A DNA stretch of 64,000 nucleotides, taken from assembly GCA_964412025.1 (NCBI GenBank), contig CAYPLY010000002.1, positions 33,614 to 97,613 on the forward strand, given 5' to 3'. The notes under the pieces were generated by a model. It worked only from the letters and a program-made list of their open reading frames with translations. It did no database searches and was not told the origin of the DNA. Position numbers and translations under genes: made by a program. How positions within the stretch are numbered: the stretch's first letter is position 1; every line of letters begins with the position of its first letter. This stretch comes from Candidatus Woesearchaeota archaeon. Lineage in GTDB: Archaea; Nanobdellota; Nanobdellia; Pacearchaeales; GW2011-AR1. Below are positions 1 through 64,000 of this stretch, in pieces.

Positions 1-327
1 TGGAGAAGACCTACTGGAAGAGATAATAAGATGAGGGAACAAAGAAGAGGTAAACCTGCTCTCGTTGCTATTGGATATTCAACCAAAAAAGACGAAAGAG
101 GAAGGATGAATGGGAAAACTCCGGTTATTGTGAGAAGTGTTCAGGACTTGAATAAGATGCAAAAAAACCAGATTGTTGTTCTTGGGAATATAGGTAAGAA
201 GAAAAAAATAGAAATTGTGAAGAAAGCTAAAGAACAGAAAATAGAAATTTACAAACTAAACATTGAAAAGTTTTTAAAATCCAATGAAAAAAAAGTTGAA
301 GTAAAATCAAAGGAGAATAAAAAATGA
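1..327 (+). CDS. rpl32e: 50S ribosomal protein L32e (5'-partial; frame is open to the window start) with a K-rich C-terminal tail
   Basis: RRGKPALVAIGYSTKK...GKTPVIV matches the L32e core; position upstream of L19e fits the canonical archaeal order; the codons from base 1 to the ORF's ATG at 31 contain no stop. Confidence 0.7.
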   Translation, partial: WRRPTGRDNKMREQRRGKPALVAIGYSTKKDERGRMNGKTPVIVRSVQDLNKMQKNQIVVLGNIGKKKKIEIVKKAKEQKIEIYKLNIEKFLKSNEKKVEVKSKENKK

Positions 328-761
328 ATTTAAGATCAAAAAAACAGCTTGCAGCAAATACGTTTGGAGTTGGGAAATCAAGGATAGTTTTTGTTAATGA
401 AAGAATTGAAGAGATAAAAGAAGCAATAACAAAACAGGATATGAGAAACTTGTACAAAGACGGAGCAATAATGATTAAAGAAGTTGGAGGAAGAGGTAAG
501 AATATAAAGAAGGGCAGAAAGAAAGGAATGGGAAATGTAAGAAAGCATGTAAACACAAGAAAAAAAGATTATGTAATATTAACAAGAAAATTAAGAAGAT
601 TTGTTGCTGAGAAGAAAAATAAGGGAGAAATTGACAAGGATAAAGTAAAAGAATTAAGAAGGAAGATAAGAAATAAAACATTCAAGAGCAAAGCTCATCT
701 AAGAGATTATATGGGAGGACTAGAAAATGAGAACACAAAAAAGAAGAAGAAAAGAAAATAA
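324..761 (+). CDS. rpl19e: 50S ribosomal protein L19e
   Basis: N-terminus MNLRSKKQLAANTFGVGKSRI is typical of L19e; ATGA overlap with the upstream gene; K/R-rich C-terminus. Confidence 0.85.
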   Translation: MNLRSKKQLAANTFGVGKSRIVFVNERIEEIKEAITKQDMRNLYKDGAIMIKEVGGRGKNIKKGRKKGMGNVRKHVNTRKKDYVILTRKLRRFVAEKKNKGEIDKDKVKELRRKIRNKTFKSKAHLRDYMGGLENENTKKKKKRK

Positions 762-1215
762 AACAGACTATTTGAAAAGATTAAAACTGCTTAAAGGAGA
801 GAAGCCTAGAGTAGTATTTAGAAGAACTAACAGATTCATAATCAGTGAATACATTGTGAGTGAAGAAGCGCAGGATAAAATTGTTTTTGGATTTGATTCA
901 AGAAGATTAAACGAATATGGATGGCCAAAAAACGCTCAGGGTAGCTTAAAGTCTACAACCGCAGCATATCTTTCAGGATACTTAATGGGTAAAAGTGTAA
1001 TTAAGCAAAAACTTGAAAATCCAATAGTAGATACAGGGATGAACAGGACGATACACAAAAACAAAATTTATGCTTTTATAAAAGGATTAATTGATTCCGG
1101 TATAAAGATGGAATGTAAAAAAGAATTTTTTCCTGAGGAGAGCAGAATAAAAGGAGAACACCTAAAAAATAAAATACCTTTCAGCGAAATTAAATCAAAG
1201 ATAGAAAAATTGTAA
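727..1215 (+). CDS. rpl18: 50S ribosomal protein L18 (uL18/L5e family)
   Basis: RRRKENKTDYLKRLKLL N-terminal signature; gene order L19e-L18-S5. Confidence 0.8.
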   Translation: MRTQKRRRKENKTDYLKRLKLLKGEKPRVVFRRTNRFIISEYIVSEEAQDKIVFGFDSRRLNEYGWPKNAQGSLKSTTAAYLSGYLMGKSVIKQKLENPIVDTGMNRTIHKNKIYAFIKGLIDSGIKMECKKEFFPEESRIKGEHLKNKIPFSEIKSKIEKL

Positions 1216-1216
1216 A

Positions 1217-2014
1217 ATGACAAATAAAAAAATAGAAAAAAATGAAGAACCTGTGGATGAATATGCAGAAGTTCCTGAAGAAGTATTGGATAAAAATGAT
1301 TTAGAAGAGCTTGAAGAGATAAAAAAAGAATCTGAAAAGAAAGAAGATAAAAAAGATAGAGAAAAGCCTTCTGAAGCATGGGAGCCTAAAACTAAACTTG
1401 GAAAAGAAGTAAAAAGTGGAAAAATAAAAAATATAGATGAGATTTTAGATTCAAAGAGAGAAATACTTGAACCAGAAATTTCAGATTACTTATTGCCTTT
1501 AAAATCTGATTTAATATCTATAGGACAATCCAAGGGTAAATTCGGAGGGGGGAAAAGAAGAGCCTGGAGACAAACTCAAAGAAAAACAGAGGAAGGGAAT
1601 GTCCCTACTTTTTCGGCAATGGCTATTGTAGGAGATGAGAACGGACATATAGGATATGGACATGGAAAGTCTATGGAAACTCTCCCTGCCAGAGATAAAT
1701 CATTAAGAAAAGCAAAATTGAATATTATAAAAGTAACAAGAAGCTGTTCGGGTTTTGATTGTGATTGTTCTGAGTTACATACTGTTCCATTTAAAGTTAC
1801 TGGAAAATCCGGAAGTGTGAGAATAACTTTAATACCTGCTCCACAGGGGACGGGGCTTGTCGTTGCAAACGAGTTGAAGAAAGTATTAAAACTAGCTGGG
1901 ATAAAAGATGTTTATAGTAAAAGCTTTGGGAAAGCAAGAACAAGCTTTAATTTGATAAAGGCATGTTTTGATGCTTTAGAGAAAACAAATTTAGGAGAGT
2001 ATAGAGAAGAATGA
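1217..2014 (+). CDS. rps5: 30S ribosomal protein S5 (uS5) with an ~55-aa acidic/K-rich N-terminal extension
   Basis: GGGKRRAWRQTQ...AIVGDENGHIGYGHGKS...GTGLVVANELKKVLKLAGIKDV matches the S5 core; extension is EEPVDEYAEVPEE...KKEDKKDREK. Confidence 0.85.
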   Translation: MTNKKIEKNEEPVDEYAEVPEEVLDKNDLEELEEIKKESEKKEDKKDREKPSEAWEPKTKLGKEVKSGKIKNIDEILDSKREILEPEISDYLLPLKSDLISIGQSKGKFGGGKRRAWRQTQRKTEEGNVPTFSAMAIVGDENGHIGYGHGKSMETLPARDKSLRKAKLNIIKVTRSCSGFDCDCSELHTVPFKVTGKSGSVRITLIPAPQGTGLVVANELKKVLKLAGIKDVYSKSFGKARTSFNLIKACFDALEKTNLGEYREE

Positions 2015-2376
2015 GTCAGATAGCTGTAATAAGAATAAAGGGAAGGGTTGGACTTAATAGGGATATTAATGAAACTCTTGATAGATTGAGAATGAGGAAG
2101 AAATACTCTTGTGTCGTATTAAAGGGAACAAAAGAAGAGATTGGTATGGTGGAGAAATTAAGAGATTTTGTTGCATATGGAGAAATAAAGGATGATGTTT
2201 ACAAGGAATTAGTTAAACAGCGTGGTAAAAAAACAAGCGAGGGTAAACTAAAGCCTTTTTTCAGATTACATCCCCCAAGAAAAGGTATAGAAAGTAAAAA
2301 GCATTTCGGGGTTGGAAAAGGAGTTTTAGGAGATAATGGTGAAAAAATAAATGAATTAATATTAAGGATGTTATAA
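2011..2376 (+). CDS. rpl30: 50S ribosomal protein L30 (uL30)
   Basis: IAVIRIKGRVGLNRDINETLDRLRMRK; position between S5 and L15. Confidence 0.8.
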   Translation: MSQIAVIRIKGRVGLNRDINETLDRLRMRKKYSCVVLKGTKEEIGMVEKLRDFVAYGEIKDDVYKELVKQRGKKTSEGKLKPFFRLHPPRKGIESKKHFGVGKGVLGDNGEKINELILRML

Positions 2377-2377
2377 A

Positions 2378-2860
2378 ATGACAATGAGAAAAACACATAA
2401 GCGTAAGAAAGTTTCAAGGATGCATGGTAGAAAAATGGGTACTCATGGATGGGGTGCAAGAAAGAAGCATAAAAAGTCTGGACATAGAGGAGGAACAGGT
2501 ATGGCTGGAACAGGAAAGAGAGGGGATCAGAAAAAAACCCTTATAACAAAGATGTATGGAAATGATTATTTTGGAAAACAAGGAATAACCTCGAGAAAAA
2601 CAAAGAGGGACACGAGACAAAGAATCAACATACAACAGATTGAAAAGAATCTTGAGAAATATGGGAAAAAAACCTCAAAAGGGTGGGAAATAAATCTTGA
2701 GAAATATAAAATTCTTGGAGAAGGAGAGATAAAAGAGAAACTAATAATAACTGCAAAAGAAGCTTCTGAATCTGCGATTAAGAAAGTACAAAAAGCTGGA
2801 GGACAGATTATAATTCCAGAAAAAACTAAATCTGATAAAGAAGACGAGGAAAAAGAGTAA
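2378..2860 (+). CDS. rpl15: 50S ribosomal protein L15 (uL15)
   Basis: RKTHKRKKVSRMHGRKMGTHGWGARKKHKKSGHRGGTGMAG is characteristic of L15; precedes secY. Confidence 0.85.
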   Translation: MTMRKTHKRKKVSRMHGRKMGTHGWGARKKHKKSGHRGGTGMAGTGKRGDQKKTLITKMYGNDYFGKQGITSRKTKRDTRQRINIQQIEKNLEKYGKKTSKGWEINLEKYKILGEGEIKEKLIITAKEASESAIKKVQKAGGQIIIPEKTKSDKEDEEKE

Positions 2861-2898
2861 AACCTAATCTTTAAAAACTAATTTTATTTGATTATGAG

Positions 2899-4290
2899 AT
2901 GGCAGATTTGAAAAAAATATTCGCTTTTATACCTGAAGTAAGGAAGCCGGATGAGAAAAAACTTGCTTTTAATACTAAGCTTAAATGGACGTTAGTTATT
3001 CTTATTGCGTTTTTTGTTCTGGCGAACATTCCATTGTTTGGACTATCGAATAATGCTCTCGAGAGATTTAAATATTTAGCAATAATACTTGGAACAGATT
3101 TTGGATCAATAATCTCATTAGGTATAGGGCCTATTGTAATGGCGTCGATTATTCTTCAGTTATTAACGGGAGCAGGAATCATAAATATTAACACTTCAAC
3201 TTCAGAAGGTAAAAAATTCTTCCAGGGAATACAAAAAATTCTTGTTTTCTTTTTTATAGTATTTGAAGCATGTGTTTATGTTTTAATGAAGGGATTAGAA
3301 GCGCTTCCAGGCTATGGGGCTTTGCTAATAATACAACTGATATTAGGAGGATTGGCAATTTATTATATGAATGAGCTCTGTGAAAAATGGGGATTCGGCT
3401 CAGGAGTAAGTATATTCATAGCTGCAGGAGTTTCTTGGAATTTGTTCACACAGGCTTTCCAGTTTGTAAATGCTCAGGGTAGAAATTGTCTTCTTGACTT
3501 TGGGAATACTGCTTGTTCAGGAAAGGTTTTAGTTTTAGTTCAGTCTATAATAAACAAATATCCTATTGAATTTGCCTCTGCTTTGGGAGCAATACTTGCT
3601 ACAATAATAATATTCCTTATGGTTGTTTGGGCACAAAGCCTTAAGGTAGAAATACCTTTAAGTTTTGGAAGAATAAGAGGATATGCAATTAAGTGGCCCT
3701 TATCTTTTTTCTATGCTTCTGTTATCCCGGTTATATTAACTGCTGCACTCGTTGCAAATATACAATTGTTTGGTGGGCTTCTTGAGAACTGGGCAGGACA
3801 TCCTACCTTCTTAGGACATTTCTCAAACGGACAGGCAGTTTCTGGTTTTGCTTTCTGGCTTGGAAGCACGAATCTTCTTGAATTAATAATAAAGGGAGGA
3901 TTCCTTCCTAGATATCTTTTACAAGGATTAACACATATATTATTTTATGTTGGGTTAGCTACTCTATTCTCTGTATTCTGGGTTAAAACCTCTGGTATGG
4001 GTGCAAAAGAGCAAGCTCAAAAAATACAAGCATCTGGACTTCAGATTTCAGGATTTAGACAGGATGTAAGAGTATTGGAAAGTGTTTTGGATAGATATAT
4101 AATGCCTCTTACCGTTATGGGGGGAGCAGCAATAGGATTGCTCGCTGCTGCAACAGACTTGTTAGGCGCATTATCTTCAGGAACAGCAATATTGTTAGTA
4201 ATTATGATTATGTACCAATTTTACCAGAAGATTGCAGAACAGCATATGACAGATATGAATCCTGCGATGAGAAAGTTTATTGGAAATTAA
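2899..4290 (+). CDS. secY: Preprotein translocase subunit SecY
   Basis: 10-TM profile; N-terminal KLAFNTKLKWTLVIL...ANIPLFG; follows L15 as in all archaea. Confidence 0.9.
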   Translation: MADLKKIFAFIPEVRKPDEKKLAFNTKLKWTLVILIAFFVLANIPLFGLSNNALERFKYLAIILGTDFGSIISLGIGPIVMASIILQLLTGAGIININTSTSEGKKFFQGIQKILVFFFIVFEACVYVLMKGLEALPGYGALLIIQLILGGLAIYYMNELCEKWGFGSGVSIFIAAGVSWNLFTQAFQFVNAQGRNCLLDFGNTACSGKVLVLVQSIINKYPIEFASALGAILATIIIFLMVVWAQSLKVEIPLSFGRIRGYAIKWPLSFFYASVIPVILTAALVANIQLFGGLLENWAGHPTFLGHFSNGQAVSGFAFWLGSTNLLELIIKGGFLPRYLLQGLTHILFYVGLATLFSVFWVKTSGMGAKEQAQKIQASGLQISGFRQDVRVLESVLDRYIMPLTVMGGAAIGLLAAATDLLGALSSGTAILLVIMIMYQFYQKIAEQHMTDMNPAMRKFIGN

Positions 4291-4305
4291 TAAATAAAAA
4301 AGAAG

Positions 4306-4905
4306 ATGACAGAGGAAAAAACCGATTTAAAACAGGACAAGAGTGCAAAGGAAGGAAGTTTTACCCCTTTAATTGTATTTATGATCATATCTATGGTTCT
4401 TGCAGGATTATGGGATAAGGTTCCCGCAATAAAAAATTCCATACATTATATTCTGGATCCAAGCGCAGGGGCTCTTCTGAACTGGAACCTTAATTTGGGG
4501 ATGTTAATAATTGTATTTATAATAACTGCAATAACAACTGTTGTTCAGAAATATGCTACAGATCAAAAAACACTTAAGGAATTGAGGAAAGAGCAAAAAG
4601 AAATACAAAAGCAGATGAGTGAATTCAAAAATCATCCAGAAAAGATGATGGAGCTTCAGAAAAAACAGTTTGCAATGATGCCTAAACAAATGAAGTTAAG
4701 TATGAGAGCTATAATTTATACAGGTATACCATTCATATTATTCTTTAGATGGTTCCAGGATTTTTTTACTAATCTTAAAACTATAGCAGAGACAACAGGA
4801 GTTGCTGCTCCGACATTCTGGTTGGGTCTGGGATGGTTCTGGTTTTATTTTATATTTGCTATGATATTTAGTTCTATACTTAGAAAGTGGTGGGACGTTG
4901 TTTAA
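4306..4905 (+). CDS. DUF106 family membrane protein (archaeal Oxa1/YidC/EMC3-like insertase candidate)
   Basis: 3 TM segments with a K/E coiled-coil between TM1 and TM2; sits immediately downstream of secY, where DUF106 normally follows secY-adk; no adenylate kinase gene lies between them here. Confidence 0.5.
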   Translation: MTEEKTDLKQDKSAKEGSFTPLIVFMIISMVLAGLWDKVPAIKNSIHYILDPSAGALLNWNLNLGMLIIVFIITAITTVVQKYATDQKTLKELRKEQKEIQKQMSEFKNHPEKMMELQKKQFAMMPKQMKLSMRAIIYTGIPFILFFRWFQDFFTNLKTIAETTGVAAPTFWLGLGWFWFYFIFAMIFSSILRKWWDVV

Positions 4906-4992
4906 ATCAAATTATAAACAACATATTATTAACTCAATCATAATACTTAAAAAGCACATTTTTCTGAGTGTATTATATTAGAGAGAATTAAA

Positions 4993-5487
4993 ATGGAAGA
5001 AGACAAACAAAAATCAAGACAGCAACTTGCCATGCAGTTCCAGATGTTTGAACAACAAATCAGAATGATTCAGGAACAACAACAGGCAATTGAGCAAGCG
5101 ATAATAGAACTTGGAAGTTTAAACCTGCAAATGGATGAATTAATCGGTAAGAAGGATAACGAAATACTTGCCCCAATTGGAAAAGGAATATATGCAAATG
5201 CGAGATTGCTCAGTGAGGAATTGTTAGTTGATATAGGAAACAAGAATTTTGTGACAAAAACCATTCCTGAGACCAAGAATATTATACAAAATCAACTTAA
5301 AAAATTAGAGAAGGTGAGAGAAGAACTAAACGGGGAATTAGAAAAGATTAATACTGAATTAACAAATGTTTTTATAGAACACCAACAATTACATGGGCAC
5401 GAGCACTCGCATTCTTGTGGGTGCGGAGAAGATTGTGATTGTGAAGGAGATTGTGACGAAGAAGGATGTGATTGTGGAGAACATTAA
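4993..5487 (+). CDS. pfdA: Prefoldin alpha subunit with a Cys/His/Asp/Glu-rich C-terminal tail
   Basis: Coiled coil, two beta-hairpins (ILAPIGKGIYANARL / LLVDIGNKNFVTKTI), coiled coil; tail is HGHEHSHSCGCGEDCDCEGDCDEEGCDCGEH. Confidence 0.7.
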   Translation: MEEDKQKSRQQLAMQFQMFEQQIRMIQEQQQAIEQAIIELGSLNLQMDELIGKKDNEILAPIGKGIYANARLLSEELLVDIGNKNFVTKTIPETKNIIQNQLKKLEKVREELNGELEKINTELTNVFIEHQQLHGHEHSHSCGCGEDCDCEGDCDEEGCDCGEH

Positions 5488-5507
5488 ATTCTTAATTAAA
5501 ATCTAGA

Positions 5508-6326
5508 TTATTTCATCTTCTTAACAAAATCTTTATACTTCATAGTTCCAAGTTCGGTTATTATTCCTGAAATATATTTTTTATGAACGAATTCGAATGC
5601 AGGATTTTTTATTTTTACATTCTTTGGAGCATTATCCCAAACCTCATTGATATCTCTTTGTTCCAGCTTTAATCTTTCTTTAGTAAATTTCCAAGAATCA
5701 GCGATGATATAAACAGGTATTTTATTCTTCTTTGAAAGTTCAGCGAACATTCCACTCCCTATCTTATTTATTATACCTTCTTTTAACAATGCATCTGCCC
5801 CGAGAAAAACCTTATTTACATAAATTTTATCATTGTTATTTTCTTTCTCAATAGCAAAAGCAGCAGCAGAATCGACAAAAATTGTAACTTTAATTTTTGC
5901 GTCTCTTAATTCCTTGGATGTTTTTCTTCCCTGAAATAATGGTCGTGTTTCAGTATTATAAATCTGAAAATTCCTTCCCTTCTTTTTAGAGTATATTAAA
6001 GAATTAACAACATTGGTTGAATGGCAATGTGTAAATATCTTCTCTCCATTCTTTATCAATTTGAAAACATTCTCATTTATTTTCTTCTGAGAGAGTTCAA
6101 AATGCCGAAGTATCTCCTCCTCGGAATAACCTTTTTCTGCTAAATCCAAAACATGAAACATCATAGGCTCTGTTGGACGAGAATCCAAAAGCATTTTTTT
6201 GGAGTTCTTGTTTGGGAATAAAAGGTAAGCTTTGAGTGCGTATTTTGCTACGTTTCTTGCTCCCTGAATCTTTATCGATTTTATGTCTTTTAAAATTCTT
6301 TTAAATTCACTCTTTTTTTTATTCAT
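5508..6326 (-). CDS. eIF-2B alpha/beta/delta-like protein (IF-2B family; possibly ribose-1,5-bisphosphate isomerase)
   Basis: GADALLKEGIINKIGS and TETRPLFQGR motifs match the eIF2B/MtnA fold family; start moved to the internal Met (MNKKKSEF...) so it does not overlap the convergent-side membrane gene. Confidence 0.6.
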   Translation of the reverse strand: MNKKKSEFKRILKDIKSIKIQGARNVAKYALKAYLLFPNKNSKKMLLDSRPTEPMMFHVLDLAEKGYSEEEILRHFELSQKKINENVFKLIKNGEKIFTHCHSTNVVNSLIYSKKKGRNFQIYNTETRPLFQGRKTSKELRDAKIKVTIFVDSAAAFAIEKENNNDKIYVNKVFLGADALLKEGIINKIGSGMFAELSKKNKIPVYIIADSWKFTKERLKLEQRDINEVWDNAPKNVKIKNPAFEFVHKKYISGIITELGTMKYKDFVKKMK

Positions 6327-6378
6327 ATACTTAACAAATCCCCCAACATTTAAAAATTCTCTTTTTTTATATAGGATT

Positions 6379-7236
6379 ATGCTTGAGACTTTGATTAATC
6401 CAAAAGAAGGTGAAAAGGGACCCTGGAAAATGTTTTTCATAGGAATCGTTTATGCATCATTATCTCTTTTGCTTGTTCATTGGTTTTTTTCAGGAGATCC
6501 AAATTTATCTAATGCTTCCGGAATGCTTGTTGTATTGTTCTGTATTATGTTTAGTTTTCCGTTTATGTACTTCATAATAAAGACTGAAGAGAAAGAAGAT
6601 GAGGATGTTGAGGGAATTTTTAGCGTATGGAGGGCCCATAAAGATGCAATCTATGCATTTATGTGGTTGTTCTTGGGATTTGTTGTGGCATTTTCTTTCT
6701 GGAATATAGTTCTTCATGATGCGAACTTACTGAATTTCCAGATTCAAACTTATTGTCAGATAAATAGTCCTGGAGATGTGGATGCATGTGTTAAGGAATA
6801 TTCCTCCGGAAATCTAAACATGACAGGAGCTTCAATAAACGGAATGAGATTCTTATCAATAATAGAGAATAATGTGTATGTTATGATATTTACATTGATA
6901 TTCTCTTTAATCTTTGGTGCGGGAGCACTGTTTATACTTGTGTGGAATGCAAGTGTTATTTCTGCAGCAGTTGGAATATTTGTCAGGTATAATGTAAAGG
7001 ATATTCCTTTGGGGATTGCAAGATATGCTATACATGGAGTGCCTGAAATAGCAGCATATTTCATAACTGCGCTTGCAGGAGGGATATTTGGAGTTGGTTT
7101 AATAAGACATGGAATAAAAAGTGAAAAATTTCTAAAGGTTTTTGAGAATGTTATAATAATGATATTTATGGCTTTAGTTATATTAATCCTTGCTGCACTT
7201 ATTGAGGTATATATTACCCCTCTTATATTCAGGTAA
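6379..7236 (+). CDS. Polytopic membrane protein, DUF95/SpoIIM-like
   Basis: 6-7 TM helices; IENNVYVMIFTL...GAGALFILVWNASVI...AIHGVPEIAAYFITALAGGIFG resembles the SpoIIM family; start taken at the internal Met. Confidence 0.4.
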   Translation: MLETLINPKEGEKGPWKMFFIGIVYASLSLLLVHWFFSGDPNLSNASGMLVVLFCIMFSFPFMYFIIKTEEKEDEDVEGIFSVWRAHKDAIYAFMWLFLGFVVAFSFWNIVLHDANLLNFQIQTYCQINSPGDVDACVKEYSSGNLNMTGASINGMRFLSIIENNVYVMIFTLIFSLIFGAGALFILVWNASVISAAVGIFVRYNVKDIPLGIARYAIHGVPEIAAYFITALAGGIFGVGLIRHGIKSEKFLKVFENVIIMIFMALVILILAALIEVYITPLIFR

Positions 7237-7252
7237 AATTTAAAAGTAAGTA

Positions 7253-8263
7253 TTGTCTTTATTATTGATGGAACCTTTAATATTAGTAACTATATTTGTA
7301 AGCTTTTTTTGTGCCTTTCTTGTTATGCCTTTTTGGATAAAGAAGGCTAAACAAATAGGGTTAGTTTGGGAAGATATGAATAAACCTGACAGAGAAAAAA
7401 ATGTTGCAGGCTCTGGGGGTATTGTATTTGTTATTGGGGGACTTATTGGTATATTTACATATATTGCCCTACAAACATTTTATTTCAAGTCTTCAGATGG
7501 AATATCTATAGAAATATTTGCATTTACAAGCATGTTGCTTTTAGTATCTGGAATTGGATTAATAGATGATTTATTTGGATGGAAAAGAGGAGGACTTTCA
7601 AAAAGAACAAGAATAATTTTGGTTTTATTTTCCGCAATTCCGCTAATGGTTATTAATGCTGGAGAATCAAATATGATGGGAATAAGCCTCGGGATAATTT
7701 ATCCCCTAGTTATAATCCCTCTTGGTATAGTGGGGGCAACGACAACTTTCAATTTTTTAGCGGGATTTAATGGACTAGAAGCAGGGCAGGGAATAATACT
7801 TCTATCGGCTATGAGTGTTGTAACATATTTAACCGGAAATGCCTGGTTAACAGTTATTTCTTTATGCTTGGTTGCCTCTCTTTTAGCGTTTTATATATTT
7901 AATATAAATCCTGCAAAGGTCTTCCCAGGGGATGCTTTAACTTATGCTGTGGGGGCTTCAATAGCAGGAATTGCAATATTGGGAAATGTTGAGAAGATAG
8001 CAATATTTTTCTTTATACCATACATTCTTGAAACAGTATTGAAATTAAGGGGAGGATTAAAGAAACAAAGTTTTGGTAAACCAAATGAAGATGGAACTCT
8101 TGAATTGCCTTATGAAAAAATATATGGGCTTGAACATTTGGCAATATTAATTTTAAAAAAGATAAAACCCTCAAAAAAAGTCTATGAAAATGAAGTGGTT
8201 TATTTCATAAATTTGTTCCAGATATTTGTGGTTCTTGTTGGGTTTGTTTTGTTTATCCTGTGA
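7253..8263 (+). CDS. UDP-GlcNAc:dolichyl-phosphate GlcNAc-1-phosphate transferase (MraY/WecA/AglH family)
   Basis: GLIDDLFGW, NFLAGFNGLEAGQ and PGDALTYAVG motifs of the polyprenyl-phosphate sugar-1-P transferases; adjacent to aglB. Confidence 0.8.
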   Translation: MSLLLMEPLILVTIFVSFFCAFLVMPFWIKKAKQIGLVWEDMNKPDREKNVAGSGGIVFVIGGLIGIFTYIALQTFYFKSSDGISIEIFAFTSMLLLVSGIGLIDDLFGWKRGGLSKRTRIILVLFSAIPLMVINAGESNMMGISLGIIYPLVIIPLGIVGATTTFNFLAGFNGLEAGQGIILLSAMSVVTYLTGNAWLTVISLCLVASLLAFYIFNINPAKVFPGDALTYAVGASIAGIAILGNVEKIAIFFFIPYILETVLKLRGGLKKQSFGKPNEDGTLELPYEKIYGLEHLAILILKKIKPSKKVYENEVVYFINLFQIFVVLVGFVLFIL

Positions 8264-8299
8264 TAAACTAAGGTTTTTAAATGGTATTTATCTTTAATT

Positions 8300-10990
8300 T
8301 TGATGAACATTAAATCAGTAAAAGAAGAATCAAAAAAGGTTTTGGGTTTTCTAAAGCAGAAGAAAGTACTTATAATAATAACCGCTATTCTTTTGTTAGC
8401 TGTAATTTTCTTTACTGCTCAAATAAGGACTAATAATATATCCATATTAAAGGATGCTACAACCGGAGAATATCTTACAGCAGATTTAGATGCTTTTTAC
8501 TGGTTGAGACTTGCAGAAGTATTATATGAGAATGGGGCATACCCCGAATATGATGATATGAGGTATCCTTTACTTAAACTTCCATTCACGCATGAAATCT
8601 TGCCAAATGTATTAGTTTTTTTATATAAAATTATATCTCCTTTCTCAGAGAATATAACTCTGGCATATGTTGATGTTATTTATCCTGTAATCTTTTTTGT
8701 GTTAAGTATGGTCGTGTTTTTCTTTTTAATATTAAAACTTACTCGTTCTAAACTTGCTGCATTGCTTTCAAGCTTTTTTCTGGCAATAATTCCTTCATAC
8801 CTGTTCAGAACAATGGCAGGGGTTTCTGATCACGAGCCAATAGGAATGTTTGCGTTCTTCTTAGCACTCTTAGCATTTACAATATCGATGCAACAAATTG
8901 AAAAAAGAAATTCATGGAAATTGGCAATACTATTTGGAGTTATCACAGGATTTTTAACAGTGTTCAATATGGCTGCTTGGGGAGGATCTGCTATATTTAC
9001 CTTGTTGATAGTTCCATTAACAATATTCTTTCTTTGGATAACAAATATAAACAAAACGGAAGAGGGTAAAAATAATCTTAAAGAATATTTGATGTTTTAC
9101 ATATTCTGGATATTATCTTTTATATTGTTAGGAGGGTTATTTTCTTACCCTATAACAACATCATTAAGTTTTATAATGAATATAAGGGGAATAATCATAC
9201 CTCTTGTACTAATATTCCTTGTGGTAGATTATTTGGTTATGCATTTAAAAGACAGAAGAATAAGAGAGCTTGGAAAATATAGGATACTTGTAAGTCTAGG
9301 AATATCAATAATTCTTGGAATATTAATAAGTTTGATATTTAATCAGACAATAGGACTATCTATATCTGGAATTATATCTAATATACTTCGTCCATTTGGG
9401 GGAGGAAGAGTTGGTGAAACTGTTGCAGAGAATGCGCTTCCTTACACAACTGATATTATGGGACAGATAGGAAAATCAATGTTTTGGATATTCTTTGGGG
9501 GAATTCTTATTATGGGTATTGATTTTGCTAAGGGAATTGGAAAAAAGAAAAACAAAATAATATTCTCGTTAACATGGGCATTGATGATATGTGGAATATT
9601 ATTACATAGATATTCAACAAGTTCTTTATTTAATGGAACTTCATTTATAAGTAAGTTTTTTTATCTTGGAAGTATTATTCTTTTCTTTGGAATATTTATA
9701 TGGATATATTTTAAAGATAAGATAATTGTAAAGAGTGAGAAGATAATTTTACTTCTTTTCACATTTTTTATGGCTATGGCAGGGGTGAGTGCTATAAGAT
9801 TGTTGTTTATATTCACTCCTATAGTTTGTATAGTCGCTGCATATGCAATAGTGAGGATTTATCAGTATGGAAGAGATAGTAAAGATGAGATATTTAAAAT
9901 AGTGGCATATGCTGTTTTAGTTGGAGTTGTAGTACTTTTGATAATTGCTTCTGTAAATTATATAAAAGCCATTAAAATTCAATCGACTCAAATTGGTTCA
10001 TCTGCAAATGCACAATGGCAGTATTCAATGGAATGGGTAAGAGAGAATACTCAACCTGGAGAAGTTTTCGTTCATTGGTGGGATTATGGGTATTGGGTGC
10101 AATATATGGGTGAAAGACCAACCGTTACAGATGGTGGACATGGAAATCTTTATTGGGATCATTTAATAGGAAGGTATCTATTAACTACTCCTAACCCAGA
10201 TACTGCATTAAGTTTTATGAAAGCTCAGAATGTTTCTTATTTATTAATAGATCCAACAGATATAGGAAAATATTCTGCCTATAGCAGCATTGGAGGGAAT
10301 GAAAATGGAAATGATAGATTCTCATTTATACCTGTGATGGTATCTAATCCAGACCAGATACAAGAGACTAAGAACGGAACTATAAGAATATACAACGGGG
10401 GATATGGCTTGGACGAGGATATCATATACAAACAAGAGGATGGAAGCACTGTATTTATACCTACTCAAAATTCTGGAATAGGAGGGATAATTCTTGAAAA
10501 GGAAAAAGATAAATTCAAACAGCCTATCGCAGCATATATTTATAATGGAAATCAAATAAACCTTCCCGTAAGATATTTGTATTATAACGGAACTTGGTAT
10601 GATTTCAAAAATGGAACAAATACAGCAGTATATATAATTCCTCAAATAAGCCAGGTGAATACAGGACTTCAGCTAGATGAAGAAGGGGCTTTGATATATA
10701 TGTCATCAAGAGTTGTGGATAGTTTAGTTGCTCAGCTTTATTTGATGAACGATCCACAAGGAAAGTACGAAGGAGTAGAACTAGTACATTCTGAGCCAGA
10801 CCCAATAGAAACTTATCTTGAAAGATATGCAAATATGGATATTAATGAATTCTTTTACTTTAATGGACTTAGAGGACCGCTTAAGATATGGGAAGTTAAC
10901 CCCCCTGAGAATATAATTGCTAGAGAAGAATTCACTGCAATTTCTGGAGATTATGCAAGTTTGGATGATTTGGAATTTATAAAATTATAA
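8300..10990 (+). CDS. aglB: Oligosaccharyltransferase AglB (STT3 homologue)
   Basis: WWDYGYW catalytic motif (FVHWWDYGYWVQYMG); 13-TM N-terminal domain plus C-terminal soluble domain; 896 aa. Confidence 0.9.
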   Translation: MMNIKSVKEESKKVLGFLKQKKVLIIITAILLLAVIFFTAQIRTNNISILKDATTGEYLTADLDAFYWLRLAEVLYENGAYPEYDDMRYPLLKLPFTHEILPNVLVFLYKIISPFSENITLAYVDVIYPVIFFVLSMVVFFFLILKLTRSKLAALLSSFFLAIIPSYLFRTMAGVSDHEPIGMFAFFLALLAFTISMQQIEKRNSWKLAILFGVITGFLTVFNMAAWGGSAIFTLLIVPLTIFFLWITNINKTEEGKNNLKEYLMFYIFWILSFILLGGLFSYPITTSLSFIMNIRGIIIPLVLIFLVVDYLVMHLKDRRIRELGKYRILVSLGISIILGILISLIFNQTIGLSISGIISNILRPFGGGRVGETVAENALPYTTDIMGQIGKSMFWIFFGGILIMGIDFAKGIGKKKNKIIFSLTWALMICGILLHRYSTSSLFNGTSFISKFFYLGSIILFFGIFIWIYFKDKIIVKSEKIILLLFTFFMAMAGVSAIRLLFIFTPIVCIVAAYAIVRIYQYGRDSKDEIFKIVAYAVLVGVVVLLIIASVNYIKAIKIQSTQIGSSANAQWQYSMEWVRENTQPGEVFVHWWDYGYWVQYMGERPTVTDGGHGNLYWDHLIGRYLLTTPNPDTALSFMKAQNVSYLLIDPTDIGKYSAYSSIGGNENGNDRFSFIPVMVSNPDQIQETKNGTIRIYNGGYGLDEDIIYKQEDGSTVFIPTQNSGIGGIILEKEKDKFKQPIAAYIYNGNQINLPVRYLYYNGTWYDFKNGTNTAVYIIPQISQVNTGLQLDEEGALIYMSSRVVDSLVAQLYLMNDPQGKYEGVELVHSEPDPIETYLERYANMDINEFFYFNGLRGPLKIWEVNPPENIIAREEFTAISGDYASLDDLEFIKL

Positions 10991-10991
10991 T

Positions 10992-12092
10992 ATGAAAAAC
11001 AACATGGATAAGGTTGCGATAGTAAAATGTGGAAGTTATAAACAAGAGGATATAGATTTGGCTGTAAACAGAGTCTTGAAGTTGCTAGATTTACCTGTGA
11101 ATAAATATAAACATATCCTGATTAAGCCAAATATAATAGGATATTTCAAAGAGAATTTGGATGCAATCATAACTAACCCCTCAATTGTTAAATCCTTGAA
11201 AAAAAATTTTAAAAATGCAAGGGTTGGGGAAAGCTCTTTTAGTGATACAAGAGAAAATATCAGGAAATCTGGATATCAACAATTTAAACCAATAGTTTTT
11301 GAGGAAGAAGAGACTGTAGATATCGAAGATAAAAATGCAAAGGTATTGAAACATTTTAGGCTCCCTAAATCAGTTAAGGAAGCAGATTTGGTAATTAATG
11401 TGTGTAAATTAAAAACCCATCTTTTAACAAAGCTTACGGGAGGGGTAAAAAATCTTTATGGATGTATTCCTGGAAGTGTAAAACAAGTGTACCATAGAGA
11501 TGCAGAGGGAGAGAAAAAATTTTCTAAACTATTGATAGATGTTTACCAAAACATTAAACCCCAGTTGAATATTATGGATGCAGTTATTTCTATGGAAGGG
11601 GGAGGACCAACTGCGGGAAAGCCAAAAAAGACAAAATTAATCATAGCCTCACGAAATACTATCGCATTAGATGTTGTCGCCTCCAAAATAATGGGATATA
11701 ATCCAAAAAGTATATTTACAACAAGAGAAGCAGTTAAAAGAAATCTTGGGAGTTATAATGTAGAGATTGTTGGAGATTTCAAAAAGATCCCAAATTTAAG
11801 ATTTGATAAACCCTCAAGATTAAGAAGACTAATGGCTGATATGTTATTGTTAGGAGTTAGAAAAGAAAAAATTGTGGTGGACGAAAGCAAATGTACAAAA
11901 TGTGGAATTTGTGCGAGACATTGTCCTATGAAAGCTATAACCCTCAAACCTTATCCGGTAGTCGATGAGAAAAAGTGTATAAGGTGTTTTTGTTGCATTG
12001 AAGTTTGTCCAAACCATGCCCTATCCTTAAGAGAGAATTTTATGAGAAGGATGGTTAATTTTGTTAAAAAGACTGTAAATAAGATTAGATAA
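10992..12092 (+). CDS. DUF362 domain protein with C-terminal 2x[4Fe-4S] ferredoxin domain
   Basis: CTKCGICARHCP and CIRCFCCIEVCP CxxCxxCxxxCP motifs; DUF362-like N-terminal region. Confidence 0.55.
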   Translation: MKNNMDKVAIVKCGSYKQEDIDLAVNRVLKLLDLPVNKYKHILIKPNIIGYFKENLDAIITNPSIVKSLKKNFKNARVGESSFSDTRENIRKSGYQQFKPIVFEEEETVDIEDKNAKVLKHFRLPKSVKEADLVINVCKLKTHLLTKLTGGVKNLYGCIPGSVKQVYHRDAEGEKKFSKLLIDVYQNIKPQLNIMDAVISMEGGGPTAGKPKKTKLIIASRNTIALDVVASKIMGYNPKSIFTTREAVKRNLGSYNVEIVGDFKKIPNLRFDKPSRLRRLMADMLLLGVRKEKIVVDESKCTKCGICARHCPMKAITLKPYPVVDEKKCIRCFCCIEVCPNHALSLRENFMRRMVNFVKKTVNKIR

Positions 12093-12107
12093 ATAAATAG
12101 AATTTTT

Positions 12108-13268
12108 ATGTTTTATAAAATGAAAAAGAAAATAGCTATATTTCACCCTTGGATAAAAAGCAAGGGAGGAGCAGAGAAAACTGTGCTTGAAATATTAAAA
12201 AACATAAAAAATGCTGAGTTATACACCTGGGTTTATGAAAAAGAAAATACCTTTGAGGAATTTAAAGAATTCAAAATAAATGTTATAGGAGGTAAATTTT
12301 TCAGAAGATTTTCAAGATCCAATATTTTGAGGGGGATGTTCCTGATAAATTGCTTGTTTTCTAAAATACCTCTGGAGAAATATGATTTGTTTTTAATCTC
12401 AACTTCTGGATTGGCTGAATTTATTACGTTTAAAAATTACAAAAAAGGGAAGACATATGCATATGTTCATACTCCCTTGAGAGATGCTGATGAAGAGATT
12501 ATGAAATGGAATTTAAAAAATAGGCACAAAAATATTTTCTCTAAATCTATTTATAAGCTAGCCGTAAATTTTTACAAGGTTTTAGAAAAAAAATCCTGGA
12601 AGAAGATAGACTTTGCTATATTCAATTCTGAATTAAGTTTAGAGAGGGCGAAAAAGAGAAAACTGTTATATTCAAAAAAAGTAAATGTCATCTATCCTCC
12701 AACTGAGATAAAATATATAGAAAATATAAAAACAAAGAATAATGGATACTTTTTCTATCCCTCAAGAATTAACAACCCAAAAAGACAGGATTTATTAGTA
12801 AAATCCTGGAAGGTATTCTCAGAAAAACACCCTGATGAAAAACTAATCATAGCAGGTAGTATGGAGAATAAAAAATATTACAACCATATAAAAAAACTAT
12901 CAGAAAATATTCCCAATATTGAGATAAAAACAAACATAAACAACAACGATTTTCTTAGATTGTACAAAGAATGTAAGGCAGTTATATTCATACCCTTTAT
13001 GGAAGACTTTGGAATAGTTCCTTTTGAAGCACTCGCTTTTGGTAAGCCTGTGATTGCAGTAGACAAAGGAGGATATGTTAAATTAATAGAAAAAGTTCCA
13101 CAATATTTCAAGATAAAAGAAACCTCCTCAGAAAAAGATATGATAAAAGAGATAAATAATACCCTAGAGATATTTTTAAGATCAAAAATAACCCCTAAAA
13201 AAATAACAAATCTATCTTACAACACGAATAATTTTATAAAGAATATAAGCAAAACATTAGGGTTGTAA
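12108..13268 (+). CDS. Glycosyltransferase family 4 (GT-B)
   Basis: EDFGIVPFEALAFGKPVIA (E-x7-E region) typical of GT4. Confidence 0.7.
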   Translation: MFYKMKKKIAIFHPWIKSKGGAEKTVLEILKNIKNAELYTWVYEKENTFEEFKEFKINVIGGKFFRRFSRSNILRGMFLINCLFSKIPLEKYDLFLISTSGLAEFITFKNYKKGKTYAYVHTPLRDADEEIMKWNLKNRHKNIFSKSIYKLAVNFYKVLEKKSWKKIDFAIFNSELSLERAKKRKLLYSKKVNVIYPPTEIKYIENIKTKNNGYFFYPSRINNPKRQDLLVKSWKVFSEKHPDEKLIIAGSMENKKYYNHIKKLSENIPNIEIKTNINNNDFLRLYKECKAVIFIPFMEDFGIVPFEALAFGKPVIAVDKGGYVKLIEKVPQYFKIKETSSEKDMIKEINNTLEIFLRSKITPKKITNLSYNTNNFIKNISKTLGL

Positions 13269-13269
13269 A

Positions 13270-14121
13270 ATGAAAGAACTTGTATCAATAAACATTCCAA
13301 CTTATAACAATATAAAAACATTGGGTAAGACTCTTGAGAGTATAAAAAATCAAACTTATACAAACCTAGAGATAATTATAATTGATAGCAATAGTACGGA
13401 TGGTACTTTAGATCTAATCAAGAAATTTAAGGGAATAAAAGTATATCAATATCAGGGCACTCTTTTGGGGGCAAGAGGGTTAGGGGTGGAAAAGTCAAAG
13501 GGAAAATATGTTTTTCTTGTAGATTCTGATCATGTTCTTAAATCGGATACGATTGAAAAGGGGGTTGAATCAATGAAAAAATACGACATGTCCTGGTTGT
13601 ATGAAAGAAGTTACAAACCTAGAAAACTTCTTGAGAGATTGTATGATGCAGACAGAGTTCTAGTTCAAAATGATGCTTCCGAATATATAGAACCTGTGGG
13701 AGGAACTATTCTCCCAAGAGTGTACAAAAGAGAAATCTTGGTGGAAGCATTCAATAAAATACCTAAGAAGATATTGCCTCTTTGTGTTGCTCATGATCAT
13801 GCGATAATATATTACGAAGCAAAAAAAATATCAAATAAAATAGGAAATATTGGAGATTACAATCACCCTGCAATCTGGCATCAGGAACCATGGAGTTGGA
13901 AGAATTTATTTAAGAAAACTTATAGATATGGAATTACAACAAGGAAATTAGTTGAGAATAAAGTTTATCCTGAGCTTTTAAAATCGAAAAATAAGGGGAG
14001 AAAGATAAAAATAAAATATTTAGGATTAGCTGTAAAAAGCAATATACTTAGGGCAATAAGGGCAATTCCTTATTTATACGGATATTGGAGAGGAAGAAAA
14101 AGGAAAATACCGACCCTATAA
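13270..14121 (+). CDS. Glycosyltransferase family 2
   Basis: VSINIPTYNNIKTLGKTLESI...IIIIDSNSTDGT; GT-A N-terminal signature with DxD. Confidence 0.7.
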   Translation: MKELVSINIPTYNNIKTLGKTLESIKNQTYTNLEIIIIDSNSTDGTLDLIKKFKGIKVYQYQGTLLGARGLGVEKSKGKYVFLVDSDHVLKSDTIEKGVESMKKYDMSWLYERSYKPRKLLERLYDADRVLVQNDASEYIEPVGGTILPRVYKREILVEAFNKIPKKILPLCVAHDHAIIYYEAKKISNKIGNIGDYNHPAIWHQEPWSWKNLFKKTYRYGITTRKLVENKVYPELLKSKNKGRKIKIKYLGLAVKSNILRAIRAIPYLYGYWRGRKRKIPTL

Positions 14122-14156
14122 GTAGAAAAATATTAAATAAGATTTAAGTTATAGTT

Positions 14157-15068
14157 ATGGATAAAAAACTAGCAATAATAATATGTGGATATAATCAGAA
14201 GAAACTTCTTAAGGACTGTCTTAAAAGTATAAAGAAAAAAACCTCTTATAAAAACTACAAGGTGTATTTTATAGATGATTCTGGAAAAGGAGAAATAGCT
14301 AAAGAAGTAAAGAGAGATTTCACCTGGGTAAATGTCTCTGAGAATAAGGAGAATCTAGGGTTTTCTAAATCAAACAATATAGGGATAAATAAAGCAATGA
14401 AAGAATACAACCCGGATTATTTCCTTTTATTAAATGATGATACAGAGATTGTAGATGGTAAGTGGATTGAAAAGATGATAAAAACGGGGGAAAAGGACAA
14501 AAGAATAGGAATATTGGGATGTAACATAATTTATCCTGATGGAAGCCTACAAAACATAGGAGGATATCTAAGAAAATGGAAGATTGAATTAGAAGATGAT
14601 AAAAACAAGAAAGAGATTTTTGAGGTGGATCATGTGATGGGGGCATTTTTAATGATAAAAAAAGAGGTAATAAAAGAAATAGGTGTCTTAGATGAAGTAT
14701 TCTCTCCTTATTTATTAGAAGATACGGACTATTGTTTAAGAGCCAAGAAAAAAAGGTGGAAAATTGTAAGTGTACCCGAAGTTAAGATAATTCATAAAAA
14801 AGGCAAGAGTATTGACTCTCAAGAAAATAAAAAAAGTCTTCTGGTTAGATTTAAAAACGACATTATCTTTTCAAAAAAACACCTTAAAGGATGGAATAAA
14901 TTTTTTAGAATATTTATTTACCTTCCTTTGGTTGCAGTTTTTAGGAAAAAACAAGACAGAGATAAACTAAAGCTAAGTAAGTTTAGAATAAGAAAAAAAT
15001 TCTTAAGAAACTTGGGTTTATGGGTTATTGCATTTTTCCCTAGAATGTACAAGAATAAGTTAAGATGA
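14157..15068 (+). CDS. Glycosyltransferase family 2 (paralogue of 19225..20160)
   Basis: LAIIICGYNQ...YKVYFIDDSGKGEIAKEV...LLNDDTEI is a GT2 signature; strong similarity to the 19225 gene. Confidence 0.7.
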   Translation: MDKKLAIIICGYNQKKLLKDCLKSIKKKTSYKNYKVYFIDDSGKGEIAKEVKRDFTWVNVSENKENLGFSKSNNIGINKAMKEYNPDYFLLLNDDTEIVDGKWIEKMIKTGEKDKRIGILGCNIIYPDGSLQNIGGYLRKWKIELEDDKNKKEIFEVDHVMGAFLMIKKEVIKEIGVLDEVFSPYLLEDTDYCLRAKKKRWKIVSVPEVKIIHKKGKSIDSQENKKSLLVRFKNDIIFSKKHLKGWNKFFRIFIYLPLVAVFRKKQDRDKLKLSKFRIRKKFLRNLGLWVIAFFPRMYKNKLR

Positions 15069-16078
15069 TAAAAAGAATATTATATAAAATAAGAGCAAAT
15101 AGAGTGGGTTACCATATAGGAAGAAAATTTCTATCGACTCCATTCATTGTAAATAGCAAGTTATACAATAAGATATATGATAAAAAGATAAACAAGAACA
15201 TAAAAAAACTTGACAATGAATATCCTTATGGGCTGGAAATTGGAACAACCAATATATGTAACGCCGAATGTATAATGTGTCCACATACAAGATTAAAGAA
15301 AATGGGGACAATGGATATGAATCTTTATAAAAAAATAATAGATAATTGCAAAAAACTTAATATAACTGCGATAACCCTTTCATTTTTTGGGGAACCATTT
15401 ATAGATAAAACAATAATTGAAAAGATAAAGTATGCAAAAGAAAAGGGAATGTGTGTTTCATTTTATTCTAATGCCTCATTAATGACAAAAGAAAAATCTC
15501 AGAAGATTATTGAAGCCGGATTAGATCACATAACAATAAGTTTTGATGGAGCAACCAAAGAAACCTACGAGAAGATAAGAAAAAAGCTTAAATTTGAAGT
15601 TGTAAAAAAGAACATACTTGATTTAATTGAGAATAAGAAAAGAATGAAAAGAAATAATCCAACTATAACGCTTGTTCTTGTTGAATTAGAAGAGAATAAA
15701 AAAGAAATAAAAAGATTTTACAAAGAATGGAAAGATAAGGTTCAAAATATAAATATAATAAATATGAGAAACTGGGCTAACCAGATAACAAAAGAGGGGA
15801 CAAAAGAAAGTCTTCATTTCAATAAAAACCTGAATAGAAAACCTTGTGCACTTATATGGAAAGAATTGGTAGTGGATTGGAATGGGGATGTTGTGTTATG
15901 TAACGATGATTGGGAACATACTACAATCCTAGGAAATTTAAAAAAACAAAGTATAGAAGAAGTTTGGATGGGGGAAAAAATGAGAAAGATAAGAGAGGCA
16001 CATGTAAAAAGAGATTTCTCAAAGGTTCCTCTTTGTTCTAAGTGTAATAGGAAATCAGTATGGTGGTTAATAGATTAG
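15065..16078 (+). CDS. Radical SAM enzyme with C-terminal Cys cluster (SPASM/twitch-like)
   Basis: CNAECIMCPH (CxxxCxxC) radical-SAM motif; C-terminal CALIW...CNDDW...CSKCNR cysteines. Confidence 0.7.
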   Translation: MIKRILYKIRANRVGYHIGRKFLSTPFIVNSKLYNKIYDKKINKNIKKLDNEYPYGLEIGTTNICNAECIMCPHTRLKKMGTMDMNLYKKIIDNCKKLNITAITLSFFGEPFIDKTIIEKIKYAKEKGMCVSFYSNASLMTKEKSQKIIEAGLDHITISFDGATKETYEKIRKKLKFEVVKKNILDLIENKKRMKRNNPTITLVLVELEENKKEIKRFYKEWKDKVQNINIINMRNWANQITKEGTKESLHFNKNLNRKPCALIWKELVVDWNGDVVLCNDDWEHTTILGNLKKQSIEEVWMGEKMRKIREAHVKRDFSKVPLCSKCNRKSVWWLID

Positions 16079-16117
16079 AGGTTAAAGCAATCTATTTAAA
16101 TTAAAGACTTCCTTTTA

Positions 16118-17263
16118 ATGTATATGGTAAAAAGAAGAATCTGTTTTGTTAATGGTACTTCTCCAATGTTTAATGGGGGGATTGGAAACTATCAAAAAAA
16201 TTTAATTAATTATCTAAAGAATGAAAATTTAGATATAACCTGGTTGTATAAATCAGATAAACACGAGGATTATCTCAAGGGAGGGATAAAATATGTTGGA
16301 TTAAAGTGCAACAAACTTCCTTTTATTGATGACATCTCTTTTAATATAAAGGCAAGAAAATACCTTAATAAAAATTATTTTGATGTTATTAATTCTCATG
16401 CAATATGGGGATACTGGATGAAAAAATACAAAAAGAAAGACAATCAAAAAATAATACATACTTACCATGGGGCAACATATCCCTATTATAGAATACATCT
16501 CAAAAGATTTGGAGTAATAAAACGAATATTACTTTCTCCATTATTAATATACGGATATTTAATAGAAAAACCTCCAATGATAAATTCTGATAGGATAATC
16601 TGCGTATCCGAAAAAGTTAAAAGACAAATCGAAGAGACATACAGAAAAAGAAAAAATATTGAAGCAATAAGAACGGGGGTTAACTTGAAAGATTTTAAAT
16701 TAAGGGATAAAAATAAATCAAGAAAAAGTATAGGGTTGGAAAAAAACAAGATTTATGGATTGTATATAGCAAAGGGAGGGTATTGGATAAAGGGGCTAGA
16801 TAGAGTTGTTAAAGTTTCAGAAGAAATATACAAGGAGAACAAAAATTACAGGCTTATTGTTGCAGGTTCTGACAAGAATAAAGTAAAAAATCTCATAAAG
16901 AGAAATTTCATAATATACAAAGAAGGGGTTTCAAGAGATGAAATACCTTATTATTACAATTCCTCAGACTTCTTCTTCTGTCTATCAAGATATGAGGGGG
17001 GGGCTCCAACACTTGTAGTATCTGAAGCGATGGCCTCAGGATGTTTGATAATTAGCTCAAGAGATGCAGAACAGGAGATATTAAAGGAGGATAAAAATTG
17101 TATAATGATAGATAATTTTGATGATAAAGATGCTAAAAGAATAGTTGAGATAAATAATAATAAACAAAAAAAACAAAACTTAATTGATAATTCAATTAAA
17201 GCAATAAAGGATATTTCTCTTGAAAAATGGGGGAGAAATTATCTTGAAATATTGGTAAAATGA
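16118..17263 (+). CDS. Glycosyltransferase family 4 (GT-B)
   Basis: RYEGGAPTLVVSEAMASGCLIISS GT4 C-terminal motif. Confidence 0.65.
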   Translation: MYMVKRRICFVNGTSPMFNGGIGNYQKNLINYLKNENLDITWLYKSDKHEDYLKGGIKYVGLKCNKLPFIDDISFNIKARKYLNKNYFDVINSHAIWGYWMKKYKKKDNQKIIHTYHGATYPYYRIHLKRFGVIKRILLSPLLIYGYLIEKPPMINSDRIICVSEKVKRQIEETYRKRKNIEAIRTGVNLKDFKLRDKNKSRKSIGLEKNKIYGLYIAKGGYWIKGLDRVVKVSEEIYKENKNYRLIVAGSDKNKVKNLIKRNFIIYKEGVSRDEIPYYYNSSDFFFCLSRYEGGAPTLVVSEAMASGCLIISSRDAEQEILKEDKNCIMIDNFDDKDAKRIVEINNNKQKKQNLIDNSIKAIKDISLEKWGRNYLEILVK

Positions 17264-18225
17264 AATTAATCAAAAAATGCGAGGTATGTGGAAGTAGAGA
17301 GATAAAATTTTTATTCAAACAGAAGGATAAGAATCTAGATGTAGATAAAGAATTTTCCTTGTTTAAATGTAATAAATGTAATTCTTTATTTCCAAATCCA
17401 CAACCCACAAGCAAAGAGCTTGAAGAATATTATCCAAGAGATAAATACTACTCGTTGAGAAAAATATGCTCAAAAGAAGAATCAAAAAAAACTAAACTTA
17501 ATCTATTCTTATATGAATTATACTTTGATCTAAAAATTAAAAATCATCTTATGAGAATGATATTTTCTCCAATAAAATTTATCGTGAGAGGTACAAAGAT
17601 AAAAAAAGGGGATAAAATATTGGATATAGGGTGTGGATCAGGACAATTTCTATATGAGATGAATGAACTGGGGATGAGGGTTTATGGGGTTGAACCTGGA
17701 GAGTTTGATAAAGAAGGGAAAAATAAATATAAACTCAATATAAAAAACTCCGATTTAATAAACGCAAAATACCCTAAAGAATTCTTTGATATAATTACAA
17801 TAAACCATGTTTTGGAACACTTAAACAATCCAGATAAACAAATAAAAGAAGTTTATAGGATACTGAAAAAAGAGGGAAAATTTATAATTGGTATACCCAA
17901 TAGCAATTCTTTAGTATACAAATTATTTGGTAAAAATTGGCATCAATTAGATATACCTAGACACTTATGGAACTATTCAAACAAAAATATAAAGATATTA
18001 CTGGAAAGAAACGGATTTAAGATTAGAAAAACAAGATACAACTCAAGACCAAATCAGTTTGTAGTATCATTATATTTTCTACTTGGGATAAAAAACAGGA
18101 GTGGTAAACTAAACAGGATATTGGAAGTTATTTTCCTTCCACTAACATGGTTTGTAAACTTCTTAAGAATGGGAGACCAGATAGAAGTTTGGTGTGAGAA
18201 AGAAGTTGGGCATATAAATTATTAG
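17260..18225 (+). CDS. Class I SAM-dependent methyltransferase with N-terminal zinc ribbon
   Basis: CEVCGS...CNKCNS Zn-ribbon; ILDIGCGSGQF motif I. Confidence 0.7.
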   Translation: MKLIKKCEVCGSREIKFLFKQKDKNLDVDKEFSLFKCNKCNSLFPNPQPTSKELEEYYPRDKYYSLRKICSKEESKKTKLNLFLYELYFDLKIKNHLMRMIFSPIKFIVRGTKIKKGDKILDIGCGSGQFLYEMNELGMRVYGVEPGEFDKEGKNKYKLNIKNSDLINAKYPKEFFDIITINHVLEHLNNPDKQIKEVYRILKKEGKFIIGIPNSNSLVYKLFGKNWHQLDIPRHLWNYSNKNIKILLERNGFKIRKTRYNSRPNQFVVSLYFLLGIKNRSGKLNRILEVIFLPLTWFVNFLRMGDQIEVWCEKEVGHINY

Positions 18226-18308
18226 AGGAAGTATATTTGGATAAATAAATATTATTTTATATGCTATATATATTTAAAAAGAATTTCAAATAGGATAAAA
18301 TAGGTAAA

Positions 18309-19244
18309 ATGTCCATACAAAAGAAGATTTTAATAACCGGATGTGGGGGGATGCTTGGGAAGGCAATGTATGAAACTTTTAATAAAGAATTTAGAGTTTT
18401 AGCAACAGACATCGACTTAAACGAACCTTGGTTAAAATACCTTGATGTACGAGATTATGAACTTGTTAAAAAAGCTATTCAACAATTTAAACCAGACATT
18501 ATTTTTCATCTTGCTGCATTAACAGATTTAGAGTTTCAGGAAAAGAACCCTGAAGAAGCATATAAAACAAATGCTATTGGAACCGAAAATGTGGTGTTAC
18601 TTGCAAAGGAATATGATATTCCTTTGTTATATATCTCTACAGCAGGGATATTTGATGGTAAAAAGGATTTGTATGATGACTTTGATCCTCCAAATCCCTT
18701 AAGTGCGTATGGAAAATCAAAATATTATGGAGAAAGTCTTGTGAAAACATATCTTGACAAATATTTTGTTGTTAGGCCGGGTTGGATGATGGGCGGGGGG
18801 AAAAAGGACAAAAAATTTGTACAAAAAATAATACAACAGCTTAAGGAAGGTAAAAATGTTCTAAATGTCGTTGAAAATGTTTATGGAACTCCAAGCTATA
18901 CATATGATATTGCAAAGACGGTAAGAGAACTCATAAAAACAAAATATTATGGAGTATACAACTGCGTTTGTGGGGGAGGAAGAGTAAGTAGATATGATGT
19001 TGCACTGGAGTTAATAGAAGTGCTTGGATTAAAAGATAAAATTAAAGTGAATAAGGTATATTCTGATTTTTTTGCTTCTGATTTTTTTGCTCCCAGACCA
19101 CGTTCAGAGGCACTTATAAACAAGAAACTGGAGATTAGAGGATTGAATAGGATGAGAGATTGGAGAGCGTGTTTGGCTGAGTACGTTGAAAAAGAGTTTA
19201 AAGATATGAAAGAAAAGAATATACATGATATCTTTCATAAATAA
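18309..19244 (+). CDS. NAD(P)-dependent sugar epimerase/reductase, RmlD (dTDP-4-dehydrorhamnose reductase)-like
   Basis: ILITGCGGMLG Rossmann motif; YGKSK (YxxxK) catalytic motif; ~310 aa. Confidence 0.6.
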   Translation: MSIQKKILITGCGGMLGKAMYETFNKEFRVLATDIDLNEPWLKYLDVRDYELVKKAIQQFKPDIIFHLAALTDLEFQEKNPEEAYKTNAIGTENVVLLAKEYDIPLLYISTAGIFDGKKDLYDDFDPPNPLSAYGKSKYYGESLVKTYLDKYFVVRPGWMMGGGKKDKKFVQKIIQQLKEGKNVLNVVENVYGTPSYTYDIAKTVRELIKTKYYGVYNCVCGGGRVSRYDVALELIEVLGLKDKIKVNKVYSDFFASDFFAPRPRSEALINKKLEIRGLNRMRDWRACLAEYVEKEFKDMKEKNIHDIFHK

Positions 19245-20160
19245 AATGAAAAACCCAAAAGTAGCCATAATCACCTCAACATTTAATCAGGAAGAGAATC
19301 TTAAAAAATGCTTAATAAGTCTTAGAAAAAATGTTAATTATTCAAGATACAAGGTTTATTTTATTGACGATTCTGGAACTGGAAAAATCGCAAAAAAAAT
19401 CAAAAAAGATTTCCCTTGGGTAGATGTTTCTGAAAATCTCCAAAATGAGGGGTATTCTACCTCAAACAACAAACTTGCAAAAAAAGCAATAAAAGAATAT
19501 AATCCGGATTATATCTTACACATAGACGATGATACTCTAATAATTGACAAGAACTGGTTGAAAGAGATGGTTAAGTTTGCGGAAGGAGACAAAAAAATAG
19601 GGGTTGTTGGATGCAAGGTAACATATCCCAAAGGAGAATTACAATGGTTTTACAAAGATAAAAAGATGAATTTTTTAAAGTCTCCAAAAAGAATAATTGA
19701 GACCCCAGAGACGTTTGGAGCATATAAAGTCGATAACGTTATTGGGGCCTGCTTCTTAATTAGAAGAAGTGTTATTGATGAGATAGGATTCCTAGATGAG
19801 AAATTTAATCCTGCCTATGGTGAAGAGACGGATTTCTGTTTAAGGGTAGGTAAAAAAGGATTTAAACTTTTTTATGTGGGAAAAGTAAAAATAGTCCATA
19901 TTGGAGGATCTTCAACAAAACATGTAAAGGATTGGATTTGGCAAATAAAGAAAAGAAATTCTATAAGGCTAGAATGGCTTAATTTTGGATATCCAAAGAT
20001 AATATATAATACATTTATTCATTTTGGCTCTGCAATAATTAATGAGAAACCATTTCAAAAAATTAAATTACTTCTAAGAGCATATAATGAAAACTTCAAG
20101 AATTTTAATGAAATAAAGAAGAAAAGAAGAGAAAGAAATAGCTGGGATAAAATTACTTAA
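19225..20160 (+). CDS. Glycosyltransferase family 2 (paralogue of 14157..15068)
   Basis: VAIITSTFNQ...YKVYFIDDSGTGKIAKKIKKDFPWVDVSEN...HIDDDT. Confidence 0.7.
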   Translation: MISFINKMKNPKVAIITSTFNQEENLKKCLISLRKNVNYSRYKVYFIDDSGTGKIAKKIKKDFPWVDVSENLQNEGYSTSNNKLAKKAIKEYNPDYILHIDDDTLIIDKNWLKEMVKFAEGDKKIGVVGCKVTYPKGELQWFYKDKKMNFLKSPKRIIETPETFGAYKVDNVIGACFLIRRSVIDEIGFLDEKFNPAYGEETDFCLRVGKKGFKLFYVGKVKIVHIGGSSTKHVKDWIWQIKKRNSIRLEWLNFGYPKIIYNTFIHFGSAIINEKPFQKIKLLLRAYNENFKNFNEIKKKRRERNSWDKIT

Positions 20161-21028
20161 TATATTTTGAGTATCTTCTCTTGTTTTTTGTTATCTCTTC
20201 TGGAAAAGTGCTATCTAAATTTACGTAATTTATTTTAAGTTTATCCATAAACAAATCCTCTCCGTTTTCAATCTTATCTATTATTTTTTTAGGATTCTTT
20301 AAATCCAAACTTGAGTAATTTTCAATATGACAAAAATTAGATAATTTTTCCAGAATAAAATCTATATTACCCAGATAAGAAAAGTGCCAACCCCCATCAT
20401 TAATTCTTCTTAAGGGGTTATCTTTACCTTTAAATAAGAACATCCTAATTCTTAAACTAATATTTCTTAGTCTCCTTAATCTATCTCCTTTCTTTTTGAA
20501 TAATTTTTTAAATACCTTAAAATTACATGCTCTCGAACCTTCCCAATTAGAATGAACAAAACCGTTTAAGAAAAATTTATACAGGTTTTGAGAAAAAAGA
20601 ACTATTTTATCTCTTTTTGTAAATTCTTTTAGTAAGTCAAATTTTTTTGGGTTTGGGATTTCATCCAAATCTGAAACTATAATTATATCCTCATCTTTAC
20701 AATTTTTTAGTCCCTTTTGTATTTGGTTCCTTTGATATATTTCTGGTTTCCATCTCCCAAGTCCGAGCACAGAGCTCAGCTTCCAAAATTTTTTGAAATA
20801 TAGCTTTCCTGGATTTGGCATATCATCAACGATGATATGAATTATCTTATTCTCCCATTTCTTGAATTTGCTTTTGTTGTATTTAAAATACAATTGCTTT
20901 TGTTTTCCAGCATGAGTTTTTGTCGCCTCTACTAAAACAAAGTAATCCACAAATGGATTTAAAATTTTTAGCCTTAATTCTAGAACATCAAGCTCATTAT
21001 AAAAAGTAAAGCAATCATAAATCTTCAT
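20153..21028 (-). CDS. Glycosyltransferase family 17-like (beta-1,4-GlcNAc transferase GnT-III-like fold)
   Basis: N-terminal MKIYDCFTFYNELDVLELRLKILNPFVDYFVLVEA is the hallmark of the GT17 domain. Confidence 0.55.
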   Translation of the reverse strand: MKIYDCFTFYNELDVLELRLKILNPFVDYFVLVEATKTHAGKQKQLYFKYNKSKFKKWENKIIHIIVDDMPNPGKLYFKKFWKLSSVLGLGRWKPEIYQRNQIQKGLKNCKDEDIIIVSDLDEIPNPKKFDLLKEFTKRDKIVLFSQNLYKFFLNGFVHSNWEGSRACNFKVFKKLFKKKGDRLRRLRNISLRIRMFLFKGKDNPLRRINDGGWHFSYLGNIDFILEKLSNFCHIENYSSLDLKNPKKIIDKIENGEDLFMDKLKINYVNLDSTFPEEITKNKRRYSKYIK

Positions 21029-21059
21029 AAAAAAATAAAGAGAGGAGAGATATTTAAGT

Positions 21060-22577
21060 TTATTCTTTTCTTTTGATTAAATTTCTCAATAAAATCCAAT
21101 CTTCCTTGTCAATTCCTTTAAACAAAATTAAAAATCCTAGATAAATTCCGGCCCCAAGTACAACTTCAACTATTCCTAAAAAGATGTTTATATCCAGCAG
21201 ATAATTAAACGTCCAAAGGAATGCTCCCATTATTACTGTTGCACATAATGGGGCTCTCAACCCAATACCCTTAACTTTGAAACCAAACTCTTTCTTTACA
21301 TAAAACAACAATAATCCTAGAAGAAATACCCTACTTAGAGAAGTAGCCAGGCTAACCCCTCCTATTAGGAATAATGGATTATCCGAAAATATCTTTATTG
21401 CTACGAAATTAAGAATTATATTTAAGATTAAAGCAAGAAAAACTGAATTGCCTACTCTGTTTGATTTCTCTTTGGATTCAAGGATTATTGAATACAACCC
21501 AATTAGAGGGGTAGTCAAAATTAGTATAGAAAGTAAGTGGAGTGAAGAAGTTCCTAAAAGATATTCATTTCCGTAAACTGCCTTAATTAGGTAATTAGAA
21601 AGGAATACTACACCTATAACTGCGGGTATAGATAAAATCAATAGATACCTTAATGTCTTCCTGAATCCTCTTTCGAATCTTTTCTTATCTATCTGGGTGA
21701 ATATTGGTAAAAATATACTTGATAAAGAAAGCAAAGAAGAAATTGCAATTGCTAAACTTAATGCTGCTCTATAATAAGCAAGATATTCTGAGGATATTGC
21801 AGTACCTAACATCAATGTATCAACTAATGCAAAAAGAGAGAGTGAAACTGTTGCTAAAGCCATATACTTCCAATAAGAGTTCATTTTGGAAGTTTCCATT
21901 TTGCTCTTTTGACCAAAAATAGAACTTTTGTCTTTTCTACGAATTATAAAGAACTCAAGCAAAAGGGTAAAAAAGCTGGATACAAAAAACGCAATGAATA
22001 TACCAGATACAGTTAGTTTATCTGAGAGGATTAAAATAGCAAATACTGAGAAAAGTATCTTCAATATCTGAGAAGAAGAATCAAAGAATAAAATAGATTT
22101 AACATCTTTCCTAGATGTGAAAAAAACCCCTAAAAGTGTTCTAAATGATTCGGCGATTATAAACAAGCAGGATAATATTAAAGGATAAAATAACAATGGT
22201 TGTTTGTAAATATTGTAAGAAAGGTACTTTGAGGATACAATTAAAATGACTACTACAGCGATAACTAAGACGAACCTTAGTTTAAAGAAATAACTTGCAA
22301 GACTTCTTGATTTTCTTTTGTCTTTCTTTCCTGTTGAATCAGAAAGGTATCTTAAAAAAGTATTTTCCATACCAAAGTCTGTGAAAGATAAAGCCAGAGT
22401 AACAATAGAAATAGCTAGAGCATAAACTCCAAATAATTCTGGTAAAAGCATTCTTGCAAGAATCACAGTTAAAATTAATCCTCCAAATTTAAGAACTAGC
22501 AAAGATATTACATTATATGCTGATCCCTTTAAAGCTATCTTTGACAAGTTTTGTGAGGATATATCACTTTTTCGCAT
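21060..22577 (-). CDS. Oligosaccharide flippase, Wzx/MOP-superfamily (AglR-like)
   Basis: ~12-14 TM helices, 505 aa, embedded in the glycosylation cluster. Confidence 0.6.
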   Translation of the reverse strand: MRKSDISSQNLSKIALKGSAYNVISLLVLKFGGLILTVILARMLLPELFGVYALAISIVTLALSFTDFGMENTFLRYLSDSTGKKDKRKSRSLASYFFKLRFVLVIAVVVILIVSSKYLSYNIYKQPLLFYPLILSCLFIIAESFRTLLGVFFTSRKDVKSILFFDSSSQILKILFSVFAILILSDKLTVSGIFIAFFVSSFFTLLLEFFIIRRKDKSSIFGQKSKMETSKMNSYWKYMALATVSLSLFALVDTLMLGTAISSEYLAYYRAALSLAIAISSLLSLSSIFLPIFTQIDKKRFERGFRKTLRYLLILSIPAVIGVVFLSNYLIKAVYGNEYLLGTSSLHLLSILILTTPLIGLYSIILESKEKSNRVGNSVFLALILNIILNFVAIKIFSDNPLFLIGGVSLATSLSRVFLLGLLLFYVKKEFGFKVKGIGLRAPLCATVIMGAFLWTFNYLLDINIFLGIVEVVLGAGIYLGFLILFKGIDKEDWILLRNLIKRKE

Positions 22578-22593
22578 AAATATTTAAAAGGAA

Positions 22594-23190
22594 TTGGGGT
22601 TTTTAAACGAAATGGAAAATAAAACAAGTATAAATAAGATTTTAGATGAATTTATTGGGATAGAGATAATAAAAACAAGACCAAAAGAAGCAATAACCTT
22701 TGCTAAGAGATATTTTAAAAATAAACATATAACCGCTATAGAGATAGGTGTGTTAAGAGGCGTAAACTCCAAAGAAATTCTAAAAAATTTAAATGTTGAT
22801 AAATTATACCTTATTGATCCTTGGTTATCTTATTTAGAATATAGAAAATCTGAGCCTAGAAGGACTCAAAATTCTTTGAATAAAGATTTTAGGATATGCA
22901 AACAAAAACTAAATAGATATTCTAAAAAAATAGAATATATTAAGAAATTTTCGCATGAAGCTATAAATTTAGTCCCGGTTGTAGACTTTATATATATAGA
23001 TGGGAATCATGAATATGAGTATGTTAAAAAGGATTTAGAAATGTATTGGAAAAAGATAAAAAAAGGAGGAATTTTATCAGGACACGACATACAATATCTA
23101 GGAGTAAGCAGAGCATTATTAGATTTTGCAAAAAAGAATAAGTTAGAAATTTTATTTGGAGATAGAAGGGATTGGTGGATAATAAAATGA
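22594..23190 (+). CDS. Class I SAM-dependent methyltransferase (macrocin-O-MT/TylF-like)
   Basis: IYIDGNHEYEYVKKDLEMYWKKIKKGGILSGHD. Confidence 0.5.
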   Translation: MGFLNEMENKTSINKILDEFIGIEIIKTRPKEAITFAKRYFKNKHITAIEIGVLRGVNSKEILKNLNVDKLYLIDPWLSYLEYRKSEPRRTQNSLNKDFRICKQKLNRYSKKIEYIKKFSHEAINLVPVVDFIYIDGNHEYEYVKKDLEMYWKKIKKGGILSGHDIQYLGVSRALLDFAKKNKLEILFGDRRDWWIIK

Positions 23191-24332
23191 AAAAGATAAA
23201 AGTTCTACTAGATTTTAATATAACCAACAGAACACATTCTTTATATCATTCATTTTTCAATAATCCTCCGGAAGGTGTAGAGTATAAAAAATCCGAGTTT
23301 AGAGGAATCAATGACAAAAATTATTCTAAGCTTGGGAAGATATACTGGAGAATTGTTAAAGTTTTTCCAATTATAGAGAAGTTTCATCAGAATATAGGAG
23401 ATTTTTTAAGAAAGGAGTCTGGATTTGACTTGGTGCACTTTACATTTCATCTTGGAAATACAAGAAAGCCCTGCGTTGTTGATTATGAAAGTGCATATAG
23501 CTTTATAGATATTAGAAATAAAGAAAATAGGAAAGACAAAAGAAAAGCAACAAAACTCCTAAACAAAAGAAATGTTAAGTTCCTAATGCCAATACATGAA
23601 GAAGCATTAAAATCATTTAATCTTTTTTTTAAAGGTAAAATAAAAAAGCCTCAAGAGATAGTATATCCCACAATATTTATACCAGAAAATTTTAGAAAAT
23701 ATGTAAAAAAAGAAAATCGGGTTGTTTTTATATCCACATCTAATAACCTTAATGATCAAGCGTTCTTAATAAAAGGGGGTTTAGAGACAATTAAATCATT
23801 TGAGAAATTGGCTAAAAAATATCCAAATTGGGAATTTTTAATACTTGGAAAGATACCTCCTTATATAGAACATAAATTCCCAAGAAATATAATTCTTAAA
23901 GAAGGGGTTCCAAGAGAAGAAATGTGGAAAATATTTAATGAGTCGAGTGTTTTTGTTCAGCCTTGCTATCAAGCTCCTGCAATGGCATTTTTGGAAGCAA
24001 TGTGGTTTAAGCTTCCAATAATTACTTATAACGTTTGGGGAAATTCAGAATATGTGGATTCATTTAATGGAATCCTAATTAACCCGGAGGAAATAAATCA
24101 TATAGATAAAAACAATATTCCGGTGTATACTGAAGAAGTGCTTAATAAAATTAAAAAAAATGCAAATAAAAATTCAATCAAAATAGAAAAGGCGTTGGAA
24201 AAATTAATGGAAAATAAAAGATTAAGAGAAAAACTTGGAGAGAATGGATTTCAGAGAGTTTCCAATGGAAAATTTTCCATAGACAAAAAGAACGAAAAGT
24301 TAAGAAAAATATATAAGGAGGCACTTTCTTAG
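23172..24332 (+). CDS. Glycosyltransferase (GT-B/GT4-like)
   Basis: VQPCYQAPAMAFLEAMWFKLPIITYNVWGNSEYV resembles the GT4 C-terminal region. Confidence 0.45.
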   Translation: MVDNKMKKIKVLLDFNITNRTHSLYHSFFNNPPEGVEYKKSEFRGINDKNYSKLGKIYWRIVKVFPIIEKFHQNIGDFLRKESGFDLVHFTFHLGNTRKPCVVDYESAYSFIDIRNKENRKDKRKATKLLNKRNVKFLMPIHEEALKSFNLFFKGKIKKPQEIVYPTIFIPENFRKYVKKENRVVFISTSNNLNDQAFLIKGGLETIKSFEKLAKKYPNWEFLILGKIPPYIEHKFPRNIILKEGVPREEMWKIFNESSVFVQPCYQAPAMAFLEAMWFKLPIITYNVWGNSEYVDSFNGILINPEEINHIDKNNIPVYTEEVLNKIKKNANKNSIKIEKALEKLMENKRLREKLGENGFQRVSNGKFSIDKKNEKLRKIYKEALS

Positions 24333-24338
24333 AAAAAA

Positions 24339-25154
24339 ATGGGGAGGATAGGGATAACGGGGGCTAGTGGATTTATAGGAAATAATGTAGCAAAATATCT
24401 TGCAGATAGGGGATATAAAATAGTGGCTTTTGGAAGAGAATCCGATAGAAACTTTGACCATAACAATGTGGAGTGGAAAATAGTTGATTTGAATTCTATA
24501 CAAAAAGGGGATTTTGAAGGAGTGGGAAAATTAATTCATTTTGCTGGAGCATACACTGCTCAGGATGCTTTTAGTAAAAATGTATCAATGTTAAAAAAAG
24601 TTTTAGATATTGCACATGATGCGGAAGTAGAAAATTTTTACATGATTTCTACTTATGCCGTGTTTGGAGATAGAAAAACTCCTGCAAATATTACTGCTCC
24701 TTACGCTCCTCTAGAGGCATATGCTATGAGTAAAGTTATAGGAGAAGAAGAGTTTAACAGAAGAAAATCGTCGGGACAAATTAAGGGGACTATAATAAGA
24801 CCATGTAGCATTTATGGAAAATACGGAAGAAATTTTGTAGATATTATAAAAGAAAAGATAAAAAAACAAGAAGAAATACAAATGGTATGTTTTAGAAACC
24901 AATTCTTACATGTGGATGATTTCTCAGAAGAATTAATAAAAATAATAGAAGAAAAGAATCTTGAACCTTCTTATAACATAGAGGGAGAAGTAATAACAGA
25001 GATGGTTTTAAAAGATATATTTGAGGAAATGAATACTCCTTTTTCTTTAAGTGACCATCAGACAAGAAGTTATTGGTGCAAGGGTAATTTCCCTTTGATG
25101 AAAAATAATGTAAGAAAGTATCTTAACGAAGCGAAAAAGGAGGTAACAAATTAA
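24339..25154 (+). CDS. NAD-dependent epimerase/dehydratase family protein
   Basis: IGITGASGFIGNNVAKYL GxxGxxG; YAMSK YxxxK. Confidence 0.65.
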   Translation: MGRIGITGASGFIGNNVAKYLADRGYKIVAFGRESDRNFDHNNVEWKIVDLNSIQKGDFEGVGKLIHFAGAYTAQDAFSKNVSMLKKVLDIAHDAEVENFYMISTYAVFGDRKTPANITAPYAPLEAYAMSKVIGEEEFNRRKSSGQIKGTIIRPCSIYGKYGRNFVDIIKEKIKKQEEIQMVCFRNQFLHVDDFSEELIKIIEEKNLEPSYNIEGEVITEMVLKDIFEEMNTPFSLSDHQTRSYWCKGNFPLMKNNVRKYLNEAKKEVTN

Positions 25155-25155
25155 A

Positions 25156-25704
25156 ATGCCATTCGAATTTGAAAAAACCTCTATTGACGGAGTATATCTA
25201 ATAAAACCAAAAATATTCGGAGATGAAAGAGGATTCTTTTTGGAGACGTACAAGAAGGATGATTTTGAGAAAGAAGGGATAACTGGAGATTTCGTCCAGG
25301 ACAATCATTCAAAATCAAAAAAGGGGGTAATAAGAGCAATTCATTTACAAAAAGGGAAACATGCCCAAGCAAAGATAGTTAGGTGCATAAAAGGAGCGAT
25401 ATGGGATATTGCAGTAGATTTAAGAAAAGATTCTCCCACTTTTGGAGAATATGTTGCATTTGAGCTTAATGAAGAAAATAAATATATACTTTACATACCA
25501 AGAGGGTGTGGACATGGATTTGCTGCATTAACTGAAGGAGTTGAGATGGAATATAAAAATGATAATCTTTACAGCCCTGAGAACGAAACAGGTGTTGTAT
25601 GGAACGATTCTGATTTAAAAATTCCCTGGCCAGTTGAAAATCCAATTGTTGCTGAAAAAGATAAAAGACTCCTAACCCTTAAAGAGTTTAAAGAAAGATT
25701 ATAA
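25156..25704 (+). CDS. rmlC: dTDP-4-dehydrorhamnose 3,5-epimerase (RmlC)
   Basis: GVYLIKPKIFGDERGFFLETYKKDDF...RAIHLQ...PRGCGHGF, the RmlC cupin signature. Confidence 0.8.
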   Translation: MPFEFEKTSIDGVYLIKPKIFGDERGFFLETYKKDDFEKEGITGDFVQDNHSKSKKGVIRAIHLQKGKHAQAKIVRCIKGAIWDIAVDLRKDSPTFGEYVAFELNEENKYILYIPRGCGHGFAALTEGVEMEYKNDNLYSPENETGVVWNDSDLKIPWPVENPIVAEKDKRLLTLKEFKERL

Positions 25705-25720
25705 AAATAAACTTGAAAAA

Positions 25721-27253
25721 TTAATCGCCCATTCTTTTAAGTATATCACTGAACGCAGGTCTAGTTATGAATACTCCAACGCTTATTCCAATAAGTGTTG
25801 TTATTGCGAATCCTTTCAATAATCCTGCTCCTGCCCATAAAAGAGGAAGTAACGAGACCAAAACGGTGAAGTAAGCCCCCATAATTATTGCAAATGCTCT
25901 CTTTAATCTCTGTTTAAGTGTGAGTGAAACTTTTGATCTAGATTCATCCAACAAAACAACCTGATCGTCAAATCCAGTACCAATTGTAGCCAAAATACCT
26001 GCAATACTTGCCAAATCAAGATTCCATTTTATTAATGCAGCAATACCCAGAATTATTATTACTTCTGAGAAACTTATGAATATAACTGTCAAAGATTGTT
26101 TGATATTTCTATATCTAACAAATATAACAATTGAAGATGCCAGGAGTGCAGCGATCCCTGCAAAGATTATATATTTCATAAAATCTTCTCCTAAAAGAGG
26201 GGAAATTGTATCTAGCTTAACAATTTCTAATTTGTAAGGAAGACTTCCTGTTATAAGAATGGTTTGAAGGTTATGCATACTTTCTTCTGCTGCATTATAT
26301 GCCTCTTCCTGAGTCTCTCCTGAGCCAGAACCAGAGATTGCTATCTGAGTTGTAACTTGCCCTTTAAGGTCCTTACTTATCAAAAGAGTTTCAACAAGAT
26401 TATCATCTAAATATAAATCTAAAGGCTCTGAAAGATATTCTGGATTAGTTGCATTTATAGAAATTTTATTTGTTATGTCTGCGTGTCTTCTTGCCGCCTC
26501 TTCGCTTAAATAAATTGTAAATATAAATCTACAATAATACCCTCCTGAAGAATCTTGATCACAAGATTGTATATACGAGCAAGTTGCATCATTTCTACAA
26601 ACAGAAGCAACATCTCTATCTCCTCCTATGAATACTGTATCGTTGCCAATCTTCGCTTCGAATTTACCCTGGTCCTCAACCATTGCCTTTAAATCTTTAG
26701 GGGTTGCTCCAGCAATTTCTATAAGCATATATCTTTTTCCAGATAAATCTGAAACAGGACTAACTTTTATATCTGAAAGTCCATAAACATTAAATCTATT
26801 GGAGGTTATTGTAACCAAATCGTTTATCTCTTCTGAAGAGAGCTCCTTATCCTGCGCTTGTACCAGTGCTCTTGCTCCTCCGGATAAATCCAAGCCTGTT
26901 TTTATCCCTGTTTTAGGTACATTTGAAACAGTTATGTTAGGTGCATGATTTGTAAACAAAACAATATCTGATTGAGTTGTGGTTATAACCAACTTAGTTT
27001 CTTCCTCAGAGGGGAAATTTTCCAATATATATTTGGAAAAATCATCTACACTTTCAATGGTTTTCCCATCTATTGAAGTAATTATTTGGCCTTGTCTTAA
27101 TCCATATTCAAATGAACTTGAGTTCTGTTCAACGCTTGTTATCAAGACTCCTTTTTGAAAGAATGTAAACCCGTTTGAAGAATTGAAAATTGAAATTAAA
27201 GATAGTGCTAAAACAATTATCAATATCCATATTCTAACACTTAATTTTTTCAT
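25721..27253 (-). CDS. secD: Protein-export membrane protein SecD
   Basis: N-terminal TM, large extracytoplasmic domain, C-terminal 5 TM; downstream of secF and overlapping it. Confidence 0.75.
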   Translation of the reverse strand: MKKLSVRIWILIIVLALSLISIFNSSNGFTFFQKGVLITSVEQNSSSFEYGLRQGQIITSIDGKTIESVDDFSKYILENFPSEEETKLVITTTQSDIVLFTNHAPNITVSNVPKTGIKTGLDLSGGARALVQAQDKELSSEEINDLVTITSNRFNVYGLSDIKVSPVSDLSGKRYMLIEIAGATPKDLKAMVEDQGKFEAKIGNDTVFIGGDRDVASVCRNDATCSYIQSCDQDSSGGYYCRFIFTIYLSEEAARRHADITNKISINATNPEYLSEPLDLYLDDNLVETLLISKDLKGQVTTQIAISGSGSGETQEEAYNAAEESMHNLQTILITGSLPYKLEIVKLDTISPLLGEDFMKYIIFAGIAALLASSIVIFVRYRNIKQSLTVIFISFSEVIIILGIAALIKWNLDLASIAGILATIGTGFDDQVVLLDESRSKVSLTLKQRLKRAFAIIMGAYFTVLVSLLPLLWAGAGLLKGFAITTLIGISVGVFITRPAFSDILKRMGD

Positions 27254-28146
27254 CTTTTATTCTCCTTTGATTTAATGTACCATTTAAGTATTGAAGCGTT
27301 TGTTATCCAAGTATTGAAAATATCAAAAAATAACCCTATTAAAAGAACTGTGAATATTTGTGTTAAAGTAACTGAAAATGATTTTACAACAAGGAAAGCT
27401 ACTCCTACCGCAACAATAGAGGTTAATGTCATCGTTATACCTGTTTTTAATGCCCCGGTTAACCTTTCATTTATGGAACCTTCATGCCGTTTAAGAACCC
27501 TGTTTGTAAGGAGAATATCTGTATCAACAGAATAACCAATAAGCATTAACAATGAAATAATCCCTGCGCTTGACATTTTAACTCCCAATAAATTCAAAGT
27601 TACAAGCGTCATTAAAATGTCTGCAAATGCTGCAAGAACAACTGCTGCAGAAGGAACAAGATTTCTAAATATTATAAAAACGACTATCGCCATAAAAATA
27701 AAAGAAACTAGAATTGCAATCAAAAGCTGTCTGTAAAAAGATTCGCTAAGAGAAGAACCTGTAAACTCAAAACTGCTGTTTTCATCCCCAAGTTCATAAC
27801 CCAGGTAATCTTCTAGGAAAATCTTTGTTTCTTCCGCATTCACAGTGGTTTCTATAGTAACGGCAATCTGCTCCCCTGTAATTAAATCGGAAACCTCCCT
27901 AACATTAACTTCTCCAAATTCTTGTACTAGTGCCTCTTTTAAGGCTGAAATATCCACACTGGCGTAAACTGTTGCTGAAGTTCCTCCCTTAAGAGAGATA
28001 TCTTTCAAGAAAAAATCATCATGTTGTGAGTAAAAAATCCCCATATAAACGAAGGAAAATACAATCAATACTAAAGGAATTAACAATAACTTCTTATAAT
28101 ATCTGTCATGCCAGTTTTGTTTATGTTTTTCTTGTTGTACTTCCAT
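27250..28146 (-). CDS. secF: Protein-export membrane protein SecF
   Basis: TM1, periplasmic domain, 5 TM; gene order secF-secD typical of archaea. Confidence 0.75.
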   Translation of the reverse strand: MEVQQEKHKQNWHDRYYKKLLLIPLVLIVFSFVYMGIFYSQHDDFFLKDISLKGGTSATVYASVDISALKEALVQEFGEVNVREVSDLITGEQIAVTIETTVNAEETKIFLEDYLGYELGDENSSFEFTGSSLSESFYRQLLIAILVSFIFMAIVVFIIFRNLVPSAAVVLAAFADILMTLVTLNLLGVKMSSAGIISLLMLIGYSVDTDILLTNRVLKRHEGSINERLTGALKTGITMTLTSIVAVGVAFLVVKSFSVTLTQIFTVLLIGLFFDIFNTWITNASILKWYIKSKENKR

Positions 28147-28163
28147 ATATTCTCCGTATTCAA

Positions 28164-28234
28164 TGCGCGAGCCGGGATTCGAACCCGGGTCATCTGGTTG
28201 GAGGCCAGAGATTCTGCCGCTGAACTACCCACGC
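28164..28234 (-). tRNA. tRNA-Gly (anticodon TCC)
   Basis: Cloverleaf folded by hand: acceptor GCGTGGG/CTCGCGC, anticodon stem TCTGG/CCAGA with loop CCTCCAA, T-loop GGTTCGAATCC. Confidence 0.8.
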
Positions 28235-28327
28235 ATATTATATTCTTATTTTAGAAGTGTTTTAAAGGTTTTTGTTTTAATAAAAATGAGGGAACAGATT
28301 TATTAACCAAAAAATATAATTGAACAG

Positions 28328-28813
28328 GTGAAAAAACTCAAAAAATTCCTTATAATTGAAATAACAATACTCCTTGTTATGGTCCTGATAACTATTATTG
28401 AAAAAACAAATTTTAACATATTTAAGGAAATATTCACATTTATAAGATCGCCATTCTCTTGGTTTGTGGGAATTAGTACATCATACGCATTCTCTAATGC
28501 GTTACAGGTTGGATTCTTCACGTTGTTTTCAAAAAAGACGAAGCAAGAAGGGAAGGAAAAGGGGGATTTTTTTGCCGGATTTTTAATTACATTGATAATA
28601 ACTGCATTGACAACCCCTTACTTATACAAATGGGCTGGATATTTCTTCACAGAATATTTCATATATTTTCATGTTATAGCGCTACAATCAATTGTCCTTA
28701 TATATTTTCTATTCAAAATGAGAGGACATTATAGAGTATCCTGGAGTTATCTATTCACGACTGAAGCTATAATAGTTTTCTTCTGGTGGATTATAAAATA
28801 TCTTTTACATTAA
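28328..28813 (+). CDS. Hypothetical polytopic membrane protein
   Basis: 4-5 predicted TM helices; no recognisable motif. Confidence 0.35.
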   Translation: MKKLKKFLIIEITILLVMVLITIIEKTNFNIFKEIFTFIRSPFSWFVGISTSYAFSNALQVGFFTLFSKKTKQEGKEKGDFFAGFLITLIITALTTPYLYKWAGYFFTEYFIYFHVIALQSIVLIYFLFKMRGHYRVSWSYLFTTEAIIVFFWWIIKYLLH

Positions 28814-28819
28814 CAAAAA

Positions 28820-28894
28820 TGCGCTCGGAAGGATTTGAACCTTCGACTCCCTCCTTAGGACGGAGGTACTCTATCCAGGCTGAGTTACGAACGC
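28820..28894 (-). tRNA. tRNA-Arg (anticodon CCT)
   Basis: Acceptor GCGTTCG/CGAGCGC; anticodon stem CCTCC/GGAGG with loop GTCCTAA; T-arm GAAGGTTCAAATCCTTC. Confidence 0.8.
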
Positions 28895-28896
28895 AA

Positions 28897-28980
28897 TGCG
28901 GGATACAGGATTCGAACCTGTGCAAGCACTGAGCTACGAGAGCCTTAATCTCGCCCGTTTGACCACTCCGGCAACCCCGC
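28897..28980 (-). tRNA. tRNA-Leu (class II, long variable arm); strict folding gives anticodon AAG
   Basis: Acceptor GCGGGGT/ATCCCGC; D-arm CCG-GAGTGGTCAAA-CGG; perfect anticodon stem CGAGA/TCTCG with loop TTAAGGC; long variable arm; T-arm ACAGGTTCGAATCCTGT. Confidence 0.7.
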
Positions 28981-29051
28981 AAAATCTTTCTAGAAAACCA
29001 AGAAATCTAGCATATAAAAAGGTTTATAAACCAAAAGAGGATTGAAATTTC

Positions 29052-29163
29052 GAGACGGCCATAATAGGTTGGTAACACCTGTTCCCTTTCCGAACACAGA
29101 AGTTAAGCAACCTATGTTGTTATCAGTACTGTCCGGAAAGATGGGAAAATAACAAGCTGTCTT
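29052..29163 (+). rRNA. 5S ribosomal RNA (stand-alone)
   Basis: CCGAACACAGAAGTTAAGC universal 5S loop motif; terminal helix GAGACGGC/GCTGTCTT; ~112 nt; exact ends approximate. Confidence 0.75.
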
Positions 29164-29197
29164 AACTTTTTTTAAAATTTAATGATTATTTAGAAAA

Positions 29198-30238
29198 CTA
29201 TTCTATCACTTTATACCCTTTCATCTCTAACACTTTTCTAACAGAATCGTCTATTAATTTTTGAGAAACTTTTCCATTTAAGACTGCTTCTTTTAATTCG
29301 TCTCTTCTTTTTAATAGATTTTTATAGCCTGAACTTATATGTGTATCTAAAATCATATTATTTCCGGCGATAATTAAATCTGGATAAACTTTCTTGAAAT
29401 TAAATAGATAAGAAATTCTCAATCCCAGCATTGTTACTGCATCCGTAATAACAACCCCTTTAAAATTTTCTTTTAATGTTCCAATAACTTCTGGAGAAAT
29501 TGTTGATTGTTTACCTTTTGAATCTATTGCTCCATATACAATTGGATGTCCCACCATAACAAAATCTGCTTTTTCAGAAATTGCAAAGTTGAAATAATCT
29601 AATTCTTCTTGGGAGATATTTGTTTTATACTTAAACAAGTGGGGATTTTTAACCATGCTTCCCCCAGGATAATGTTTAGCAGTTGCTAAAATACTTTGGT
29701 TATGAAGTCCTTTAATATATTTTGAAATTTTTTCTTTAATTTCATCAGGAGTTCCGGTAAATGTTCTCCAGGGCCAAACAGTGTTTTTGGTTTCTACAAT
29801 GGGGGAAAAATCTAAATTAAACCCTAATTCTTTCAATATATTACCGTGCTCCTTCCCTAAATTGTAGGCTTCTTCCCCAGATGTAATATCTCCAAAAGAG
29901 GAGGAATTGTAAAAATTAGAAAAAGGATTCCAATATCCCTCCATATCTGTTGAAACAAAAAGTTTTATATTTGAATTATCTTGATAAAAAGAAATAGTAT
30001 TTTGATACTCTTCTTTGGATTTTAAATCATTAAGAAAGATTCCTCCCACGTGTAACTCATTTAAATATTTCTTATCCAACCCTAGAGGTTTAACAAACAT
30101 TAACTGCCCTATCTTCTCTTCTAAGCTTAAGTTTGAAATATTTATTGTTTTATCCATTTCAAATTCATAAGCAGAGGTAAACAAAGTTAATAAAATTATC
30201 AATAAAACTAAACAAACCGTTAATTGGAGACTTTTCAT
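29198..30238 (-). CDS. Secreted glycoside hydrolase family 3 N-terminal-domain protein (beta-N-acetylhexosaminidase/NagZ-like)
   Basis: Signal peptide; ATAKHYPGGS resembles the GH3 KHFPGHG motif; 346 aa. Confidence 0.55.
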   Translation of the reverse strand: MKSLQLTVCLVLLIILLTLFTSAYEFEMDKTINISNLSLEEKIGQLMFVKPLGLDKKYLNELHVGGIFLNDLKSKEEYQNTISFYQDNSNIKLFVSTDMEGYWNPFSNFYNSSSFGDITSGEEAYNLGKEHGNILKELGFNLDFSPIVETKNTVWPWRTFTGTPDEIKEKISKYIKGLHNQSILATAKHYPGGSMVKNPHLFKYKTNISQEELDYFNFAISEKADFVMVGHPIVYGAIDSKGKQSTISPEVIGTLKENFKGVVITDAVTMLGLRISYLFNFKKVYPDLIIAGNNMILDTHISSGYKNLLKRRDELKEAVLNGKVSQKLIDDSVRKVLEMKGYKVIE

Positions 30239-30436
30239 TTAAGATTTCTTGAACTTAGCAACCAGCTCTAACTGGTCTTCCTGTCCTAAGAAAATTGCTC
30301 TGCAACAGAACCTTTCGAGTCCTAACTCATCTAAAACCTTTTTTGAGCTTTCTCCCTGAGCTACTCGTTTTTTGTATTCTTCCCATAAGTGACCAATCGG
30401 TTTACCACAGGAAAAACATCTAACTGGAATTATCAT
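30239..30436 (-). CDS. rpoN: DNA-directed RNA polymerase subunit N (Rpo10/RpoN)
   Basis: MIIPVRCFSCGKPIGHLWEEY...ELGLERFCCRAIF is canonical RpoN/Rpb10. Confidence 0.9.
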   Translation of the reverse strand: MIIPVRCFSCGKPIGHLWEEYKKRVAQGESSKKVLDELGLERFCCRAIFLGQEDQLELVAKFKKS

Positions 30437-30587
30437 ATAATTAATGCTGAAAGATTATTTTTAAAGCTTACTATCTGGAATTTTAATCAAAAATATGAAT
30501 AAACCTAAAAAAAGAGTATAAATAATTACACAAAAATTTAAAAACTAATTTCTATTAAAAAAATGATTAGGATAAAAAAGAGGAAAA

Positions 30588-30806
30588 ATGACAAAAAAAT
30601 GCATTTATTGTAAGGGAGATATTACAGACGATAGAGCTCTTGATGTTTGCAATAGGTGCGGAGTTGGAGTTTGGGGAGAAAAGATGTTTAATGCTATCCT
30701 TAAAAACATGGGTGAAGCAAATGATAAAGGAGATTTATGCAATTCAAACATTGCAGTGAATGAACCTCCAACCAAAATAGGCAATTCTAGAATAAGTTTT
30801 ATGTAA
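30588..30806 (+). CDS. Small zinc-ribbon protein, unknown function
   Basis: CIYCKG...CNRCG two CxxC pairs; 72 aa. Confidence 0.35.
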   Translation: MTKKCIYCKGDITDDRALDVCNRCGVGVWGEKMFNAILKNMGEANDKGDLCNSNIAVNEPPTKIGNSRISFM

Positions 30807-30843
30807 TGGATAGTTTTTTAAATGGAATTTTTCTGGGTATAAT

Positions 30844-31104
30844 ATGGCAGTTAGGAAATCTATAAGAACGAGGGGAAAACTTCAATTTAGTAGATACTTT
30901 CAAAAATTTAAAAAAGGAGATTCTGTGACGGTTGTTGCCGAAAAATCACTGAGTCCAACCTTCCCTAAAAGACTTCAGGGAAGAACGGGAAAGGTAGAAA
31001 GAAAAATTGGAAGAAGTTATTGTGTAATAATTAAGGACCAAACAAAAGAGAAGGAATTTATTATCTCTCCAATACACTTAAAAAAGATAAAAGACAAGAA
31101 ATAA
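30844..31104 (+). CDS. rpl21e: 50S ribosomal protein L21e
   Basis: KKGDSVTVV...RLQGRTGKVERK L21e core; followed by rpoF and DUF655 as in most archaea. Confidence 0.8.
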   Translation: MAVRKSIRTRGKLQFSRYFQKFKKGDSVTVVAEKSLSPTFPKRLQGRTGKVERKIGRSYCVIIKDQTKEKEFIISPIHLKKIKDKK

Positions 31105-31105
31105 A

Positions 31106-31411
31106 ATGATAAGAAATACAACCCCCCTAAGTATGGCAGAGTCTTTGGAATATATAGAAAAGGACAAGAAAACTGAGAAACCTGCTGCAGATTTTATAAA
31201 AAAGTTTGTTAAAATAACTCCAAAGGAAGCTAAAGAGCTCAGAAAGAAATTAGAAGGCTTAAATAATATTAAAATGAATGATATTACAATTACAAAGCTG
31301 ATTGATATTCTCCCAGAAAAAGCTGAGGAGGTTAATAAAATATTTATTGATATCAGCTTAGACGAGAATGAAACAAAAAGTATACTCGATACAATTAAAG
31401 AATTTAAGTAA
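31106..31411 (+). CDS. rpoF: DNA-directed RNA polymerase subunit F (Rpo4)
   Basis: ~100 aa; position between L21e and DUF655 is the conserved archaeal context for rpoF; helical acidic protein. Confidence 0.55.
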   Translation: MIRNTTPLSMAESLEYIEKDKKTEKPAADFIKKFVKITPKEAKELRKKLEGLNNIKMNDITITKLIDILPEKAEEVNKIFIDISLDENETKSILDTIKEFK

Positions 31412-31416
31412 AGAAC

Positions 31417-31959
31417 ATGGAAAAAGAAGAAAATGCAATAATCTTAGAATATCTTCCAAATGGATATCCTTTGGAGAAGAAAATGATGCCTATAGCCCAA
31501 GCTATAGGAGAGAAAACTTTAGTTCTGCTTGAACTTGTACCTAGAAGAGGGGTTGATTTAAAGATTGGGGAGATTGTTTATATTGGAGAGGGTAAACGTG
31601 ACAAGGTATATTATATTCTTGGGAGACTCCATAGAGAAAAGCTAACCGAAACCGCAAAACATCAATTAGGAGAATTTATAAAGCAAATTGTTAAAGAAAG
31701 AGAGAAAGAATTTGTTGAGTTTTTCAACAAGTCTGATGCAATAAACAAAAGAATTCATCAGATAGAAATGCTTCCGGGTCTAGGGAAGAAACATATGCAG
31801 GAGATATTAAAACAAAGAAAAGAACAGGAATTTGAATCGTTCCAAGACATGAAGAAAAGAATACAAAATCTACCTGATCCTGAGAAAGCAGTTGAAAAAA
31901 GGATATTCCAGGAACTAACAAATATAGAAAGGTACAACCTTTTTACAAATAAGTCATAA
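31417..31959 (+). CDS. DUF655 family protein (HhH nucleic-acid-binding)
   Basis: LPGLGKKHMQEIL helix-hairpin-helix; conserved partner of rpl21e-rpoF. Confidence 0.6.
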   Translation: MEKEENAIILEYLPNGYPLEKKMMPIAQAIGEKTLVLLELVPRRGVDLKIGEIVYIGEGKRDKVYYILGRLHREKLTETAKHQLGEFIKQIVKEREKEFVEFFNKSDAINKRIHQIEMLPGLGKKHMQEILKQRKEQEFESFQDMKKRIQNLPDPEKAVEKRIFQELTNIERYNLFTNKS

Positions 31960-31960
31960 G

Positions 31961-32500
31961 ATGGCAGAAAATATTAAACCTCAAAACAAGAAACCAGAAT
32001 ATGTGAAACCTCAAGAGAAAAGAGAAGAAAGATTAGTTAGAATTCTATCAAAAGATATAGAAGGGAAAATGAAAGTTTATCCAGGATTAACAAAGATAAA
32101 GGGAGTTTCATGGACATTTTCAAATGCCGTATGCAGAACATTAAAAATTGATAAAAACAAAACTATTGGTTCTCTTACTGAAGAAGAAATACAAGCTATA
32201 TCTAACTTTATAAAAAATCCAACATTGCCGACGCATATAATGAATAGAAGAAAAGATGTTGAAACGGGGGATGAGAAGCATCTAACAGGTACCGATTTAG
32301 ATTTAAGAAAAGATTTCGATATAAAGAAGCTAAAGAAGATAAAGAGTTATAGAGGATTAAGACATTTATCAGGACTACCTTCCAGAGGACAAAGAACTAA
32401 AGCGCACTTTAGATCAAATAGGAAGAAGGGCTCAGGAATTAAAAAGAAATCTAAAGATAATGTTCAAGCAAAAAGCAGCTATATAGGAATGAAAAAATGA
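31961..32500 (+). CDS. rps13: 30S ribosomal protein S13 (uS13)
   Basis: YRGLRHLSGLPSRGQRTKAHFR S13 signature. Confidence 0.85.
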   Translation: MAENIKPQNKKPEYVKPQEKREERLVRILSKDIEGKMKVYPGLTKIKGVSWTFSNAVCRTLKIDKNKTIGSLTEEEIQAISNFIKNPTLPTHIMNRRKDVETGDEKHLTGTDLDLRKDFDIKKLKKIKSYRGLRHLSGLPSRGQRTKAHFRSNRKKGSGIKKKSKDNVQAKSSYIGMKK

Positions 32501-32540
32501 AAATAAAAATATTAAATTCAATTGAAAGGAGAAATTTCAA

Positions 32541-33029
32541 ATGAAAAGAAAACACAAGATATATTCAAGACCAAAGAGGCCTTTTGATAAGGCCAGAATA
32601 GAAGAAGAAAAAGGGATTGCTGAAGAATTTGGATTGAAGAATAAGAGAGAGATATGGAAGGCAGAGGCAAAGATAAAGACAATAAGAGAAAAAGCAAAAA
32701 GGTTAATTTCTGCAAAACCTGAAGAACAACGGGCATTATTTAATCAATTAAATAAGATTGGACTAAAGGTGGATTCTATTTCATCTGTATTGTCATTAGA
32801 TAAAAAAGATTATCTAAAAAGAAGATTACAAACTGTTGTTGTAACAAGAAAACTTGCAACAACTCCAAAACAAGCAAGACAATTAATAACTCACAGAAAA
32901 ATATTGGTAGATGGGGGAGCTGTTGACAGTCCGTCATATATTGTTCCAGTAGATATGGAAAATAAAATAACTTTAAAAGAGAAAAGAGTTTCAAAAAAGA
33001 AAGAAGAAGCAAAGGAGAGTAAAGAATAA
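32541..33029 (+). CDS. rps4: 30S ribosomal protein S4 (uS4/S9e)
   Basis: RLQTVVVTRKLATTPKQARQLITHRKILVDG S4 domain. Confidence 0.85.
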   Translation: MKRKHKIYSRPKRPFDKARIEEEKGIAEEFGLKNKREIWKAEAKIKTIREKAKRLISAKPEEQRALFNQLNKIGLKVDSISSVLSLDKKDYLKRRLQTVVVTRKLATTPKQARQLITHRKILVDGGAVDSPSYIVPVDMENKITLKEKRVSKKKEEAKESKE

Positions 33030-33030
33030 A

Positions 33031-33492
33031 ATGCCAGAAGAAGAATTGGAAAAAGAAGATATTGAAGAAGTAGAAACTGAAGTTATAGAGAAGAAATCTG
33101 AAATAAAAAAGAAGGAAAAGGACATTGAGGCTGTTCTAAACATTTATACCTCTTTCAATAACACTATTGCGCATGTTACAGATGCTTCTGGAAGAACTCT
33201 TGCAAAGGTTTCTGGAGGAATGGTTACAAAACACAGCAGACTTAAGGCAAATCCTACTATTGCAATGTTTATAGCAAAAAGAATATCTGAAAATATGAAG
33301 GATAAAGGAGTAAAATCCCTTTATGTTAGAATAAGGGCAAAAACAGGAAGTACTGGTCCTGGACCTGGAGCAAATGCAATAATAAAAAGTTTATCAAGGG
33401 AAGGATTTAAAATAATAAATATACTTGATACTACAAGGGTTCCTCGTGGAGGGCCTAAGAAGAAGGGTGGAAGAAGAGGTAGAAGAGTATAA
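33031..33492 (+). CDS. rps11: 30S ribosomal protein S11 (uS11) with acidic N-terminal extension
   Basis: AHVTDASGRTL...TGSTGPGPGANAIIKSLSREGFKI matches the S11 core. Confidence 0.85.
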   Translation: MPEEELEKEDIEEVETEVIEKKSEIKKKEKDIEAVLNIYTSFNNTIAHVTDASGRTLAKVSGGMVTKHSRLKANPTIAMFIAKRISENMKDKGVKSLYVRIRAKTGSTGPGPGANAIIKSLSREGFKIINILDTTRVPRGGPKKKGGRRGRRV

Positions 33493-33539
33493 AATGGGGT
33501 TCTTTAGAAAAGAACCTACAATGGTAGAAAAAGCAAAAA

Positions 33540-34247
33540 ATGGCAAACACAAACAAAATAGATGAAAAGTATGTATTCAGAGAAAGTATAGAAGATAGTT
33601 TAGCAAATGCAATAAGACGATATGTTGGGCAAATTCAGATTGCTGCTATAGATGAAGTAGAAATATCAAAAAATGATTCTCCTCTTTATGATGAAACTCT
33701 TGCACATAGATTAGGATTGATTCCTTTAAAACAGAATTCAAAAAAAGAGGGGAAAATGAAATTATCTTCACAAGATAAAGGGGTAGTTTATTCGGGATCT
33801 TTAAAGGGAGACTTTGAGGTTGTATATGACAAAATACCTATAACTTTACTTGGAGAAGGACAGGAAATAGAATTGTCTGCGAATATAAAAATTGGTGTTG
33901 GAAAAGAACATGCAAAATTCTCTCCGGGGATAATGAATTACAGAGAAGCTGCTGAAATACATACAGATAAGGAGATTGCAGAAAAGATAAAAGAAATGTT
34001 TCCAAATACAGATATTAAACAAAAAGGGGATAAATATATTATATTAGATAACGGAGATACAGAAGTTGCTGATTTATGCGAAGGTCTTGCTGAAAAATAT
34101 AATAAAAAAATTGAAGTGAAAAATACTGGAGAAATGATTATTACTCTGGAATCTTTCGGGCAGATAGATGCAAAAAGCATATTTACCAAGTCTATTGAAG
34201 CTTTGAAAAAAGATTTGGGTGAGATTGGGAAGAAGATTAGCAAATAA
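33540..34247 (+). CDS. rpoD: DNA-directed RNA polymerase subunit D (Rpo3)
   Basis: ANAIRRYVGQIQIAAIDEVEI...ETLAHRLGLIPLK is canonical RpoD/Rpb3; no Fe-S cysteine cluster. Confidence 0.85.
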   Translation: MANTNKIDEKYVFRESIEDSLANAIRRYVGQIQIAAIDEVEISKNDSPLYDETLAHRLGLIPLKQNSKKEGKMKLSSQDKGVVYSGSLKGDFEVVYDKIPITLLGEGQEIELSANIKIGVGKEHAKFSPGIMNYREAAEIHTDKEIAEKIKEMFPNTDIKQKGDKYIILDNGDTEVADLCEGLAEKYNKKIEVKNTGEMIITLESFGQIDAKSIFTKSIEALKKDLGEIGKKISK

Positions 34248-34742
34248 ATAAAATTATAATTATATAAGAGATATGTTTCTTAGAATAATATATATGAATA
34301 TATTTTCATATGTTTTTGTAAAAAAAGGATAAAGATATATCCTTTAATAGAGTCAGTTAAATCTTGGGGGTTTGATATTTCCAGACAATTTTCTTGTCAA
34401 TTTTTTTTCCAAGAATATACAAAATTACCCCAAAGAATTATCGCGCAAAAAACAATTAAGTTGCGGACATGTTTCCCTAAATTGGACACTAAAGAAAAAT
34501 AAAAACCAACTCCTAGTGTGCCCAATCTTAAAAAAGCTAAGAAAAACCAGAGTTTTTTCATGATCTTATTTTTTAATGATTATTATTAATTGATTATATC
34601 TTGTTCTGATTTAATGCAGGGTATTGTATTCAAAGAAAAAGAAGGCTCCTGCAAAAAGAGAGTTATGGCAAAAGAAATGCAAGAGCCTTCAAAAGCACAC
34701 AATTAAGTGTAGGAAGAATTTTTGGTAAATCTAATTTGAGAA

Positions 34743-34994
34743 CTAATCACTTCTCTCACCTCTTTTCTTACAAGAATAAATAAGGTCGGCGATAAATGAA
34801 CCTATCATACCAAGAAAAGCAAGTAAAGTTATTATGCTCCATGCTGTAAACAAGGAATGTCCAAAAGAGTATCCTCCTTTGTAGGGTTCTCCAAAGATTT
34901 TGAAAAGGATAAAATCAATTATTAGCAATACAAAAAAGATTATAGCTAATTTCTTGCTTAAACCCCATCCTTTTATTGAATTGGGTAATTTCAC
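34743..34994 (-). CDS. Small membrane protein (2 TM), hypothetical
   Basis: Two hydrophobic helices; 83 aa. Confidence 0.35.
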   Translation of the reverse strand: MKLPNSIKGWGLSKKLAIIFFVLLIIDFILFKIFGEPYKGGYSFGHSLFTAWSIITLLAFLGMIGSFIADLIYSCKKRGERSD

Positions 34995-35013
34995 TGCTCA
35001 CCTCCTTTCTGAG

Positions 35014-35478
35014 TTAATTAAAATCTCCATTAAATGAAACTGGCTTATCCTGAGAAACTTCAATCTTAAAGTAGTCTGACATATTAGAGAGTTTTACGTT
35101 CTTTTCAGGTAGTCTTTTAATGTTCTTAAAGAGAATTTTAACTCTCGTAACCTTACTTTCTTCTATAATAAGAGGAAAGGTAGTATCCAGCGTTGATACC
35201 CTGACAGAAAAGCTATACTCTCCAGGATGTTTAGCGATAAATAAGGAAGTTTTCTCTAAGGTAAGATTGCCTCCAGGAAGATGTCCTTCATAGAATTCTT
35301 CTCCTTTAAACGCGCTGTAAATGGAGTAATTAAATTCACTATCTCCTTCTCCAGGCATATAATAAAATTCTACATATCCCTTTGGAGATCCCTCTGAAAT
35401 CTTGTCAATAACTTTAACTGGAGAGCATCCTGTAAAAAGTATGACCAAAATTGAGTTTAACAAAAAAAATGATTTCAT
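35014..35478 (-). CDS. Lipoprotein with bacterial-type lipobox
   Basis: Signal peptide ending LFTGC|S, which fits the [LVI][ASTVI][GAS]C lipobox. Confidence 0.5.
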   Translation of the reverse strand: MKSFFLLNSILVILFTGCSPVKVIDKISEGSPKGYVEFYYMPGEGDSEFNYSIYSAFKGEEFYEGHLPGGNLTLEKTSLFIAKHPGEYSFSVRVSTLDTTFPLIIEESKVTRVKILFKNIKRLPEKNVKLSNMSDYFKIEVSQDKPVSFNGDFN

Positions 35479-35534
35479 GCGTTTCCTCCTATTATTTTTT
35501 AAATTAAAAATTAAAAGAAATTTCCTTAAACAAA

Positions 35535-35684
35535 TTAAGCACGTATACGCTTAATCTTTTCTCTATCGAGAACACGGTGTTTCCGATTGTACCTCATTGT
35601 CTTTTCAACCTTATCTGGATTAAGTAGGGCAATCTGAGGAATCTCTTTTTTTCTGGGCTTCGTATTCTTAACCGATTTATTCAC
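35535..35684 (-). CDS. Unannotated 49-aa highly basic ORF (GTG start)
   Basis: GGAGGA 7 nt upstream of GTG; translation MNKSVKNTKPRKKEIPQIALLNPDKVEKTMRYNRKHRVLDREKIKRIRA; not in the supplied ORF track. Confidence 0.3.
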   Translation of the reverse strand: MNKSVKNTKPRKKEIPQIALLNPDKVEKTMRYNRKHRVLDREKIKRIRA

Positions 35685-35732
35685 AGCTAGATCCTCCAAA
35701 ATTAAAATTAAACGATAATAAATACGTAAATA

Positions 35733-35768
35733 AAAACCCCCGAAAGGGTAACCTTCTCGGGGGTTTTT
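35733..35768. terminator. Bidirectional intrinsic-terminator-like hairpin
   Basis: AAAAACCCCCGAAAGG-GTAA-CCTTCTCGGGGGTTTTT: ~11-bp G/C-rich stem flanked by A5 and T5, between convergent or adjacent minus-strand genes. Confidence 0.5.
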
Positions 35769-35793
35769 CTAAGACAAGGGGAAACATAGGGTG

Positions 35794-36306
35794 TTACCTT
35801 TTACGTATCTCATCGCCATTCTGATCAAGGACCCAGAATTTATTCCCGCTTGCTTCAACCAAAAGAGTTGGAATATTGTCAAACGGAGGGGTCCCGGCAG
35901 GAGATTCTTTCAATATCCAAACCTTCTCATCGGGTTGCCTGTGAAGAAAATACTCATACAAATTCAACACCTCAAGCTGAAAGGTAGGAAACTTCGTCAC
36001 AACAGATGGAAACAGATACTTAACGAGATAACGCTCTTCCGCAAAATCAGTAAACTCGAGGGGAAACAAGGAAACACGAAATTCTGCTTCGTCCGATATG
36101 AACTTCTCTTTATCCACATTTACTGTAATAACCTCTCCTGGTTCGAGTTGAGAGACAAGAGATATAAATCCCTTGATAAGCACCTGCTCGCTTTGTTTTG
36201 GTGGTGGAGGTGGGGGAGGAGGAGTTTCGACAACAGCCTCTTTTTTCTTACAACCTGCTCCTAGAGCAAGTAAAAAGATTACTACTAAAAAAACAAACTT
36301 TTTCAT
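35794..36306 (-). CDS. Lipoprotein with poly-proline linker
   Basis: LALGAGC|KKK lipobox; PPPPPPPP linker after the signal peptide. Confidence 0.5.
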   Translation of the reverse strand: MKKFVFLVVIFLLALGAGCKKKEAVVETPPPPPPPPKQSEQVLIKGFISLVSQLEPGEVITVNVDKEKFISDEAEFRVSLFPLEFTDFAEERYLVKYLFPSVVTKFPTFQLEVLNLYEYFLHRQPDEKVWILKESPAGTPPFDNIPTLLVEASGNKFWVLDQNGDEIRKR

Positions 36307-36494
36307 AGTTCTAAAAATTTAAAGTTAAACAATAAAATTACTTTTTTGGGTGTTCAGCCCTTTTTTGAACAATTATATTTTCCCTTTCTTATTTATTATG
36401 AAGTTAATAATTAATATTGGAATATATTTTGTAAGAATTCTTTTCAAAGAAAAAGGGCAAATCCTAACTTGAAAGATATGCCCTTCTATTGGTA

Positions 36495-36695
36495 TTAACT
36501 CATATCCTCAATTAATTCCTGAGGTATATCTACATATTCCCAAATGCCAATGGCAATTAAGAGCGTTAATACAATAAATACAATCAGTGCAATGATTATA
36601 TTCTTAGCCACCCTACTCTGATTAGAGAGATTTACTTTTCTTATTCCAATTATTGAAATGAAAAGTATTACCAAAGCAAAAATTATTGATTTCAT
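36495..36695 (-). CDS. Small membrane protein (2 TM)
   Basis: Two hydrophobic helices, 66 aa. Confidence 0.3.
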   Translation of the reverse strand: MKSIIFALVILFISIIGIRKVNLSNQSRVAKNIIIALIVFIVLTLLIAIGIWEYVDIPQELIEDMS

Positions 36696-36707
36696 AAACC
36701 GAGTGAA

Positions 36708-37352
36708 TTATTTAGTTTGCATTGCCATAAGATATAAACATGAGCCAGAGGCAGCCATCCAACAAGACATTCCGTTGAAATCGCAAAGAAATTTAATCGT
36801 ATCTATTGAATCGTAATGATTTCTTATTGCCCTGTAACAAGCAAAGAAGTTTATTCCCTTAACTTGCTGTTCTAAATATTTATCGGGCATTGGATAAAAG
36901 TCGTTGGTTTGAATGATATTATCAATAACAAGATATTCGTCGTGCAAGAAGTTTTGAAAATTAACTCCATACATACTAACATTGCCTGTTTTTGATTCTA
37001 GATCAAACCGTGTAAAATCAATCAGATTAATAAAATATGTGTCTCCGTCTGGAAGTAATCCGGATTCCATTTTCACAATCTGTAATTCTGCCACCTTTAC
37101 AGTATCACTTTCGGTATAAATATAATATGGCAAAAACATCTGCACAGTCTCGTCATTTTCATTCTTTTGGATAGTTCCTGTGCTGTACATCCCATACTGG
37201 CTAATGGAGCATTCATATTTTATCCAGTCTGGGGAATTAAGAAACTCTCGAATCTCCTTTGGTTGAGGATCAGGAGGATTCAGTTCGGTTTTCTCACAGC
37301 CGTTTATAGTTATAAGAAACACCATTGTTAAAAAAATAGATAACTTTTTCAT
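36708..37352 (-). CDS. Putative lipoprotein, Cys-rich C-terminus
   Basis: Signal peptide ...ITINGC|EKT (near-lipobox); six Cys in the last 60 aa. Confidence 0.4.
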   Translation of the reverse strand: MKKLSIFLTMVFLITINGCEKTELNPPDPQPKEIREFLNSPDWIKYECSISQYGMYSTGTIQKNENDETVQMFLPYYIYTESDTVKVAELQIVKMESGLLPDGDTYFINLIDFTRFDLESKTGNVSMYGVNFQNFLHDEYLVIDNIIQTNDFYPMPDKYLEQQVKGINFFACYRAIRNHYDSIDTIKFLCDFNGMSCWMAASGSCLYLMAMQTK

Positions 37353-37571
37353 TGACTTTCACTTTTAGTTAAACAATAAAAAATTATAATTAATAAGGTA
37401 TATATTATTCTGCTTCAAGGAGCAGATTATTGCATACAAAAGAAAGGAAACCCCCGAGGATTGGTAATCATTTTAAAAATTATACAACGAGGGTTTCCAA
37501 ATAGACAAAATGACAAGCGCTCCATCGAGAGGATTTCTGCCTTGTCTTTCTCAACTTCACTGATTGTTACA

Positions 37572-37949
37572 TTAAGAATACAAGATAAAGATTACAATTA
37601 AACTAAACAAAATAGAAAGAAAAGTCCCGGCCATACCCCCAAAAAGATAAGAAAGAATGGAAGTAGAGTCTATACCTATTTCTTTAAAAAAAGAGGCTTC
37701 TTCCTCTGGTGAGTTGTATCTCCTGGGTTGCTTAATATATTTCCATACTGAAAATAATATAATGCAAATCAAGGGATAAAATGGAAGAAACAGGAGAGAG
37801 ATTACCCAGAGGTTTTGGTATTTGTAAAAGAAATTATCAAAGAATAGCAATGAAAGGGCAAAATATGCACCCAAAACTATTCCAGATACAAAAAAGAACA
37901 AACGATGTTTGCCTTTAATCTGTCCAATTAAATTACAAACTTTTTTCAT
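37572..37949 (-). CDS. Membrane protein (3-4 TM), hypothetical
   Basis: Hydrophobicity only. Confidence 0.3.
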   Translation of the reverse strand: MKKVCNLIGQIKGKHRLFFFVSGIVLGAYFALSLLFFDNFFYKYQNLWVISLLFLPFYPLICIILFSVWKYIKQPRRYNSPEEEASFFKEIGIDSTSILSYLFGGMAGTFLSILFSLIVIFILYS

Positions 37950-37969
37950 GGCATTAAATATTAATAAAG

Positions 37970-39565
37970 TTAATAATAAGAAACAACAAGTTTAGGCCTT
38001 CTTCTTGAATAAGGATGATCTCCACTATAAATTTCTCCCCAGGTATAATTTGCTGCGGTAGAAATCTTAAATCCATAATTCGCTTCTCTTCCAAGTAACC
38101 AATTCTTAACTGTTTGTGTTACATCCCATGAATGCCAGGAGTAGACTCCTTCAGGAGAGAAATCAATAATCCCTAATGGCTCAGAATCGGGAAGATTTTC
38201 AAATGAAACTTCGGACTCTACCCATGGACCCAATAACTTGTGCAGGCTCATTGAAGGAGAGGTATTAGACTGGTTAATTATAGCATAGCCATAAACCTCA
38301 AGACTAACGGACAAAATGGCTGCATTTAATGGAATCTCTCCAATAGAAAATTGTAATAGCATCCAGTCTATTTGGCTAGAACCGCTTAAATCCCCCTCAT
38401 ATACTACACTAATTAAGGAATCACTACCAGAACTACTGTAAGAATAAGTTCCATTTGAAAAGGTAGATCTGCTTACCCATGCATCCTTGCCTAATGGACC
38501 TGGTTGAATAACTAAATTCCTTAAAGGAAAATTATTTCTCATTCTTTGTGCCAGAAGAGCTAAATCTTCTTCAAGATATTCCATTTCTTCAACATAATCT
38601 GCGTACTTACTCAAACCCATATTTGCAAGGGAAATAAGACAAGAGGTAGGATCTGCACTGGTTGTACAAGTGTAGGCAGTGGATGTTAATTTGTATTTAT
38701 CCATAAACTCAGTAAATCCGTTTTGAACATTTGCATCCTCAAGGAAATTATCTGCCATCTTGAGAAAATAATTCCCGCATGTCCAGAGCGCAAGAGGAAT
38801 AGCAAAACCTCCAGATACAAGTGCCGCGGCTCCCGAAGCAACACATGGAATTGCCCCTATGATTCTTCCTGTCCACCGAATAAAATCTGCCTTGGATTTA
38901 GTAGAATTATCAGATTTGAATGAAGATGGCCAGACAAAATCCGTTTCAACTTCTCTAACAACCTGAATATCTCCAGAGGGGAAAAGAATCCCGAAATCAA
39001 CTTTGTTTCCATTAAAATTGTCAAACATAAACACAAAGTCGTCTACCATTACTTTATCAGGCAATCCATTTTCATTGAATGTAATCCCATAATCTTTATT
39101 CTCTTTAAAAGAATGATAAAAGACAAACTTTGGAAGAAAGTTTTCCTCTTCAATAAAGAAGTACTCCTCTTTTCCAACAACCCAATACTCCCAATCAGAT
39201 TCGTTATGCACATCTACCACCGTAAAATCTGGAAGCATCTTTTTAATTGAGGTAAATGGGATCTCAATATAATTCAATTCATCTGAAGCTATAGGTACTT
39301 GTGAGGAGAATATTAAGTCAAAATCCTCATCTAAGATATCTATTTTCTGCGCCCCTTCAGGGACTCTGGCAAGATAAAAATATCCTTTTAAATCTGTATG
39401 TGTAAGCAGATTACCAGCGACTATTATCTCCAAGTTGGGAATAGGATTAGATTTGTTTTTTATAAATACATATCCTTCAAGTTCTCCAAAACCACTTGGA
39501 GGAGGATCCTCATCACATGATATTGCTATGAATATCAAAAGTGAAAAAAAGACAAATTTTTTCAT
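37970..39565 (-). CDS. Large secreted lipoprotein with carboxypeptidase-regulatory-like N-terminal domain
   Basis: ...FIAISC|DED lipobox-like; GYVFIKN...NLEIIVAGNLLTHTDLKGYFYLARVPEG resembles a CarbopepD_reg beta-sandwich; Trp-rich C-terminal domain. Confidence 0.4.
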   Translation of the reverse strand: MKKFVFFSLLIFIAISCDEDPPPSGFGELEGYVFIKNKSNPIPNLEIIVAGNLLTHTDLKGYFYLARVPEGAQKIDILDEDFDLIFSSQVPIASDELNYIEIPFTSIKKMLPDFTVVDVHNESDWEYWVVGKEEYFFIEEENFLPKFVFYHSFKENKDYGITFNENGLPDKVMVDDFVFMFDNFNGNKVDFGILFPSGDIQVVREVETDFVWPSSFKSDNSTKSKADFIRWTGRIIGAIPCVASGAAALVSGGFAIPLALWTCGNYFLKMADNFLEDANVQNGFTEFMDKYKLTSTAYTCTTSADPTSCLISLANMGLSKYADYVEEMEYLEEDLALLAQRMRNNFPLRNLVIQPGPLGKDAWVSRSTFSNGTYSYSSSGSDSLISVVYEGDLSGSSQIDWMLLQFSIGEIPLNAAILSVSLEVYGYAIINQSNTSPSMSLHKLLGPWVESEVSFENLPDSEPLGIIDFSPEGVYSWHSWDVTQTVKNWLLGREANYGFKISTAANYTWGEIYSGDHPYSRRRPKLVVSYY

Positions 39566-39707
39566 CTTCTTAAAAGTTTAAAATATTAAGACTATTTTTT
39601 GCGAATTATACAACAAGAGTTTTCAAAAACCATAAAATAATAAACGACTCATCTCAAAAGTTTTGTTCTACCCAAGTGTACAAACAAAAATACTTTTTCG
39701 GTAGTTG

Positions 39708-40481
39708 TTATATTGAAAGAATAATTCCTGCGGAGAATAAATTGTTGTCCACTCTTAATTTATATTCTGAGAAATTTGCAGTTGCCCAAGTTGTAGACCA
39801 TCTAAAATCCAAGATAGTTTTTGGAGATAAACGAATGCATGTTCCTAAAGCAACTGAAAATCCAAGACCGTCTCCATTTATGGTATCTTCATACTCTCTT
39901 TCTTTAATAAAAACTGCCTTTGGTCCTATTTCTGTGTAAATTAAAAAAGAATCTTCTTGAAAATCTCCCCAGGAGAACTTTACAAATCCTCCTACCTGAA
40001 AATAATCAAGGGTAACTTCATTCTGCGACTTTGATGCAATGTCAAGGGAAGCTCCAATTTTAAGATGAGCAAATAGCTGTTTTTCGAGACCTGCACCTAA
40101 AGATAAGTTTGTTCCAAAAAAGTCTGAAAGATCTTCATTCCCCCAGATTTGTCCGGAAATCCTCGCGAATAAATCAATATTCGAAGAGGTTGATCTTTTG
40201 ATGTAAGAAGAACTTTCTTCTGAATTAAGTTGAGGGGATAAATCAGGGAATGTTTCAATATTTCCATCCTCATAAACTATGTGAGAGATTTCTGAAATAG
40301 AGATGCTTCTTACGGGGCCTTCAAGAAATTCAATTGGTTTGTACTTAATTGAATTCTCTTGAATTTCAAGAATCTTTACTTTTATCACAGACTTGTCCTT
40401 TTTTATTAAGGATTCCTGAGATAACAAAGAGGTTGTTATAAACATCAACCCCAATATCAGAGAAAAAACTTTTGCTTTCAT
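39708..40481 (-). CDS. Secreted beta-rich protein, outer-membrane-beta-barrel-like
   Basis: Signal peptide; alternating hydrophobic pattern (DLFARISGQIWG, LKIGASLDIA, FSVALGTCIRL, FRWSTTWATANF). Confidence 0.35.
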   Translation of the reverse strand: MKAKVFSLILGLMFITTSLLSQESLIKKDKSVIKVKILEIQENSIKYKPIEFLEGPVRSISISEISHIVYEDGNIETFPDLSPQLNSEESSSYIKRSTSSNIDLFARISGQIWGNEDLSDFFGTNLSLGAGLEKQLFAHLKIGASLDIASKSQNEVTLDYFQVGGFVKFSWGDFQEDSFLIYTEIGPKAVFIKEREYEDTINGDGLGFSVALGTCIRLSPKTILDFRWSTTWATANFSEYKLRVDNNLFSAGIILSI

Positions 40482-40530
40482 TTGATTAAATTTTAAAGAT
40501 TAATTACTAAAAAAATTAGATTATACTTTC

Positions 40531-40941
40531 TCAAATAAAAACCTTCCTCAGTCCAGAGATAAGCAGGATAATTAAAAGGCAGAATACAAATGAAGGAACG
40601 CCTCCAAAGTAATACAAGAATACATCAAGCGAGAGGGAAACTCTCCTATCTACCCATTTGTATCTTATCTCGGGTGCATTAGTTTTAATCTTAGAGGAGT
40701 TTAGAGAGAGTTTGGGAAAACGGGCAATAAAAAAATCATTAACAAAAAATGTTAAAAAAGACATCAGGGAGTAAATTATCCCAAACGCTAGAAGAGCCAG
40801 TAGCACATATTTATTAATCCCTTCTATTCCTTTAAGGAGTGTAAGTGAAAGAGAAGAATAAATTCCTGCAAGCAATCCAATAAGAATAAATAATATAACC
40901 CTCATTGGAAATTCCGTTTTAAAAGATTTAATTTTTTTCAT
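40531..40941 (-). CDS. Membrane protein (4 TM), hypothetical
   Basis: Hydrophobicity only. Confidence 0.3.
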   Translation of the reverse strand: MKKIKSFKTEFPMRVILFILIGLLAGIYSSLSLTLLKGIEGINKYVLLALLAFGIIYSLMSFLTFFVNDFFIARFPKLSLNSSKIKTNAPEIRYKWVDRRVSLSLDVFLYYFGGVPSFVFCLLIILLISGLRKVFI

Positions 40942-40959
40942 TTCTTTAAATTTTAAAAG

Positions 40960-41364
40960 TTATTTAATTTTGGACAATTTTGAGTACCTATCAATAAGTT
41001 TCATTCCTCCTTCATTAAGAAAAGCTTCATATACCAAACAAAGTACAAAAAGGTTGGCTAATACAGAGCCAATAAGAATCACAAGAATCGAAGAGAGTGT
41101 ATTTGAAACACTAACCAGGGCAATAAAATAGAGGCAAGAATAACCAAGAATACCTTTGAAGAGATATGCATAGTAATATCCCCATTTATAGATTTTACCT
41201 GAACTGCTACCTGAGTAAAGGAAGGGTTCAAGAAGACATATGTAGGCATATATGTGTGCAGGAAAAAGAGGCAATAGCATACCAAGTATCCAAGTTAGTT
41301 TTCTAGATTTCAAAGAAAAAGTATATGAAATCCACAGATTAATATTTAAGATAAAATTTTTCAT
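40960..41364 (-). CDS. Membrane protein (4 TM), hypothetical
   Basis: Hydrophobicity only. Confidence 0.3.
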   Translation of the reverse strand: MKNFILNINLWISYTFSLKSRKLTWILGMLLPLFPAHIYAYICLLEPFLYSGSSSGKIYKWGYYYAYLFKGILGYSCLYFIALVSVSNTLSSILVILIGSVLANLFVLCLVYEAFLNEGGMKLIDRYSKLSKIK

Positions 41365-41417
41365 TTTGTTTAAAATTTAAATTATTAAAATTATTTTCTT
41401 TTTTTGGGACATAAAAA

Positions 41418-42100
41418 TTAGAAATTATATACAAATCCCAAAGACCAAAGCAAGCTGTTCTTTGTTCCTGGTTCTGTCTGAATGTATTCTGTAAAAGAGC
41501 CATTAACAGCAATCTTTTCATTAAATTTAACTGTCTTTTTCATACCGAACATATGGGAAGCAGAATTAGTTTGATAATGAAAAAGGACGTAGTAGAAATC
41601 AACTCCATTCAAATAAGAAGGAGAGTATGTAAATTGCTGGAATGAAAAGATAAAAATTATATCTTTTAATGAAGTCTCTCCAACTTCAGGTATTCCTGCT
41701 GACCATCCGAACCAATGATTTGTAACTAATTGATTCTTAAACATTTTAAAACTGACCATTGGCCCCGCCCAAGGAAGATTGTGATAAATTCACTAGGCTG
41801 TAAAACAATGTTTTTAGTTAGAGGGATGTCATATACAATTTGTCCTAAGACCCCGTTATAACAAAGCCATGCAGAATTTCTTCCATTTGATAAAAAGGCA
41901 TCAACATTTAATCCAGAACTAAGAGGAGTTTCTCCAGTGGTAAGAGCTATGGAAGTTAATTTCCATTCATTTTTGGAAACGCTAGCGAGCGTAGAAGATT
42001 CCTGTCCGAAAATAAAGCAATCGGAGAATGCAAGAAGAAGAGCAGTCAAGATAATGAATATCATCAACCATCTTTCACTAAAAGGTTCAGAATTTTTCAT
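41418..42100 (-). pseudogene. Frameshifted secreted beta-rich protein (two overlapping ORFs, 41726..42100 and 41418..41759)
   Basis: The upstream ORF carries a signal peptide plus lipobox-like LLAFSDC; the downstream ORF ends ...LWSLGFVYNF (C-terminal aromatic, beta-barrel-like); the two reading frames differ, so a single-base indel or sequencing error would join them. Confidence 0.4.
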
Positions 42101-42140
42101 GAGAGTATTATTTTAAATTGTTGATATTATGCAATTTTGA

Positions 42141-42434
42141 TTAATAATCTATTTTCTTTAGTAATAATCTGGAAATAAACCCACAAAGTAAAGAAAGAGT
42201 GAATAGAAAAATGCAGATTTGAAATTGGGTTGCCTTGAAGTTAAGGTTAAGCATACTAATAAAGTAATTTATGATATTCTCCAGAGTATCCCAAAATTTA
42301 ATCTTAGATTCATAAATGTATCCGTATTCAGTATATTCCATATCCAAGAAAGGAAAAAGTAGAATTAGGAGTAAAGCAAAAGTAAATGATGAGTACATCA
42401 TAAAATTTAGGAATTTAATGAGAATCTTTTCCAT
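42141..42434 (-). CDS. Small membrane protein (2-3 TM)
   Basis: Hydrophobicity only. Confidence 0.3.
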   Translation of the reverse strand: MEKILIKFLNFMMYSSFTFALLLILLFPFLDMEYTEYGYIYESKIKFWDTLENIINYFISMLNLNFKATQFQICIFLFTLSLLCGFISRLLLKKIDY

Positions 42435-42500
42435 TGTTGTTTAATTTATTGAGTTAGTATTAATTCGTTAATTTTTCATAATTTGTGATTTCGGTTTTTT

Positions 42501-42650
42501 CAGGTATTTCTAGCGCGCGAATTCGTGTGCGAATATATGTATAATATAGGGGTTAAAATTTCAGGGTATTTTAAGGGTATTTTTGGGTATTTCAGGTGAA
42601 ATAACGCATTAGGTAATAGTAATCTTTTGAGAATTATCGAGGTATTTCTC
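42501..42650. repeat. Iteron-like array of GGTATTT(T/C) repeats plus adjacent GC-rich palindrome (GCGCGCGAATTCG)
   Basis: cAGGTATTTc, cAGGGTATTTt, aAGGGTATTTt, tGGGTATTTc, gAGGTATTTc within ~150 bp of a ~450-bp non-coding region whose top strand is G/T-rich. Confidence 0.45.
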
Positions 42651-42899
42651 GTGTTTTTTCGTCTTATGCAGTGTCTGGTGTCTGAGATCGACAGTGCGAT
42701 TTTTTCACATTGTTTAAATCAACAAAGTGTTTGCACATCAAATTTAATTCAAAATCTTGTATATTCAGCTTTTATTATTTCAATAAATTGAAATTTTTTG
42801 TATGCTGAGTTGTGTTCGATTTTGTGTTTATTTGGACGTTTGTGCTTTGTGTGTTTTTGATTTATATTTTTTAGGTGAATATTATGTATCTTATTGATA

Positions 42900-44963
42900 T
42901 TAATTGGATAATCTTATTATCTTTTTCCATCCTTTATCGCTTCTTTCTTCATGTATTTTTATTAAACCTTTATTCAATAATTTGTTTTTAAGTATGTTAC
43001 CTTTTCTAGTAGAAAGTCCGATTATTTTGTAAATCTCTACGGTGCTATTGGTATGGGAGGGGTTTTCATTCAGGAAATCCAAAAATCTCTTTTCTTCTGA
43101 AAAGCTTTTAGTGTATAAATTATCCTCATAAATAACTTCAATTATAGGTTTATTTGTTATTCCTTCATTAACCGGAGTATCGGATTCATCTTTCTGATAA
43201 TTTATTTTACCCAGCTTAACTGAATTAAGATAATCCTCTTTTGTTAAGATTCTTCCAAGAGCATAATTTGTTGCTAAGAATATGTCTGCCTCTTTGTAAA
43301 GCTTTTCAGAAATTCCTCCCTCAAGTATCTTTTCTGCCTCCTTAATAGTTCTTCCTTTTTCAACTTGCTTTTTTATGAAATCATAGAGAACGTCCTGAAC
43401 AGGAGTTAGCCCTGTTTTTTCTTCAACTTCATGTACTTCGGAGATTAGAGAATTATCCTCTATATTTTTAGACATTCCTGTTTTTTTAAGATTTATTTCG
43501 ATAGGATTTATATTAGAAGTTGAGTGTGGATTGATTAGAGCTTCTCTAAATTCAGGATCACCCTTTTCAACTTCCAATCCCTGTACGACACAATCCATTT
43601 TTCCTGTAATTTTTTCATCGGAGATATTTGAATTTCTTAAATCAGTATATGGAACCTTAATTAAAAATGGACTTGTATATCTCTCTGAAAGTTTTACTAC
43701 GGCACAACCCACAGGTAACTGGGTGAAAATTTCTCTTCTCTCAGGTATCTGCATTATGGAACTTATATCATAAACATCTTGAGGTAATTGCTGTTGAAAT
43801 GCTATATGACAAGCACTATTTCCTTTTACAGTATCGCTTAATTTTGAGATATGTTGATCTAGACAGATTAGACAAGTTCCATATTCTCTCATCTCTCTGT
43901 AAATCATATCCGTAACAGATTCTGAAACAAAGTAGGTATTACCCTTTAAGAAGATATTATGTGCTTCATCGACAAGAATGGCATGATTAAACCCCTCAGT
44001 TGTCTTTTCAGAGTTAGCTTTCTTTAATTTAAATATATAAGTTAGGATATACTCTGCAAAAAATTTCTTTTCAATATTCCCCAAAGAATTTAACTCAAAG
44101 ATAACTCTTTTATCAAAGAGCTCATCGACTGAAAGACTTTTCTTACCATCATAGTTTATAACTTTACCAAAATCCCCAAAGGTAAGGATAGTTGCAATCC
44201 TAAGAGCGCTTTCATACCAGGTTGCTTCTCTTCCTCTCGCCTCTCTTGCTTTTATTTCAAGCATTTTCTTGATATGCATCCAATTGGGATAGTGTTGTGA
44301 ACCCTTGTATACCTCCCATCCTTCAAAAACCTCATCCAAGGTTTCAAGTAATATCTTGTGTACTCCAAAAGAAACACAAAAGCTCTCTGTGAGCAAATCA
44401 CATAAGGTGTTTATCCATTCTTTAGGTGAAACTCCCTTTGGAGGTATGTTAATGTTTGTCTTAAATAGATTGCTTATAGAATCATTGCCAACTGTAAAAC
44501 ACATAACTGAAGGATCTGTATTAATTAAAGATCTGAAACTTTTTTTCCAGTCAAATACCAAAAAAGGTTTGTCTTTTTCTATAAATCTCTGAAGAATATT
44601 TAATGCAAGAGTTGTTTTACCACTTCCACTCATCCCACTTATACAAACATGTCTTGGCCAGTCTTGTTCTCTCAATGAAAAGGGGAATAATTCTTTATTT
44701 GCATAAACTACCTTTGAAAGTTCATATTCTCCTGAGACTGCACTTTGAGTTGGGGGTTCAAGTAAAACTTTCTTGTCTAGAAACTCTCCTAAATATTTCT
44801 GGTATAGAGCACTTAAAATCTGAACGATTTGATTTCTTTCTTCTGGAGATTCGGACATAGAATATCTGAAGTAAAGCTCGTCTATTTTTCTCCCAAGTAT
44901 TGGCTTTAACTTTGAACTTATTTCTTCTATAGAAAGAGATCTTTGATAGGTCATTTTAATCAT
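42900..44963 (-). CDS. HerA/FtsK-superfamily P-loop ATPase (DUF87/AAA_10-like) with C-terminal winged-helix domain
   Basis: Walker A CISGMSGSGKTT; Walker B AILVDEAHNIF; C-terminal KIIGLSTRKGNILKNKLLNKGLIKI wHTH-like; 687 aa. Confidence 0.6.
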   Translation of the reverse strand: MIKMTYQRSLSIEEISSKLKPILGRKIDELYFRYSMSESPEERNQIVQILSALYQKYLGEFLDKKVLLEPPTQSAVSGEYELSKVVYANKELFPFSLREQDWPRHVCISGMSGSGKTTLALNILQRFIEKDKPFLVFDWKKSFRSLINTDPSVMCFTVGNDSISNLFKTNINIPPKGVSPKEWINTLCDLLTESFCVSFGVHKILLETLDEVFEGWEVYKGSQHYPNWMHIKKMLEIKAREARGREATWYESALRIATILTFGDFGKVINYDGKKSLSVDELFDKRVIFELNSLGNIEKKFFAEYILTYIFKLKKANSEKTTEGFNHAILVDEAHNIFLKGNTYFVSESVTDMIYREMREYGTCLICLDQHISKLSDTVKGNSACHIAFQQQLPQDVYDISSIMQIPERREIFTQLPVGCAVVKLSERYTSPFLIKVPYTDLRNSNISDEKITGKMDCVVQGLEVEKGDPEFREALINPHSTSNINPIEINLKKTGMSKNIEDNSLISEVHEVEEKTGLTPVQDVLYDFIKKQVEKGRTIKEAEKILEGGISEKLYKEADIFLATNYALGRILTKEDYLNSVKLGKINYQKDESDTPVNEGITNKPIIEVIYEDNLYTKSFSEEKRFLDFLNENPSHTNSTVEIYKIIGLSTRKGNILKNKLLNKGLIKIHEERSDKGWKKIIRLSN

Positions 44964-45411
44964 TTAAGATTCCATTTAATTCATTTATTCTTCCTTCTTT
45001 TTCACTAAGCTCTTTCTCATATACTCTAAGTTCTTTCTTTAAAAGAGCTATATCCTTCCAACAGTTAATTTTCTCATTAAGCTGAAGCTCAGAAATCTCT
45101 ACTTTTTTATTTCTAAGAGCATTTTTCTCAATTAAAGCCTCATTTTGACCAAGAGCTCTTATGGTGCTTTCGTTACCGATTATAAGATTATTAATCTCTA
45201 ATTTTATATCTTCTGCATCTTTTATAAACTCCAAACTTAACCTCTTTCTTTCATCAACGAGTTGTTTTATTTCTTGGATGGCTTTCTTAAGAGAAGATAT
45301 TCTCTCCTGTCCCACTACATCCAACATATTTCCATCTGAAAAACCAGTTATTTCGGGTTTTTCGAGCCCAATCAGAGGGGTTTTATTCTTAGGATATACA
45401 CTCGAGACCAT
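44956..45411 (-). CDS. Coiled-coil protein, translationally coupled to the ATPase
   Basis: Heptad-rich K/E/L sequence; 8-nt overlap with the ATPase start. Confidence 0.35.
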   Translation of the reverse strand: MVSSVYPKNKTPLIGLEKPEITGFSDGNMLDVVGQERISSLKKAIQEIKQLVDERKRLSLEFIKDAEDIKLEINNLIIGNESTIRALGQNEALIEKNALRNKKVEISELQLNEKINCWKDIALLKKELRVYEKELSEKEGRINELNGILND

Positions 45412-45526
45412 AATTATTTAGTAGTAACATTATTTATAAACCTTGCTATTTTATACCTACTAATTAGTTACATCAAATTAGAGATAAAGGTTTTTATAGA
45501 GCCTTATTTTTGTAACAAGATACTAC

Positions 45527-45610
45527 GTGGGTGTGCCGGAGCGGTCAAACGGGACAGACTCAAAATCTGTTAGCTTAGTGCTTACCTAGGTTCGAATCCT
45601 AGCACCCACA
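45527..45610 (+). tRNA. tRNA-Leu (anticodon CAA)
   Basis: Acceptor GTGGGTG/CACCCAC; D-arm CCG-GAGCGGTCAAA-CGG; anticodon stem ACAGA/TCTGT with loop CTCAAAA; long variable arm; T-arm CTAGGTTCGAATCCTAG. Confidence 0.8.
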
Positions 45611-45647
45611 TAATAAGCTTTATAAACCCTCCAAAATTAACAAATTC

Positions 45648-45689
45648 ATCTGCGAGCGAAAGGACGCCCTCAGAATCTGCGAGCGAAAG
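45648..45689. repeat. Direct repeat 2x ATCTGCGAGCGAAAG (GC-rich) immediately 3' of tRNA-Leu and upstream of rpl18e
   Basis: Exact 15-nt copies at 45648-45662 and 45675-45689, followed by a partial GCGAGAG. Confidence 0.5.
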
Positions 45690-45749
45690 CGAGAGTAGAG
45701 ATAGTTAATTCTATACTCTATAATGATTATACGCTTGTAAAACTGGAAA

Positions 45750-46121
45750 ATGAAATCAAAAACAAAGATATCCAAACAAATTGAAAGAAAAGGTAATTCA
45801 GAACTAATTGAAACTGTAATTGCCGGGAAGAAACAAGAAGCATGGTTGCCCATTGTAGGTGTTCTCTCTGGGCCTAGAAAAAATAGTATATGTATAAACA
45901 TTGAACAAATAAATAAGGAAGCTAAATCTGGAGAAACAGTTGTTATTCCAGGTAAAGTACTTTCTCAGGGAGATATAGACAAAAAGATAAAGGTCGTTGC
46001 GTTTAATTTTTCAGATAAAGCAAAAGAAAAATTATTAAGTGCGAAATGTGAACTATCAAGTATATTAGAAGAAATTAAATCAAATCCTTCTGGAAAAGGG
46101 ATAAGAATACTAAAAAAATGA
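45750..46121 (+). CDS. rpl18e: 50S ribosomal protein L18e
   Basis: Order L18e-L13-S9; sequence IAGKKQEAWLPIVGVLSGPRKNS...VVIPGKVLSQGDIDKKIKVVAFNFSDKAKEKL fits L18e. Confidence 0.75.
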   Translation: MKSKTKISKQIERKGNSELIETVIAGKKQEAWLPIVGVLSGPRKNSICINIEQINKEAKSGETVVIPGKVLSQGDIDKKIKVVAFNFSDKAKEKLLSAKCELSSILEEIKSNPSGKGIRILKK

Positions 46122-46510
46122 AAGTAATTGATGGTAAAAATGCAGTTCTTGGAAGATTGGCTACTTATGTAGCTAAAGAAGCTCTGAAGGGAGAAGAGAT
46201 AAAGATAGTTAATTGTGAACAGGTAATAATAACCGGAAATAGAGAGTTTATAGAAAAAGATTTTATACAAAAAAGAAGCAGAGTTGGTACAAGACAAATT
46301 GGACCAAAGGTCTCAAGAACAAGCGAAAAAATTGTTAAGAGAGCTATAAGAGGGATGCTTCCAGATCATAGGGTAGGTAGAGGAAGAGAAGCATTTAAGA
46401 GAATAATTTGTTATACAGGACTTCCAGAAGAATTAAGAGATGTTAAAAAAATAACATTTAATCATGAAGATAAATTAAAATATATACAGGTTAAAAAAAT
46501 ATCCAAATGA
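46118..46510 (+). CDS. rpl13: 50S ribosomal protein L13 (uL13)
   Basis: IDGKNAVLGRLATYVAKEALKGEEIKIVNCEQVIITG L13 N-terminal signature. Confidence 0.85.
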   Translation: MKVIDGKNAVLGRLATYVAKEALKGEEIKIVNCEQVIITGNREFIEKDFIQKRSRVGTRQIGPKVSRTSEKIVKRAIRGMLPDHRVGRGREAFKRIICYTGLPEELRDVKKITFNHEDKLKYIQVKKISK

Positions 46511-46908
46511 AAAAAATAATAGCATCAGGAAAAAGAAAGACTGCGATAGCAAGAGCGGAGATAAAAGAAGGAGAGGGGAAGATAACCATAAATAAAAGGG
46601 ATTATCTTCATCTACACAGATTCGATGTTCTTAGAATAAAGGAGCCAATCCTTATTGCAGAGAGAGTATTAGGAAAGATAAACTTCGACGTAATTATCTC
46701 TGTTAAGGGGGGAGGAGAGAAAGGACAGATAGATGCTGCTAGATTAGCACTTGCAAGAGCAATCATAAAATTCTCTGAATCAACAGAACTAGAGAAACAA
46801 TTCTTGGAATATGATCGTAATCTTTTAGTTGCAGACGTAAGAAGGAAAGAAGCCAATAAGCCTGGAGATTCAAAGGCTAGAGCTAAGAGGCAAAGTTCTT
46901 TCAGATAA
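46507..46908 (+). CDS. rps9: 30S ribosomal protein S9 (uS9)
   Basis: GKRKTAIARAEIKEGEGKITIN...VKGGGEKGQIDAARLALARAI...RRKEANKPG...KARAKRQSSFR. Confidence 0.85.
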   Translation: MKKIIASGKRKTAIARAEIKEGEGKITINKRDYLHLHRFDVLRIKEPILIAERVLGKINFDVIISVKGGGEKGQIDAARLALARAIIKFSESTELEKQFLEYDRNLLVADVRRKEANKPGDSKARAKRQSSFR

Positions 46909-46932
46909 TTTTATAAAAGAATATTTCTTATA

Positions 46933-47190
46933 TTGTCTATGGTTAAAAGGGGTAAAAAGGTTAAGTCTGATAGGAGAGTTAGCAAGGATAAAAAAGTTAA
47001 TTGGGTTTTAACCCTTATAATGTCTATAGTCTTTGGATGTTTAGGAGTGGATAGATTTCTTATGGGACATGTTGGACTTGGAATACTTAAGCTGATAACT
47101 CTTGGAGGATGCGGGGTTTGGTGGTTAGTGGATTTAATATTAATCGCAACAAAACACAAATTTAATGGAATTGAATGGGTTCAAGATTAA
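46933..47190 (+). CDS. TM2 domain-containing membrane protein
   Basis: CLGVDRFLMGHVGLGILKLITLGGCGVWWLVDLILI matches the TM2 domain pattern (G-x-DRF-x-G...GG-x-G-x-WW-x-D). Confidence 0.55.
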   Translation: MSMVKRGKKVKSDRRVSKDKKVNWVLTLIMSIVFGCLGVDRFLMGHVGLGILKLITLGGCGVWWLVDLILIATKHKFNGIEWVQD

Positions 47191-47504
47191 ATGAATTTTT
47201 AAGCAAATTAATTACTTTAAGCTATTCTAGATATAGATTTTTTACTTTTTTGGGAGTATTAATTTTATTGAGGATACTTCCATTTTCTTCTATTGAAAAA
47301 ACCCACAACTTTTCAATTTGTTCAATAATTCTAGGAAAATACTGCTATTCGGTGGGTATAACTCGGGGGGTGGCAAGTTTGTTGAGAGGAGAATTTCAAA
47401 GAGCGATAGAATTTAATCCATTGTCTTTTTTAGTAACCCTCGTATTGGTTTTATTTATATCATATGACTTCTTCAAAGGATTTATAAAATATAAAAAACA
47501 ATAG
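47175..47504 (+). CDS. Membrane protein, hypothetical
   Basis: 3 hydrophobic segments. Confidence 0.3.
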   Translation: MGSRLNEFLSKLITLSYSRYRFFTFLGVLILLRILPFSSIEKTHNFSICSIILGKYCYSVGITRGVASLLRGEFQRAIEFNPLSFLVTLVLVLFISYDFFKGFIKYKKQ

Positions 47505-47509
47505 ATAAT

Positions 47510-47800
47510 ATGAAAAAAGAAGAAGAAAAATTAAGAAAAGAAAGAGGAGAAGCACTGATGAGGATTCCTGTAGGGATAGTATCTGGAATAATAATTTATG
47601 TCTGGGCTTATCTCATAGGAGTTTTCTTTATCATAAATTTAGTATACAAAATATTTTCTGGTAAAAGAATAGATGAACTTGCAGCAATGTCTGAAACATG
47701 GAACACTCAAAATTATTATTTTATGAGGTATATGACTTTCGGCTCAAATGAAAGGCCTTTTCCTTTTGAAGAATTGAAAAAGAATATGAATAAAATTTAG
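47510..47800 (+). CDS. Small membrane protein, hypothetical
   Basis: One hydrophobic helix after a charged N-terminus. Confidence 0.3.
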   Translation: MKKEEEKLRKERGEALMRIPVGIVSGIIIYVWAYLIGVFFIINLVYKIFSGKRIDELAAMSETWNTQNYYFMRYMTFGSNERPFPFEELKKNMNKI

Positions 47801-47802
47801 AA

Positions 47803-48222
47803 TTAATTTTTCTTTATACTTAATTTTTCCAGTTTGTCTTGAACATGATTAAATAAAGTAGTTGAAACCAGAGGTTTGTGATTTCCCTCGTGAATTTGTC
47901 CCCCAAATTTGACTTTTCCCACATATGCGAAGTTTCTTAATACCTTTTTTAAGCCGTTAACTGAAAGTCTATGTTTTGAGGCAAGTATTGATAGATTAAT
48001 ATCTGGCTGAAGAAACTCTTCAAAAATCTCCTCTACTTCTCTTGAATTTTGTGCGGGGATTAATATTTTGTCGCGTAAATCCCATTCATACCCAAATGGA
48101 GCTCTAGACATATGCTTCCCTTCTGAAAACTTTTTTATCATACCTTTTTTCTGGGATTCTCCTCTATCTTCTCTGGAATTGTGTTCTATTTCAAACTCAT
48201 GTCCGCATTTTGGGCATTTCAT
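47803..48222 (-). CDS. Zn-ribbon plus serine-recombinase-type 'recombinase' DNA-binding domain protein (no catalytic resolvase domain)
   Basis: CPKCGHEF zinc ribbon; SRAPFGYEW...LRNFAYVGKVKFGG resembles the PFGY-containing recombinase domain of large serine recombinases; 4-nt overlap with the integrase gene. Confidence 0.45.
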   Translation of the reverse strand: MKCPKCGHEFEIEHNSREDRGESQKKGMIKKFSEGKHMSRAPFGYEWDLRDKILIPAQNSREVEEIFEEFLQPDINLSILASKHRLSVNGLKKVLRNFAYVGKVKFGGQIHEGNHKPLVSTTLFNHVQDKLEKLSIKKN

Positions 48223-49052
48223 TTCATAACCTCATCTATGGGGGATTTAATTTTTTTAAGTTCTTCTCTTGAAATATGAGTATATATCTGGGTAGTTGAA
48301 AGGTCACTATGTCCCAACAACTCTTGTATTTTTCTTATATCTGTCCCATTCTCTAAAAGATGGGTTGCAAAACTATGTCTTAAGGTATGACAATGAACAT
48401 CTTTATTTATTCCCGCTCTTTTTCCTGCTTTAGAAATAATCTTTTGAAGATTTCTTTCAGATAATCTTCCTTTTGGTCCCGTAAACAAATATTCTTTTTT
48501 TTCTTCTTTTTGTTTTTCAACTTGAGTCTTTAAATCTTCTAAAAGAAATTCTGGAAGGTTAAACACCCTATCCTTTTTACCTTTTCCCTGACGAACACTT
48601 CCAATTTTCTCCTCGAAATTTAAATCTTTAACTTTTAAATTAACTAACTCTGAAACTCTAAAACCACAAGCATACATAAAAGATACCATGGTCTTAGATT
48701 TTTTTGTATCTATGGAATTGATAAGTGTCTTAACTTCTTCTTTTGTTAGAACAGAAGGTATCCTTTTTTCTTTTTTGGGACGTTTTATACTAAGGGTTAT
48801 ATCTTTATGAAGAATATTTGTGAAAGAGTACCTTATTGCAGAAAGAAAAACTATGATTGAAGAAGAGGAAGCTTCTCCAAGCTTCTCAACAAGATAGGAC
48901 TTTAAGTCGTCTTCATTTATTTCTTGAGGTTCTTTTTTGATATAATCAAGAAATTTTCTGTTACAATCAAGATAATTTCTAAGAGTATATTCAGAGTTCT
49001 TAGATATTTTTAATTCTATTTCAAGTTTCTTTAAAAAATCTTCTGAATTCAT
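48219..49052 (-). CDS. xerA: Tyrosine site-specific recombinase (XerA/XerC/D-like integrase)
   Basis: C-terminal HTLRHSFATHLLENGTDIRKIQELLGHSDLSTTQIYTH (R...HxxR...Y catalytic box); 277 aa. Confidence 0.8.
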   Translation of the reverse strand: MNSEDFLKKLEIELKISKNSEYTLRNYLDCNRKFLDYIKKEPQEINEDDLKSYLVEKLGEASSSSIIVFLSAIRYSFTNILHKDITLSIKRPKKEKRIPSVLTKEEVKTLINSIDTKKSKTMVSFMYACGFRVSELVNLKVKDLNFEEKIGSVRQGKGKKDRVFNLPEFLLEDLKTQVEKQKEEKKEYLFTGPKGRLSERNLQKIISKAGKRAGINKDVHCHTLRHSFATHLLENGTDIRKIQELLGHSDLSTTQIYTHISREELKKIKSPIDEVMK

Positions 49053-49294
49053 TTGCCTTCCTCTTTTAAGTTAGATTATAAATAAAATTATACGAACTCG
49101 TTTAAATATCTTTAGATAAACCTATTTGGGTTTATTGTTTTTTGAAGAATGTTTCATCAACTCTTTTTGATTTATCAACATAATTGCTACTGCACCCGCT
49201 ATAAACCAGGGGTTCCAGACAAATGCTAAAATCAAGAATAAAAGTGCTAAAATGGAAAGTGAAAATAATCTTAAGTTAAACATTTTAGAAAGAA

Positions 49295-50257
49295 TTAACT
49301 TCCTGGAGCAACCGTTGCCCCAAAGATTATATTACCTTGACAGGTTCCAGCAACCCCTAAAGGAACGTAAATTCTCCAGTAAGAAGCGTTAATTGCTTCA
49401 TTAAATGTATCATTCTGTCTATAATTCAAATCATATTTTTTAACCACGGGGTAAGAAGTTAAATTGGTATAGTTTGCAACAAATTGGGCAAGATCTAAAA
49501 CTCCGGGATTACTATTGGTTAAATTGTATTTCTCATTCTCTATACTGATATTTTTTATAAAACCAAGCGTACAATTCATTGCATTACCATCTTCCAATGC
49601 AAACCCGTAACCGCTCAAAGAAAGATTAATTTTAACATTTCCATAATTGGTTACATTTGAAACGTTCTCTAGAGAAACTTCTGTTGCATTTACTTCTCCA
49701 TAATAAATAAAATCGGGTAATCCTAAAGCCAACAAACTGGAGATGTTAATAATATCACTTCCATATCCCACCTTATTTTTTGAATCTGATACTTTAAGAG
49801 TACAATTCCAATCTCCTGCATTTGTATAATACCAGATATCCATGCTGCAGTTAATCCATGCTGTATATGTATCGTCTTCAATTATATCACAGGAATAGTT
49901 TGTATAATGATAGTTGTTATCATTTCCATCAATATAAGAAGATGAGACAGAGTCAAAAAATGTAGCAGTTGCATTGTCTATATCTTGCCACCCGTTGAAG
50001 TCCGTAGCTAATCCTGAGCAGTAGATTGTTTTTGTGGAGTTTGGGATAAGTGAAAGAGTGGAATCATTGTTTTGAATCGTAACATTCGTTAGCTCTGGGA
50101 AAACATTCCCCACGGTTAAATTTGTAATTACAGTAACATTGTGTTCTCCCACCCCTGCAAAAACCTCTCCAGGGAGAAAAGAGAATAATATGATGAGTAG
50201 AGCTATCTCTAATAAAATCAAAGATACTACTGTTTTTGTTTTATTTTTTAATATCAT
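49295..50257 (-). CDS. Secreted, sequon-rich (N-x-S/T) cell-surface protein
   Basis: Signal peptide; about 30 N-x-S/T sequons in 320 aa; several Cys. Confidence 0.45.
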   Translation of the reverse strand: MILKNKTKTVVSLILLEIALLIILFSFLPGEVFAGVGEHNVTVITNLTVGNVFPELTNVTIQNNDSTLSLIPNSTKTIYCSGLATDFNGWQDIDNATATFFDSVSSSYIDGNDNNYHYTNYSCDIIEDDTYTAWINCSMDIWYYTNAGDWNCTLKVSDSKNKVGYGSDIINISSLLALGLPDFIYYGEVNATEVSLENVSNVTNYGNVKINLSLSGYGFALEDGNAMNCTLGFIKNISIENEKYNLTNSNPGVLDLAQFVANYTNLTSYPVVKKYDLNYRQNDTFNEAINASYWRIYVPLGVAGTCQGNIIFGATVAPGS

Positions 50258-50258
50258 T

Positions 50259-51008
50259 TTAACCTAACTCAACATAAAGATAATATGCGGTTGATCCCGA
50301 GAATCCTTGTGATCCGTTTTCTGGAACAAGCATCTGGAAATCATATGTATTTCCATCATAACCTACTAAACCGGGTTCTAGGATTGTTGCATAAATAATG
50401 CTAGTTCCATCATACAATGCCATTTCTTCAAAATCATCATCTTGTGTACCATCACTTACAAAAGTGTTTAAAGTGGGGCATTCATTTGCACTAAATGGAG
50501 TTCCCGCGACATAAAATAAATCATGAGTTCCAGTTTGGAAAGTGGTATTTATAGTATCCTGCCTTAAAGAAATATTATGAAACAGCGCCACATCTTCTGT
50601 TGCAAGAGTAGTGGCAACATCTGCACAATCAATTAGATTCCATTCTATTGTCGAGGAATCTCTTGTTGCATAAACTCTTCCGGAAGTTACAGCAAAACTC
50701 CAATCATAAATAGTTGAACCTGCAGAATCATCCAGTGTGAATGCAGCAGTAATCCATCCTACGAAAGCTTTCCAATGAGTATTTTGAACTGTTGCAGACA
50801 AGTTTAATGCTGCAATGTATCCCCCAGAAATATTGAAAAAACCTGCTGCAGTGGTATTCATAGTCTCATTCCAAACAGAGATAACCTCGCTTGGACCTAC
50901 AGGGTCTGCCGCGGATATAAAAATATTTGATGAAACACAAATTGAAAATATTACACTTGCAAATAAGACAAATGCAAATAATGCTCTGTTTTCTCTTTTT
51001 TTAAACAT
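50259..51008 (-). CDS. Secreted protein, divergent member of the 'SWQGYFG...YYFWVELE' paralogue family
   Basis: Signal peptide; shares THDLFY and the C-terminal ...YYLYVELG with the family. Confidence 0.45.
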   Translation of the reverse strand: MFKKRENRALFAFVLFASVIFSICVSSNIFISAADPVGPSEVISVWNETMNTTAAGFFNISGGYIAALNLSATVQNTHWKAFVGWITAAFTLDDSAGSTIYDWSFAVTSGRVYATRDSSTIEWNLIDCADVATTLATEDVALFHNISLRQDTINTTFQTGTHDLFYVAGTPFSANECPTLNTFVSDGTQDDDFEEMALYDGTSIIYATILEPGLVGYDGNTYDFQMLVPENGSQGFSGSTAYYLYVELG

Positions 51009-51079
51009 ATTTTCGGTTCTTTATTCTCCTTCTCTCTTGAACTTCTTTTTCATCAATTTAAAATAAAAAAATAAATTAT

Positions 51080-51838
51080 TTACTCTAACTCTACCCAGAA
51101 GTAATAAGTAGTAGTCGAGGTATCTATTAAATGACCATTTTCTAATACAAGCATTTCAAAGTCATGTGCTCTCCCATCAAAACCTAGTGGACTTTCTTCA
51201 TCCAAGATAGATGTAAAAACTACGCTAAGAGTTGTAGGGTCATATAATAAAACTTCCTGGAACATGCTATCTGTTGCATTTTGATTAGATGCAAAGATGT
51301 GTGTACTTGCACACTCTCCTGGAGTGAAATCAATATTGTTTGTATAAAACAAGTCATGAGTGAGACCAAATCCATTCTCATGAGTTCCACCTACAGAGAA
51401 AGTTTCATTAACTCCATCCACATCGTCTGAAGCTATTCCAAACATTGCTTCTAAATCTTCAAAATAAGTTCCAAGTTCAGTTTCTAAACACTTGATTGTA
51501 CCCCATGTAATTGAATCATTGGTAGAGGCATAGATTTCACCCTCTGGAGAAGCCAAAGACCAGTTGTACATAACATTGTCAGCGCTGTCTGCCAATTGGA
51601 TTGTACCTGAAACATTTCCAAAATAACCTTGCCAGGACTGAGTTATAGAAATACCTGTTACCTCAAGTTCAGTGATATTTCCCGCAATAGCAAAATCACT
51701 ATCTGCAGCGGTCGCATTCATCCTTGAACTGGTTAAATTTGTTACGTCTGCACCAAATGGTTCTACAGCCAAAACTGTAAGAGACAAAAATACAATTAAC
51801 AAAATAGAAAATAGAAACAACTTGCCAAATTTACCCAT
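51080..51838 (-). CDS. Secreted protein of the 'SWQGYFG...YYFWVELE' paralogue family
   Basis: Signal peptide; TQSWQGYFGNVSGTIQLAD...YNWSLASPEGEIYAS...HDFEMLVLENGH...TTTYYFWVELE. Confidence 0.5.
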   Translation of the reverse strand: MGKFGKLFLFSILLIVFLSLTVLAVEPFGADVTNLTSSRMNATAADSDFAIAGNITELEVTGISITQSWQGYFGNVSGTIQLADSADNVMYNWSLASPEGEIYASTNDSITWGTIKCLETELGTYFEDLEAMFGIASDDVDGVNETFSVGGTHENGFGLTHDLFYTNNIDFTPGECASTHIFASNQNATDSMFQEVLLYDPTTLSVVFTSILDEESPLGFDGRAHDFEMLVLENGHLIDTSTTTYYFWVELE

Positions 51839-51984
51839 CTCTTTTTTTTATCCTCCTTTCAATTTTAAAAACTTTTAGTTTTTATAAAGTAAATTAGCAA
51901 GAGTGATTTATAAATCTTTCGAGATTAGATGTAAACTTCAAGGACAACAAAAATTATATTGAGATGTATCCCAAAAAAGTATAA

Positions 51985-54900
51985 TCAAAATATTTCTACA
52001 TAAAATATTGCGGCTTTTGTGTCCGTTGTTCTATACTCTCTTAATTTTGCAGGCACCCTTATCTCATAATCGTACGTACCATATGTTCCCTCTTTATATT
52101 TGTTAATTGGTGAGATAAAAATTAAATCTTCCTTGTCTGCTAAATCAAACTCTCCATTTGTTCCATTTGTGTCATCGGAGTAATCCCACAATATTCCAGT
52201 AATGAAATTAGAATTGTTTGTAGAATTAATTATTGGAACTTCTTGGATTGTATCGTCAAATGAATAAATATCTGAAGTATATTTTGGTGTTCCTGAATTT
52301 GTATATGTAGAGTAGACAGAGTCAGTATATAGTGTTGAATTTAGTAGAGTGTCTACTTCCTCGAAATCTGAAGCACTATCTGCGTTTAATTTTGTTTTTC
52401 CCAGAGATTGTAAGGTTCCCCAAGAGATATAAGAATCATAATCTGTGATGTAAACATTTCCTTGATTGAAATTTTCTGTACTCCAATTCGTTAATTTAAG
52501 TTCCAAAGAATCTGCAAGAACTAAATTACTAGATGATAAAACATCTCCGTAAAAAAAGTGCCAAGAACCTATACTTATACTTCTACTTGCCTTGTTATTT
52601 GATTCATTTAATTCAATAAAACTTCCGTTTGTTGATAAAGGAGGATCAACAACTACAAAGATTTCTGATGGTCCCATCTGTGAAGACCAATCTTTGGTGA
52701 TATTTATCTGACTAAACATAGAAAGATTTGTATATATATCTGAACCAATTTTAACCCCTCCCAAATCTGGATCTCCCTCGTAAAAGCTGATAGTTACATT
52801 TCCAATATCTACTCCTGCAAGATTATGTATTGTTGCAGTTATCTTTATAACTTGATTTTCTTTTGGATTTGAATTATTAAAAAATATTTCTGATGAATTA
52901 ACAAAAAAGTCTGGATAAGTAAGGTTAAATTTTCTCAATTCGCTTATATTTGTATTTTTCATTTGGTCCCAACAAGTAACATTCCAGGAGTGTTCTCCCT
53001 GTCCCAATACGGAAGTAAGAACATATTCTCTTTTTGAAATATTGCTTGTCACCCAAACATTAGGCCTTCTTACTATTCCATCTATGGTTAGATTACATTG
53101 AAGAATATTATCCAAAACATCTATTGCTGTCCAATTAAAATAAACTCTGTCTTCATTGAAATCTATGCCAGAATTATTTTCTGGAGAGTTCAAAATTATT
53201 AAAGGAGGAGAGAAATCCATGGAGAAATATTTGTGAGTTGCATTTGCATATGAAGGGATAGGATTATTTGTATCAAAACATCCCACCGTCCAATTATGTA
53301 ATCCTTCTGTTATACCCGAAATAGTAAAATTAGGATTTATAATTAATTGAGCAGAAGATTTTGATTCATTTGGAACATCGTCTATGTATAAAGTACAATT
53401 GTTGATTATCTGTGCATCTTCTGCTAAGTAGTGGAAAGTGACTGAACTACCAAAACCATAAAAATCATCATCGGGGGTATAAAGAGTGATCTGAGGAGGA
53501 GCATATACTGTAAAATTTCTTGTTTCACTTGTGTTGGAATTCTCAGCATTGTCTATACATTCGATTGTCCAATTGTAACTTCCATCATCCAACAAATACG
53601 GGTATATTTCTGGAGTTGAATTTTCTGCAATAACTTGATCATAAAAAATATCATTGATGAAAATACTACAAGAGATGTTTTCATTTAAATTGTCTTCCAC
53701 TGTAAAATTAAATAAAACTTCATTCCAATCTAAGGTTTCGTTTGGTTCAGGAAAGTTAAGAACAATATTTGGTGCTTCTGTGTCTATGTATAACGTCCTA
53801 TTTTCATCGCTACCCATTACTCCTAAAGAATCTACACAATAAACATTCCAGGTATAATTCCCTTGAGGAAGAACCTCATTGAAATAATTAGAATTATCGT
53901 TAATTATAGGTGTGGAATTAACAGCTACAAAAGAATCATCTATGTATAATGAACAATTAACAATGTCCTCTTCATATTTGTAAGCATAGTACTCAAATTC
54001 TATTTCTGTATAATTAATCCATAAATCAGGTTCGGGAGATATCAGAATAACTTCGGGTGGAGCAAAAGTAGTAAATGATCTTGTTTCGCTTGTATTTAAA
54101 TTTCCAGATAAATCCGAACAAGAAACATTCCAAAGATGTTCTCCTGAGATTAAATCCCTTGTAATCAAATTTATGCTATTATTTTCTAAAATTAAAGGAG
54201 TTATATTATTATCTACAGTAAAATTACATGTTAAATTTTGTGCAAGGTTATCTCTAGCTGTAAAGTTAAAAGTTATTTGTGAAGAATAAATTACCTCTTC
54301 ATCTTCGGGGTAAGTTAATTCTATTTGTGGAGAGGAATTGTCTCTATAAAAGAATCGTGTTTCTGAATTGTTTTGTAACCCATATGTATCAAAACATCTT
54401 ACATCCCAGCTATAAAAACCATCAGATAAATCGGTTATTGAAAAATTTGTTAATTGATTGTTTAATGGAGAGTGAGCTACATCTTTGAAAGAATTATTTA
54501 TGTAAAGAGAACAATTCGAGAGATTAGTGTTATCTGAAGGAGTGTATTGTAATAAAATATTTTCTTTAAACCAAGTTAAATTTTCTGTAATTAAAGAAAT
54601 CTTTGGAGATTCTCTAATGGTTATCTCTCTATTTTCACTGATATTATAATGTCCTGCAGAATCTACGCAACTTACATTCCAAACTTTTAAACCATCTGTT
54701 AATCCAATTATAGGTCTGCTTGTATTTGCATTTCTTGTTACAACTATATTATTATCATATTTCTCACCTACGCTTAAATTACAAATTAGCTCTGAATCAA
54801 GATTATCTGTAGCATTAAAATAAAAACTTAAATAAGAGGATTGTGAAATTGTTGAAGTCTCTGGATTTAAGAGATAAACAATAGGGTTTTGTGTATCTAC

Positions 54901-57900
54901 ATAAAAAGATCTTGTAGAAGCAAGTGTACTATATCCTCCATTATCGGTTATGTTAACTGTCCAATTATAAAATCCATCTTGAAGCGAGAGTGTAAAATTG
55001 TTGTATGCTTTATTAATAATTAGGGATTGGTTCGATTGGTTGTATGTTCCATTTAAATATAAATCTGCAACATTTAAGTCATTGTTGTCAGAGGCATTAT
55101 AAATAAGAGTAACTAATGAAGTATTAAACCACCAATAATTAGAGGTTATCAAAAATATTTCTGGAGGAACATCATCTATATTAAAATGGAATGTTTCACT
55201 TGTATGGCTCCTTAAAGAATTATCAAAACATGTAACATTCCAATAATGTGTTCCAACGTTTAAGTAACCAGAATTATAACTTGCATTTGTTCCATTTTCA
55301 ACATAAACTCCGGAGTGAATTGTTTTTCCATCTAATATAACATTACAACTAAGATTTAAATCCATATTATCTGTTACATTAAAAACTAAATTTAAATTAT
55401 TTACAAGGTTGTTTGCTCCATCTTCAGGATAAATTAATTTAACAAATGGATTTTCTAGATCAACATAAAATATCCTTGTTTCATTTGAAGCTGCTTCTAA
55501 ATTAGTCCTATCTGTGGCATTAACACTCCAATTATAAATTCCTTGCCCAAGAAAGATTGTAAAATTATTAACTGCATTATTTGTTATTGCAGATTGGTTT
55601 GTTTGATTTTTTTGCCCATTCAGGATTAATGTTGAATTTGCAAGATTGTCATTTAAATCAGAAACATTGTAATAAAGAACTACTTGAGATGAATTAAACC
55701 AAGTTAAATTGGTTGGAGAAGTTAAATTTACGCTTGGAGGAGTTGCCCCCGCAGAAGTTACCGTTACAGGGTTTGTTGTTGTCCCATTATAATTATCATA
55801 TGTTCCAACTGAAATACATCGGATATTGTTGTCTGAAGAATAAGCATTCCCTCTTATAACAAATGTAGTGTTTTGAGAAACATTTGTTACATTCCCTAAA
55901 TAATGGGGATTAGTTTCTCCTGAGTTTAAAATAAGATTTCCTGAAGAACCTATATTGACCCATCCTGAAGTTGAAGTGTTTCTTTGAATGTACACATTAA
56001 CATTTCTGCAAGTTCCAAAAGAACAATTAACTTCGCATGTTGCCTCGAAAGTGTCTTCTTGGGGAACATATGGATCAACTAAGGGGGAAACTAAGTCTGT
56101 ATGTAAAAATCCTTCTGTAGTTAAATTAACAACAACATAGGAGTTTGTTCCTGAATCCCAAGTATGAGTTAATACTTTATCTTTATTATGAGTATTATAT
56201 GCATTAATAACTAATTTTAGTCTATCACTTTGTCCCAAATAGATATCTCTATCTATACAAGTAGTGTTTGTTCCTGATGCTGCATTTTCAAAAATACCGC
56301 TATTTGCATCATTCCCTAGTTGACATATTAAAGTATCTGTTCCCCCCCTAGAAACATAAAGTTTCCAAGTTATTGCAATCTTTCCCGCAGGGGTTGAAGA
56401 GCTAAATGTTCCAGAAAAACTAATAGGGGTTCCAGAAGGGATAACAGCCCCATTATATCCCATATATTGGGAAGTTGCACTAACTATATTTGCTAATCCT
56501 CCTGCACCAATATCAAATATAACAGAATTCGTTGTTGCATCCTGGGTGCTTTTTAATTTTATTTCTGCTAAAGTATTTCTGGAAGGATTAAATGTTGAAC
56601 TTTCATATAATGTTCCTGTAAATAATTCGGGGGTTATAGAGACATTTATTGTCCTATTTTGGCTGAACCCTGTTCTACCTCCTTCATCAACACATGAAAC
56701 ATACCAAGTGTATATTCCATTATCTAAGAATTCATTGAAGGTCATATTTGAATTTTTTGTTATTGAATACTCTGTTTTCTTTAATTGATTGTTTATATAT
56801 AAAGAACAATTCTCAACTGAAGATAAATCAGAAACATTATACACAAAATATAAATTATCATCGCTTGTTATTGTAGAAGAGTTTGGAGGGTAAATTAAAT
56901 TAATTATTGGAGCAGCTAAATCAAATGAGAATGTATAATTATTTGCTCCAAAAAAACATCCATTAGAAGAGTCACAGCATTGTATATTCCATATATAATC
57001 TCCAGAAGAGGAATAAGTTTTGTTTATATAATTAAAAGTGTTATTAAAAATTGTGGATTGATTTGTTAAATTTCTATGCCAACTTCCAGTTGAATTGTCC
57101 CACAAACTGCAATTCAAAAAAGTAGCAGAAGAAATTGGAGTAAAATTAAAGACAACATTTTGGGAATAAAGAATATCTGTGGTTATGGGGGTTCTTAAAA
57201 GAACTTCAAATGCTCCTGTTTCATAAGTACTATAACTTATCCGCATATATCCTGCTGCTCCTGCTCCTCCACTAACTGATCCTCCTGAACCTTTTCTTCC
57301 TCCTCCACCTCCTCCACCATAAGTATTACCTGGATTTCCTGAGCCAGTTGTTGTTCTTCCTGCACCCCCATCTCCTCCTAATTCGGGGGTTCCTGTTCCT
57401 GCTGTACCCACACTTGCATTTCCTCCAATTCCTGTTGAACCTGCTCCTCCACCTCCTGCACCAGAGAATGTAGAATTAGCAGTTCCCCCTTCTCCACCCA
57501 TATAAATCAAATCTCCTATTGAATTTGTAACACTTCCTCCTTCTCCTCCTGTTCCTGCACTTAACCCTCCACTTCCTCCGGCAGCATATAACTCTGAACC
57601 ATCTCCAAAGTAAGTAGGATTTCCCGAGGCTCCATTTCCAGAAGTTCCTGCAACGCTTGTTCCTACAACAAGGGTATAATTTTGATAAGGAGTAACTGAG
57701 AAGGTTTTTTTAGCATAAGCTCCTCCTCCTCCACCTCCTGCAATTCCTCCACCTCCTGCGGGCCTTCCTCCTCCTGCTCCTCCTCCTCCCCAGGCTTCAA
57801 CAGTAATTTCATAAACTCCTGCTGGAACCATCCAGGTTGTACTTGAAGTAAAGTTCTCTAAATAGTAAGTATAAGGATCAAGAATATGGTCAAATTCAAC

Positions 57901-59298
57901 ACCTCCTCCAACAACTCTTAAATCGAAAGTATCTTGAATATCTGAGATTAAATTTGTTAAATAAATTTTATTGTACTCATCTGAAACTAAGGGAGTGAAT
58001 TCTGCAATTTTTATATCTGAATTAAATTCATAGACTTCAACTACTGGATTTCCACTTATAATTCTCGGAAAAATAGTTATATCTCTTTTATTGTCTAAAG
58101 GAACTTCAAAAGTTACTCTCACATAATCTCCATCTGAGATTTCTTCAGACCAGATATTATCTAATTCCTTAACTTCATTGTAAATATCTGAGATAAATTC
58201 CTTACTTGAAGAGAGATGGTCTGCCTTAGTTATAATAATTATCTCAAATGTTTGTTCGGATAAATGGGGTACAATCCATTCAACATAATCAATTAGTCCG
58301 TTATTGTTTGTGTCTTTTGCCTCAAAATTAAGATAAATTCCTTCCTCTTTCCAATAAATCTTTATGAAATCCTCCTGCCCAGTAGAAACTCTCTCAGGTA
58401 TTGAAGTGTAAGATAAAACATTCTCATAATGTACGTCCTCTTGAGAATAAACAATAACCTCTTTTTTATTTTCAGAGATATTCTTCTCCTCTATCTTTGG
58501 GGGCTCCGTAAAATATTCTAAGCTAAGATCCTCGGAGGGAGTTTCTCCAAGGTTTATAAATTTCTTTCCCTCAATCTCAACAATGTCATAATTAACAAAA
58601 ACCTCCCCATTTTCTTTTTTCAACTCTAATCCTATAGTGTTTGGAATCTCAATTAAACTAAGAGAATCTGCTTCCTTTACAAGCTTATTCCAAATTACTG
58701 GCTTGCCAATTTCTGCTTTTCCTTGGATTAAGCCTTGTTGAGAAGGAGAGTTTACTGAAAATTGATAATATTTAATTGCGTTTCCTCTTTCAAAACGTAC
58801 AGAATAAACTCCTTCCTCTAATAAATCAAAAAAGAATATATCATTGGAAGAAACCCTTGAGGATCTCTTTCCTGAGGGAGATAGAATTAATAATTCATAA
58901 TTTCCAAGTCCGTTAAAATTGAATTTCAGAGTATCCCAAAGAAGATAAGAGTTATCTGTTTCAAAATCAAATAAGATATAATCTTCTCGATTTGAGTTAA
59001 CCTGAAACTTTAATCTCTCAGAATAATCTTCTGATTTTATCTCGACTATATATTCTCCTACTTCAGTGAACTTTAGAGAAAGTTTATCCTCACAAACCTC
59101 CTGAACAATTATTTTTGAAGGGGCCTTAATTTTTAAAGAACAGGGGTTATATTTTGTTAAATCAATCTTTACTTCTTCTCCAAGAGAATAAGATTCTGCA
59201 GTAGAGGCTGAGCTGAATAGGGAAGAGAATATAAGGGCAAGCAATAAGACAAAAATTAAAATAATTACACCTATTTTTATAGCTCCTTTTTTGTTCAT
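51985..59298 (-). CDS. Giant (2,437 aa) secreted cell-surface protein: N-terminal beta domains, Gly-rich domain, at least 12 tandem ~95-aa Ig-like sequon-rich repeats
   Basis: Signal peptide; TWMVPAGVYEITVEAWGGGGAGGG...Gly-rich block (aa ~480-690); repeats with conserved P.I.L..P...C.L....N.S.F...DG.Y.W.V.C.D; ends ...AIFYVEIF. Confidence 0.6.
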   Translation of the reverse strand: MNKKGAIKIGVIILIFVLLLALIFSSLFSSASTAESYSLGEEVKIDLTKYNPCSLKIKAPSKIIVQEVCEDKLSLKFTEVGEYIVEIKSEDYSERLKFQVNSNREDYILFDFETDNSYLLWDTLKFNFNGLGNYELLILSPSGKRSSRVSSNDIFFFDLLEEGVYSVRFERGNAIKYYQFSVNSPSQQGLIQGKAEIGKPVIWNKLVKEADSLSLIEIPNTIGLELKKENGEVFVNYDIVEIEGKKFINLGETPSEDLSLEYFTEPPKIEEKNISENKKEVIVYSQEDVHYENVLSYTSIPERVSTGQEDFIKIYWKEEGIYLNFEAKDTNNNGLIDYVEWIVPHLSEQTFEIIIITKADHLSSSKEFISDIYNEVKELDNIWSEEISDGDYVRVTFEVPLDNKRDITIFPRIISGNPVVEVYEFNSDIKIAEFTPLVSDEYNKIYLTNLISDIQDTFDLRVVGGGVEFDHILDPYTYYLENFTSSTTWMVPAGVYEITVEAWGGGGAGGGRPAGGGGIAGGGGGGAYAKKTFSVTPYQNYTLVVGTSVAGTSGNGASGNPTYFGDGSELYAAGGSGGLSAGTGGEGGSVTNSIGDLIYMGGEGGTANSTFSGAGGGGAGSTGIGGNASVGTAGTGTPELGGDGGAGRTTTGSGNPGNTYGGGGGGGRKGSGGSVSGGAGAAGYMRISYSTYETGAFEVLLRTPITTDILYSQNVVFNFTPISSATFLNCSLWDNSTGSWHRNLTNQSTIFNNTFNYINKTYSSSGDYIWNIQCCDSSNGCFFGANNYTFSFDLAAPIINLIYPPNSSTITSDDNLYFVYNVSDLSSVENCSLYINNQLKKTEYSITKNSNMTFNEFLDNGIYTWYVSCVDEGGRTGFSQNRTINVSITPELFTGTLYESSTFNPSRNTLAEIKLKSTQDATTNSVIFDIGAGGLANIVSATSQYMGYNGAVIPSGTPISFSGTFSSSTPAGKIAITWKLYVSRGGTDTLICQLGNDANSGIFENAASGTNTTCIDRDIYLGQSDRLKLVINAYNTHNKDKVLTHTWDSGTNSYVVVNLTTEGFLHTDLVSPLVDPYVPQEDTFEATCEVNCSFGTCRNVNVYIQRNTSTSGWVNIGSSGNLILNSGETNPHYLGNVTNVSQNTTFVIRGNAYSSDNNIRCISVGTYDNYNGTTTNPVTVTSAGATPPSVNLTSPTNLTWFNSSQVVLYYNVSDLNDNLANSTLILNGQKNQTNQSAITNNAVNNFTIFLGQGIYNWSVNATDRTNLEAASNETRIFYVDLENPFVKLIYPEDGANNLVNNLNLVFNVTDNMDLNLSCNVILDGKTIHSGVYVENGTNASYNSGYLNVGTHYWNVTCFDNSLRSHTSETFHFNIDDVPPEIFLITSNYWWFNTSLVTLIYNASDNNDLNVADLYLNGTYNQSNQSLIINKAYNNFTLSLQDGFYNWTVNITDNGGYSTLASTRSFYVDTQNPIVYLLNPETSTISQSSYLSFYFNATDNLDSELICNLSVGEKYDNNIVVTRNANTSRPIIGLTDGLKVWNVSCVDSAGHYNISENREITIRESPKISLITENLTWFKENILLQYTPSDNTNLSNCSLYINNSFKDVAHSPLNNQLTNFSITDLSDGFYSWDVRCFDTYGLQNNSETRFFYRDNSSPQIELTYPEDEEVIYSSQITFNFTARDNLAQNLTCNFTVDNNITPLILENNSINLITRDLISGEHLWNVSCSDLSGNLNTSETRSFTTFAPPEVILISPEPDLWINYTEIEFEYYAYKYEEDIVNCSLYIDDSFVAVNSTPIINDNSNYFNEVLPQGNYTWNVYCVDSLGVMGSDENRTLYIDTEAPNIVLNFPEPNETLDWNEVLFNFTVEDNLNENISCSIFINDIFYDQVIAENSTPEIYPYLLDDGSYNWTIECIDNAENSNTSETRNFTVYAPPQITLYTPDDDFYGFGSSVTFHYLAEDAQIINNCTLYIDDVPNESKSSAQLIINPNFTISGITEGLHNWTVGCFDTNNPIPSYANATHKYFSMDFSPPLIILNSPENNSGIDFNEDRVYFNWTAIDVLDNILQCNLTIDGIVRRPNVWVTSNISKREYVLTSVLGQGEHSWNVTCWDQMKNTNISELRKFNLTYPDFFVNSSEIFFNNSNPKENQVIKITATIHNLAGVDIGNVTISFYEGDPDLGGVKIGSDIYTNLSMFSQINITKDWSSQMGPSEIFVVVDPPLSTNGSFIELNESNNKASRSISIGSWHFFYGDVLSSSNLVLADSLELKLTNWSTENFNQGNVYITDYDSYISWGTLQSLGKTKLNADSASDFEEVDTLLNSTLYTDSVYSTYTNSGTPKYTSDIYSFDDTIQEVPIINSTNNSNFITGILWDYSDDTNGTNGEFDLADKEDLIFISPINKYKEGTYGTYDYEIRVPAKLREYRTTDTKAAIFYVEIF

Positions 59299-59299
59299 C

Positions 59300-59533
59300 T
59301 TATTTCTTAATCTCCCAAAGATTTATTCTTCCAACCCTAAACCCATTTAGTTTATTGCTTAACTGTAATCTCAAGCAGCGCGTTTGAATAGAATGCCAGG
59401 GCTTACTTATCTCATCGGCTATCTCTTGGGTGGATTTTGGATTAACTGAATTTGAAAGACATTTAACAATCTCCCCTTCAAGTAAATCCTCTTTTTTGCG
59501 ATTAATCGTACGATTAATCATCCTTTTAACCAT
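59300..59533 (-). CDS. Small winged-helix transcriptional regulator
   Basis: 77 aa; LEGEIVKCLSNSVNPKSTQEIADEISKPWHSIQTRCLRLQ HTH-like; its stop abuts the giant gene's start. Confidence 0.45.
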   Translation of the reverse strand: MVKRMINRTINRKKEDLLEGEIVKCLSNSVNPKSTQEIADEISKPWHSIQTRCLRLQLSNKLNGFRVGRINLWEIKK

Positions 59534-59590
59534 ACTATATAACGCAATATTTTTTAATTTAAATACCTTTGGATTTAAAAATATAAAAAA

Positions 59591-60958
59591 TCAATAAATC
59601 TCTACAGCGAATTTCCCCTTATTTAAAACATATGTGGAATAATAAATATATTTGTTATCTTCATTATAAAAATCAAGAAAAACAGGTTTATTTTTATAAA
59701 AAAGCTGCAGGGTTTTATTCTTTTCTACTTTGAATATTAAAAAGATATCTTCAATATCGTTTTGGGGCATACTGGAAAGTATTGTAAATGATCTTTTATT
59801 GTTCCTGCCTCTCGTATTCTCTTCAAACTTGACATTGGAATGGGATTTTGATATATTTTTATTGGGAAATATAGCAACAATGTTTAGATACCCTTCGCTG
59901 TAGTTAAAAACTATGGGTTCATCTGGAGAGGCTCTTTGTGCAACCACTTTATTGAAATAACCTTCCTTTATATCTTTAGCTTTATGAAAAGGGATCAACT
60001 TAGTTCTAAACACTCTTAATTTAGTTGATTTATTTTGGTTATACATAGATTGATAAAATTGATAATCTGTTTTTAAAAGGACTTCTGGACTTATGAAACT
60101 ATAATTGATTGAAAACTCTTTTTGATTATCTATACTTTCTTTTAATATATTGTGTGTTTCACTAAAGTCTCCAGAGAAAAGATTATCTAAAGAGTCCCAT
60201 TCTGATGAAAAATAAAGCAAAAAATCCCCGGATACAGGATGCGAAGAGCTAAAAGCAGAGGTAAATATAATGTCTTCATTGGAAGGAATATAAAAAAACT
60301 CTCCTCTAAAATAACATTTATCACAAATGACATTATTTTTAATATTAAAATAATCTAAGTTATAAAAAACTAATTTTTCAGATATTTCTCTTTTACCATA
60401 AGAAATAAGAGTTAACTCATTTTCTCCCTTTTCCAATTCTATTGGAATTAAAACTTCGTTGCAGTTCTCACAAAAATGTTGATATATTTGTTTATTTGAA
60501 CTTTTAAGAGAGTAATTTAAACTGTTATAATTGCTTGCGAGAGAGAGATTTAAGTAAATATTGGATTGGTTTACAAAGATTCTCCCAGAGGGAGAATGTA
60601 TGTAGATTGCTTTTTGAGGATTTAACTGTGGAAATATTTCGTATCCCTCCCCGGTTATTACCAAGCTAACAGACTCAGATATAATCCCTAATTCTTCGTC
60701 AAAAACCTCTGCATAAATTTCATCCCCGAATGTAAAATTTCCTAGTTCTTCAATATCACAGCAAAATTTGTTCTCTGGGTTAATTTTACAACTAGCGGTC
60801 TTTAGGGGTTTTTCATCTTCATAAATTAAAACGTTTCCCCAAGAAGAAGAAAACTCTTCTGAATCGGAAACTATGCCACAAGCAAAATTGGATGAAATAA
60901 AAGATAAACTAAAAAGCACACCTGCAAAAAATACAAAAATAAAACAATATTTATTCAT
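59591..60958 (-). CDS. Secreted sequon-rich protein ending in ...KFAVEIY
   Basis: Signal peptide begins at the internal Met (MNKYCFIFVFFAGVLFSLSFISSNFA); the track ORF extends to 61045 but overlaps the upstream gene; many N-x-S/T. Confidence 0.4.
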   Translation of the reverse strand: MNKYCFIFVFFAGVLFSLSFISSNFACGIVSDSEEFSSSWGNVLIYEDEKPLKTASCKINPENKFCCDIEELGNFTFGDEIYAEVFDEELGIISESVSLVITGEGYEIFPQLNPQKAIYIHSPSGRIFVNQSNIYLNLSLASNYNSLNYSLKSSNKQIYQHFCENCNEVLIPIELEKGENELTLISYGKREISEKLVFYNLDYFNIKNNVICDKCYFRGEFFYIPSNEDIIFTSAFSSSHPVSGDFLLYFSSEWDSLDNLFSGDFSETHNILKESIDNQKEFSINYSFISPEVLLKTDYQFYQSMYNQNKSTKLRVFRTKLIPFHKAKDIKEGYFNKVVAQRASPDEPIVFNYSEGYLNIVAIFPNKNISKSHSNVKFEENTRGRNNKRSFTILSSMPQNDIEDIFLIFKVEKNKTLQLFYKNKPVFLDFYNEDNKYIYYSTYVLNKGKFAVEIY

Positions 60959-60992
60959 AAGTGTAGTAAAATAATGAAGTATAAAAGATTTT

Positions 60993-62093
60993 CTAACTAT
61001 CTGCAAGATGGATAAATTCCTCCTCTGTGGTCCTAGATTTTGCAAGAATAGCTATTGCAAAAAGAACTATTGCCCCCCCAAAAATGGAAAAGAAACCAGA
61101 AATATTTGTAGAAAATCCTAAGTCCAGAAAATCTTCATATGAAATTAAAATATTAAATCCAATTATTAATAAAGATATTTCTTTCATAAAAGTACCTCCT
61201 CCAAAAAAGAACAGCAATGCGATTAAAAGAGGAAGAAATATCCCCCCAAATATAATCATATTTAAAGAGCCCACACTATTGTTGCAGATAATTTCTGTAT
61301 GAGGTAGGCCCCCTTCATATATAATTCTTTCCAAATCGCAATTCGGATTTGTTTTGGAAATCAAAAAATGTCCTCCTTCATGGATTGTTAGAACTCCTAT
61401 AAAAATAAAGTTGGTTAATATTATTATAAAAACAAAATAACGTAAAAAATCAAAGAAATAATTATTATGCTTAAACTTTAAAGTTCTTCTCTCAAAAAAA
61501 TACTTTGGTAGTTTTTTCAAATCTAAGAAAAAGAAGAAAAGAAAAATTATGAAGAATGTATTGGATATTAAACTAACAATTGGAGAAAATTCTTTCTGGA
61601 AGAAAATAAGTACTTGTAAAAATAGCGACATCGAAGAGTAAAGTATAGCAAATTTAGAGGACCTCCCAAAATTAGGAGAAGGTATCATTAATATGAAAAG
61701 AACCATTATAAGGAATAATGAAGAGATTACGAGAAAGTTAGAGAAATCTATTCCTATAAGGACAGACAAGATAAATACCCCGTGAATTGAAAGAAGATAA
61801 AAAATCTTTTTGCTTTTTCTTATTGAGTAAATTATCGCCAGCAATAAAATTGATTCAATAAATAATACAATAGAATGAATGAATAGTAAATCTAAGGAAT
61901 TATATTTTTCCAGATTGAAAATCCAAGAAAATAAAACTAAAGAAAGCAAGATAAATACCCCCCCCAATAAAAAAAACAAAAAGAATATCTTTTTAGTATG
62001 CTGGTCACTGTAATATTTAACAAATTTAAAGATAAGGAAAATAGATATTCCTAGAGAGATTATAAGATTTAATATAAGCAAAAGTTTTATCAT
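60993..62093 (-). CDS. Polytopic membrane protein with HExxH zinc-metalloprotease motif (M50/site-2-protease-like)
   Basis: At least 9 TM helices; TIHEGGHFLIS inside a hydrophobic segment; later DFLDLG. Confidence 0.4.
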   Translation of the reverse strand: MIKLLLILNLIISLGISIFLIFKFVKYYSDQHTKKIFFLFFLLGGVFILLSLVLFSWIFNLEKYNSLDLLFIHSIVLFIESILLLAIIYSIRKSKKIFYLLSIHGVFILSVLIGIDFSNFLVISSLFLIMVLFILMIPSPNFGRSSKFAILYSSMSLFLQVLIFFQKEFSPIVSLISNTFFIIFLFFFFLDLKKLPKYFFERRTLKFKHNNYFFDFLRYFVFIIILTNFIFIGVLTIHEGGHFLISKTNPNCDLERIIYEGGLPHTEIICNNSVGSLNMIIFGGIFLPLLIALLFFFGGGTFMKEISLLIIGFNILISYEDFLDLGFSTNISGFFSIFGGAIVLFAIAILAKSRTTEEEFIHLADS

Positions 62094-62226
62094 GTTGATT
62101 CCAATATTTTTGTTCTCCTAACAAATACAAAATAGGAATATTTCATATAAAAATCTACTTAAATGATTATTTAAATGTTTTTTCAGAAAAATAGATAGAA
62201 GGGCATAAAAAAATAAAAATTTGCCC

Positions 62227-62928
62227 TTATTCTAATTCTACCCAAAAGTAATAGGTAGTTGTTGCAATATCTGATCCATGGCCGTCTTCCAATACTATCA
62301 TCTCGAAATCGTGAGGGTTGTTATCAAATCCGTTTGCATCTTCTAACAACAATGATGCAAATATTAGACTTTCGCCATCTGTTAATAAAACCTCGTTGAA
62401 AGTTCCTACTCCTGCACTGTTAAATAACAACGTATTATCACACATTCCAGTTGTGAATTGTTTGCTATTGGAAAAAAACTCGGGATGATTATTAAGACCA
62501 AATGTTTCGTTTATACCATCGGCATCGTCCCATTCAATTCCGAACATGTTCTCAAAGTATGTCATGTTATTTGTTTCATCATAACATTGAATCCCGTCCC
62601 AAACAACACCTGAAGCGTTTGATGCATAGATTTCACCCTCTGGAGAAGCAAGAGACCAGTTATACAAGACATTATCCGAAATATCTGCTAATTGTATTGA
62701 ACCTGAAACATTACCAAAATAACCCTGCCAAGATTGAGTTACGGATGTTGCAGTGATTTCAAGTTCTGTAACATTTCCTGCATAAGCAGAAGTATTCCCT
62801 GCATCACTAGTGTTCATTCTTGTACTAGTAAAATTAGTTACATCGGCACCAGTAGGAAGAGCGGAAACTAACATGGGCAACAACAATATCAAAAAGAATA
62901 CCCAAATAAAATTAATGATTTTCTTCAT
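62227..62928 (-). CDS. Secreted protein of the 'SWQGYFG...YYFWVELE' paralogue family
   Basis: Near-identical motifs to the 51080 gene (TQSWQGYFGNVSGSIQLAD, YNWSLASPEGEIYAS, TTTYYFWVELE). Confidence 0.5.
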   Translation of the reverse strand: MKKIINFIWVFFLILLLPMLVSALPTGADVTNFTSTRMNTSDAGNTSAYAGNVTELEITATSVTQSWQGYFGNVSGSIQLADISDNVLYNWSLASPEGEIYASNASGVVWDGIQCYDETNNMTYFENMFGIEWDDADGINETFGLNNHPEFFSNSKQFTTGMCDNTLLFNSAGVGTFNEVLLTDGESLIFASLLLEDANGFDNNPHDFEMIVLEDGHGSDIATTTYYFWVELE

Positions 62929-63547
62929 CTTTTTTACCTCCTTTCAGCTCTATACTTTTTTTTAAAAAAATAGGACATCTATGTACTATGAAAAGAGAGG
63001 AGAGATTCAGATTAGTTATTTCTTCAAGGGAATGGAACTCAAAATTTACTTTATCTTCATGCTTTTTTGAAAGAGCTTCTATGGCTTGCTGAGTCTTTTT
63101 ATCTTCTAGAAATATAATTATAGAATGGTTTGACTTTTTTGGGTCAACAAAAATTGCATTGATATCCTTAAAAACATCTTTAACTCTGTATAACAAATTT
63201 TCTAATATATTCTGGAGATGTTTATTTTCTAAAAACCATGTTCTCAACATAGACTTTTGATAATCGTCTAGGTTCAGAGATTTCTTCTCCCCAAAACCAT
63301 TTGACAACATTACAGAATATGAAATGTCTTTTGAGATTGAAAATAGATTCCTTGGTTTTCCTTTTTCAAATGCCCCTGTTTTTTCTTTAGAAACAATCTG
63401 CGCAGCTTCAAGCAGTTTTAACTGTTGACTGATAAAAGAAACTGTTGTTTTCGTTTTTTCAGCAATTTCTATTGGAGAAGAAGGCCTTTCTGAAATTATT
63501 TTTAGAATTTCCCATCTAGGTGAGGCTAGAAACGAATCGAGTTCCAT
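62912..63547 (-). CDS. ArsR/winged-helix family transcriptional regulator with extended C-terminal domain
   Basis: LASPRWEILKIISERPSSPIEIAEKTKTTVSFISQQLKLLEAAQIV HTH; overlaps the start of the downstream paralogue gene by 17 nt. Confidence 0.5.
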   Translation of the reverse strand: MELDSFLASPRWEILKIISERPSSPIEIAEKTKTTVSFISQQLKLLEAAQIVSKEKTGAFEKGKPRNLFSISKDISYSVMLSNGFGEKKSLNLDDYQKSMLRTWFLENKHLQNILENLLYRVKDVFKDINAIFVDPKKSNHSIIIFLEDKKTQQAIEALSKKHEDKVNFEFHSLEEITNLNLSSLFIVHRCPIFLKKSIELKGGKKDEENH

Positions 63548-63722
63548 TTGTTTATAAATATCTAAGTGTCTATTTAAATGTTTTGTTTAATTAATTAAGT
63601 TTGTTCTTTAACTTATAAAGATTTTAAATTTAAAAACTTTTTTAACTAATTAAAGTATTTAGTTAAGCAGTATAAGAAAAAAAGGAGGAAAATCGGAAAA
63701 TTCAAAACAAAAAATAAGCTAT

Positions 63723-64000
63723 TTACTCTAACTCTACCCAGAAGTAATAAGTGGTGGTAGAAGTATCTGTTAAATGTCCATTTTCTAATACAAGCATCTC
63801 GAAATCGTGAGGGTTGTTATCAAAACCAAAAACATCTTCATTTAGAAGAGAGGCAAAAACAACGCTATATGTTGTAGGTTCATATAACAAAACTTCTTCA
63901 AATTTATTGTCTTCTCCCTGACCTGCATCGCTAAATACTTGAGTATTCCTACACTCTCCCTCTCCAAACTCCAAATTGTTTGTATAAAAAGTGTTATGTC
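63723..64000 (-). CDS. Secreted paralogue-family protein, 5'-partial (N-terminus lies beyond the window end)
   Basis: Frame open to base 64000; ...HNTFYTNNLEFGEGEC...HDFEMLVLENGH...TTTYYFWVELE aligns with the C-terminal half of the 51080 and 62227 genes. Confidence 0.5.
   Translation of the reverse strand, partial: HNTFYTNNLEFGEGECRNTQVFSDAGQGEDNKFEEVLLYEPTTYSVVFASLLNEDVFGFDNNPHDFEMLVLENGHLTDTSTTTYYFWVELE

What the first reader, a model, noticed from the sequence alone, without database searches (positions are those of the whole stretch)
49295..64000. Five-member paralogue family of ~250-aa secreted sequon-rich proteins flanking the giant gene, two of them paired with small wHTH regulators
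Genes 50259-51008, 51080-51838, 62227-62928 and 63723-past-the-window-end, plus the divergent 50259 copy, share TQSWQGYFGNVSG, YNWSLASPEGEIYAS and HDFEMLVLENGH blocks. I recognise no known domain. An ArsR-like regulator at 62912-63547 overlaps one paralogue. A 77-aa wHTH at 59300-59533 abuts the giant gene. This suggests a regulated, possibly phase- or antigenically-variable surface module.
Basis: seen in the sequence. Interest (0 to 1): 0.6.

Follow-up and report, generated by a model that had tools for sequence, protein, structure and literature searches.

The report
Shared-domain surface protein cluster in DPANN archaeon
A tiny symbiotic-type archaeon carries four small secreted, sugar-coated proteins built from one uncharacterised domain that recurs at the tail of the neighbouring giant surface protein and, in related genomes, on the outside of a membrane motor ATPase, which points to an undescribed cell-surface apparatus rather than a switchable antigen family.

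Summary
A six-frame profile search finds exactly five copies of one domain in the window: the fragment at 63723 to the window end, 62227-62928, 51080-51838, the divergent 50259-51008, and the last ~195 residues of the giant protein (hhalign 96.6%). The 320-aa gene at 49295-50257 is not a member. The domain has over 1,300 cluster-level relatives, all apparently in Woesearchaeota/Pacearchaeota-type DPANN archaea. It has no Pfam, NCBIfam, PDB-sequence or Foldseek match. All free copies carry Sec-like signal peptides and excess N-glycosylation sequons. Gene order is conserved across about 80 loci, and the copies are ancient positional orthologues. Both winged-helix genes are conserved partners. 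In syntenic loci just beyond the window end, a two-TM HerA/FtsK-type ATPase carries the same domain on its ectodomain (hhalign 99%). I infer a conserved surface apparatus whose parts dock or co-polymerise through the shared domain. Phase or antigenic variation of the paralogues is not supported. However, the two ends of the giant gene are swapped alleles between two otherwise identical haplotypes. Function is untested.

The parts
63723..64000 (-). 'A-up' paralogue, 3' fragment (C-terminal 91 aa). The full-length orthologue is 262 aa in the sister MAG (L014:1498-2286).
   Evidence: Translation. HMM E 3.3e-41. The L014 orthologue is identical over the fragment.
62912..63547 (-). ArsR-type winged-helix protein (211 aa). 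No TM segment. Its 3' end overlaps the next paralogue by 17 nt.
   Evidence: Pfam HTH_5 E 1.9e-6, 28.1 bits against cut-off 22. NCBIfam ArsR/SmtB subfamily E 1.9e-7, below cut-off. Found in 34 related loci, typically between two family genes. N-terminal half conserved.
62227..62928 (-). Free paralogue 'A233' (233 aa). Signal peptide, 9 sequons. GGAGG Shine-Dalgarno sequence lies inside the ArsR gene's 3' end.
60993..62093 (-). Polytopic membrane protein (366 aa, about 9-10 hydrophobic segments) with invariant HExxH (H238, E239, H242), D321 and C252/C270. Probable divergent M50/site-2-protease-like metalloprotease.
   Evidence: Alignment A4 of 25 orthologues. 4 of 25 give weak Pfam Peptidase_M50 hits (best 9.8e-4) and 1 gives M50B (5.2e-4). 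Hydropathy. Found in 27 loci.
59591..60958 (-). Secreted or anchored 455-aa protein ('p484'; the ATG at 60958 is preferred over the TTG at 61045). No known domain.
   Evidence: Found in 15 loci. Single N-terminal hydrophobic segment.
59300..59533 (-). 77-aa winged-helix protein immediately upstream of the giant gene.
   Evidence: Weak Pfam HTH_12 (E 0.0054). Strongly conserved C-terminal motif in 13 orthologues. Found in 14 loci, and directly upstream of the giant gene where both are visible (L007, L036).
51985..59298 (-). Giant 2,437-aa surface protein. N-terminal hydrophobic segment, a ~120-aa 'domain X' (aa 351-475), Gly_rich_2 (aa 485-689), Big_7 and many Big_13-like Ig repeats, 106 sequons, and a C-terminal family domain.
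   Evidence: Pfam. Sequons. Orthologues carry DUF2341, Laminin_G_3 and CARDB. Domain X is fused directly to the family domain in relatives P0340 and P0331.
51985..52569 (-). C-terminal family ('A-like') domain of the giant protein (aa ~2244-2437). This is the fifth copy in the window. It lacks the Cys pair of the free copies.
   Evidence: hmmsearch 27.1 bits, with all 27 orthologous C-termini hitting. hhalign 96.6%, E 6e-10, 186 columns. Six-frame E 6e-6. Residue table.
51080..51838 (-). Free paralogue 'A252' (252 aa). Signal peptide, 8 sequons, own TATA-like and GGAGG upstream elements.
   Evidence: AF2 model pLDDT 87.3, mainly beta.
50259..51008 (-). Free paralogue 'B249' (249 aa). Belongs to the ancient divergent B subfamily (28-33% identical to A types).
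49295..50257 (-). 320-aa secreted protein, the most sequon-dense in the window (22 sequons). Conserved cluster partner but not a family member.
   Evidence: hhalign against the family: 34% probability, 38 columns. Found in 47 loci. Alignment A5. No Pfam or PDB match.
51925..52660 (.). Divergent allele patch against the sister MAG (~82% nt, ~86% aa). It covers the giant's C-terminal family domain and is flanked by 100% identical DNA.
58500..59550 (.). Second divergent allele patch (74-88% nt). It covers the wHTH gene and the first ~265 aa of the giant.
   Evidence: The N-terminal 300 aa are also the most divergent part against orthologue L007 (42% aa).
51840..51876 (-). Upstream element of A252 (AAAAGTTTTTAAAATTGAAAGGAGG...). 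A related copy lies at 63605-63641, upstream of the ArsR gene. Candidate shared promoter or TATA region.
   Evidence: Repeat family D6. Upstream sequences. Function is inferred only.

Best explanation
The window holds most of a conserved, lineage-specific cell-surface gene cluster of a Woesearchaeota-type DPANN archaeon.

Four small proteins (A-up, A233, A252, B249) are exported by the Sec pathway and N-glycosylated. They fold into a roughly 190-220-residue, mostly beta domain with no known relatives. The same domain ends the giant Ig-repeat adhesin-like protein. In syntenic genomes it also sits on the extracellular loop of a two-TM HerA/FtsK-type ATPase encoded about 1.3 kb beyond the window end.

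My proposal is that the shared domain is a homotypic assembly or docking module. The free paralogues would co-assemble into a filament or lattice, the geometry being unknown. That assembly would incorporate the giant adhesin through its C-terminal copy and would be tied to the membrane through the ATPase ectodomain copy. The M50-like membrane protease would process the N-terminal anchors or signal peptides of the exported parts. The two winged-helix proteins would control the operons they head (ArsR-A233, and wHTH-giant).

Shown: homology, architectures, synteny, export and glycosylation signatures, and ancient positional paralogy.
Inferred: co-assembly, the protease's substrates, the regulatory roles, and the presence of the ATPase gene in this particular genome.
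For: 1. One domain occurs in three architectures within one cluster. Free copies. Giant C-terminus: hhalign 96.6%, with all 27 orthologues hitting. ATPase ectodomain: hhalign 99.0%, E 3e-18, with TM-ectodomain-TM-HerA topology.
2. Fusion ('Rosetta-stone') evidence. In 16 of the best 150 relatives the domain is the extreme C-terminus of 325-801-aa proteins. Their upstream parts are the giant's Ig repeats or the giant's own 'domain X' (phmmer 3.8e-28 and 2.4e-17).
3. Synteny is fixed over about 80 loci. Module 1 is giant-A-B-p320. Module 2 is ATPase-cc-cc287-A-ArsR-A'-(p320')-M50-like-p484-wHTH.
4. There is a fixed set of ancient positional paralogues, one per slot. Nearest-neighbour class concordance is 85 of 113, and the B clade is separate. 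This is the pattern of hetero-assemblies such as major and minor subunits, not of expanding adhesin families.
5. The residues conserved in all four contexts are structural (W69, G74, G219 and aromatics). No polar catalytic set is universal.
6. Export and glycosylation. Each protein has a single N-terminal hydrophobic segment. Sequon excess is significant. AglB/STT3, glycosyltransferases, a flippase, SecY and SecD/F lie in the same window.
7. The M50-like protein has invariant HExxH and Asp.
Against: - No direct evidence of polymerisation or contact exists.
- Foldseek found no similarity to donor-strand filament subunits or to anything else in the PDB.
- The giant's family domain differs by 14% (aa) between two strains in which the free paralogues are identical. 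That fits an exposed binding surface at least as well as a tight interface.
- Free A and B keep an invariant polar set (D84, D141, H161, E195, D226, E233, E250) and a Cys pair that the giant and ATPase copies lack. The free copies may therefore have an activity or metal site of their own.
- The ATPase gene lies outside the window. In the sister MAG the contig ends before it, so its presence here is inferred from synteny: the cc287 gene is present in L014.
- The M50 assignment rests on sub-threshold Pfam hits.
Confidence: 0.5

Rival explanations
1. The domain is a promiscuous binding (lectin- or adhesin-head-like) module. The free paralogues are independent secreted or loosely attached binding proteins for host or environmental glycans. 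The giant and the ATPase merely carry the same binding module, with no co-assembly.
For: The fold is beta-rich with many conserved aromatics. The domain is terminal in the long forms. The variable middle loops of the giant's copy differ between strains while the core strands are conserved. The organism is a DPANN with a likely host-attached lifestyle (general knowledge; PMC8204110).
Against: The free copies are 99.6-100% identical between strains and are slot-for-slot conserved, unlike typical fast-evolving adhesins. No similarity to any lectin or CBM family was found by Pfam, PDB profile or Foldseek. A fixed copy set with tight operon coupling is unusual for independent binders.
Confidence: 0.25
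2. The free paralogues are secreted enzymes, for example hydrolases acting on a host envelope or on polymers. The giant and ATPase copies are inactive derivatives.
For: The polar residues D84, D141, H161, E195, D226, E233 and E250, plus a probable disulfide, are invariant across the deeply diverged free A and B clades. The beta-sandwich size resembles small glycoside hydrolases (my own knowledge, not tested).
Against: No match to any enzyme family was found. The polar set is lost in the ATPase copy and partly lost in the giant copy. Four conserved paralogues per genome would be odd for one activity.
Confidence: 0.1
3. This is the first reader's model: a phase- or antigenically-variable surface family whose copies are alternately expressed or recombined under the adjacent regulators and recombinases.
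For: There are multiple paralogues, adjacent wHTH genes, and a tyrosine recombinase plus a serine-recombinase fragment next to the cluster. Allele replacement occurs at the ends of the giant gene.
Against: The paralogues are old and positionally orthologous and identical between strains. They are only 25-65% identical to each other, which is too little for gene conversion. No invertible-element repeats were found. The Xer-like gene is a conserved neighbour next to ribosomal-protein genes in 14 or more genomes, so it is probably housekeeping.
Confidence: 0.05
4. This is a polymorphic-toxin-like or VARTIG-like conflict module. The giant protein carries an exchangeable C-terminal domain, and the downstream paralogues are spare cassettes or cognate partners.
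For: A large Ig-repeat protein has a strain-variable C-terminal domain followed by small genes. This is formally similar to VARTIG (PMC8416519). The variable patch has sharp 100%-identity borders.
Against: The downstream genes are conserved rather than variable. They have their own signal peptides and ribosome-binding sites and are only about 25% identical to the giant's domain. No toxin or immunity domain was detected.
Confidence: 0.05

Closest known systems
TasA superfamily fibres and their accessory subunits (B. subtilis TasA/TapA; archaeal AbpA/AbpX bundling pili; Pyrodictium cannulae CanA/CanX; Sulfolobus 0406 threads)
   Same: Both involve Sec-exported beta-rich subunits of about 200-260 aa with several paralogues in one locus. 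Assembly needs no chaperone or usher. An accessory or anchoring protein carries a copy of the subunit domain (TapA). Conserved acidic residues are compatible with Ca2+-dependent assembly as in cannulae (10.1101/2024.12.30.630787).
   Different: There is no sequence-profile match to Pfam Peptidase_M73 or to PDB entries of these fibres, and no Foldseek match. No dedicated signal peptidase I is adjacent. The cluster instead has an M50-like protease, a giant adhesin and a HerA/FtsK ATPase carrying the domain. Polymerisation is not shown.
Chaperone-usher or sortase pili with a tip adhesin that carries a pilin-like domain (e.g. FimH-FimG-FimF-FimA)
   Same: A large adhesin ends in a copy of the small-subunit domain and is encoded next to major-like and minor-like paralogues. 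This gives the same logic of 'adhesin joins the polymer through a shared domain' (my own knowledge).
   Different: There is no chaperone, usher or sortase and no LPXTG or PGF-CTERM signal. The organism is an archaeon without an outer membrane. No homology was detected.
VARTIG modules of Thermococcales (PMC8416519)
   Same: Both have a large multi-Ig surface protein whose C-terminal domain varies between strains by recombination, followed by small secreted-protein genes. Function is unknown in both.
   Different: Here the downstream genes are conserved, ancient paralogues of the C-terminal domain itself. The lineage and domain families differ. The N-terminus of the giant is also swapped.
Membrane-anchored FtsK/HerA-superfamily motors of envelope machines (T4SS coupling proteins VirD4/TrwB, T7SS EccC/EssC, crenarchaeal CedB)
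   Same: The neighbour ATPase has the TM-loop-TM-P-loop NTPase layout of coupling proteins and matches HerA/DUF87, with weak FtsK_SpoIIIE and TrwB hits.
   Different: Its extracellular loop is about 615 aa and carries the family domain plus CarboxypepD_reg Ig-like domains. No other T4SS, T7SS or Ced components were recognised. The secreted paralogues have Sec signals, so they need no dedicated secretion motor. The gene lies outside the window.
Site-2 protease / Peptidase M50 family
   Same: It is a polytopic membrane protein with HExxH in a hydrophobic segment and a downstream conserved Asp in an 'xDFxDLG' context. Some orthologues give weak M50 or M50B hits.
   Different: All hits are below Pfam thresholds. 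There are no PDZ or CBS domains, and the substrates are unknown.

Membership tests
TasA superfamily (TasA/camelysin Peptidase_M73, AbpA, CanA/CanX, 0406 thread) | Detectable sequence or profile similarity to Peptidase_M73 or to solved subunits (8AUR, 7UEG, 7PNB, cannulae) | tested here: not met
   Pfam scans of the window proteins and of 124 family members gave no M73 hit. A profile search against all PDB sequences at E<=10 gave 0 hits.
TasA superfamily | Jelly-roll fold superposable on TasA, AbpA or CanA | tested here: not met
TasA superfamily | Sec/SPI signal peptide, and paralogous subunit genes or an accessory protein carrying a subunit-like domain in the locus | tested here: met
   N-terminal hydrophobic segments end in VLA/VSA/ISA-type sites. 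There are four free paralogues plus the giant's C-terminal copy.
TasA superfamily | Polymerisation by donor-strand complementation | not testable with these tools
   No multimer prediction was available. The mature N-terminal 27-68 segment is conserved (P27, G29, G53) and extended in the model, but that is not a test.
Archaeal type IV pilins / archaellins | Class III signal peptide (short charged leader, cleavage before the hydrophobic helix) and a nearby PilB/FlaI ATPase, PilC/FlaJ and prepilin peptidase | tested here: not met
   The conserved motif (PxG) follows the hydrophobic segment rather than preceding it. No T4P-type genes occur in the cluster or in related loci.
ArsR/SmtB winged-helix regulators (gene 62912-63547) | HTH_5-type winged helix-turn-helix | tested here: met
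   Pfam HTH_5 at 28.1 bits against cut-off 22, E 1.9e-6. The NCBIfam HTH_metalloreg hit is below its cut-off (30.8 against 55).
ArsR/SmtB winged-helix regulators | Metal-sensing sites, and demonstrated binding to an operator of the regulated genes | not tested
   Only a weak AT-rich palindrome (63591-63666, 71% complementary) lies upstream. The extra ~130-aa C-terminal domain has an unknown role.
Peptidase M50 / site-2 protease (gene 60993-62093) | HExxH within a membrane segment plus a downstream conserved Asp (LDG-type) motif; a Pfam M50 match above threshold | tested here: inconclusive
   H238, E239, H242 and D321 are invariant in 25 orthologues. Only 4 of 25 hit M50 (best E 9.8e-4) and 1 hits M50B; none hit for the window protein itself. 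There was no PDB profile hit.
Phase-variable / invertible-promoter surface gene families | Inverted repeats flanking a promoter or gene segment, or slippage-prone repeats in the 5' regions, or near-identical silent cassettes | tested here: not met
   Only chance-level AT-rich inverted repeats were found. The paralogues are 25-65% identical and stable between strains.
Polymorphic toxin / VARTIG-like modules | A hypervariable C-terminal domain of the large protein plus variable downstream cassette or immunity genes | tested here: inconclusive
   A C-terminal allele patch is present. However, the downstream genes are conserved, carry signal peptides and are distant from the giant's domain. No toxin domains were found.
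HerA/FtsK-superfamily membrane ATPase (neighbour gene in related loci, outside the window) | P-loop HerA/DUF87 domain; membrane anchoring | tested here: met
   DUF87 E 5.5e-11 and HerA_C E 2.1e-9. PDB HerA-family hits reach 5.5e-8. Two hydrophobic segments at 26-61 and 677-710, with Walker A GATGMGKS. Its presence in the window's own genome is not shown.

The most novel reading that the evidence does not exclude
The cluster encodes a previously undescribed envelope organelle specific to Woesearchaeales/Pacearchaeales. A hexameric HerA/FtsK-type membrane motor displays the family domain on its large ectodomain and nucleates or anchors a filament, tube or lattice of the free A and B glycoproteins. 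The giant adhesin joins this structure through its own copy of the domain. The structure serves attachment to a host cell and possibly ATP-driven transfer of DNA or other macromolecules. The strain-variable ends of the giant set host specificity.
Probability: 0.25. Interest if true: 0.85.

Novelty: new variant of a known kind. Interest (0 to 1): 0.62.

Why it matters
Woesearchaeota and Pacearchaeota are abundant, uncultured, genome-reduced archaea presumed to live attached to other cells. How they attach or exchange material is unknown, and most of their lineage-specific proteins are unannotated membrane or extracellular 'dark matter' (PMC8204110).

This analysis turns a set of hypothetical proteins into a defined, testable unit:
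- a new domain family with more than 1,300 clusters at 50% identity;
- a conserved cluster of about 15 genes;
- a specific prediction that the domain links secreted subunits, a giant adhesin and a membrane motor.

If confirmed, it would give a handle on the cell-surface organelle of a major DPANN lineage and on how its exposed parts diversify between strains. If instead the proteins prove to be ordinary lectins or enzymes, the family is still worth a Pfam entry.

Tried and rejected
- Known-domain searches found nothing for the paralogues or the 320-aa protein. These were Pfam and NCBIfam on all cluster proteins, Pfam on all 124 alignment members at E<=1 (noise only, e.g. PP2 at 0.12), and PDB sequence-profile searches for the family, tm366 and p320.
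- Structure. The first AF2 run, with a shallow alignment, was poor (pLDDT 66). The second reached 87.3. Foldseek against the PDB and BFVD gave no hit below E 0.1. The top hits (polyomavirus VP1, a legume lectin, a G1 peptidase) are non-significant, and I do not use them.
- Viral or mobile origin was rejected. There is no tblastn hit in 50,697 phage records and no confirmed hit in IMG/VR. The cluster sits next to ribosomal-protein genes in many genomes.
- Invertible or phase-variable switch was rejected. The inverted repeats are AT-rich and at chance level.
- The idea that p320 is a fifth family member was rejected.
- An apparent p320-p484 homology (hhalign 98.7%) was an artefact of one sequence shared by both alignments. 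With clean alignments the probability is 0.9%. The shared sequence belongs to a ~400-aa fusion class (p484 N-terminus plus p320).
- Literature searches found no description of this family or cluster.
- Pfam on the two coiled-coil neighbour proteins returned coiled-coil noise only.

Full report
**Source and layout.** The window is AT-rich (about 31% GC). It is 92-97% identical overall to two contigs of a 'Candidatus Woesearchaeota' MAG, binchicken_co111_164 (L005, L014). Every gene of the finding lies on the minus strand. In transcription order they are:
- a family gene cut by the window end (63723 to end);
- an ArsR-type gene (62912-63547);
- family gene A233 (62227-62928);
- a polytopic membrane protein (60993-62093);
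- a 455-aa exported protein (59591-60958);
- a 77-aa wHTH gene (59300-59533);
- the 2,437-aa giant gene (51985-59298);
- family gene A252 (51080-51838);
- family gene B249 (50259-51008);
- a 320-aa exported protein (49295-50257);
- a Xer-type tyrosine recombinase and a small Recombinase-domain protein.

**Checking the observation.** The alignment confirms four homologous genes. Identities to A252 are 58% (A233), 65% (the fragment) and 35-36% (B249). The 320-aa protein aligns at 23% with only three invariant columns. A profile-profile test gives 34% probability over 38 N-terminal columns, so it is not a member. A six-frame search of all 64 kb with a 132-sequence family HMM returns exactly five hits. 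They are the four genes and residues 2244-2436 of the giant protein. The giant's copy is supported three ways: all 27 orthologous C-termini hit the HMM, hhalign gives 96.6% probability with E 6e-10 over 186 columns, and motif equivalence is visible (SWHFFYGDV...LADS...NWS...ISWGTL...YDYEIRVP...FYVEIF against SWQGYFGNV...LADS...NWS...ITWGTI...HDFEMLVL...YFWVELE).

**What the family is.** It has 1,036 word-indexed homologues. An exhaustive profile search of 1.84 billion representatives finds 1,369 clusters at E<=1e-3 and 950 at E<=1e-10. Named sources are all Woesearchaeota, Pacearchaeota, Nanoarchaeota or Nanobdellota MAGs. No Pfam, NCBIfam or PDB-sequence relative exists, and none exists in phage or IMG/VR collections.

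**Context across genomes.** I called ORFs in 84 related loci and mapped them with phmmer. Two modules recur. Module 1 is (wHTH)-giant-A-B-p320, often followed by Xer, the small recombinase and ribosomal-protein genes. Module 2 is A-ArsR-A'-(p320-like)-membrane protein-p484-wHTH. The window joins both. Co-occurrence counts, in loci, are:

| Protein | Loci |
|---|---|
| p320 | 47 |
| giant | 44 |
| ArsR | 34 |
| membrane protein | 27 |
| p484 | 15 |
| wHTH | 14 |

The ArsR gene overlaps the following family gene by 8-23 nt in many loci. The Shine-Dalgarno sequence of A233 lies inside the ArsR coding end.

The family copies are ancient positional orthologues. B forms a separate clade, 28-33% identical to the A types. 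The nearest relative in another genome occupies the same slot in 85 of 113 cases.

**Wider architectures.** Sixteen of the best 150 representatives are 325-801 aa, and the domain always sits at the extreme C-terminus. Their upstream regions contain an N-terminal hydrophobic anchor, low-complexity linkers and Ig repeats matching those of the giant. In several there is a Nup98-type S59 autopeptidase-like domain with an HFSxYS motif (Pfam E down to 3.3e-7; one member is above the gathering score). In P0340 and P0331 the domain is fused directly behind a ~120-aa domain that is otherwise found at residues 351-475 of the window's giant protein (E 3.8e-28 and 2.4e-17).

In module 2, about 1.3 kb upstream of the 'A-up' gene and hence just past coordinate 64000, 16 loci encode a ~1,120-1,270-aa protein. 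Its layout is TM1, then a ~615-aa ectodomain that begins with the family domain (hhalign 99.0%, E 3e-18) followed by CarboxypepD_reg Ig-like domains, then TM2, then a cytoplasmic HerA/DUF87 P-loop ATPase. Two coiled-coil proteins follow it. The 287-aa one is present in the sister MAG directly upstream of A-up, where that contig ends. Public records call the ATPase only 'DUF87/HerA domain-containing protein'.

**The membrane protein.** Its 25 orthologues share invariant HExxH, a downstream Asp and two loop cysteines. A minority give weak Pfam M50 or M50B hits. I treat it as a probable but unproven site-2-protease-like enzyme.

**Mechanistic reading.** The same domain appears in four settings: as free secreted subunits, as the tail of the giant adhesin-like protein, as the tip of mid-sized stalk proteins, and on the ectodomain of a membrane motor. 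All are encoded together in a fixed order with a fixed set of paralogue slots. The most economical explanation is that the domain mediates homotypic docking or co-polymerisation. That would tie the exported parts into one surface structure.

Across the four contexts only structural residues are universal (W69, G74, G219, aromatics), which argues against a shared catalytic function. The free copies alone keep an invariant acidic/His set and a Cys pair. These could be a Ca2+ site, as in cannulae, or an activity of their own. This keeps the lectin and enzyme rivals alive. None of the assembly steps is shown.

**Variation.** Against the sister MAG the cluster from about 48.7 kb to 64 kb is essentially 100% identical in DNA. 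Sequence below about 46.7 kb is only about 80% identical. Flanking proteins are 82-91% identical against 99.6-100% for cluster proteins.

Two sharply bounded patches break this identity. The first, 51925-52660, covers the giant's C-terminal family domain (about 82% nt, 86% aa, with many synonymous changes). The second, about 58500-59550, covers the wHTH gene and the giant's first ~265 residues. The same two ends are the most divergent parts against a more distant orthologue.

This pattern indicates allele replacement by recombination at the exposed ends of the giant, on a recently shared cluster backbone. Chimeric metagenome assembly cannot be fully excluded. The pattern gives limited support to the idea of a 'variable surface module'. 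It does not involve the free paralogues, and no switch-like repeats were found.

**Comparison with known systems.** The logic resembles TasA/TapA, archaeal bundling pili, threads and cannulae, and tip-adhesin pili. Every testable membership criterion based on sequence or fold failed. The giant-plus-small-genes layout with a variable C-terminus recalls VARTIG, but here the downstream genes are conserved homologues of that C-terminus. The neighbour ATPase has the topology of a coupling protein, but with a huge ectodomain and none of the other T4SS, T7SS or Ced parts. Literature searches found no description of the family or the cluster. Castelle et al. note only that many DPANN-specific families are unannotated and extracellular.

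**Verdict.** The 'unknown secreted family with regulators' reading holds. The 'phase or antigenic variation' reading does not hold for the paralogues. The finding is more interesting than stated, because the domain ties together a conserved, undescribed surface gene cluster. Function remains inferred.

Noticed in passing
window 48700-64000 against <46700; L005, L014: The whole surface cluster is about 100% identical in DNA to a sister MAG, while the adjacent housekeeping region is only about 80% identical (proteins 82-91%). This suggests a recent recombination, transfer or sweep of the cluster between diverged lineages, or else a chimeric metagenome assembly.
   Followed up: partly
window 51925-52660 and ~58500-59550: Two sharply bounded divergent patches (74-88% nt) lie inside otherwise identical DNA. 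They cover the C-terminal family domain of the giant gene, and its N-terminal ~265 aa plus the 77-aa wHTH gene. Both ends of the giant appear to be exchanged as alleles.
   Followed up: partly
beyond window end; L016:5324-8686 and orthologues in 15 other loci: A ~1,120-aa two-TM HerA/DUF87 ATPase has a 615-aa ectodomain that starts with the family domain and two CarboxypepD_reg domains. It is followed by 109-aa and 287-aa coiled-coil proteins. Public annotation says only 'DUF87 domain-containing'.
   Followed up: partly
relatives P0281, P0297, P0308, P0309, P0325, P0370, P0382 (not in the window): Long forms of the family carry a Nup98-type S59 autopeptidase-like domain with an 'HFSxYS' motif upstream of the family domain (Pfam Nucleoporin2 E 3.3e-7 to 2.7e-3). 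This may be a self-cleaving tether in archaeal surface proteins.
   Followed up: partly
window 8300-27253: This stretch holds an N-glycosylation and export gene set: AglB/STT3 (8300-10990), GT1/GT4 glycosyltransferases (12108-13268, 16118-17263), a Wzx/MurJ-like flippase (21060-22577) and SecD/F with PDZ (25721-27253). SecY lies at 2899-4290. This is consistent with the sequon-rich cluster proteins being glycosylated.
   Followed up: partly
window 57250-57800: Imperfect GGx-coding direct repeats encode the giant's Gly_rich_2 domain (aa 485-689). The sister MAG's assembly breaks at about 57165, just beside this stretch.
   Followed up: no
window 42900-45411: A soluble 687-aa DUF87/HerA-like protein has an overlapping upstream 151-aa partner of unknown family. 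The pair is conserved downstream of the cluster in L001 and L005. Its relation to the membrane HerA-type ATPase of the cluster was not examined.
   Followed up: no
L015, L044, L062, L066, L070, L075, L078, L084 (~390-420-aa ORFs before the M50-like gene): In Pacearchaeota-type clusters one ~400-aa protein combines the N-terminal ~140 aa of p484 with a p320-like C-terminal part. This fusion links two otherwise unrelated cluster proteins.
   Followed up: partly
window 47803-49052: A Xer-like tyrosine recombinase and a 139-aa Zn-ribbon plus Recombinase-domain protein overlap by 4 nt. They flank the cluster in at least 14 genomes next to the S9/L13 ribosomal genes. The ~100% identity block starts to decay at about 48.7 kb, inside the Xer-like gene.
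   Followed up: partly
window 29198-30238 and 37970-39565: A GH3 glycoside hydrolase and a 531-aa protein with a C-terminal CBM96 carbohydrate-binding module. These are possible extracellular polysaccharide-handling proteins.
   Followed up: no
L061:9152-10708 (same sister MAG, different contig): A further, 518-aa family member has an N-terminal anchor, a low-complexity linker and a C-terminal family domain. The organism therefore has at least six copies of the domain.
   Followed up: partly

Follow-up and report, generated by a model that had tools for sequence, protein, structure and literature searches.

C-terminal signals are carried by archaeal or bacterial surface proteins in the PGF-CTERM/archaeosortase A and PEP-CTERM/exosortase systems, and they are tripartite: a TM helix and a basic tail come after a short motif. 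The T9SS CTD of Bacteroidota is instead a folded beta-sandwich of about 80–100 aa with conserved final strands, located at the extreme C-terminus of large and diverse exported proteins; it determines their surface attachment, and a sortase-like protease belonging to a dedicated outer-membrane machine removes it. Chaperone-usher pili (FimA/FimH, PapA/PapG) combine several small paralogues with a large adhesin that has a subunit-homologous C-terminal domain, and the conserved C-terminal strand of their subunits carries an aromatic residue near the end. Woesearchaeota, Pacearchaeota and Nanoarchaeota are abundant, mostly uncultured and thought to depend on other cells. Chaperone-free archaeal filaments, namely Sulfolobus threads, TasA-like Abp pili and Pyrodictium cannulae (CanA), are built from Sec-exported, glycosylated beta-sandwich/jelly-roll subunits of ~150–250 aa. 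In these filaments, as in chaperone-usher pilins, an incomplete Ig/jelly-roll fold is made whole by a strand donated from the next subunit. In CanA the N-terminal ~19 residues, which lack order in the monomer, serve as this donor strand, and Ca2+ sites are found at the subunit interfaces (PMC12518558). Giant DPANN surface proteins are represented by the SPEARE proteins of Nanohaloarchaeota (PMC6642349), which are exported multi-domain proteins of very large size, made by small archaea that depend on a host, and are thought to mediate cell-cell contact.

The locus analyzed here, within a window of 64,000 nt (the whole stretch of DNA that was studied), encodes six exported proteins for which an earlier note had described a shared C-terminal motif. 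The same note had set this motif apart from PGF-CTERM and PEP-CTERM, and rightly so: unlike those tripartite signals, the proteins end one residue past the motif, with no TM helix or basic tail following it. They showed no PGF, no hydrophobic segment near the C-terminus, none of the PEP motif, TM helix and Arg-rich tail of PEP-CTERM, and no match to either family in NCBIfam or Pfam. A match to the T9SS CTD (Por_Secre_tail) was not found in Pfam or NCBIfam at E values up to 0.1–1. The domain described below is archaeal and about 200 aa long and, unlike the T9SS CTD, also exists as stand-alone domain-only proteins at four to five per locus and as a copy in an ATPase ectodomain. The arrangement recalls chaperone-usher pili, but neither a chaperone nor an usher homologue was found, the fold was unmatched and the organism is a single-membrane archaeon. 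Similarities to CanA are the N-terminal ~30 residues of the mature small protein, which have low pLDDT and a conserved P-x-G-A motif, and several invariant acidic residues. What stands out here, set beside the SPEARE proteins, is a specific conserved C-terminal domain common to the giant and the small paralogues.

C-Terminal Endings of Six Exported Proteins

The six endings, all encoded on the minus strand, were present in the sequence exactly as first reported: AYYLYVELG on a divergent paralogue of 249 aa (50259..51008); TTTYYFWVELE on close paralogues of 252 aa (51080..51838) and 233 aa (62227..62928) and on a further one cut by the window end (63723 to beyond 64000, with its 3′ part at 63723..64000); AAIFYVEIF on a giant secreted protein of 2,437 aa (51985..59298); and KFAVEIY on a 484-aa ORF (59591..61045). 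In every case one residue and then the stop codon followed the motif. The regular expression proposed in the earlier note was expected to match 0.022 times among the 88 ORFs of at least 100 aa in the window (composition and tail shuffles agreed), and five strict matches and one variant were observed. The variant was the divergent paralogue, which holds Leu where the note had placed an aromatic residue and therefore failed the strict expression. Since so few matches were expected (~0.02) and VE[LI]x ended none of the ~225 remaining stop-to-stop ORFs of 60 aa or more in the window, the enrichment was real, and the motif does single out a group of exported proteins whose genes lie together.

These observations could be accounted for by an autonomous short sorting or processing signal present on all six proteins and read by a factor such as the polytopic membrane protein with an HE[GS]GH motif encoded in the same gene string. 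The six tails lie exactly at the C-termini of exported proteins, as such a signal would, and the tail is invariant in the family of small proteins, with Glu(-3) in 123/123 (positions counted from the C-terminus). A chance match of the KFAVEIY tail was also improbable a priori, at about 0.02 per window. The results below nevertheless make this explanation very improbable.

A C-Terminal Domain Shared by the Small Paralogues and the Giant Protein

With a probability of roughly 0.8, five of the tails are the final beta-strand of a single domain of ~200 residues, retained by common descent, and the sixth is a chance look-alike. Five copies of this domain are found in the window, in four small Sec-exported proteins and at the extreme C-terminus of the giant. 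The 252-aa protein consists of a signal peptide, a linker of ~20–40 aa and the domain, while the 233-aa and 249-aa proteins are secreted domain-only paralogues that matched the domain HMM with E values of 3e-68 and 1.8e-53, respectively. Identities to the 252-aa protein by BLASTP were 54% for the 233-aa protein and 34% for the 249-aa protein (E 7e-38), so that full-length paralogues span 34–54%; the fragment reached 64%. This fourth small paralogue is whole, at about 261 aa, in a related contig (L010) that is 97% identical to the window across the shared 6.8 kb. The 252-aa protein had more than 1,036 homologous clusters, and none carried a Pfam domain.

An AF2 model of the 252-aa protein (pLDDT 76, moderate confidence) was a beta-sandwich whose last element was strand 246–251, following strand 227–232. 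The tail is thus packed into the sandwich in the model, which argues against a free-standing signal. As judged only from the alternation pattern of this last strand, Y(-5) and E(-3) would face outward; whether the strand sits at the edge or in the core, and how close the acidic residues are to one another, are likewise deduced from this pattern.

The giant protein comprises a signal peptide, a glycine-rich domain, many Ig-like repeats, a CARDB domain and the new C-terminal domain; it carries 106 N-x-S/T sequons, and its Pfam matches were Gly_rich_2, Big_7, Big_13 and CARDB. The CARDB domain (52585..52887, minus strand, residues about 2138-2238) belongs to PF07705 (E 3.7e-5, 24.3 bits against a gathering cut-off of 22.7) and directly precedes the C-terminal domain of about 199 aa (RSISIGSWHFFYG...FYVEIF; 51985..52584, minus strand), an order also found in most giant-type homologues. 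The earlier note had regarded the giant as otherwise unrelated to the paralogues, and this does not hold for its last ~200–250 residues. Residues 2199-2436 aligned to residues 28-248 of the 249-aa paralogue by BLASTP (E 9e-5). Profile-profile comparison (hhalign) of the giant-type C-terminal family with the small family gave a probability of 96.9% (E 1.4e-10) over 169 columns, reaching the last residue of both, and the combined HMM placed the giant in the domain family at residues 2198-2444 of the stop-to-stop ORF (E 1.9e-87). With a profile built from the small family alone, the giant match was weak and partial (11.9 bits), and the homology is drawn from the BLAST result with the divergent paralogue, the separately built giant-type family, the profile-profile comparison and the joint alignment (A3). 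The blocks shared in this alignment were SW..YG, NWS, G.IY, D..I.W, DF..D, F..(I/V)L(Y/W)D, G..YD(F/Y)E and YxE(L/I)x. Among 181 giant-type sequences, position -3 was Glu in 159 and Asp in 16, and Tyr(-5) was present in 163.

Distant homology of the giant and the 484-aa protein to the paralogues had been named in the earlier note as the finding that would speak against a separate motif. It is now seen for the giant, so that the note's own counter-argument applies to it, and it is not seen for the 484-aa protein, which had no profile similarity to the paralogues. A stretch of ~200 homologous residues ending in the tail is therefore common to five of the six proteins, which weighs heavily against a short signal acting on otherwise unrelated proteins.

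The combined profile recovered at least 1,888 clusters at 50% identity. Among the matches listed, the domain ended five or fewer residues from the protein end in 150/150; the proteins spanned 180 to 6,770 aa, and wherever the source organism was named it was a DPANN archaeon (Woese-, Pace- or Nanoarchaeota). The ending [hydrophobic]-x-[E/D]-[LIVM]-x was found in 138 of 142 members, and the consensus of the last six residues was [F/L/I]-[Y/W]-x-[E/D]-[L/I]-x-COOH. Positions -3 and -5 were the most conserved of the family. D141 and D226 were invariant and E250 near-invariant in both sub-families, and the other blocks of the domain match the tail in conservation, which is not what a tail acting by itself would lead one to expect.

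This C-terminal domain is previously undescribed and absent from current family databases. When all ten genes of the string were scanned, the small proteins had no match in Pfam or NCBIfam, and the 36 members of the joint alignment matched only CARDB, from the flanking region. Sequence searches of the PDB with a single protein and with a profile returned nothing significant. Fold searches were equally without a significant match (FaeG at Foldseek E 1.2–3.4, probability ≤0.04), and keyword searches of the literature found no description of the domain or of the locus.

An extracellular enzyme, for instance a glycosidase or peptidase, could use the invariant Asp/Asp/Glu residues, with the tail conserved solely for the catalytic Glu it carries, and the conservation of D141, D226 and E250 in both sub-families is compatible with this idea. 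No similarity to an enzyme family was found in Pfam, NCBIfam or PDB, however, and it would be unusual for an enzyme to occur as four to five paralogues in one locus with a further copy on a giant adhesin-like protein, which makes a catalytic role very improbable.

The Sixth Tail and the HExxH Membrane Protein

The length of 484 aa given in the earlier note corresponds to an upstream TTG. The start is very probably the ATG located 29 codons in, which gives a secreted protein of 455 aa (59591..60958, minus strand), and its orthologues are mostly 447–471 aa long. It consists of consecutive Ig/FN3-like beta-sandwiches and was rightly described as unrelated to the paralogues: no HMM match was found, hhalign probabilities against the domain were 3% and 0.4%, and the protein does not belong to the domain family. 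The possibility that its C-terminal domain is a very distant copy was rejected on hhalign, the tail statistics and the Ig-chain model. Its orthologues end KGPFxVxI[FS], with K in 9, R in 6 and E in 5 of 28 at position -3 and with variable residues (K, I, T, E, A and others), none of them aromatic, at -5. Since Glu(-3) is kept in only 5/28, the VEI of this tail is coincidental; judging from this non-conservation, the likeness of the tail to the motif is a matter of chance in this strain. The claim of a short autonomous motif fails for both proteins that the earlier note had called otherwise unrelated.

The polytopic HExxH membrane protein noted earlier in the gene string is real. It has 366 aa and about ten hydrophobic segments (60993..62093, minus strand), with HEGGH at 61368-61382, and HE[GS]GH is conserved in its orthologues. 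No Pfam or NCBIfam match, to site-2 protease/M50 or any other membrane zinc metalloprotease model, was obtained even at E 10, and it would be a putative zinc metalloprotease outside known families. A pattern-based scan of limited sensitivity found it at 7 genome loci, all of close relatives, while at three others (L017-L019) it gave no match less than 10 kb from the domain genes. Because of this narrow lineage and its absence near these domain genes, it is not an obligate partner, and a short signal read by this protein loses further ground. As a dedicated tail protease it was rejected on the same distribution, although absence in such a scan is weak evidence.

Other Genes of the String and Related Loci

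Three further genes of the string, all on the minus strand, lack the domain. A basic protein of 77 aa is encoded between the 455-aa gene and the giant (59300..59533) and is kept in related loci, with an orthologue at the same position in L006-L009; by eye it reads like a winged-helix DNA-binding protein. An ArsR/HVO_A0114-like HTH regulator of 211 aa lies within the string (62912..63547; Pfam HTH_5 E 1.9e-6, NCBIfam ArsR/SmtB) and is syntenic. The last gene (49295..50257) encodes a secreted protein of 320 aa that is very rich in sequons (22, or 6.9 per 100 aa versus a background of 1.26) and is syntenic in L001, L002, L004 and L005. Neither this protein nor the 455-aa protein matched Pfam or NCBIfam.

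The gene order is kept in related MAGs, where the giants carry the lectin-type modules Laminin_G_3 and DUF2341. Furthermore, a HerA/FtsK-type ATPase with two TM segments, whose gene adjoins the locus in related genomes, has a divergent, internal copy of the domain in its ectodomain. At L006 this ATPase has 1,120 aa, with the ectodomain at about residues 50-260. The ectodomain matched the domain at 20.8 bits, and by hhalign at 97.2% (E 3.9e-11), and the copy ends in YYFFTD. The ATPase gene lies outside the window, and its presence in this genome is predicted from synteny. As this copy is internal, a free C-terminus is not strictly needed for the fold, a point that also speaks against a terminal signal. 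At the more distant locus L017, small domain-only genes again stand alongside larger domain-ended proteins, and at L018 one domain gene adjoins a HerA-like ATPase gene.

Discussion

The likeliest role of the domain, proposed tentatively from sequence comparisons, would be that of a module for attaching proteins non-covalently to the cell envelope or for assembling them with one another. Once exported by Sec, the C-terminal copy of the giant and the small copies would associate mutually and, in related genomes, could also bind the divergent copy in the ATPase ectodomain. This would tether the giant at its C-terminal end and leave the adhesin-like repeats pointing outward; since the sequon density is high, surface exposure is indicated. 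The conserved residues Tyr(-5) and Glu(-3), which would point outward, might make up a contact or cation-binding surface with Asp226 and Glu228 of the strand before.

These residues could also belong to a lectin-like or cation-dependent module that binds a glycan of the host or of the cell's own envelope, with the small paralogues as soluble or tethered binders and the giant bearing the same binding head. Conservation is highest at acidic or aromatic positions (D141, D226, E228, E250 and Y/W at -5), Y(-5) and E(-3) would face off the hydrophobic core by alternation, as may be typical of sugar or Ca2+ sites, and the lectin-type modules on the giants of related loci would fit with such a role. 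Nevertheless, the domain stays constant while the rest of the proteins varies in length (180 to 6,770 aa) and domain content, whereas in host-specific binding proteins it is usually the head that varies. Provided that the signal peptide is cleaved, the strictly C-terminal location of the domain is more in keeping with an anchor than with a distal head, and the copy in the ATPase ectodomain adjoins the membrane. Ligand binding as the main function is accordingly judged rather unlikely.

The attachment module that we tentatively prefer could be extended to a novel DPANN surface appendage built from the domain-only subunits. These subunits would need no chaperone to polymerize, relying on strand exchange, cation bridges or both, through the invariant free C-terminal strand; the membrane base of the polymer would be the domain-bearing ectodomain of the HerA/FtsK-type ATPase; and the giant adhesin, built in by means of its C-terminal copy, would be a tip or side arm that contacts the host. 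Taken jointly, these steps are doubtful.

The apparent shared sorting motif reduces to domain homology plus one coincidence. The domain provides a family definition that is missing from databases and a handle for structural and expression work; it is widespread, with at least 1,888 clusters, and links giant adhesin-like proteins, small paralogues and, in relatives, an ATPase ectodomain.

The shared tail is the end of one domain

A single gene string occupies 49.3-64.0 kb of the window on the minus strand, and an earlier note had proposed that six of its secreted proteins share a C-terminal motif (aromatic-x-V-E-L/I). All six quoted tails were present in the sequence, each motif being followed by one residue and then the stop codon, and the VE[LI]x ending was absent from all other window ORFs of at least 60 aa in a six-frame survey. 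Only about 0.022 matches to the proposed regular expression, [FYW].VE[LI].{0,2}$, were expected among the 88 long ORFs of the window, both by composition and by tail shuffling; hence, the suspected enrichment was real. The divergent 249-aa paralogue (50259-51008) carried the tail, but the strict expression did not match it, as Leu stands at the "aromatic" position.

The small paralogues, which also include a 252-aa protein (51080-51838), a 233-aa protein (62227-62928) and a partial fourth copy (63723-64000), showed 34–54% full-length identity, and 64% over the partial copy. Residues 2199–2436 of the giant 2,437-aa secreted protein (51985-59298) aligned to residues 28–248 of the 249-aa paralogue (E 9e-5). 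When the last 308 residues of the giant were used as a query, a separate "giant-type" family was recovered, whose members likewise ended in F-Y-x-E/D-L/I-x. Profile-profile comparison of this family with the small one gave a probability of 96.9% (E 1.4e-10) over 169 columns, up to the last residue of both, and the conserved blocks were the same throughout both families in a joint alignment. The copy in the giant lies at about 51985-52584 (minus strand), directly after a CARDB domain. By homology, the tail was shown to be the inherited end of one domain in five of the six proteins. The giant, described in the earlier note as otherwise unrelated to the paralogues, proved to be a distant homologue, an outcome that the same note had given as refuting; the idea of a convergent sorting motif did not hold up, since five tails were inherited with one domain and the sixth was coincidental.

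The sixth tail belongs to an ORF of 484 aa, for which the 30th codon is the most probable start (455 aa, 59591-60958); this start agrees with the orthologues and does away with the overlap with the upstream gene. As had been claimed, this protein was unrelated to the paralogues: hhalign detected no similarity to the domain (probabilities of 3% and 0.4%), and its AF2 model (pLDDT 89.7, confident) was a chain of Ig/FN3-like sandwiches with the tail as the last strand. The domain family is conserved at positions -3 and -5 from the C-terminus, with Glu(-3) in 123/123 small-family members (159 Glu and 16 Asp among 181 of the giant type) and Tyr/Trp(-5) in 123/123 and 163/181, respectively. Twenty-eight members of the 455-aa family, ending in KGPFxVxI[FS], varied at both: nine had K, six R and five E at -3, and residues at -5 were variable and non-aromatic. 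This tail was consequently rejected as a case of the shared motif; judging from the alignments and the model, its VEI is a coincidence. Additionally, the 455-aa protein has an invariant Cys-Gly (SSNF[V/A]CG) immediately behind the hydrophobic stretch of the signal peptide and seven more invariant or nearly invariant cysteines in CxxC-like pairs; these could belong to a lipobox-like site, form disulfides or bind metal.

Conservation, fold and distribution of the domain

Searches of Pfam, NCBIfam and PDB sequences gave no match to the domain. With its combined profile, 1,888 clusters (50% identity) were matched; for each of the 150 clusters listed among these, the match ended five residues or fewer from the end of proteins of 180–6,770 aa. 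A hydrophobic-x-E/D-LIVM-x ending was found in 138/142 family members. The most conserved columns were D226, G219, F193, D141, G74, L198 and E250, and therefore the tail is one conserved block among several. That the domain is an enzyme seems very unlikely.

For the 252-aa protein, AF2 gave a beta-sandwich with a helical insertion (pLDDT 76), in which residues 21–53 were of low confidence and strand 227–232 preceded strand 246–251. The hydrophobic positions -6, -4 and -2 should face the core, judging from strand alternation, and Tyr(-5) and Glu(-3) would lie on the opposite face with D226 and E228 of the preceding strand, which would give an exposed patch of acidic and aromatic residues. A lectin-like or cation-dependent binding module is a tentative alternative for the role of the domain.

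The homologues came from metagenome-assembled genomes (MAGs) labelled Nanobdellota, Pacearchaeota, Woesearchaeota or Nanoarchaeia, and a contig of a GTDB Woesearchaeota MAG was 97% identical over 6.8 kb. The source organism is a DPANN archaeon.

Gene order and neighbouring genes

A gene order of 13 items was kept in related MAGs. It begins with a 1,120-aa ATPase and two non-membrane proteins (107 and 287 aa), judged by eye to be charged and helix-rich, and continues with a domain-only protein, an ArsR-like HTH regulator, another domain-only protein, the 366-aa HE[GS]GH membrane protein, the 455-aa protein, a 77-aa protein, the giant, two domain-only proteins, a 320-aa sequon-rich protein and, after the string, an archaeal XerA. 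Since the window ends within the first domain-only gene, the first three items fall past its end.

Several neighbours showed features of their own. The secreted 320-aa protein (49295-50257), at the end of the string and syntenic in related MAGs, is dense in N-x-S/T sequons (22 in all, or 6.9 per 100 aa, where the background is 1.26) and shows weak similarity to the Ig-like repeats of the giant (E 0.001). In the giant itself, a long glycine-rich segment (about residues 485–689; Gly_rich_2, E 6e-10) separates the N-terminal region from the Ig-like repeats. Its counterparts in related MAGs are of very unequal length (about 2,400–4,400 aa) and contain two domains, DUF2341 and Laminin_G_3, neither of which Pfam detects in the giant of the window. 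Directly downstream of the string (47803-49052) come a 277-aa XerA-type tyrosine recombinase and, after it, a 139-aa fragment with a zinc ribbon and a "Recombinase" domain; the pair keeps this place in related MAGs. A few kb away from the string, past the L18e/L13/S9 ribosomal-protein operon, is another HerA/DUF87-type NTPase (687 aa, 42900-44963; weak ResIII and Zot matches), placed as in relatives L001 and L004. At 37970-40481, a 531-aa protein combining a CBM96 carbohydrate-binding module with a CarboxypepD_reg-like domain adjoins a 257-aa protein. For the latter, a model of a bacterial outer-membrane beta-barrel gave a sub-threshold match (E 1.7e-4), which is odd in an archaeon and probably spurious. 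Three tRNA genes (Gly-TCC, Arg-CCT and Leu-AAG) adjoin a stand-alone 5S rRNA gene at 28163-29165, and a fourth, Leu-CAA, lies at 45527-45610.

Proposed role of the domain

The 1,120-aa ATPase was found in the relatives' locus L006 (1809-5171) and in L008, L011, L012, L014 and L015, and is expected just past window position 64000. It combines a HerA/FtsK-type NTPase domain with two TM segments and two CarboxypepD_reg repeats. The stretch from TM1 to the repeats, its ectodomain, is itself a divergent copy of the domain, here in an internal position (20.8 bits; hhalign 97.2%, E 3.9e-11), and ends in YYFFTD. In the more distant locus L017, two small domain-only genes are found together with a 4,399-aa giant and a protein of the CARDB-plus-domain type, and in L018 a domain gene adjoins a HerA-like ATPase gene.

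The domain may be a non-covalent attachment or co-assembly module, a reading to which we give a probability of roughly 35–40%, because it is the fixed component in proteins that otherwise vary greatly, it occupies the end that is last to emerge from the Sec channel, several domain-only paralogues adjoin a giant bearing one copy, and the ATPase holds a copy fixed to the membrane. The 366-aa HExxH protein does lie in the same string, as previously reported; a pattern-based scan of limited sensitivity detected it in no more than seven genomes, all close relatives, and it was absent from loci L017-L019. A tail acting as an autonomous sorting signal read by this protein is very unlikely. It is also rather unlikely that the domain builds a chaperone-free filament akin to archaeal threads or cannulae. 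Such a filament would polymerise by means of Ca2+ sites and an N-terminal strand that is disordered beforehand, as cannulae do (PMC12518558); the giant would serve as an acceptor-only tip, and the base would be formed by the ectodomain of the ATPase.

For an attachment or co-assembly module, whose role here we infer, the closest likenesses in working include the T9SS C-terminal anchoring domain (CTD) and pilin-domain adhesins. Membership tests were negative for the T9SS CTD and, in line with the earlier note, for PGF-CTERM and PEP-CTERM. The domain is a new family that would fill a familiar kind of role and, together with its locus, offers a lead for DPANN surface biology.

Follow-up and report, generated by a model that had tools for sequence, protein, structure and literature searches.

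The gene at 60993 to 62093 on the minus strand of the window (the whole 64,000-nucleotide stretch of DNA that was analysed) was previously unannotated. Judged from its sequence, its 366-aa product represents a new subfamily of the M50/S2P clan (MEROPS M50, clan MM) fused to an N-terminal bundle of seven transmembrane (TM) helices. It belongs to the core of a gene cluster for exported surface proteins that is restricted to DPANN archaea. Our preferred explanation, to which we give a probability of roughly 55%, is that the M50-like core is a maturation protease dedicated to this cluster, with its active site at the outer face of the membrane, and that it does not act as a remover of the C-terminal strand of the proteins encoded around it. 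The gene and its parts are:

60993..62093, minus strand: M50-like membrane metalloprotease gene, 366 aa, 7-TM plus M50-like (ORF list; AF2)
60993-60995, minus strand: TAG stop of this gene
61494..62093, minus strand: N-terminal 7-TM bundle, aa 1-200 (AF2 helices within aa 2-193)
60996..61460, minus strand: C-terminal M50/S2P-like domain, aa 212-366 (profile and hhalign matches)
61368..61382, minus strand: HEGGH, aa 238-242, with H238, E239 and H242 (coordinates checked by translation)
61284..61340, minus strand: beta-hairpin CDLERIIYEGGLPHTEIIC between C252 and C270 (AF2 strands aa 252-260 and 263-270)
61116..61160, minus strand: second motif GFNILISYEDFLDLG with D321 at nt 61131-61133 (conservation, relaxed hhalign)

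The open reading frame is real and, as described in the initial annotation, its HEGGH motif lies in a hydrophobic segment, inside a long hydrophobic helix (aa 212-248) of the AF2 model. The earlier count of at least 9 TM helices agrees with the 11 membrane helices found by AF2 and hydropathy. A reported overlap of the stop with the start of a 484-aa protein was replaced by a gap of 34 nt. The 484-aa ORF is a longest-ORF call from a TTG at 61045, whereas in all orthologues the protein begins with a signal peptide at the counterpart of the ATG at 60958, which gives 455 aa; the overlap is an artefact of the TTG extension. The same 34 nt separate the TAG of the M50-like gene from the 455-aa ATG in the orthologous loci. 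From the composition of the 366-aa protein, 0.006 HExxH motifs are expected by chance, and 3 of the 65 window ORFs of at least 100 aa contain one. The case for a real motif rests on conservation, since none of 113 homologues, which reach down to 17% identity, departs from H238, E239 and H242.

Scanned alone, the window protein had no match in Pfam, NCBIfam or PHROGs; at the level of family profiles, the proposed likeness to M50 or site-2 proteases (S2Ps) is correct. PF02163 was matched by 50 of the 113 family members (best E=8e-6) and PF13398 by 23 (best E=5e-8), while DUF3267 was matched weakly by 7. A single member, P0116, scored above threshold (26.4 bits vs a gathering score of 26). Using a profile of the C-terminal domain (A3), the best PDB match was the Methanocaldococcus jannaschii S2P (3b4r_A, MjS2P, E=1.3e-6), with RseP, SpoIVFB and the Aquifex S2P as the next three, and all peptidases among the PDB matches to profiles were S2Ps. 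With hhalign, the HExxH helix, the hairpin and the next TM helix aligned to canonical M50 at 98.1% probability (E=1.2e-13), and in a search of 5.8 billion proteins every match outside the family carried PF13398 and/or PF02163. Profiles from full-length alignments returned nothing or only spurious low-complexity matches against the PDB, because the N-terminal 7-TM part dominates them. These profile comparisons establish the C-terminal part as a distant relative of the site-2 (M50) zinc proteases. The CPBP type, which had been offered alongside M50, was not supported: PF02517 was not matched by the window protein or among the families listed for 22 or 113 members, and the catalytic motif is HExxH, as against EExxxR and FxxxH in the CPBP/CAAX protease family (PF02517, M79). 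The suggested check against M48 (Ste24/HtpX) likewise gave no match for the window protein or for the 22 and 113 family members.

The M50-like family comprises 184 representatives at 50% identity. One near-identical protein, P0001, occurs on a 1.7-kb contig only. Across 113 sequences, which average 25% identity per column, H238, E239, H242, C252, C270 and D321 are invariant. From the HEGGH motif H238 and H242 are assigned as zinc ligands and E239 as the catalytic base. An LDG-like second ligand motif, sought at the suggestion of the initial annotation, was found as GFNxxxSYxD with the invariant D321 (113 of 113), though in degenerate form only; its other positions are G312 (98 of 113), F313 (95) and N314 (60). 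D321 lies about 83 residues after H238 and, judging by conservation, is presumed to be the third zinc ligand within a degenerate counterpart of the M50 motif. Compared with the FNLLPxxPxDG of M50, the prolines are missing and the spacing is one residue shorter. The confident hhalign region (98.1%) ends before this motif, and a relaxed hhalign pairs its FNL with the FNLLP of canonical M50. RseP uses N394 to clamp its substrate (PMC9401612), and the matching position is Asn in only 60 of the 113 members. In the hairpin, both cysteines are present in all 113 sequences, T266 in 100 and E267 in 90; the hairpin pairs with the segment that follows HExxH in MjS2P and is the likely counterpart of the edge-strand or membrane-reentrant beta element of S2Ps. 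Since all catalytic residues are invariant, we infer that the 366-aa protein is most likely an active zinc endopeptidase.

The AF2 model (pLDDT 80) contains 11 helices, arranged as the 7-TM bundle, the HExxH helix, the beta-hairpin and three further membrane helices; after the hairpin the core continues with a G...P helix and then the helix carrying GFNxxxSYxD. A Foldseek search with the whole model found no S2P among the top 50 PDB matches and returned weak 7-TM matches only, with bacteriorhodopsin at a target-normalised TM-score of 0.54-0.61 and E about 1. These weak GPCR- and rhodopsin-like matches were taken as generic bundle similarity. The bundle is family-specific and had no sequence-family match.

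The topology was examined using positively charged residues. Mean K+R counts per loop over the 113 sequences alternate (3.5, 0.4, 2.2, 0.4, 2.1, 0.5 and 5.3), and the later values are 2.1 in the hairpin (D+E 4.0), 1.3, 0.3 and, for the C-terminal tail, 4.4. Canonical M50 proteins used as a control gave 0.3 before the HExxH helix, 5.1 after it and 5.8 after the Asp motif, which recovers their known cytoplasm-facing pattern. The alternating counts predict an N-out/C-in topology, which would place HExGH, the hairpin and D321 at the outer membrane face, opposite to canonical S2Ps; this outward orientation is a prediction from the positive-inside rule. No description of an inverted, outer-leaflet arrangement in the S2P clan was found in the literature searched.

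Among solved structures the closest by sequence is MjS2P (MJ0392, PDB 3B4R; MEROPS M50B, group III), which is also archaeal. In both proteins HExxH ends a TM helix, a beta element and then a Gly/Pro helix come next, and the Asp ligand, a presumed one in the window protein, lies about 85-95 residues downstream. Unlike MjS2P, the window protein scores below Pfam thresholds, has no CBS domain, has the extra N-terminal 7-TM bundle and a conserved Cys pair around its hairpin, lacks prolines in a second motif that is one residue shorter, and has the opposite predicted orientation. The nearest sequence neighbours outside the family are short, uncharacterised proteins of PF13398 (Peptidase_M50B-like) and PF02163 (Peptidase_M50), many of which share with it a 'GC' just after the HExxH helix. 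In contrast to the window protein, they have 190-290 aa, 4-6 TM helices, the FNLLPxxPxDGG motif and no link to the cluster. RseP and SpoIVFB probably share the catalytic chemistry and the 3-TM core, whereas their PDZ or CBS domains, cytoplasm-proximal sites and sigma-factor-tied type II TM substrates have no counterpart found here.

Within the window, the following cluster features surround the M50-like gene:

49295..50257, minus strand: 320-aa exported protein ending ...CQGNIIFGATVAPGS
50259..51008, minus strand: 249-aa WVELE-domain paralogue ending ...YYLYVELG (30% identical to p233; HMM E=1e-77)
51080..51838, minus strand: 252-aa WVELE-domain paralogue (54% identical to p233 over the full length; HMM E=6e-104)
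51985..59298, minus strand: 2437-aa giant exported protein (Pfam Gly_rich_2, Ig-like Big_13/Big_7)
51988-52566, minus strand: C-terminal ~190 aa of the giant protein, a divergent WVELE domain ending ...FYVEIF
59300..59533, minus strand: 77-aa basic winged-helix-like protein (weak HTH_12 match)
59591..60958, minus strand: 455-aa exported Cys-rich protein, directly downstream of the M50-like gene (ATG start)
62227..62928, minus strand: 233-aa WVELE-domain exported protein (p233), directly upstream of the M50-like gene
62912..63547, minus strand: ArsR/HVO_A0114-type HTH regulator, 211 aa (Pfam HTH_5, 1.9e-6)
63723..64000, minus strand: one more WVELE-domain gene, of which the window contains the 3' end (its counterpart is complete in locus L003, at 1498-2286, 262 aa)

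Also encoded in the cluster are two small cytoplasmic coiled-coil proteins and a HerA-like membrane ATPase whose extracellular part contains a WVELE-like domain. WVELE genes were found within 8 kb upstream in every M50-like locus with enough DNA, down to 31% identity, and the reverse search from WVELE proteins located the M50-like gene in L021 and L023; L022 and L024 end just short of its expected position. The co-occurrence with motif-bearing proteins on which the initial proposal depended thus holds in both search directions, for every related locus with enough flanking DNA, and the synteny of the gene with ...YYFWVELE proteins is strict across Woesearchaeota and Pacearchaeota. Orthologues of the 455-aa protein, which has no Pfam match, follow the M50-like gene as a conserved neighbour in the window's clade (L001-L012). 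Its ...NF[AV]CG sequence, viewed as a lipobox, is atypical. The 77-aa protein keeps its place between the genes for the 455-aa and giant proteins, and the ArsR-like regulator is found in almost all related loci. In distant clusters, a 320-390-aa protein, whose kinship to the window's 320-aa protein was inferred from the C-terminal motif only, is encoded directly upstream of the M50-like gene (L012, L013, L014 and L016-L020), with a stop/start overlap in L014, L016, L017 and L020. The 320-aa protein itself weakly resembles the giant protein's Ig-like repeats. A type IV prepilin-like signal on the giant protein (MNKKG|AIK...) was rejected, as position +3 is Lys/Arg and the hydrophobic core leads into a signal-peptidase-I site of the ordinary type (...SSAS). 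A literature search found nothing specific on the cluster or on DPANN S2Ps.

The motif family consists of the 230-260-aa ...YY[FL][WY]VEL[EQG] proteins and the giant protein. More than 701 matches to the WVELE domain were found, all hypothetical and all from DPANN archaea. The whole mature region is conserved in the p233 family, with 26 invariant columns spread over it. An AF2 model of p233 is beta-rich (pLDDT 77) and forms the motif as a strand at residues 227-232; mean pLDDT for residues 221-233 is 77-80, below that of the domain core. The giant protein aligns to p233 by blastp (E=2e-4), and the WVELE HMM (positions 66-235) aligns to its aa 2244-2435 with 14.8-19.9 bits. Our analyses indicate that ...YYFWVELE is the terminal beta-strand of a folded domain of about 190 aa. 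Foldseek found no significant match for the domain model in the PDB or BFVD, and there was no PDB sequence match; a pilin, TasA or cannula-type fold could apply.

This result bears directly on the function first proposed for the enzyme, namely that it recognises and removes or processes a C-terminal [FYW]xVE[LI] signal in the manner of archaeosortase, exosortase or rhombosortase. The resemblance to the ArtA/PGF-CTERM, exosortase/PEP-CTERM and rhombosortase/GlyGly-CTERM systems is one of arrangement, as each joins a polytopic enzyme to exported proteins that share a terminal feature, and the strict synteny fits it. The predicted active site of ArtA faces outward (PMC4343526), and an outward site as predicted here could likewise reach exported proteins. 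S2Ps of the RseP and SpoIVFB type take up substrate as an added strand on their edge strand (PMC9401612), and a beta-strand is what the motif forms. The sorting signal itself did not survive closer inspection: the motif closes a domain whose conservation extends over its full length, and in the ATPase ectodomain the corresponding strand is internal (...ERYYFFTDPYD...). Just 0-1 residue comes after the motif in the WVELE proteins and in the giant protein, and the sortase-type analogy fails because no TM segment or basic tail follows, whereas substrates of the three known systems carry motif, TM helix and basic tail. The VEIY end of the protein called as 484 aa, which had been counted as the shared motif, is replaced in orthologues by ...NILIY, ...KVNIF, ...IIKSR, ...SLKID or ...KIIDR; this variation puts the 455-aa protein outside the motif class. 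The known enzymes are also of Cys/Arg or Ser/His type, as opposed to a zinc enzyme, and the M50-like protein had no NCBIfam or Pfam match to exosortase/archaeosortase or rhomboid families. We consider C-terminal sorting very improbable; the co-occurrence supports a functional link and not a sortase mechanism.

Among the remaining possibilities, classical regulated intramembrane proteolysis is rather unlikely. Here the 7-TM domain would sense a signal and a membrane-anchored component would be cleaved, switching on cluster assembly or expression together with the two HTH proteins; candidate substrates include, besides TM2 of the HerA-like ATPase, two type-I proteins encoded in related clusters, p398 and p725. 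Signalling is the canonical task of the S2P family (PMC9401612), both HTH proteins are conserved in the cluster, and fusion of a 7-TM module to a protease suggests sensing or gating. N-out/C-in TM segments that match an inverted core occur in the ATPase (TM 680-705), p398 and p725. However, both HTH proteins lack TM segments, no regulator that is anti-sigma-like or tethered to the membrane was found, and the type-I-anchored p398 and p725, which would suit an inverted core best, are absent from the window's clade and its own version of the cluster.

A housekeeping role appears quite improbable. In that reading the protein, in this cluster by chance, would work as a signal-peptide peptidase or in membrane quality control and clear leftover signal peptides of the very abundant exported proteins. 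RseP-type S2Ps do degrade remnant signal peptides, and all cluster products have Sec-type ones. Conserved gene order and translational coupling to specific neighbours over 31-100% identity nevertheless argue for a dedicated function, the family is so far strictly confined to the cluster, and signal peptides are N-in/C-out, which fits canonical and not inverted S2P cores. That the protein is no protease at all, serving instead as a 7-TM scaffold, with a structural or platform role in an assembly machine and its metal site kept for another purpose, is extremely improbable. The degenerate substrate-clamping Asn and prolines and the lack of a structural S2P match for the whole model could be read this way, but the H, E, H and D residues are invariant over very deep divergence, including a catalytic Glu that metal binding alone does not need.

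Dedicated processing of cluster proteins, at sites other than the motif C-terminus, is the plausible reading that we retain. In this proposal the 366-aa protein would be the cluster's own membrane-embedded maturation protease, acting while a surface structure is assembled and cutting, at the outer leaflet or close to it, a cluster protein that is either exported or anchored in the membrane, and the ...VELE strand would not be what it removes. The analysis identified neither a substrate nor a cleavage site. Every cluster protein carries a Sec-type signal peptide of the ordinary kind in which a signal-peptidase-I site is plausible, so a special protease is not obviously required. An operon-based precedent is SipW, a type I signal peptidase (Ser protease) that is encoded beside TasA and TapA, the fibre subunits that it matures; the operon logic of exported subunits with their own membrane peptidase is alike, while the fold is unrelated. 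S2P-clan proteases dedicated to an operon and maturing a co-encoded exported or membrane product are also known, such as TmcP (DUF3267/PF11667), the leader peptidase of the TMcin RiPPs (PMC13252029). TmcP is the closest functional analogue of the M50-like protein, with the differences that it comes from bacteria and, with its 4 TM helices, processes a small TM peptide, as compared with 11 TM helices and large, beta-rich candidate substrates.

The functions of archaeal site-2 proteases are essentially unknown (PMC4343526), and the M50-like family offers a concrete, testable context in which such a protease is tied to a single conserved cluster that encodes exported proteins. If the inverted orientation is right, an S2P core can operate from the outer leaflet. 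The cluster, with adhesin-like giant proteins of 2,400-5,200 aa, is widespread in Woesearchaeota and Pacearchaeota and entirely unannotated. This spread, together with the subunit-like ectodomain of the HerA-like ATPase, the many beta-rich paralogous subunits and the giant adhesin-like protein, makes it a candidate surface apparatus of host-dependent archaea. A more extended version of the dedicated-maturation reading, which we offer only tentatively and regard as doubtful, is that the 366-aa protein is the first known member of an outside-facing class of S2Ps, with a membrane-inverted core and a fused 7-TM part, and matures a so far undescribed, DPANN-specific system that assembles cell-surface filaments or adhesins and is driven by the HerA-like ATPase. 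WVELE-domain proteins would be its polymerising subunits and the giant protein its tip adhesin, joining through the C-terminal WVELE domain. If true, such a surface system could let DPANN episymbionts hold on to their hosts.

The gene examined here encodes a 366-aa membrane protein that carries an HExxH motif.

60993..62093, minus strand: 366-aa ORF from the ORF call (the M50-like gene)
61368-61382, minus strand: HEGGH, residues 238-242, from a translation check

The protein has 8 His and 13 Glu, and with this composition 0.006 HExxH motifs would be expected by chance. The motif by itself is nevertheless weak proof, since three of the window's 65 ORFs with 100 aa or more contain it. An AlphaFold2 model built with 22 homologs as input (pLDDT 80.3, pTM 0.67) has seven helices spanning residues 2-193, a long helix (212-248) in which HEGGH sits, a beta-hairpin (252-270) and then helices 274-298, 301-324 and 329-364. 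The total of approximately 11 membrane helices agrees with the initial annotation, which had proposed at least 9. The same annotation had the stop codon overlapping the start of a 484-aa gene; that ORF opens at a TTG (61045) inside the protease gene. Its orthologs all use the ATG that corresponds to 60958 as their start and open with a signal peptide, giving a 455-aa protein (p455), so the overlap fails and a 34-nt spacer, identical in other genomes, remains between the TAG stop and the p455 ATG. In p455 (59591-60958) and its orthologs in loci L001-L012, a conserved [SN]-F-[AV]-C-G lies right after the signal-peptide hydrophobic core and is accompanied by many further Cys; it could represent either a lipobox-like site of atypical form or just the first of the Cys in an ectodomain rich in disulfides.

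Homology to site-2 proteases (S2P) became visible at the level of the family. Searched alone against Pfam, NCBIfam and PHROGs, the protein had no match down to a threshold as loose as E=1. When 113 family members were scanned singly against Pfam, 50 matched Peptidase_M50 (PF02163; best E=8.4e-6), 23 matched Peptidase_M50B-like (PF13398; best E=4.9e-8) and seven matched DUF3267, always over the stretch from the HExxH helix to approximately 100 residues downstream. A single member, P0116, reached the PF13398 gathering score (26.4 bits versus 26). A profile of the C-terminal domain only (A3, 38 sequences) found the M. jannaschii S2P (MjS2P; 3b4r_A) as its top PDB match (E=1.3e-6; profile positions 8-94 versus residues 32-116); E. 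coli RseP, B. subtilis SpoIVFB and Aquifex S2P came next. In a search of 5.8 billion proteins, the matches of A3 outside the family all carried PF13398 and/or PF02163, and profile-profile comparison with outgroup M50 proteins gave 98.1% probability (E=1.2e-13, 87 columns). These results bear out the M50/site-2 assignment proposed earlier, while the Pfam scans of the protein and its family members gave no sign of the CPBP-type alternative or of M48 membership.

A word-indexed search of the same 5.8 billion proteins listed 50 relatives at 36-98% identity, and an exhaustive search of cluster representatives returned 184 family representatives at 50% identity, of which 137 had E <=1e-10. Nearly all members are 345-400 aa and lack annotation. 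The alignment of 113 full-length members has a mean column identity of 25%, with identity to the query down to 17%, and only six columns are invariant: H238, E239, H242, C252, C270 and D321. G241, G284 and W57 are more than 90% conserved; W57, an outer-loop residue of the 7-TM part, stands at 91%. The anticipated second zinc-ligand motif was recovered in part. The stretch G312-F313-N314-x-x-x-S-Y-x-D321 is the probable degenerate counterpart of the canonical FNLLPxxPxDG, and a relaxed hhalign run pairs the family's FNL with FNLLP. The Asp is present in 113 of 113 sequences; the prolines are gone, the Asn is kept in just 60, and the Asn-to-Asp spacing is one residue shorter than in canonical M50 proteins. 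From these sequence comparisons, the family is best described as a new, deeply divergent M50/S2P-clan subfamily fused to a 7-TM N-terminal module.

That module has no detectable relatives. The N-terminal bundle (aa 1-200, window 61494-62093) weakly superposes on microbial rhodopsins in a Foldseek search with the whole model (probability <=0.98, target-normalized TM-score 0.54-0.61, E ~1, 10-15% identity), and a profile search touched archaerhodopsin-2 at E ~1. The likeness is probably generic 7-TM geometry. At the other end, a subset of the family (450-484 aa; P0116, P0120, P0129, P0131, P0138, P0145) has a C-terminal cytoplasmic extension of approximately 100 aa, which weakly matches DUF5752 in two of them (E=0.001 and 0.03).

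Membrane orientation was predicted by the positive-inside rule, counting Lys and Arg per loop over the 113 family sequences.

Mean Lys+Arg per loop
Loop 1-2: 3.5
Loop 2-3: 0.4
Loop 3-4: 2.2
Loop 4-5: 0.4
Loop 5-6: 2.1
Loop 6-7: 0.5
Loop 7-8: 5.3
Hairpin: 2.1 (Asp+Glu 4.0)
Loop 9-10: 1.3
Loop 10-11: 0.3
C-terminal tail: 4.4

The counts alternate sharply and predict an N-out/C-in topology. The HExxH helix would then run from inside to outside, and its motif would lie at the outer face together with D321 and the Cys-bounded hairpin. The control count, on nine canonical M50 outgroup proteins, gave 0.3 preceding the HExxH helix, 5.1 following it and 5.8 beyond the Asp motif, recovering the accepted cytoplasm-facing arrangement, in agreement with published descriptions of RseP and MjS2P (PMC9401612). 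Relative to canonical M50 proteins, the family is thus predicted to be inverted in the membrane. The invariant Cys pair that brackets the hairpin is consistent with a disulfide on the extracytoplasmic side; an invariant Cys pair is also found in the cluster's exported WVELE proteins (see below), and p455 is Cys-rich.

Co-occurrence with the motif-bearing proteins, which the initial annotation had named as a check, was seen from both starting genes in all informative loci. Scanning one genome per species gave 18 related loci, all from metagenome-assembled genomes of Woesearchaeota, Pacearchaeota or unclassified DPANN; L003 among them matches the window at 100% identity. HMM searches over all their ORFs found one to three genes for WVELE proteins, named for a domain of approximately 190 aa ending in the strand YYFWVELE, within 8 kb of the M50-like gene wherever enough upstream DNA was present, in loci as distant as 31% identity. 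Only L011, L014 and L015 depart from this, each being truncated by a contig end. In the reverse search, from WVELE homologs on long contigs, the M50-like gene is found in L021 and L023, its expected position lies just past the end of L022 and of L024, and a fifth place, available as a gene map only, has a 364-aa gene there. The gene order conserved in the window's clade is as follows.

1: HerA-like ATPase, ~1120 aa (TM1, ~600-aa ectodomain with WVELE-like and CarboxypepD_reg domains, TM2, cytoplasmic HerA domain); L004:2064-5459, also L001, L005, L007-L010 and L021; just past the window's right edge in the source genome
2: 107-aa protein
3: 285-aa coiled-coil protein
4: 262-aa WVELE protein
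5: ArsR-like HTH protein
6: 233-aa WVELE protein (p233)
7: 7TM-M50 gene
8: 455-aa protein (p455)
9: 77-aa winged-helix protein
10: giant protein
11: further WVELE paralogs

The ATPase bears an extracellular copy of the cluster's "subunit" domain, an unusual architecture for the HerA/FtsK superfamily. The giant protein (window 51985-59298) has Gly_rich_2 near its N-terminus and Ig-like Big_13/Big_7 domains. This adhesin-like protein varies strongly in size between related genomes, its orthologs extending from 2457 aa in L007 to over 5200 aa in L001. Clusters at greater distance carry, directly upstream of the M50-like gene, an exported protein of 320-390 aa that ends in ...CQGNI[IV]FGA...; stop and start often overlap there. 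Such clusters also have two type I membrane proteins.

L016:5472-6668, L020:5454-6644, L013:5089-6297: p398, C-terminal TM segment and basic tail
L016:6665-8842: p725, TM segment and cytoplasmic coiled coil

The C-terminus of p398 consists of P-[IL]-[IV]-Y, a TM helix and a basic tail (KIRKERKLY...). Both proteins resemble substrates of the sortase or S2P type more closely than the WVELE motif does, and both are absent from the window's own cluster.

The shared C-terminal motif had been read as a signal for processing; it is instead a structural strand of the WVELE domain, unlike the detachable signals of PGF-CTERM, PEP-CTERM and GlyGly-CTERM proteins. The 233-, 252- and 249-aa proteins are full-length paralogs (30-54% mutual identity) in a family of more than 701 proteins, every one hypothetical and DPANN archaeal. 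Its 26 invariant columns extend across the whole mature protein and include the Cys pair, HDFEM and the final YYFWVELE. In the AlphaFold2 model of p233 (pLDDT 77), a beta-rich domain, residues 227-232 are the last strand. The proteins end 0-1 residue past the motif and lack both a TM segment and a basic tail. In the HerA-like ATPase, residues ~60-246 match the WVELE HMM (E=1e-5 to 1e-7) and the strand is internal (...ERYYFFTDPYD...). Full-length conservation, the modeled strand and this internal copy together argue for a structural role. The last ~190 residues of the 2437-aa giant protein align end to end with the WVELE HMM (positions 66-235 versus residues 2244-2435, 14.8-19.9 bits), with matching SWxxFG, NWS, xDxE and FYVEI landmarks. 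The VEIY ending of p455, counted earlier as an instance of the motif, is not kept among its orthologs. No fold relative of the domain was found in PDB or BFVD. At the other end of all WVELE proteins, A-x-x-P-x-G-A with invariant Pro and Gly follows straight after the signal peptide.

62227-62928, minus strand: p233, N-terminal region at aa 23-55
51080-51838 and 50259-51008, minus strand: paralogs with the same N-terminal feature

The first ~30 mature residues are conserved yet disordered in the AlphaFold2 model (pLDDT <50), as expected of a strand donated to a partner; by analogy with donor-strand-exchange fibers, this stretch may serve for processing, as an N-terminal strand for donation, or for both.

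The protein is homologous to the S2P catalytic core, its catalytic tetrad is invariant, and its synteny with the exported-protein set is obligate. We infer that it is an active zinc endopeptidase at the outer leaflet and the cluster's dedicated maturation enzyme. The nearest functional precedent is TmcP, a DUF3267 S2P-clan member that cleaves the leader off a membrane-embedded precursor encoded alongside it (PMC13252029). Cleavage might occur around the invariant xPxGA that follows the WVELE signal peptide. Other candidate substrates would be the p320-type exported proteins, tightly coupled to the M50-like gene, and the N-out/C-in anchors (ATPase TM2, p398, p725), an orientation that an inverted S2P core is expected to accept.

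Alternatively, the enzyme might act in signaling via regulated intramembrane proteolysis, which we consider unlikely, or in housekeeping signal-peptide clearance, which appears improbable given a gene that travels with one exported-protein set. Processing of the C-terminal strand, the role first proposed, is disfavored by the anatomy of the motif and is a slightly fainter prospect still. With the catalytic tetrad invariant, a non-catalytic scaffold seems very improbable.

Elsewhere in the window, a run of small proteins (35014-40481 and 42900-44963, minus strand) has lipoprotein signals of the bacterial type (...LALGAGC, ...ITINGC, ...IAISC, ...LFTGC); one of these proteins contains CBM96 and CarbopepD_reg_2 domains. 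Adjoining the run are a protein with weak, sub-threshold similarity to OMP beta-barrels (PF13505, E=1.7e-4) and another HerA/DUF87 ATPase, soluble and 687 aa long. In a DPANN archaeon such content is odd; horizontal transfer, a mobile element or a chimeric contig could account for it. At 47803-49052 (minus strand), a tyrosine recombinase (Phage_integrase, E=8e-50) and, beside it, a 139-aa Recombinase-domain protein adjoin the distal end of the surface-protein cluster (49295), a hint of a possible mobile or variable region at the cluster's border.

The enzyme class is already known. No library searched annotates the subfamily, its fusion to the 7-TM module, the likely inverted orientation or the genomic context, and our literature search found no paper that describes them. 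The interest of the protease would rise if the cluster turned out to be a new DPANN surface-assembly system.
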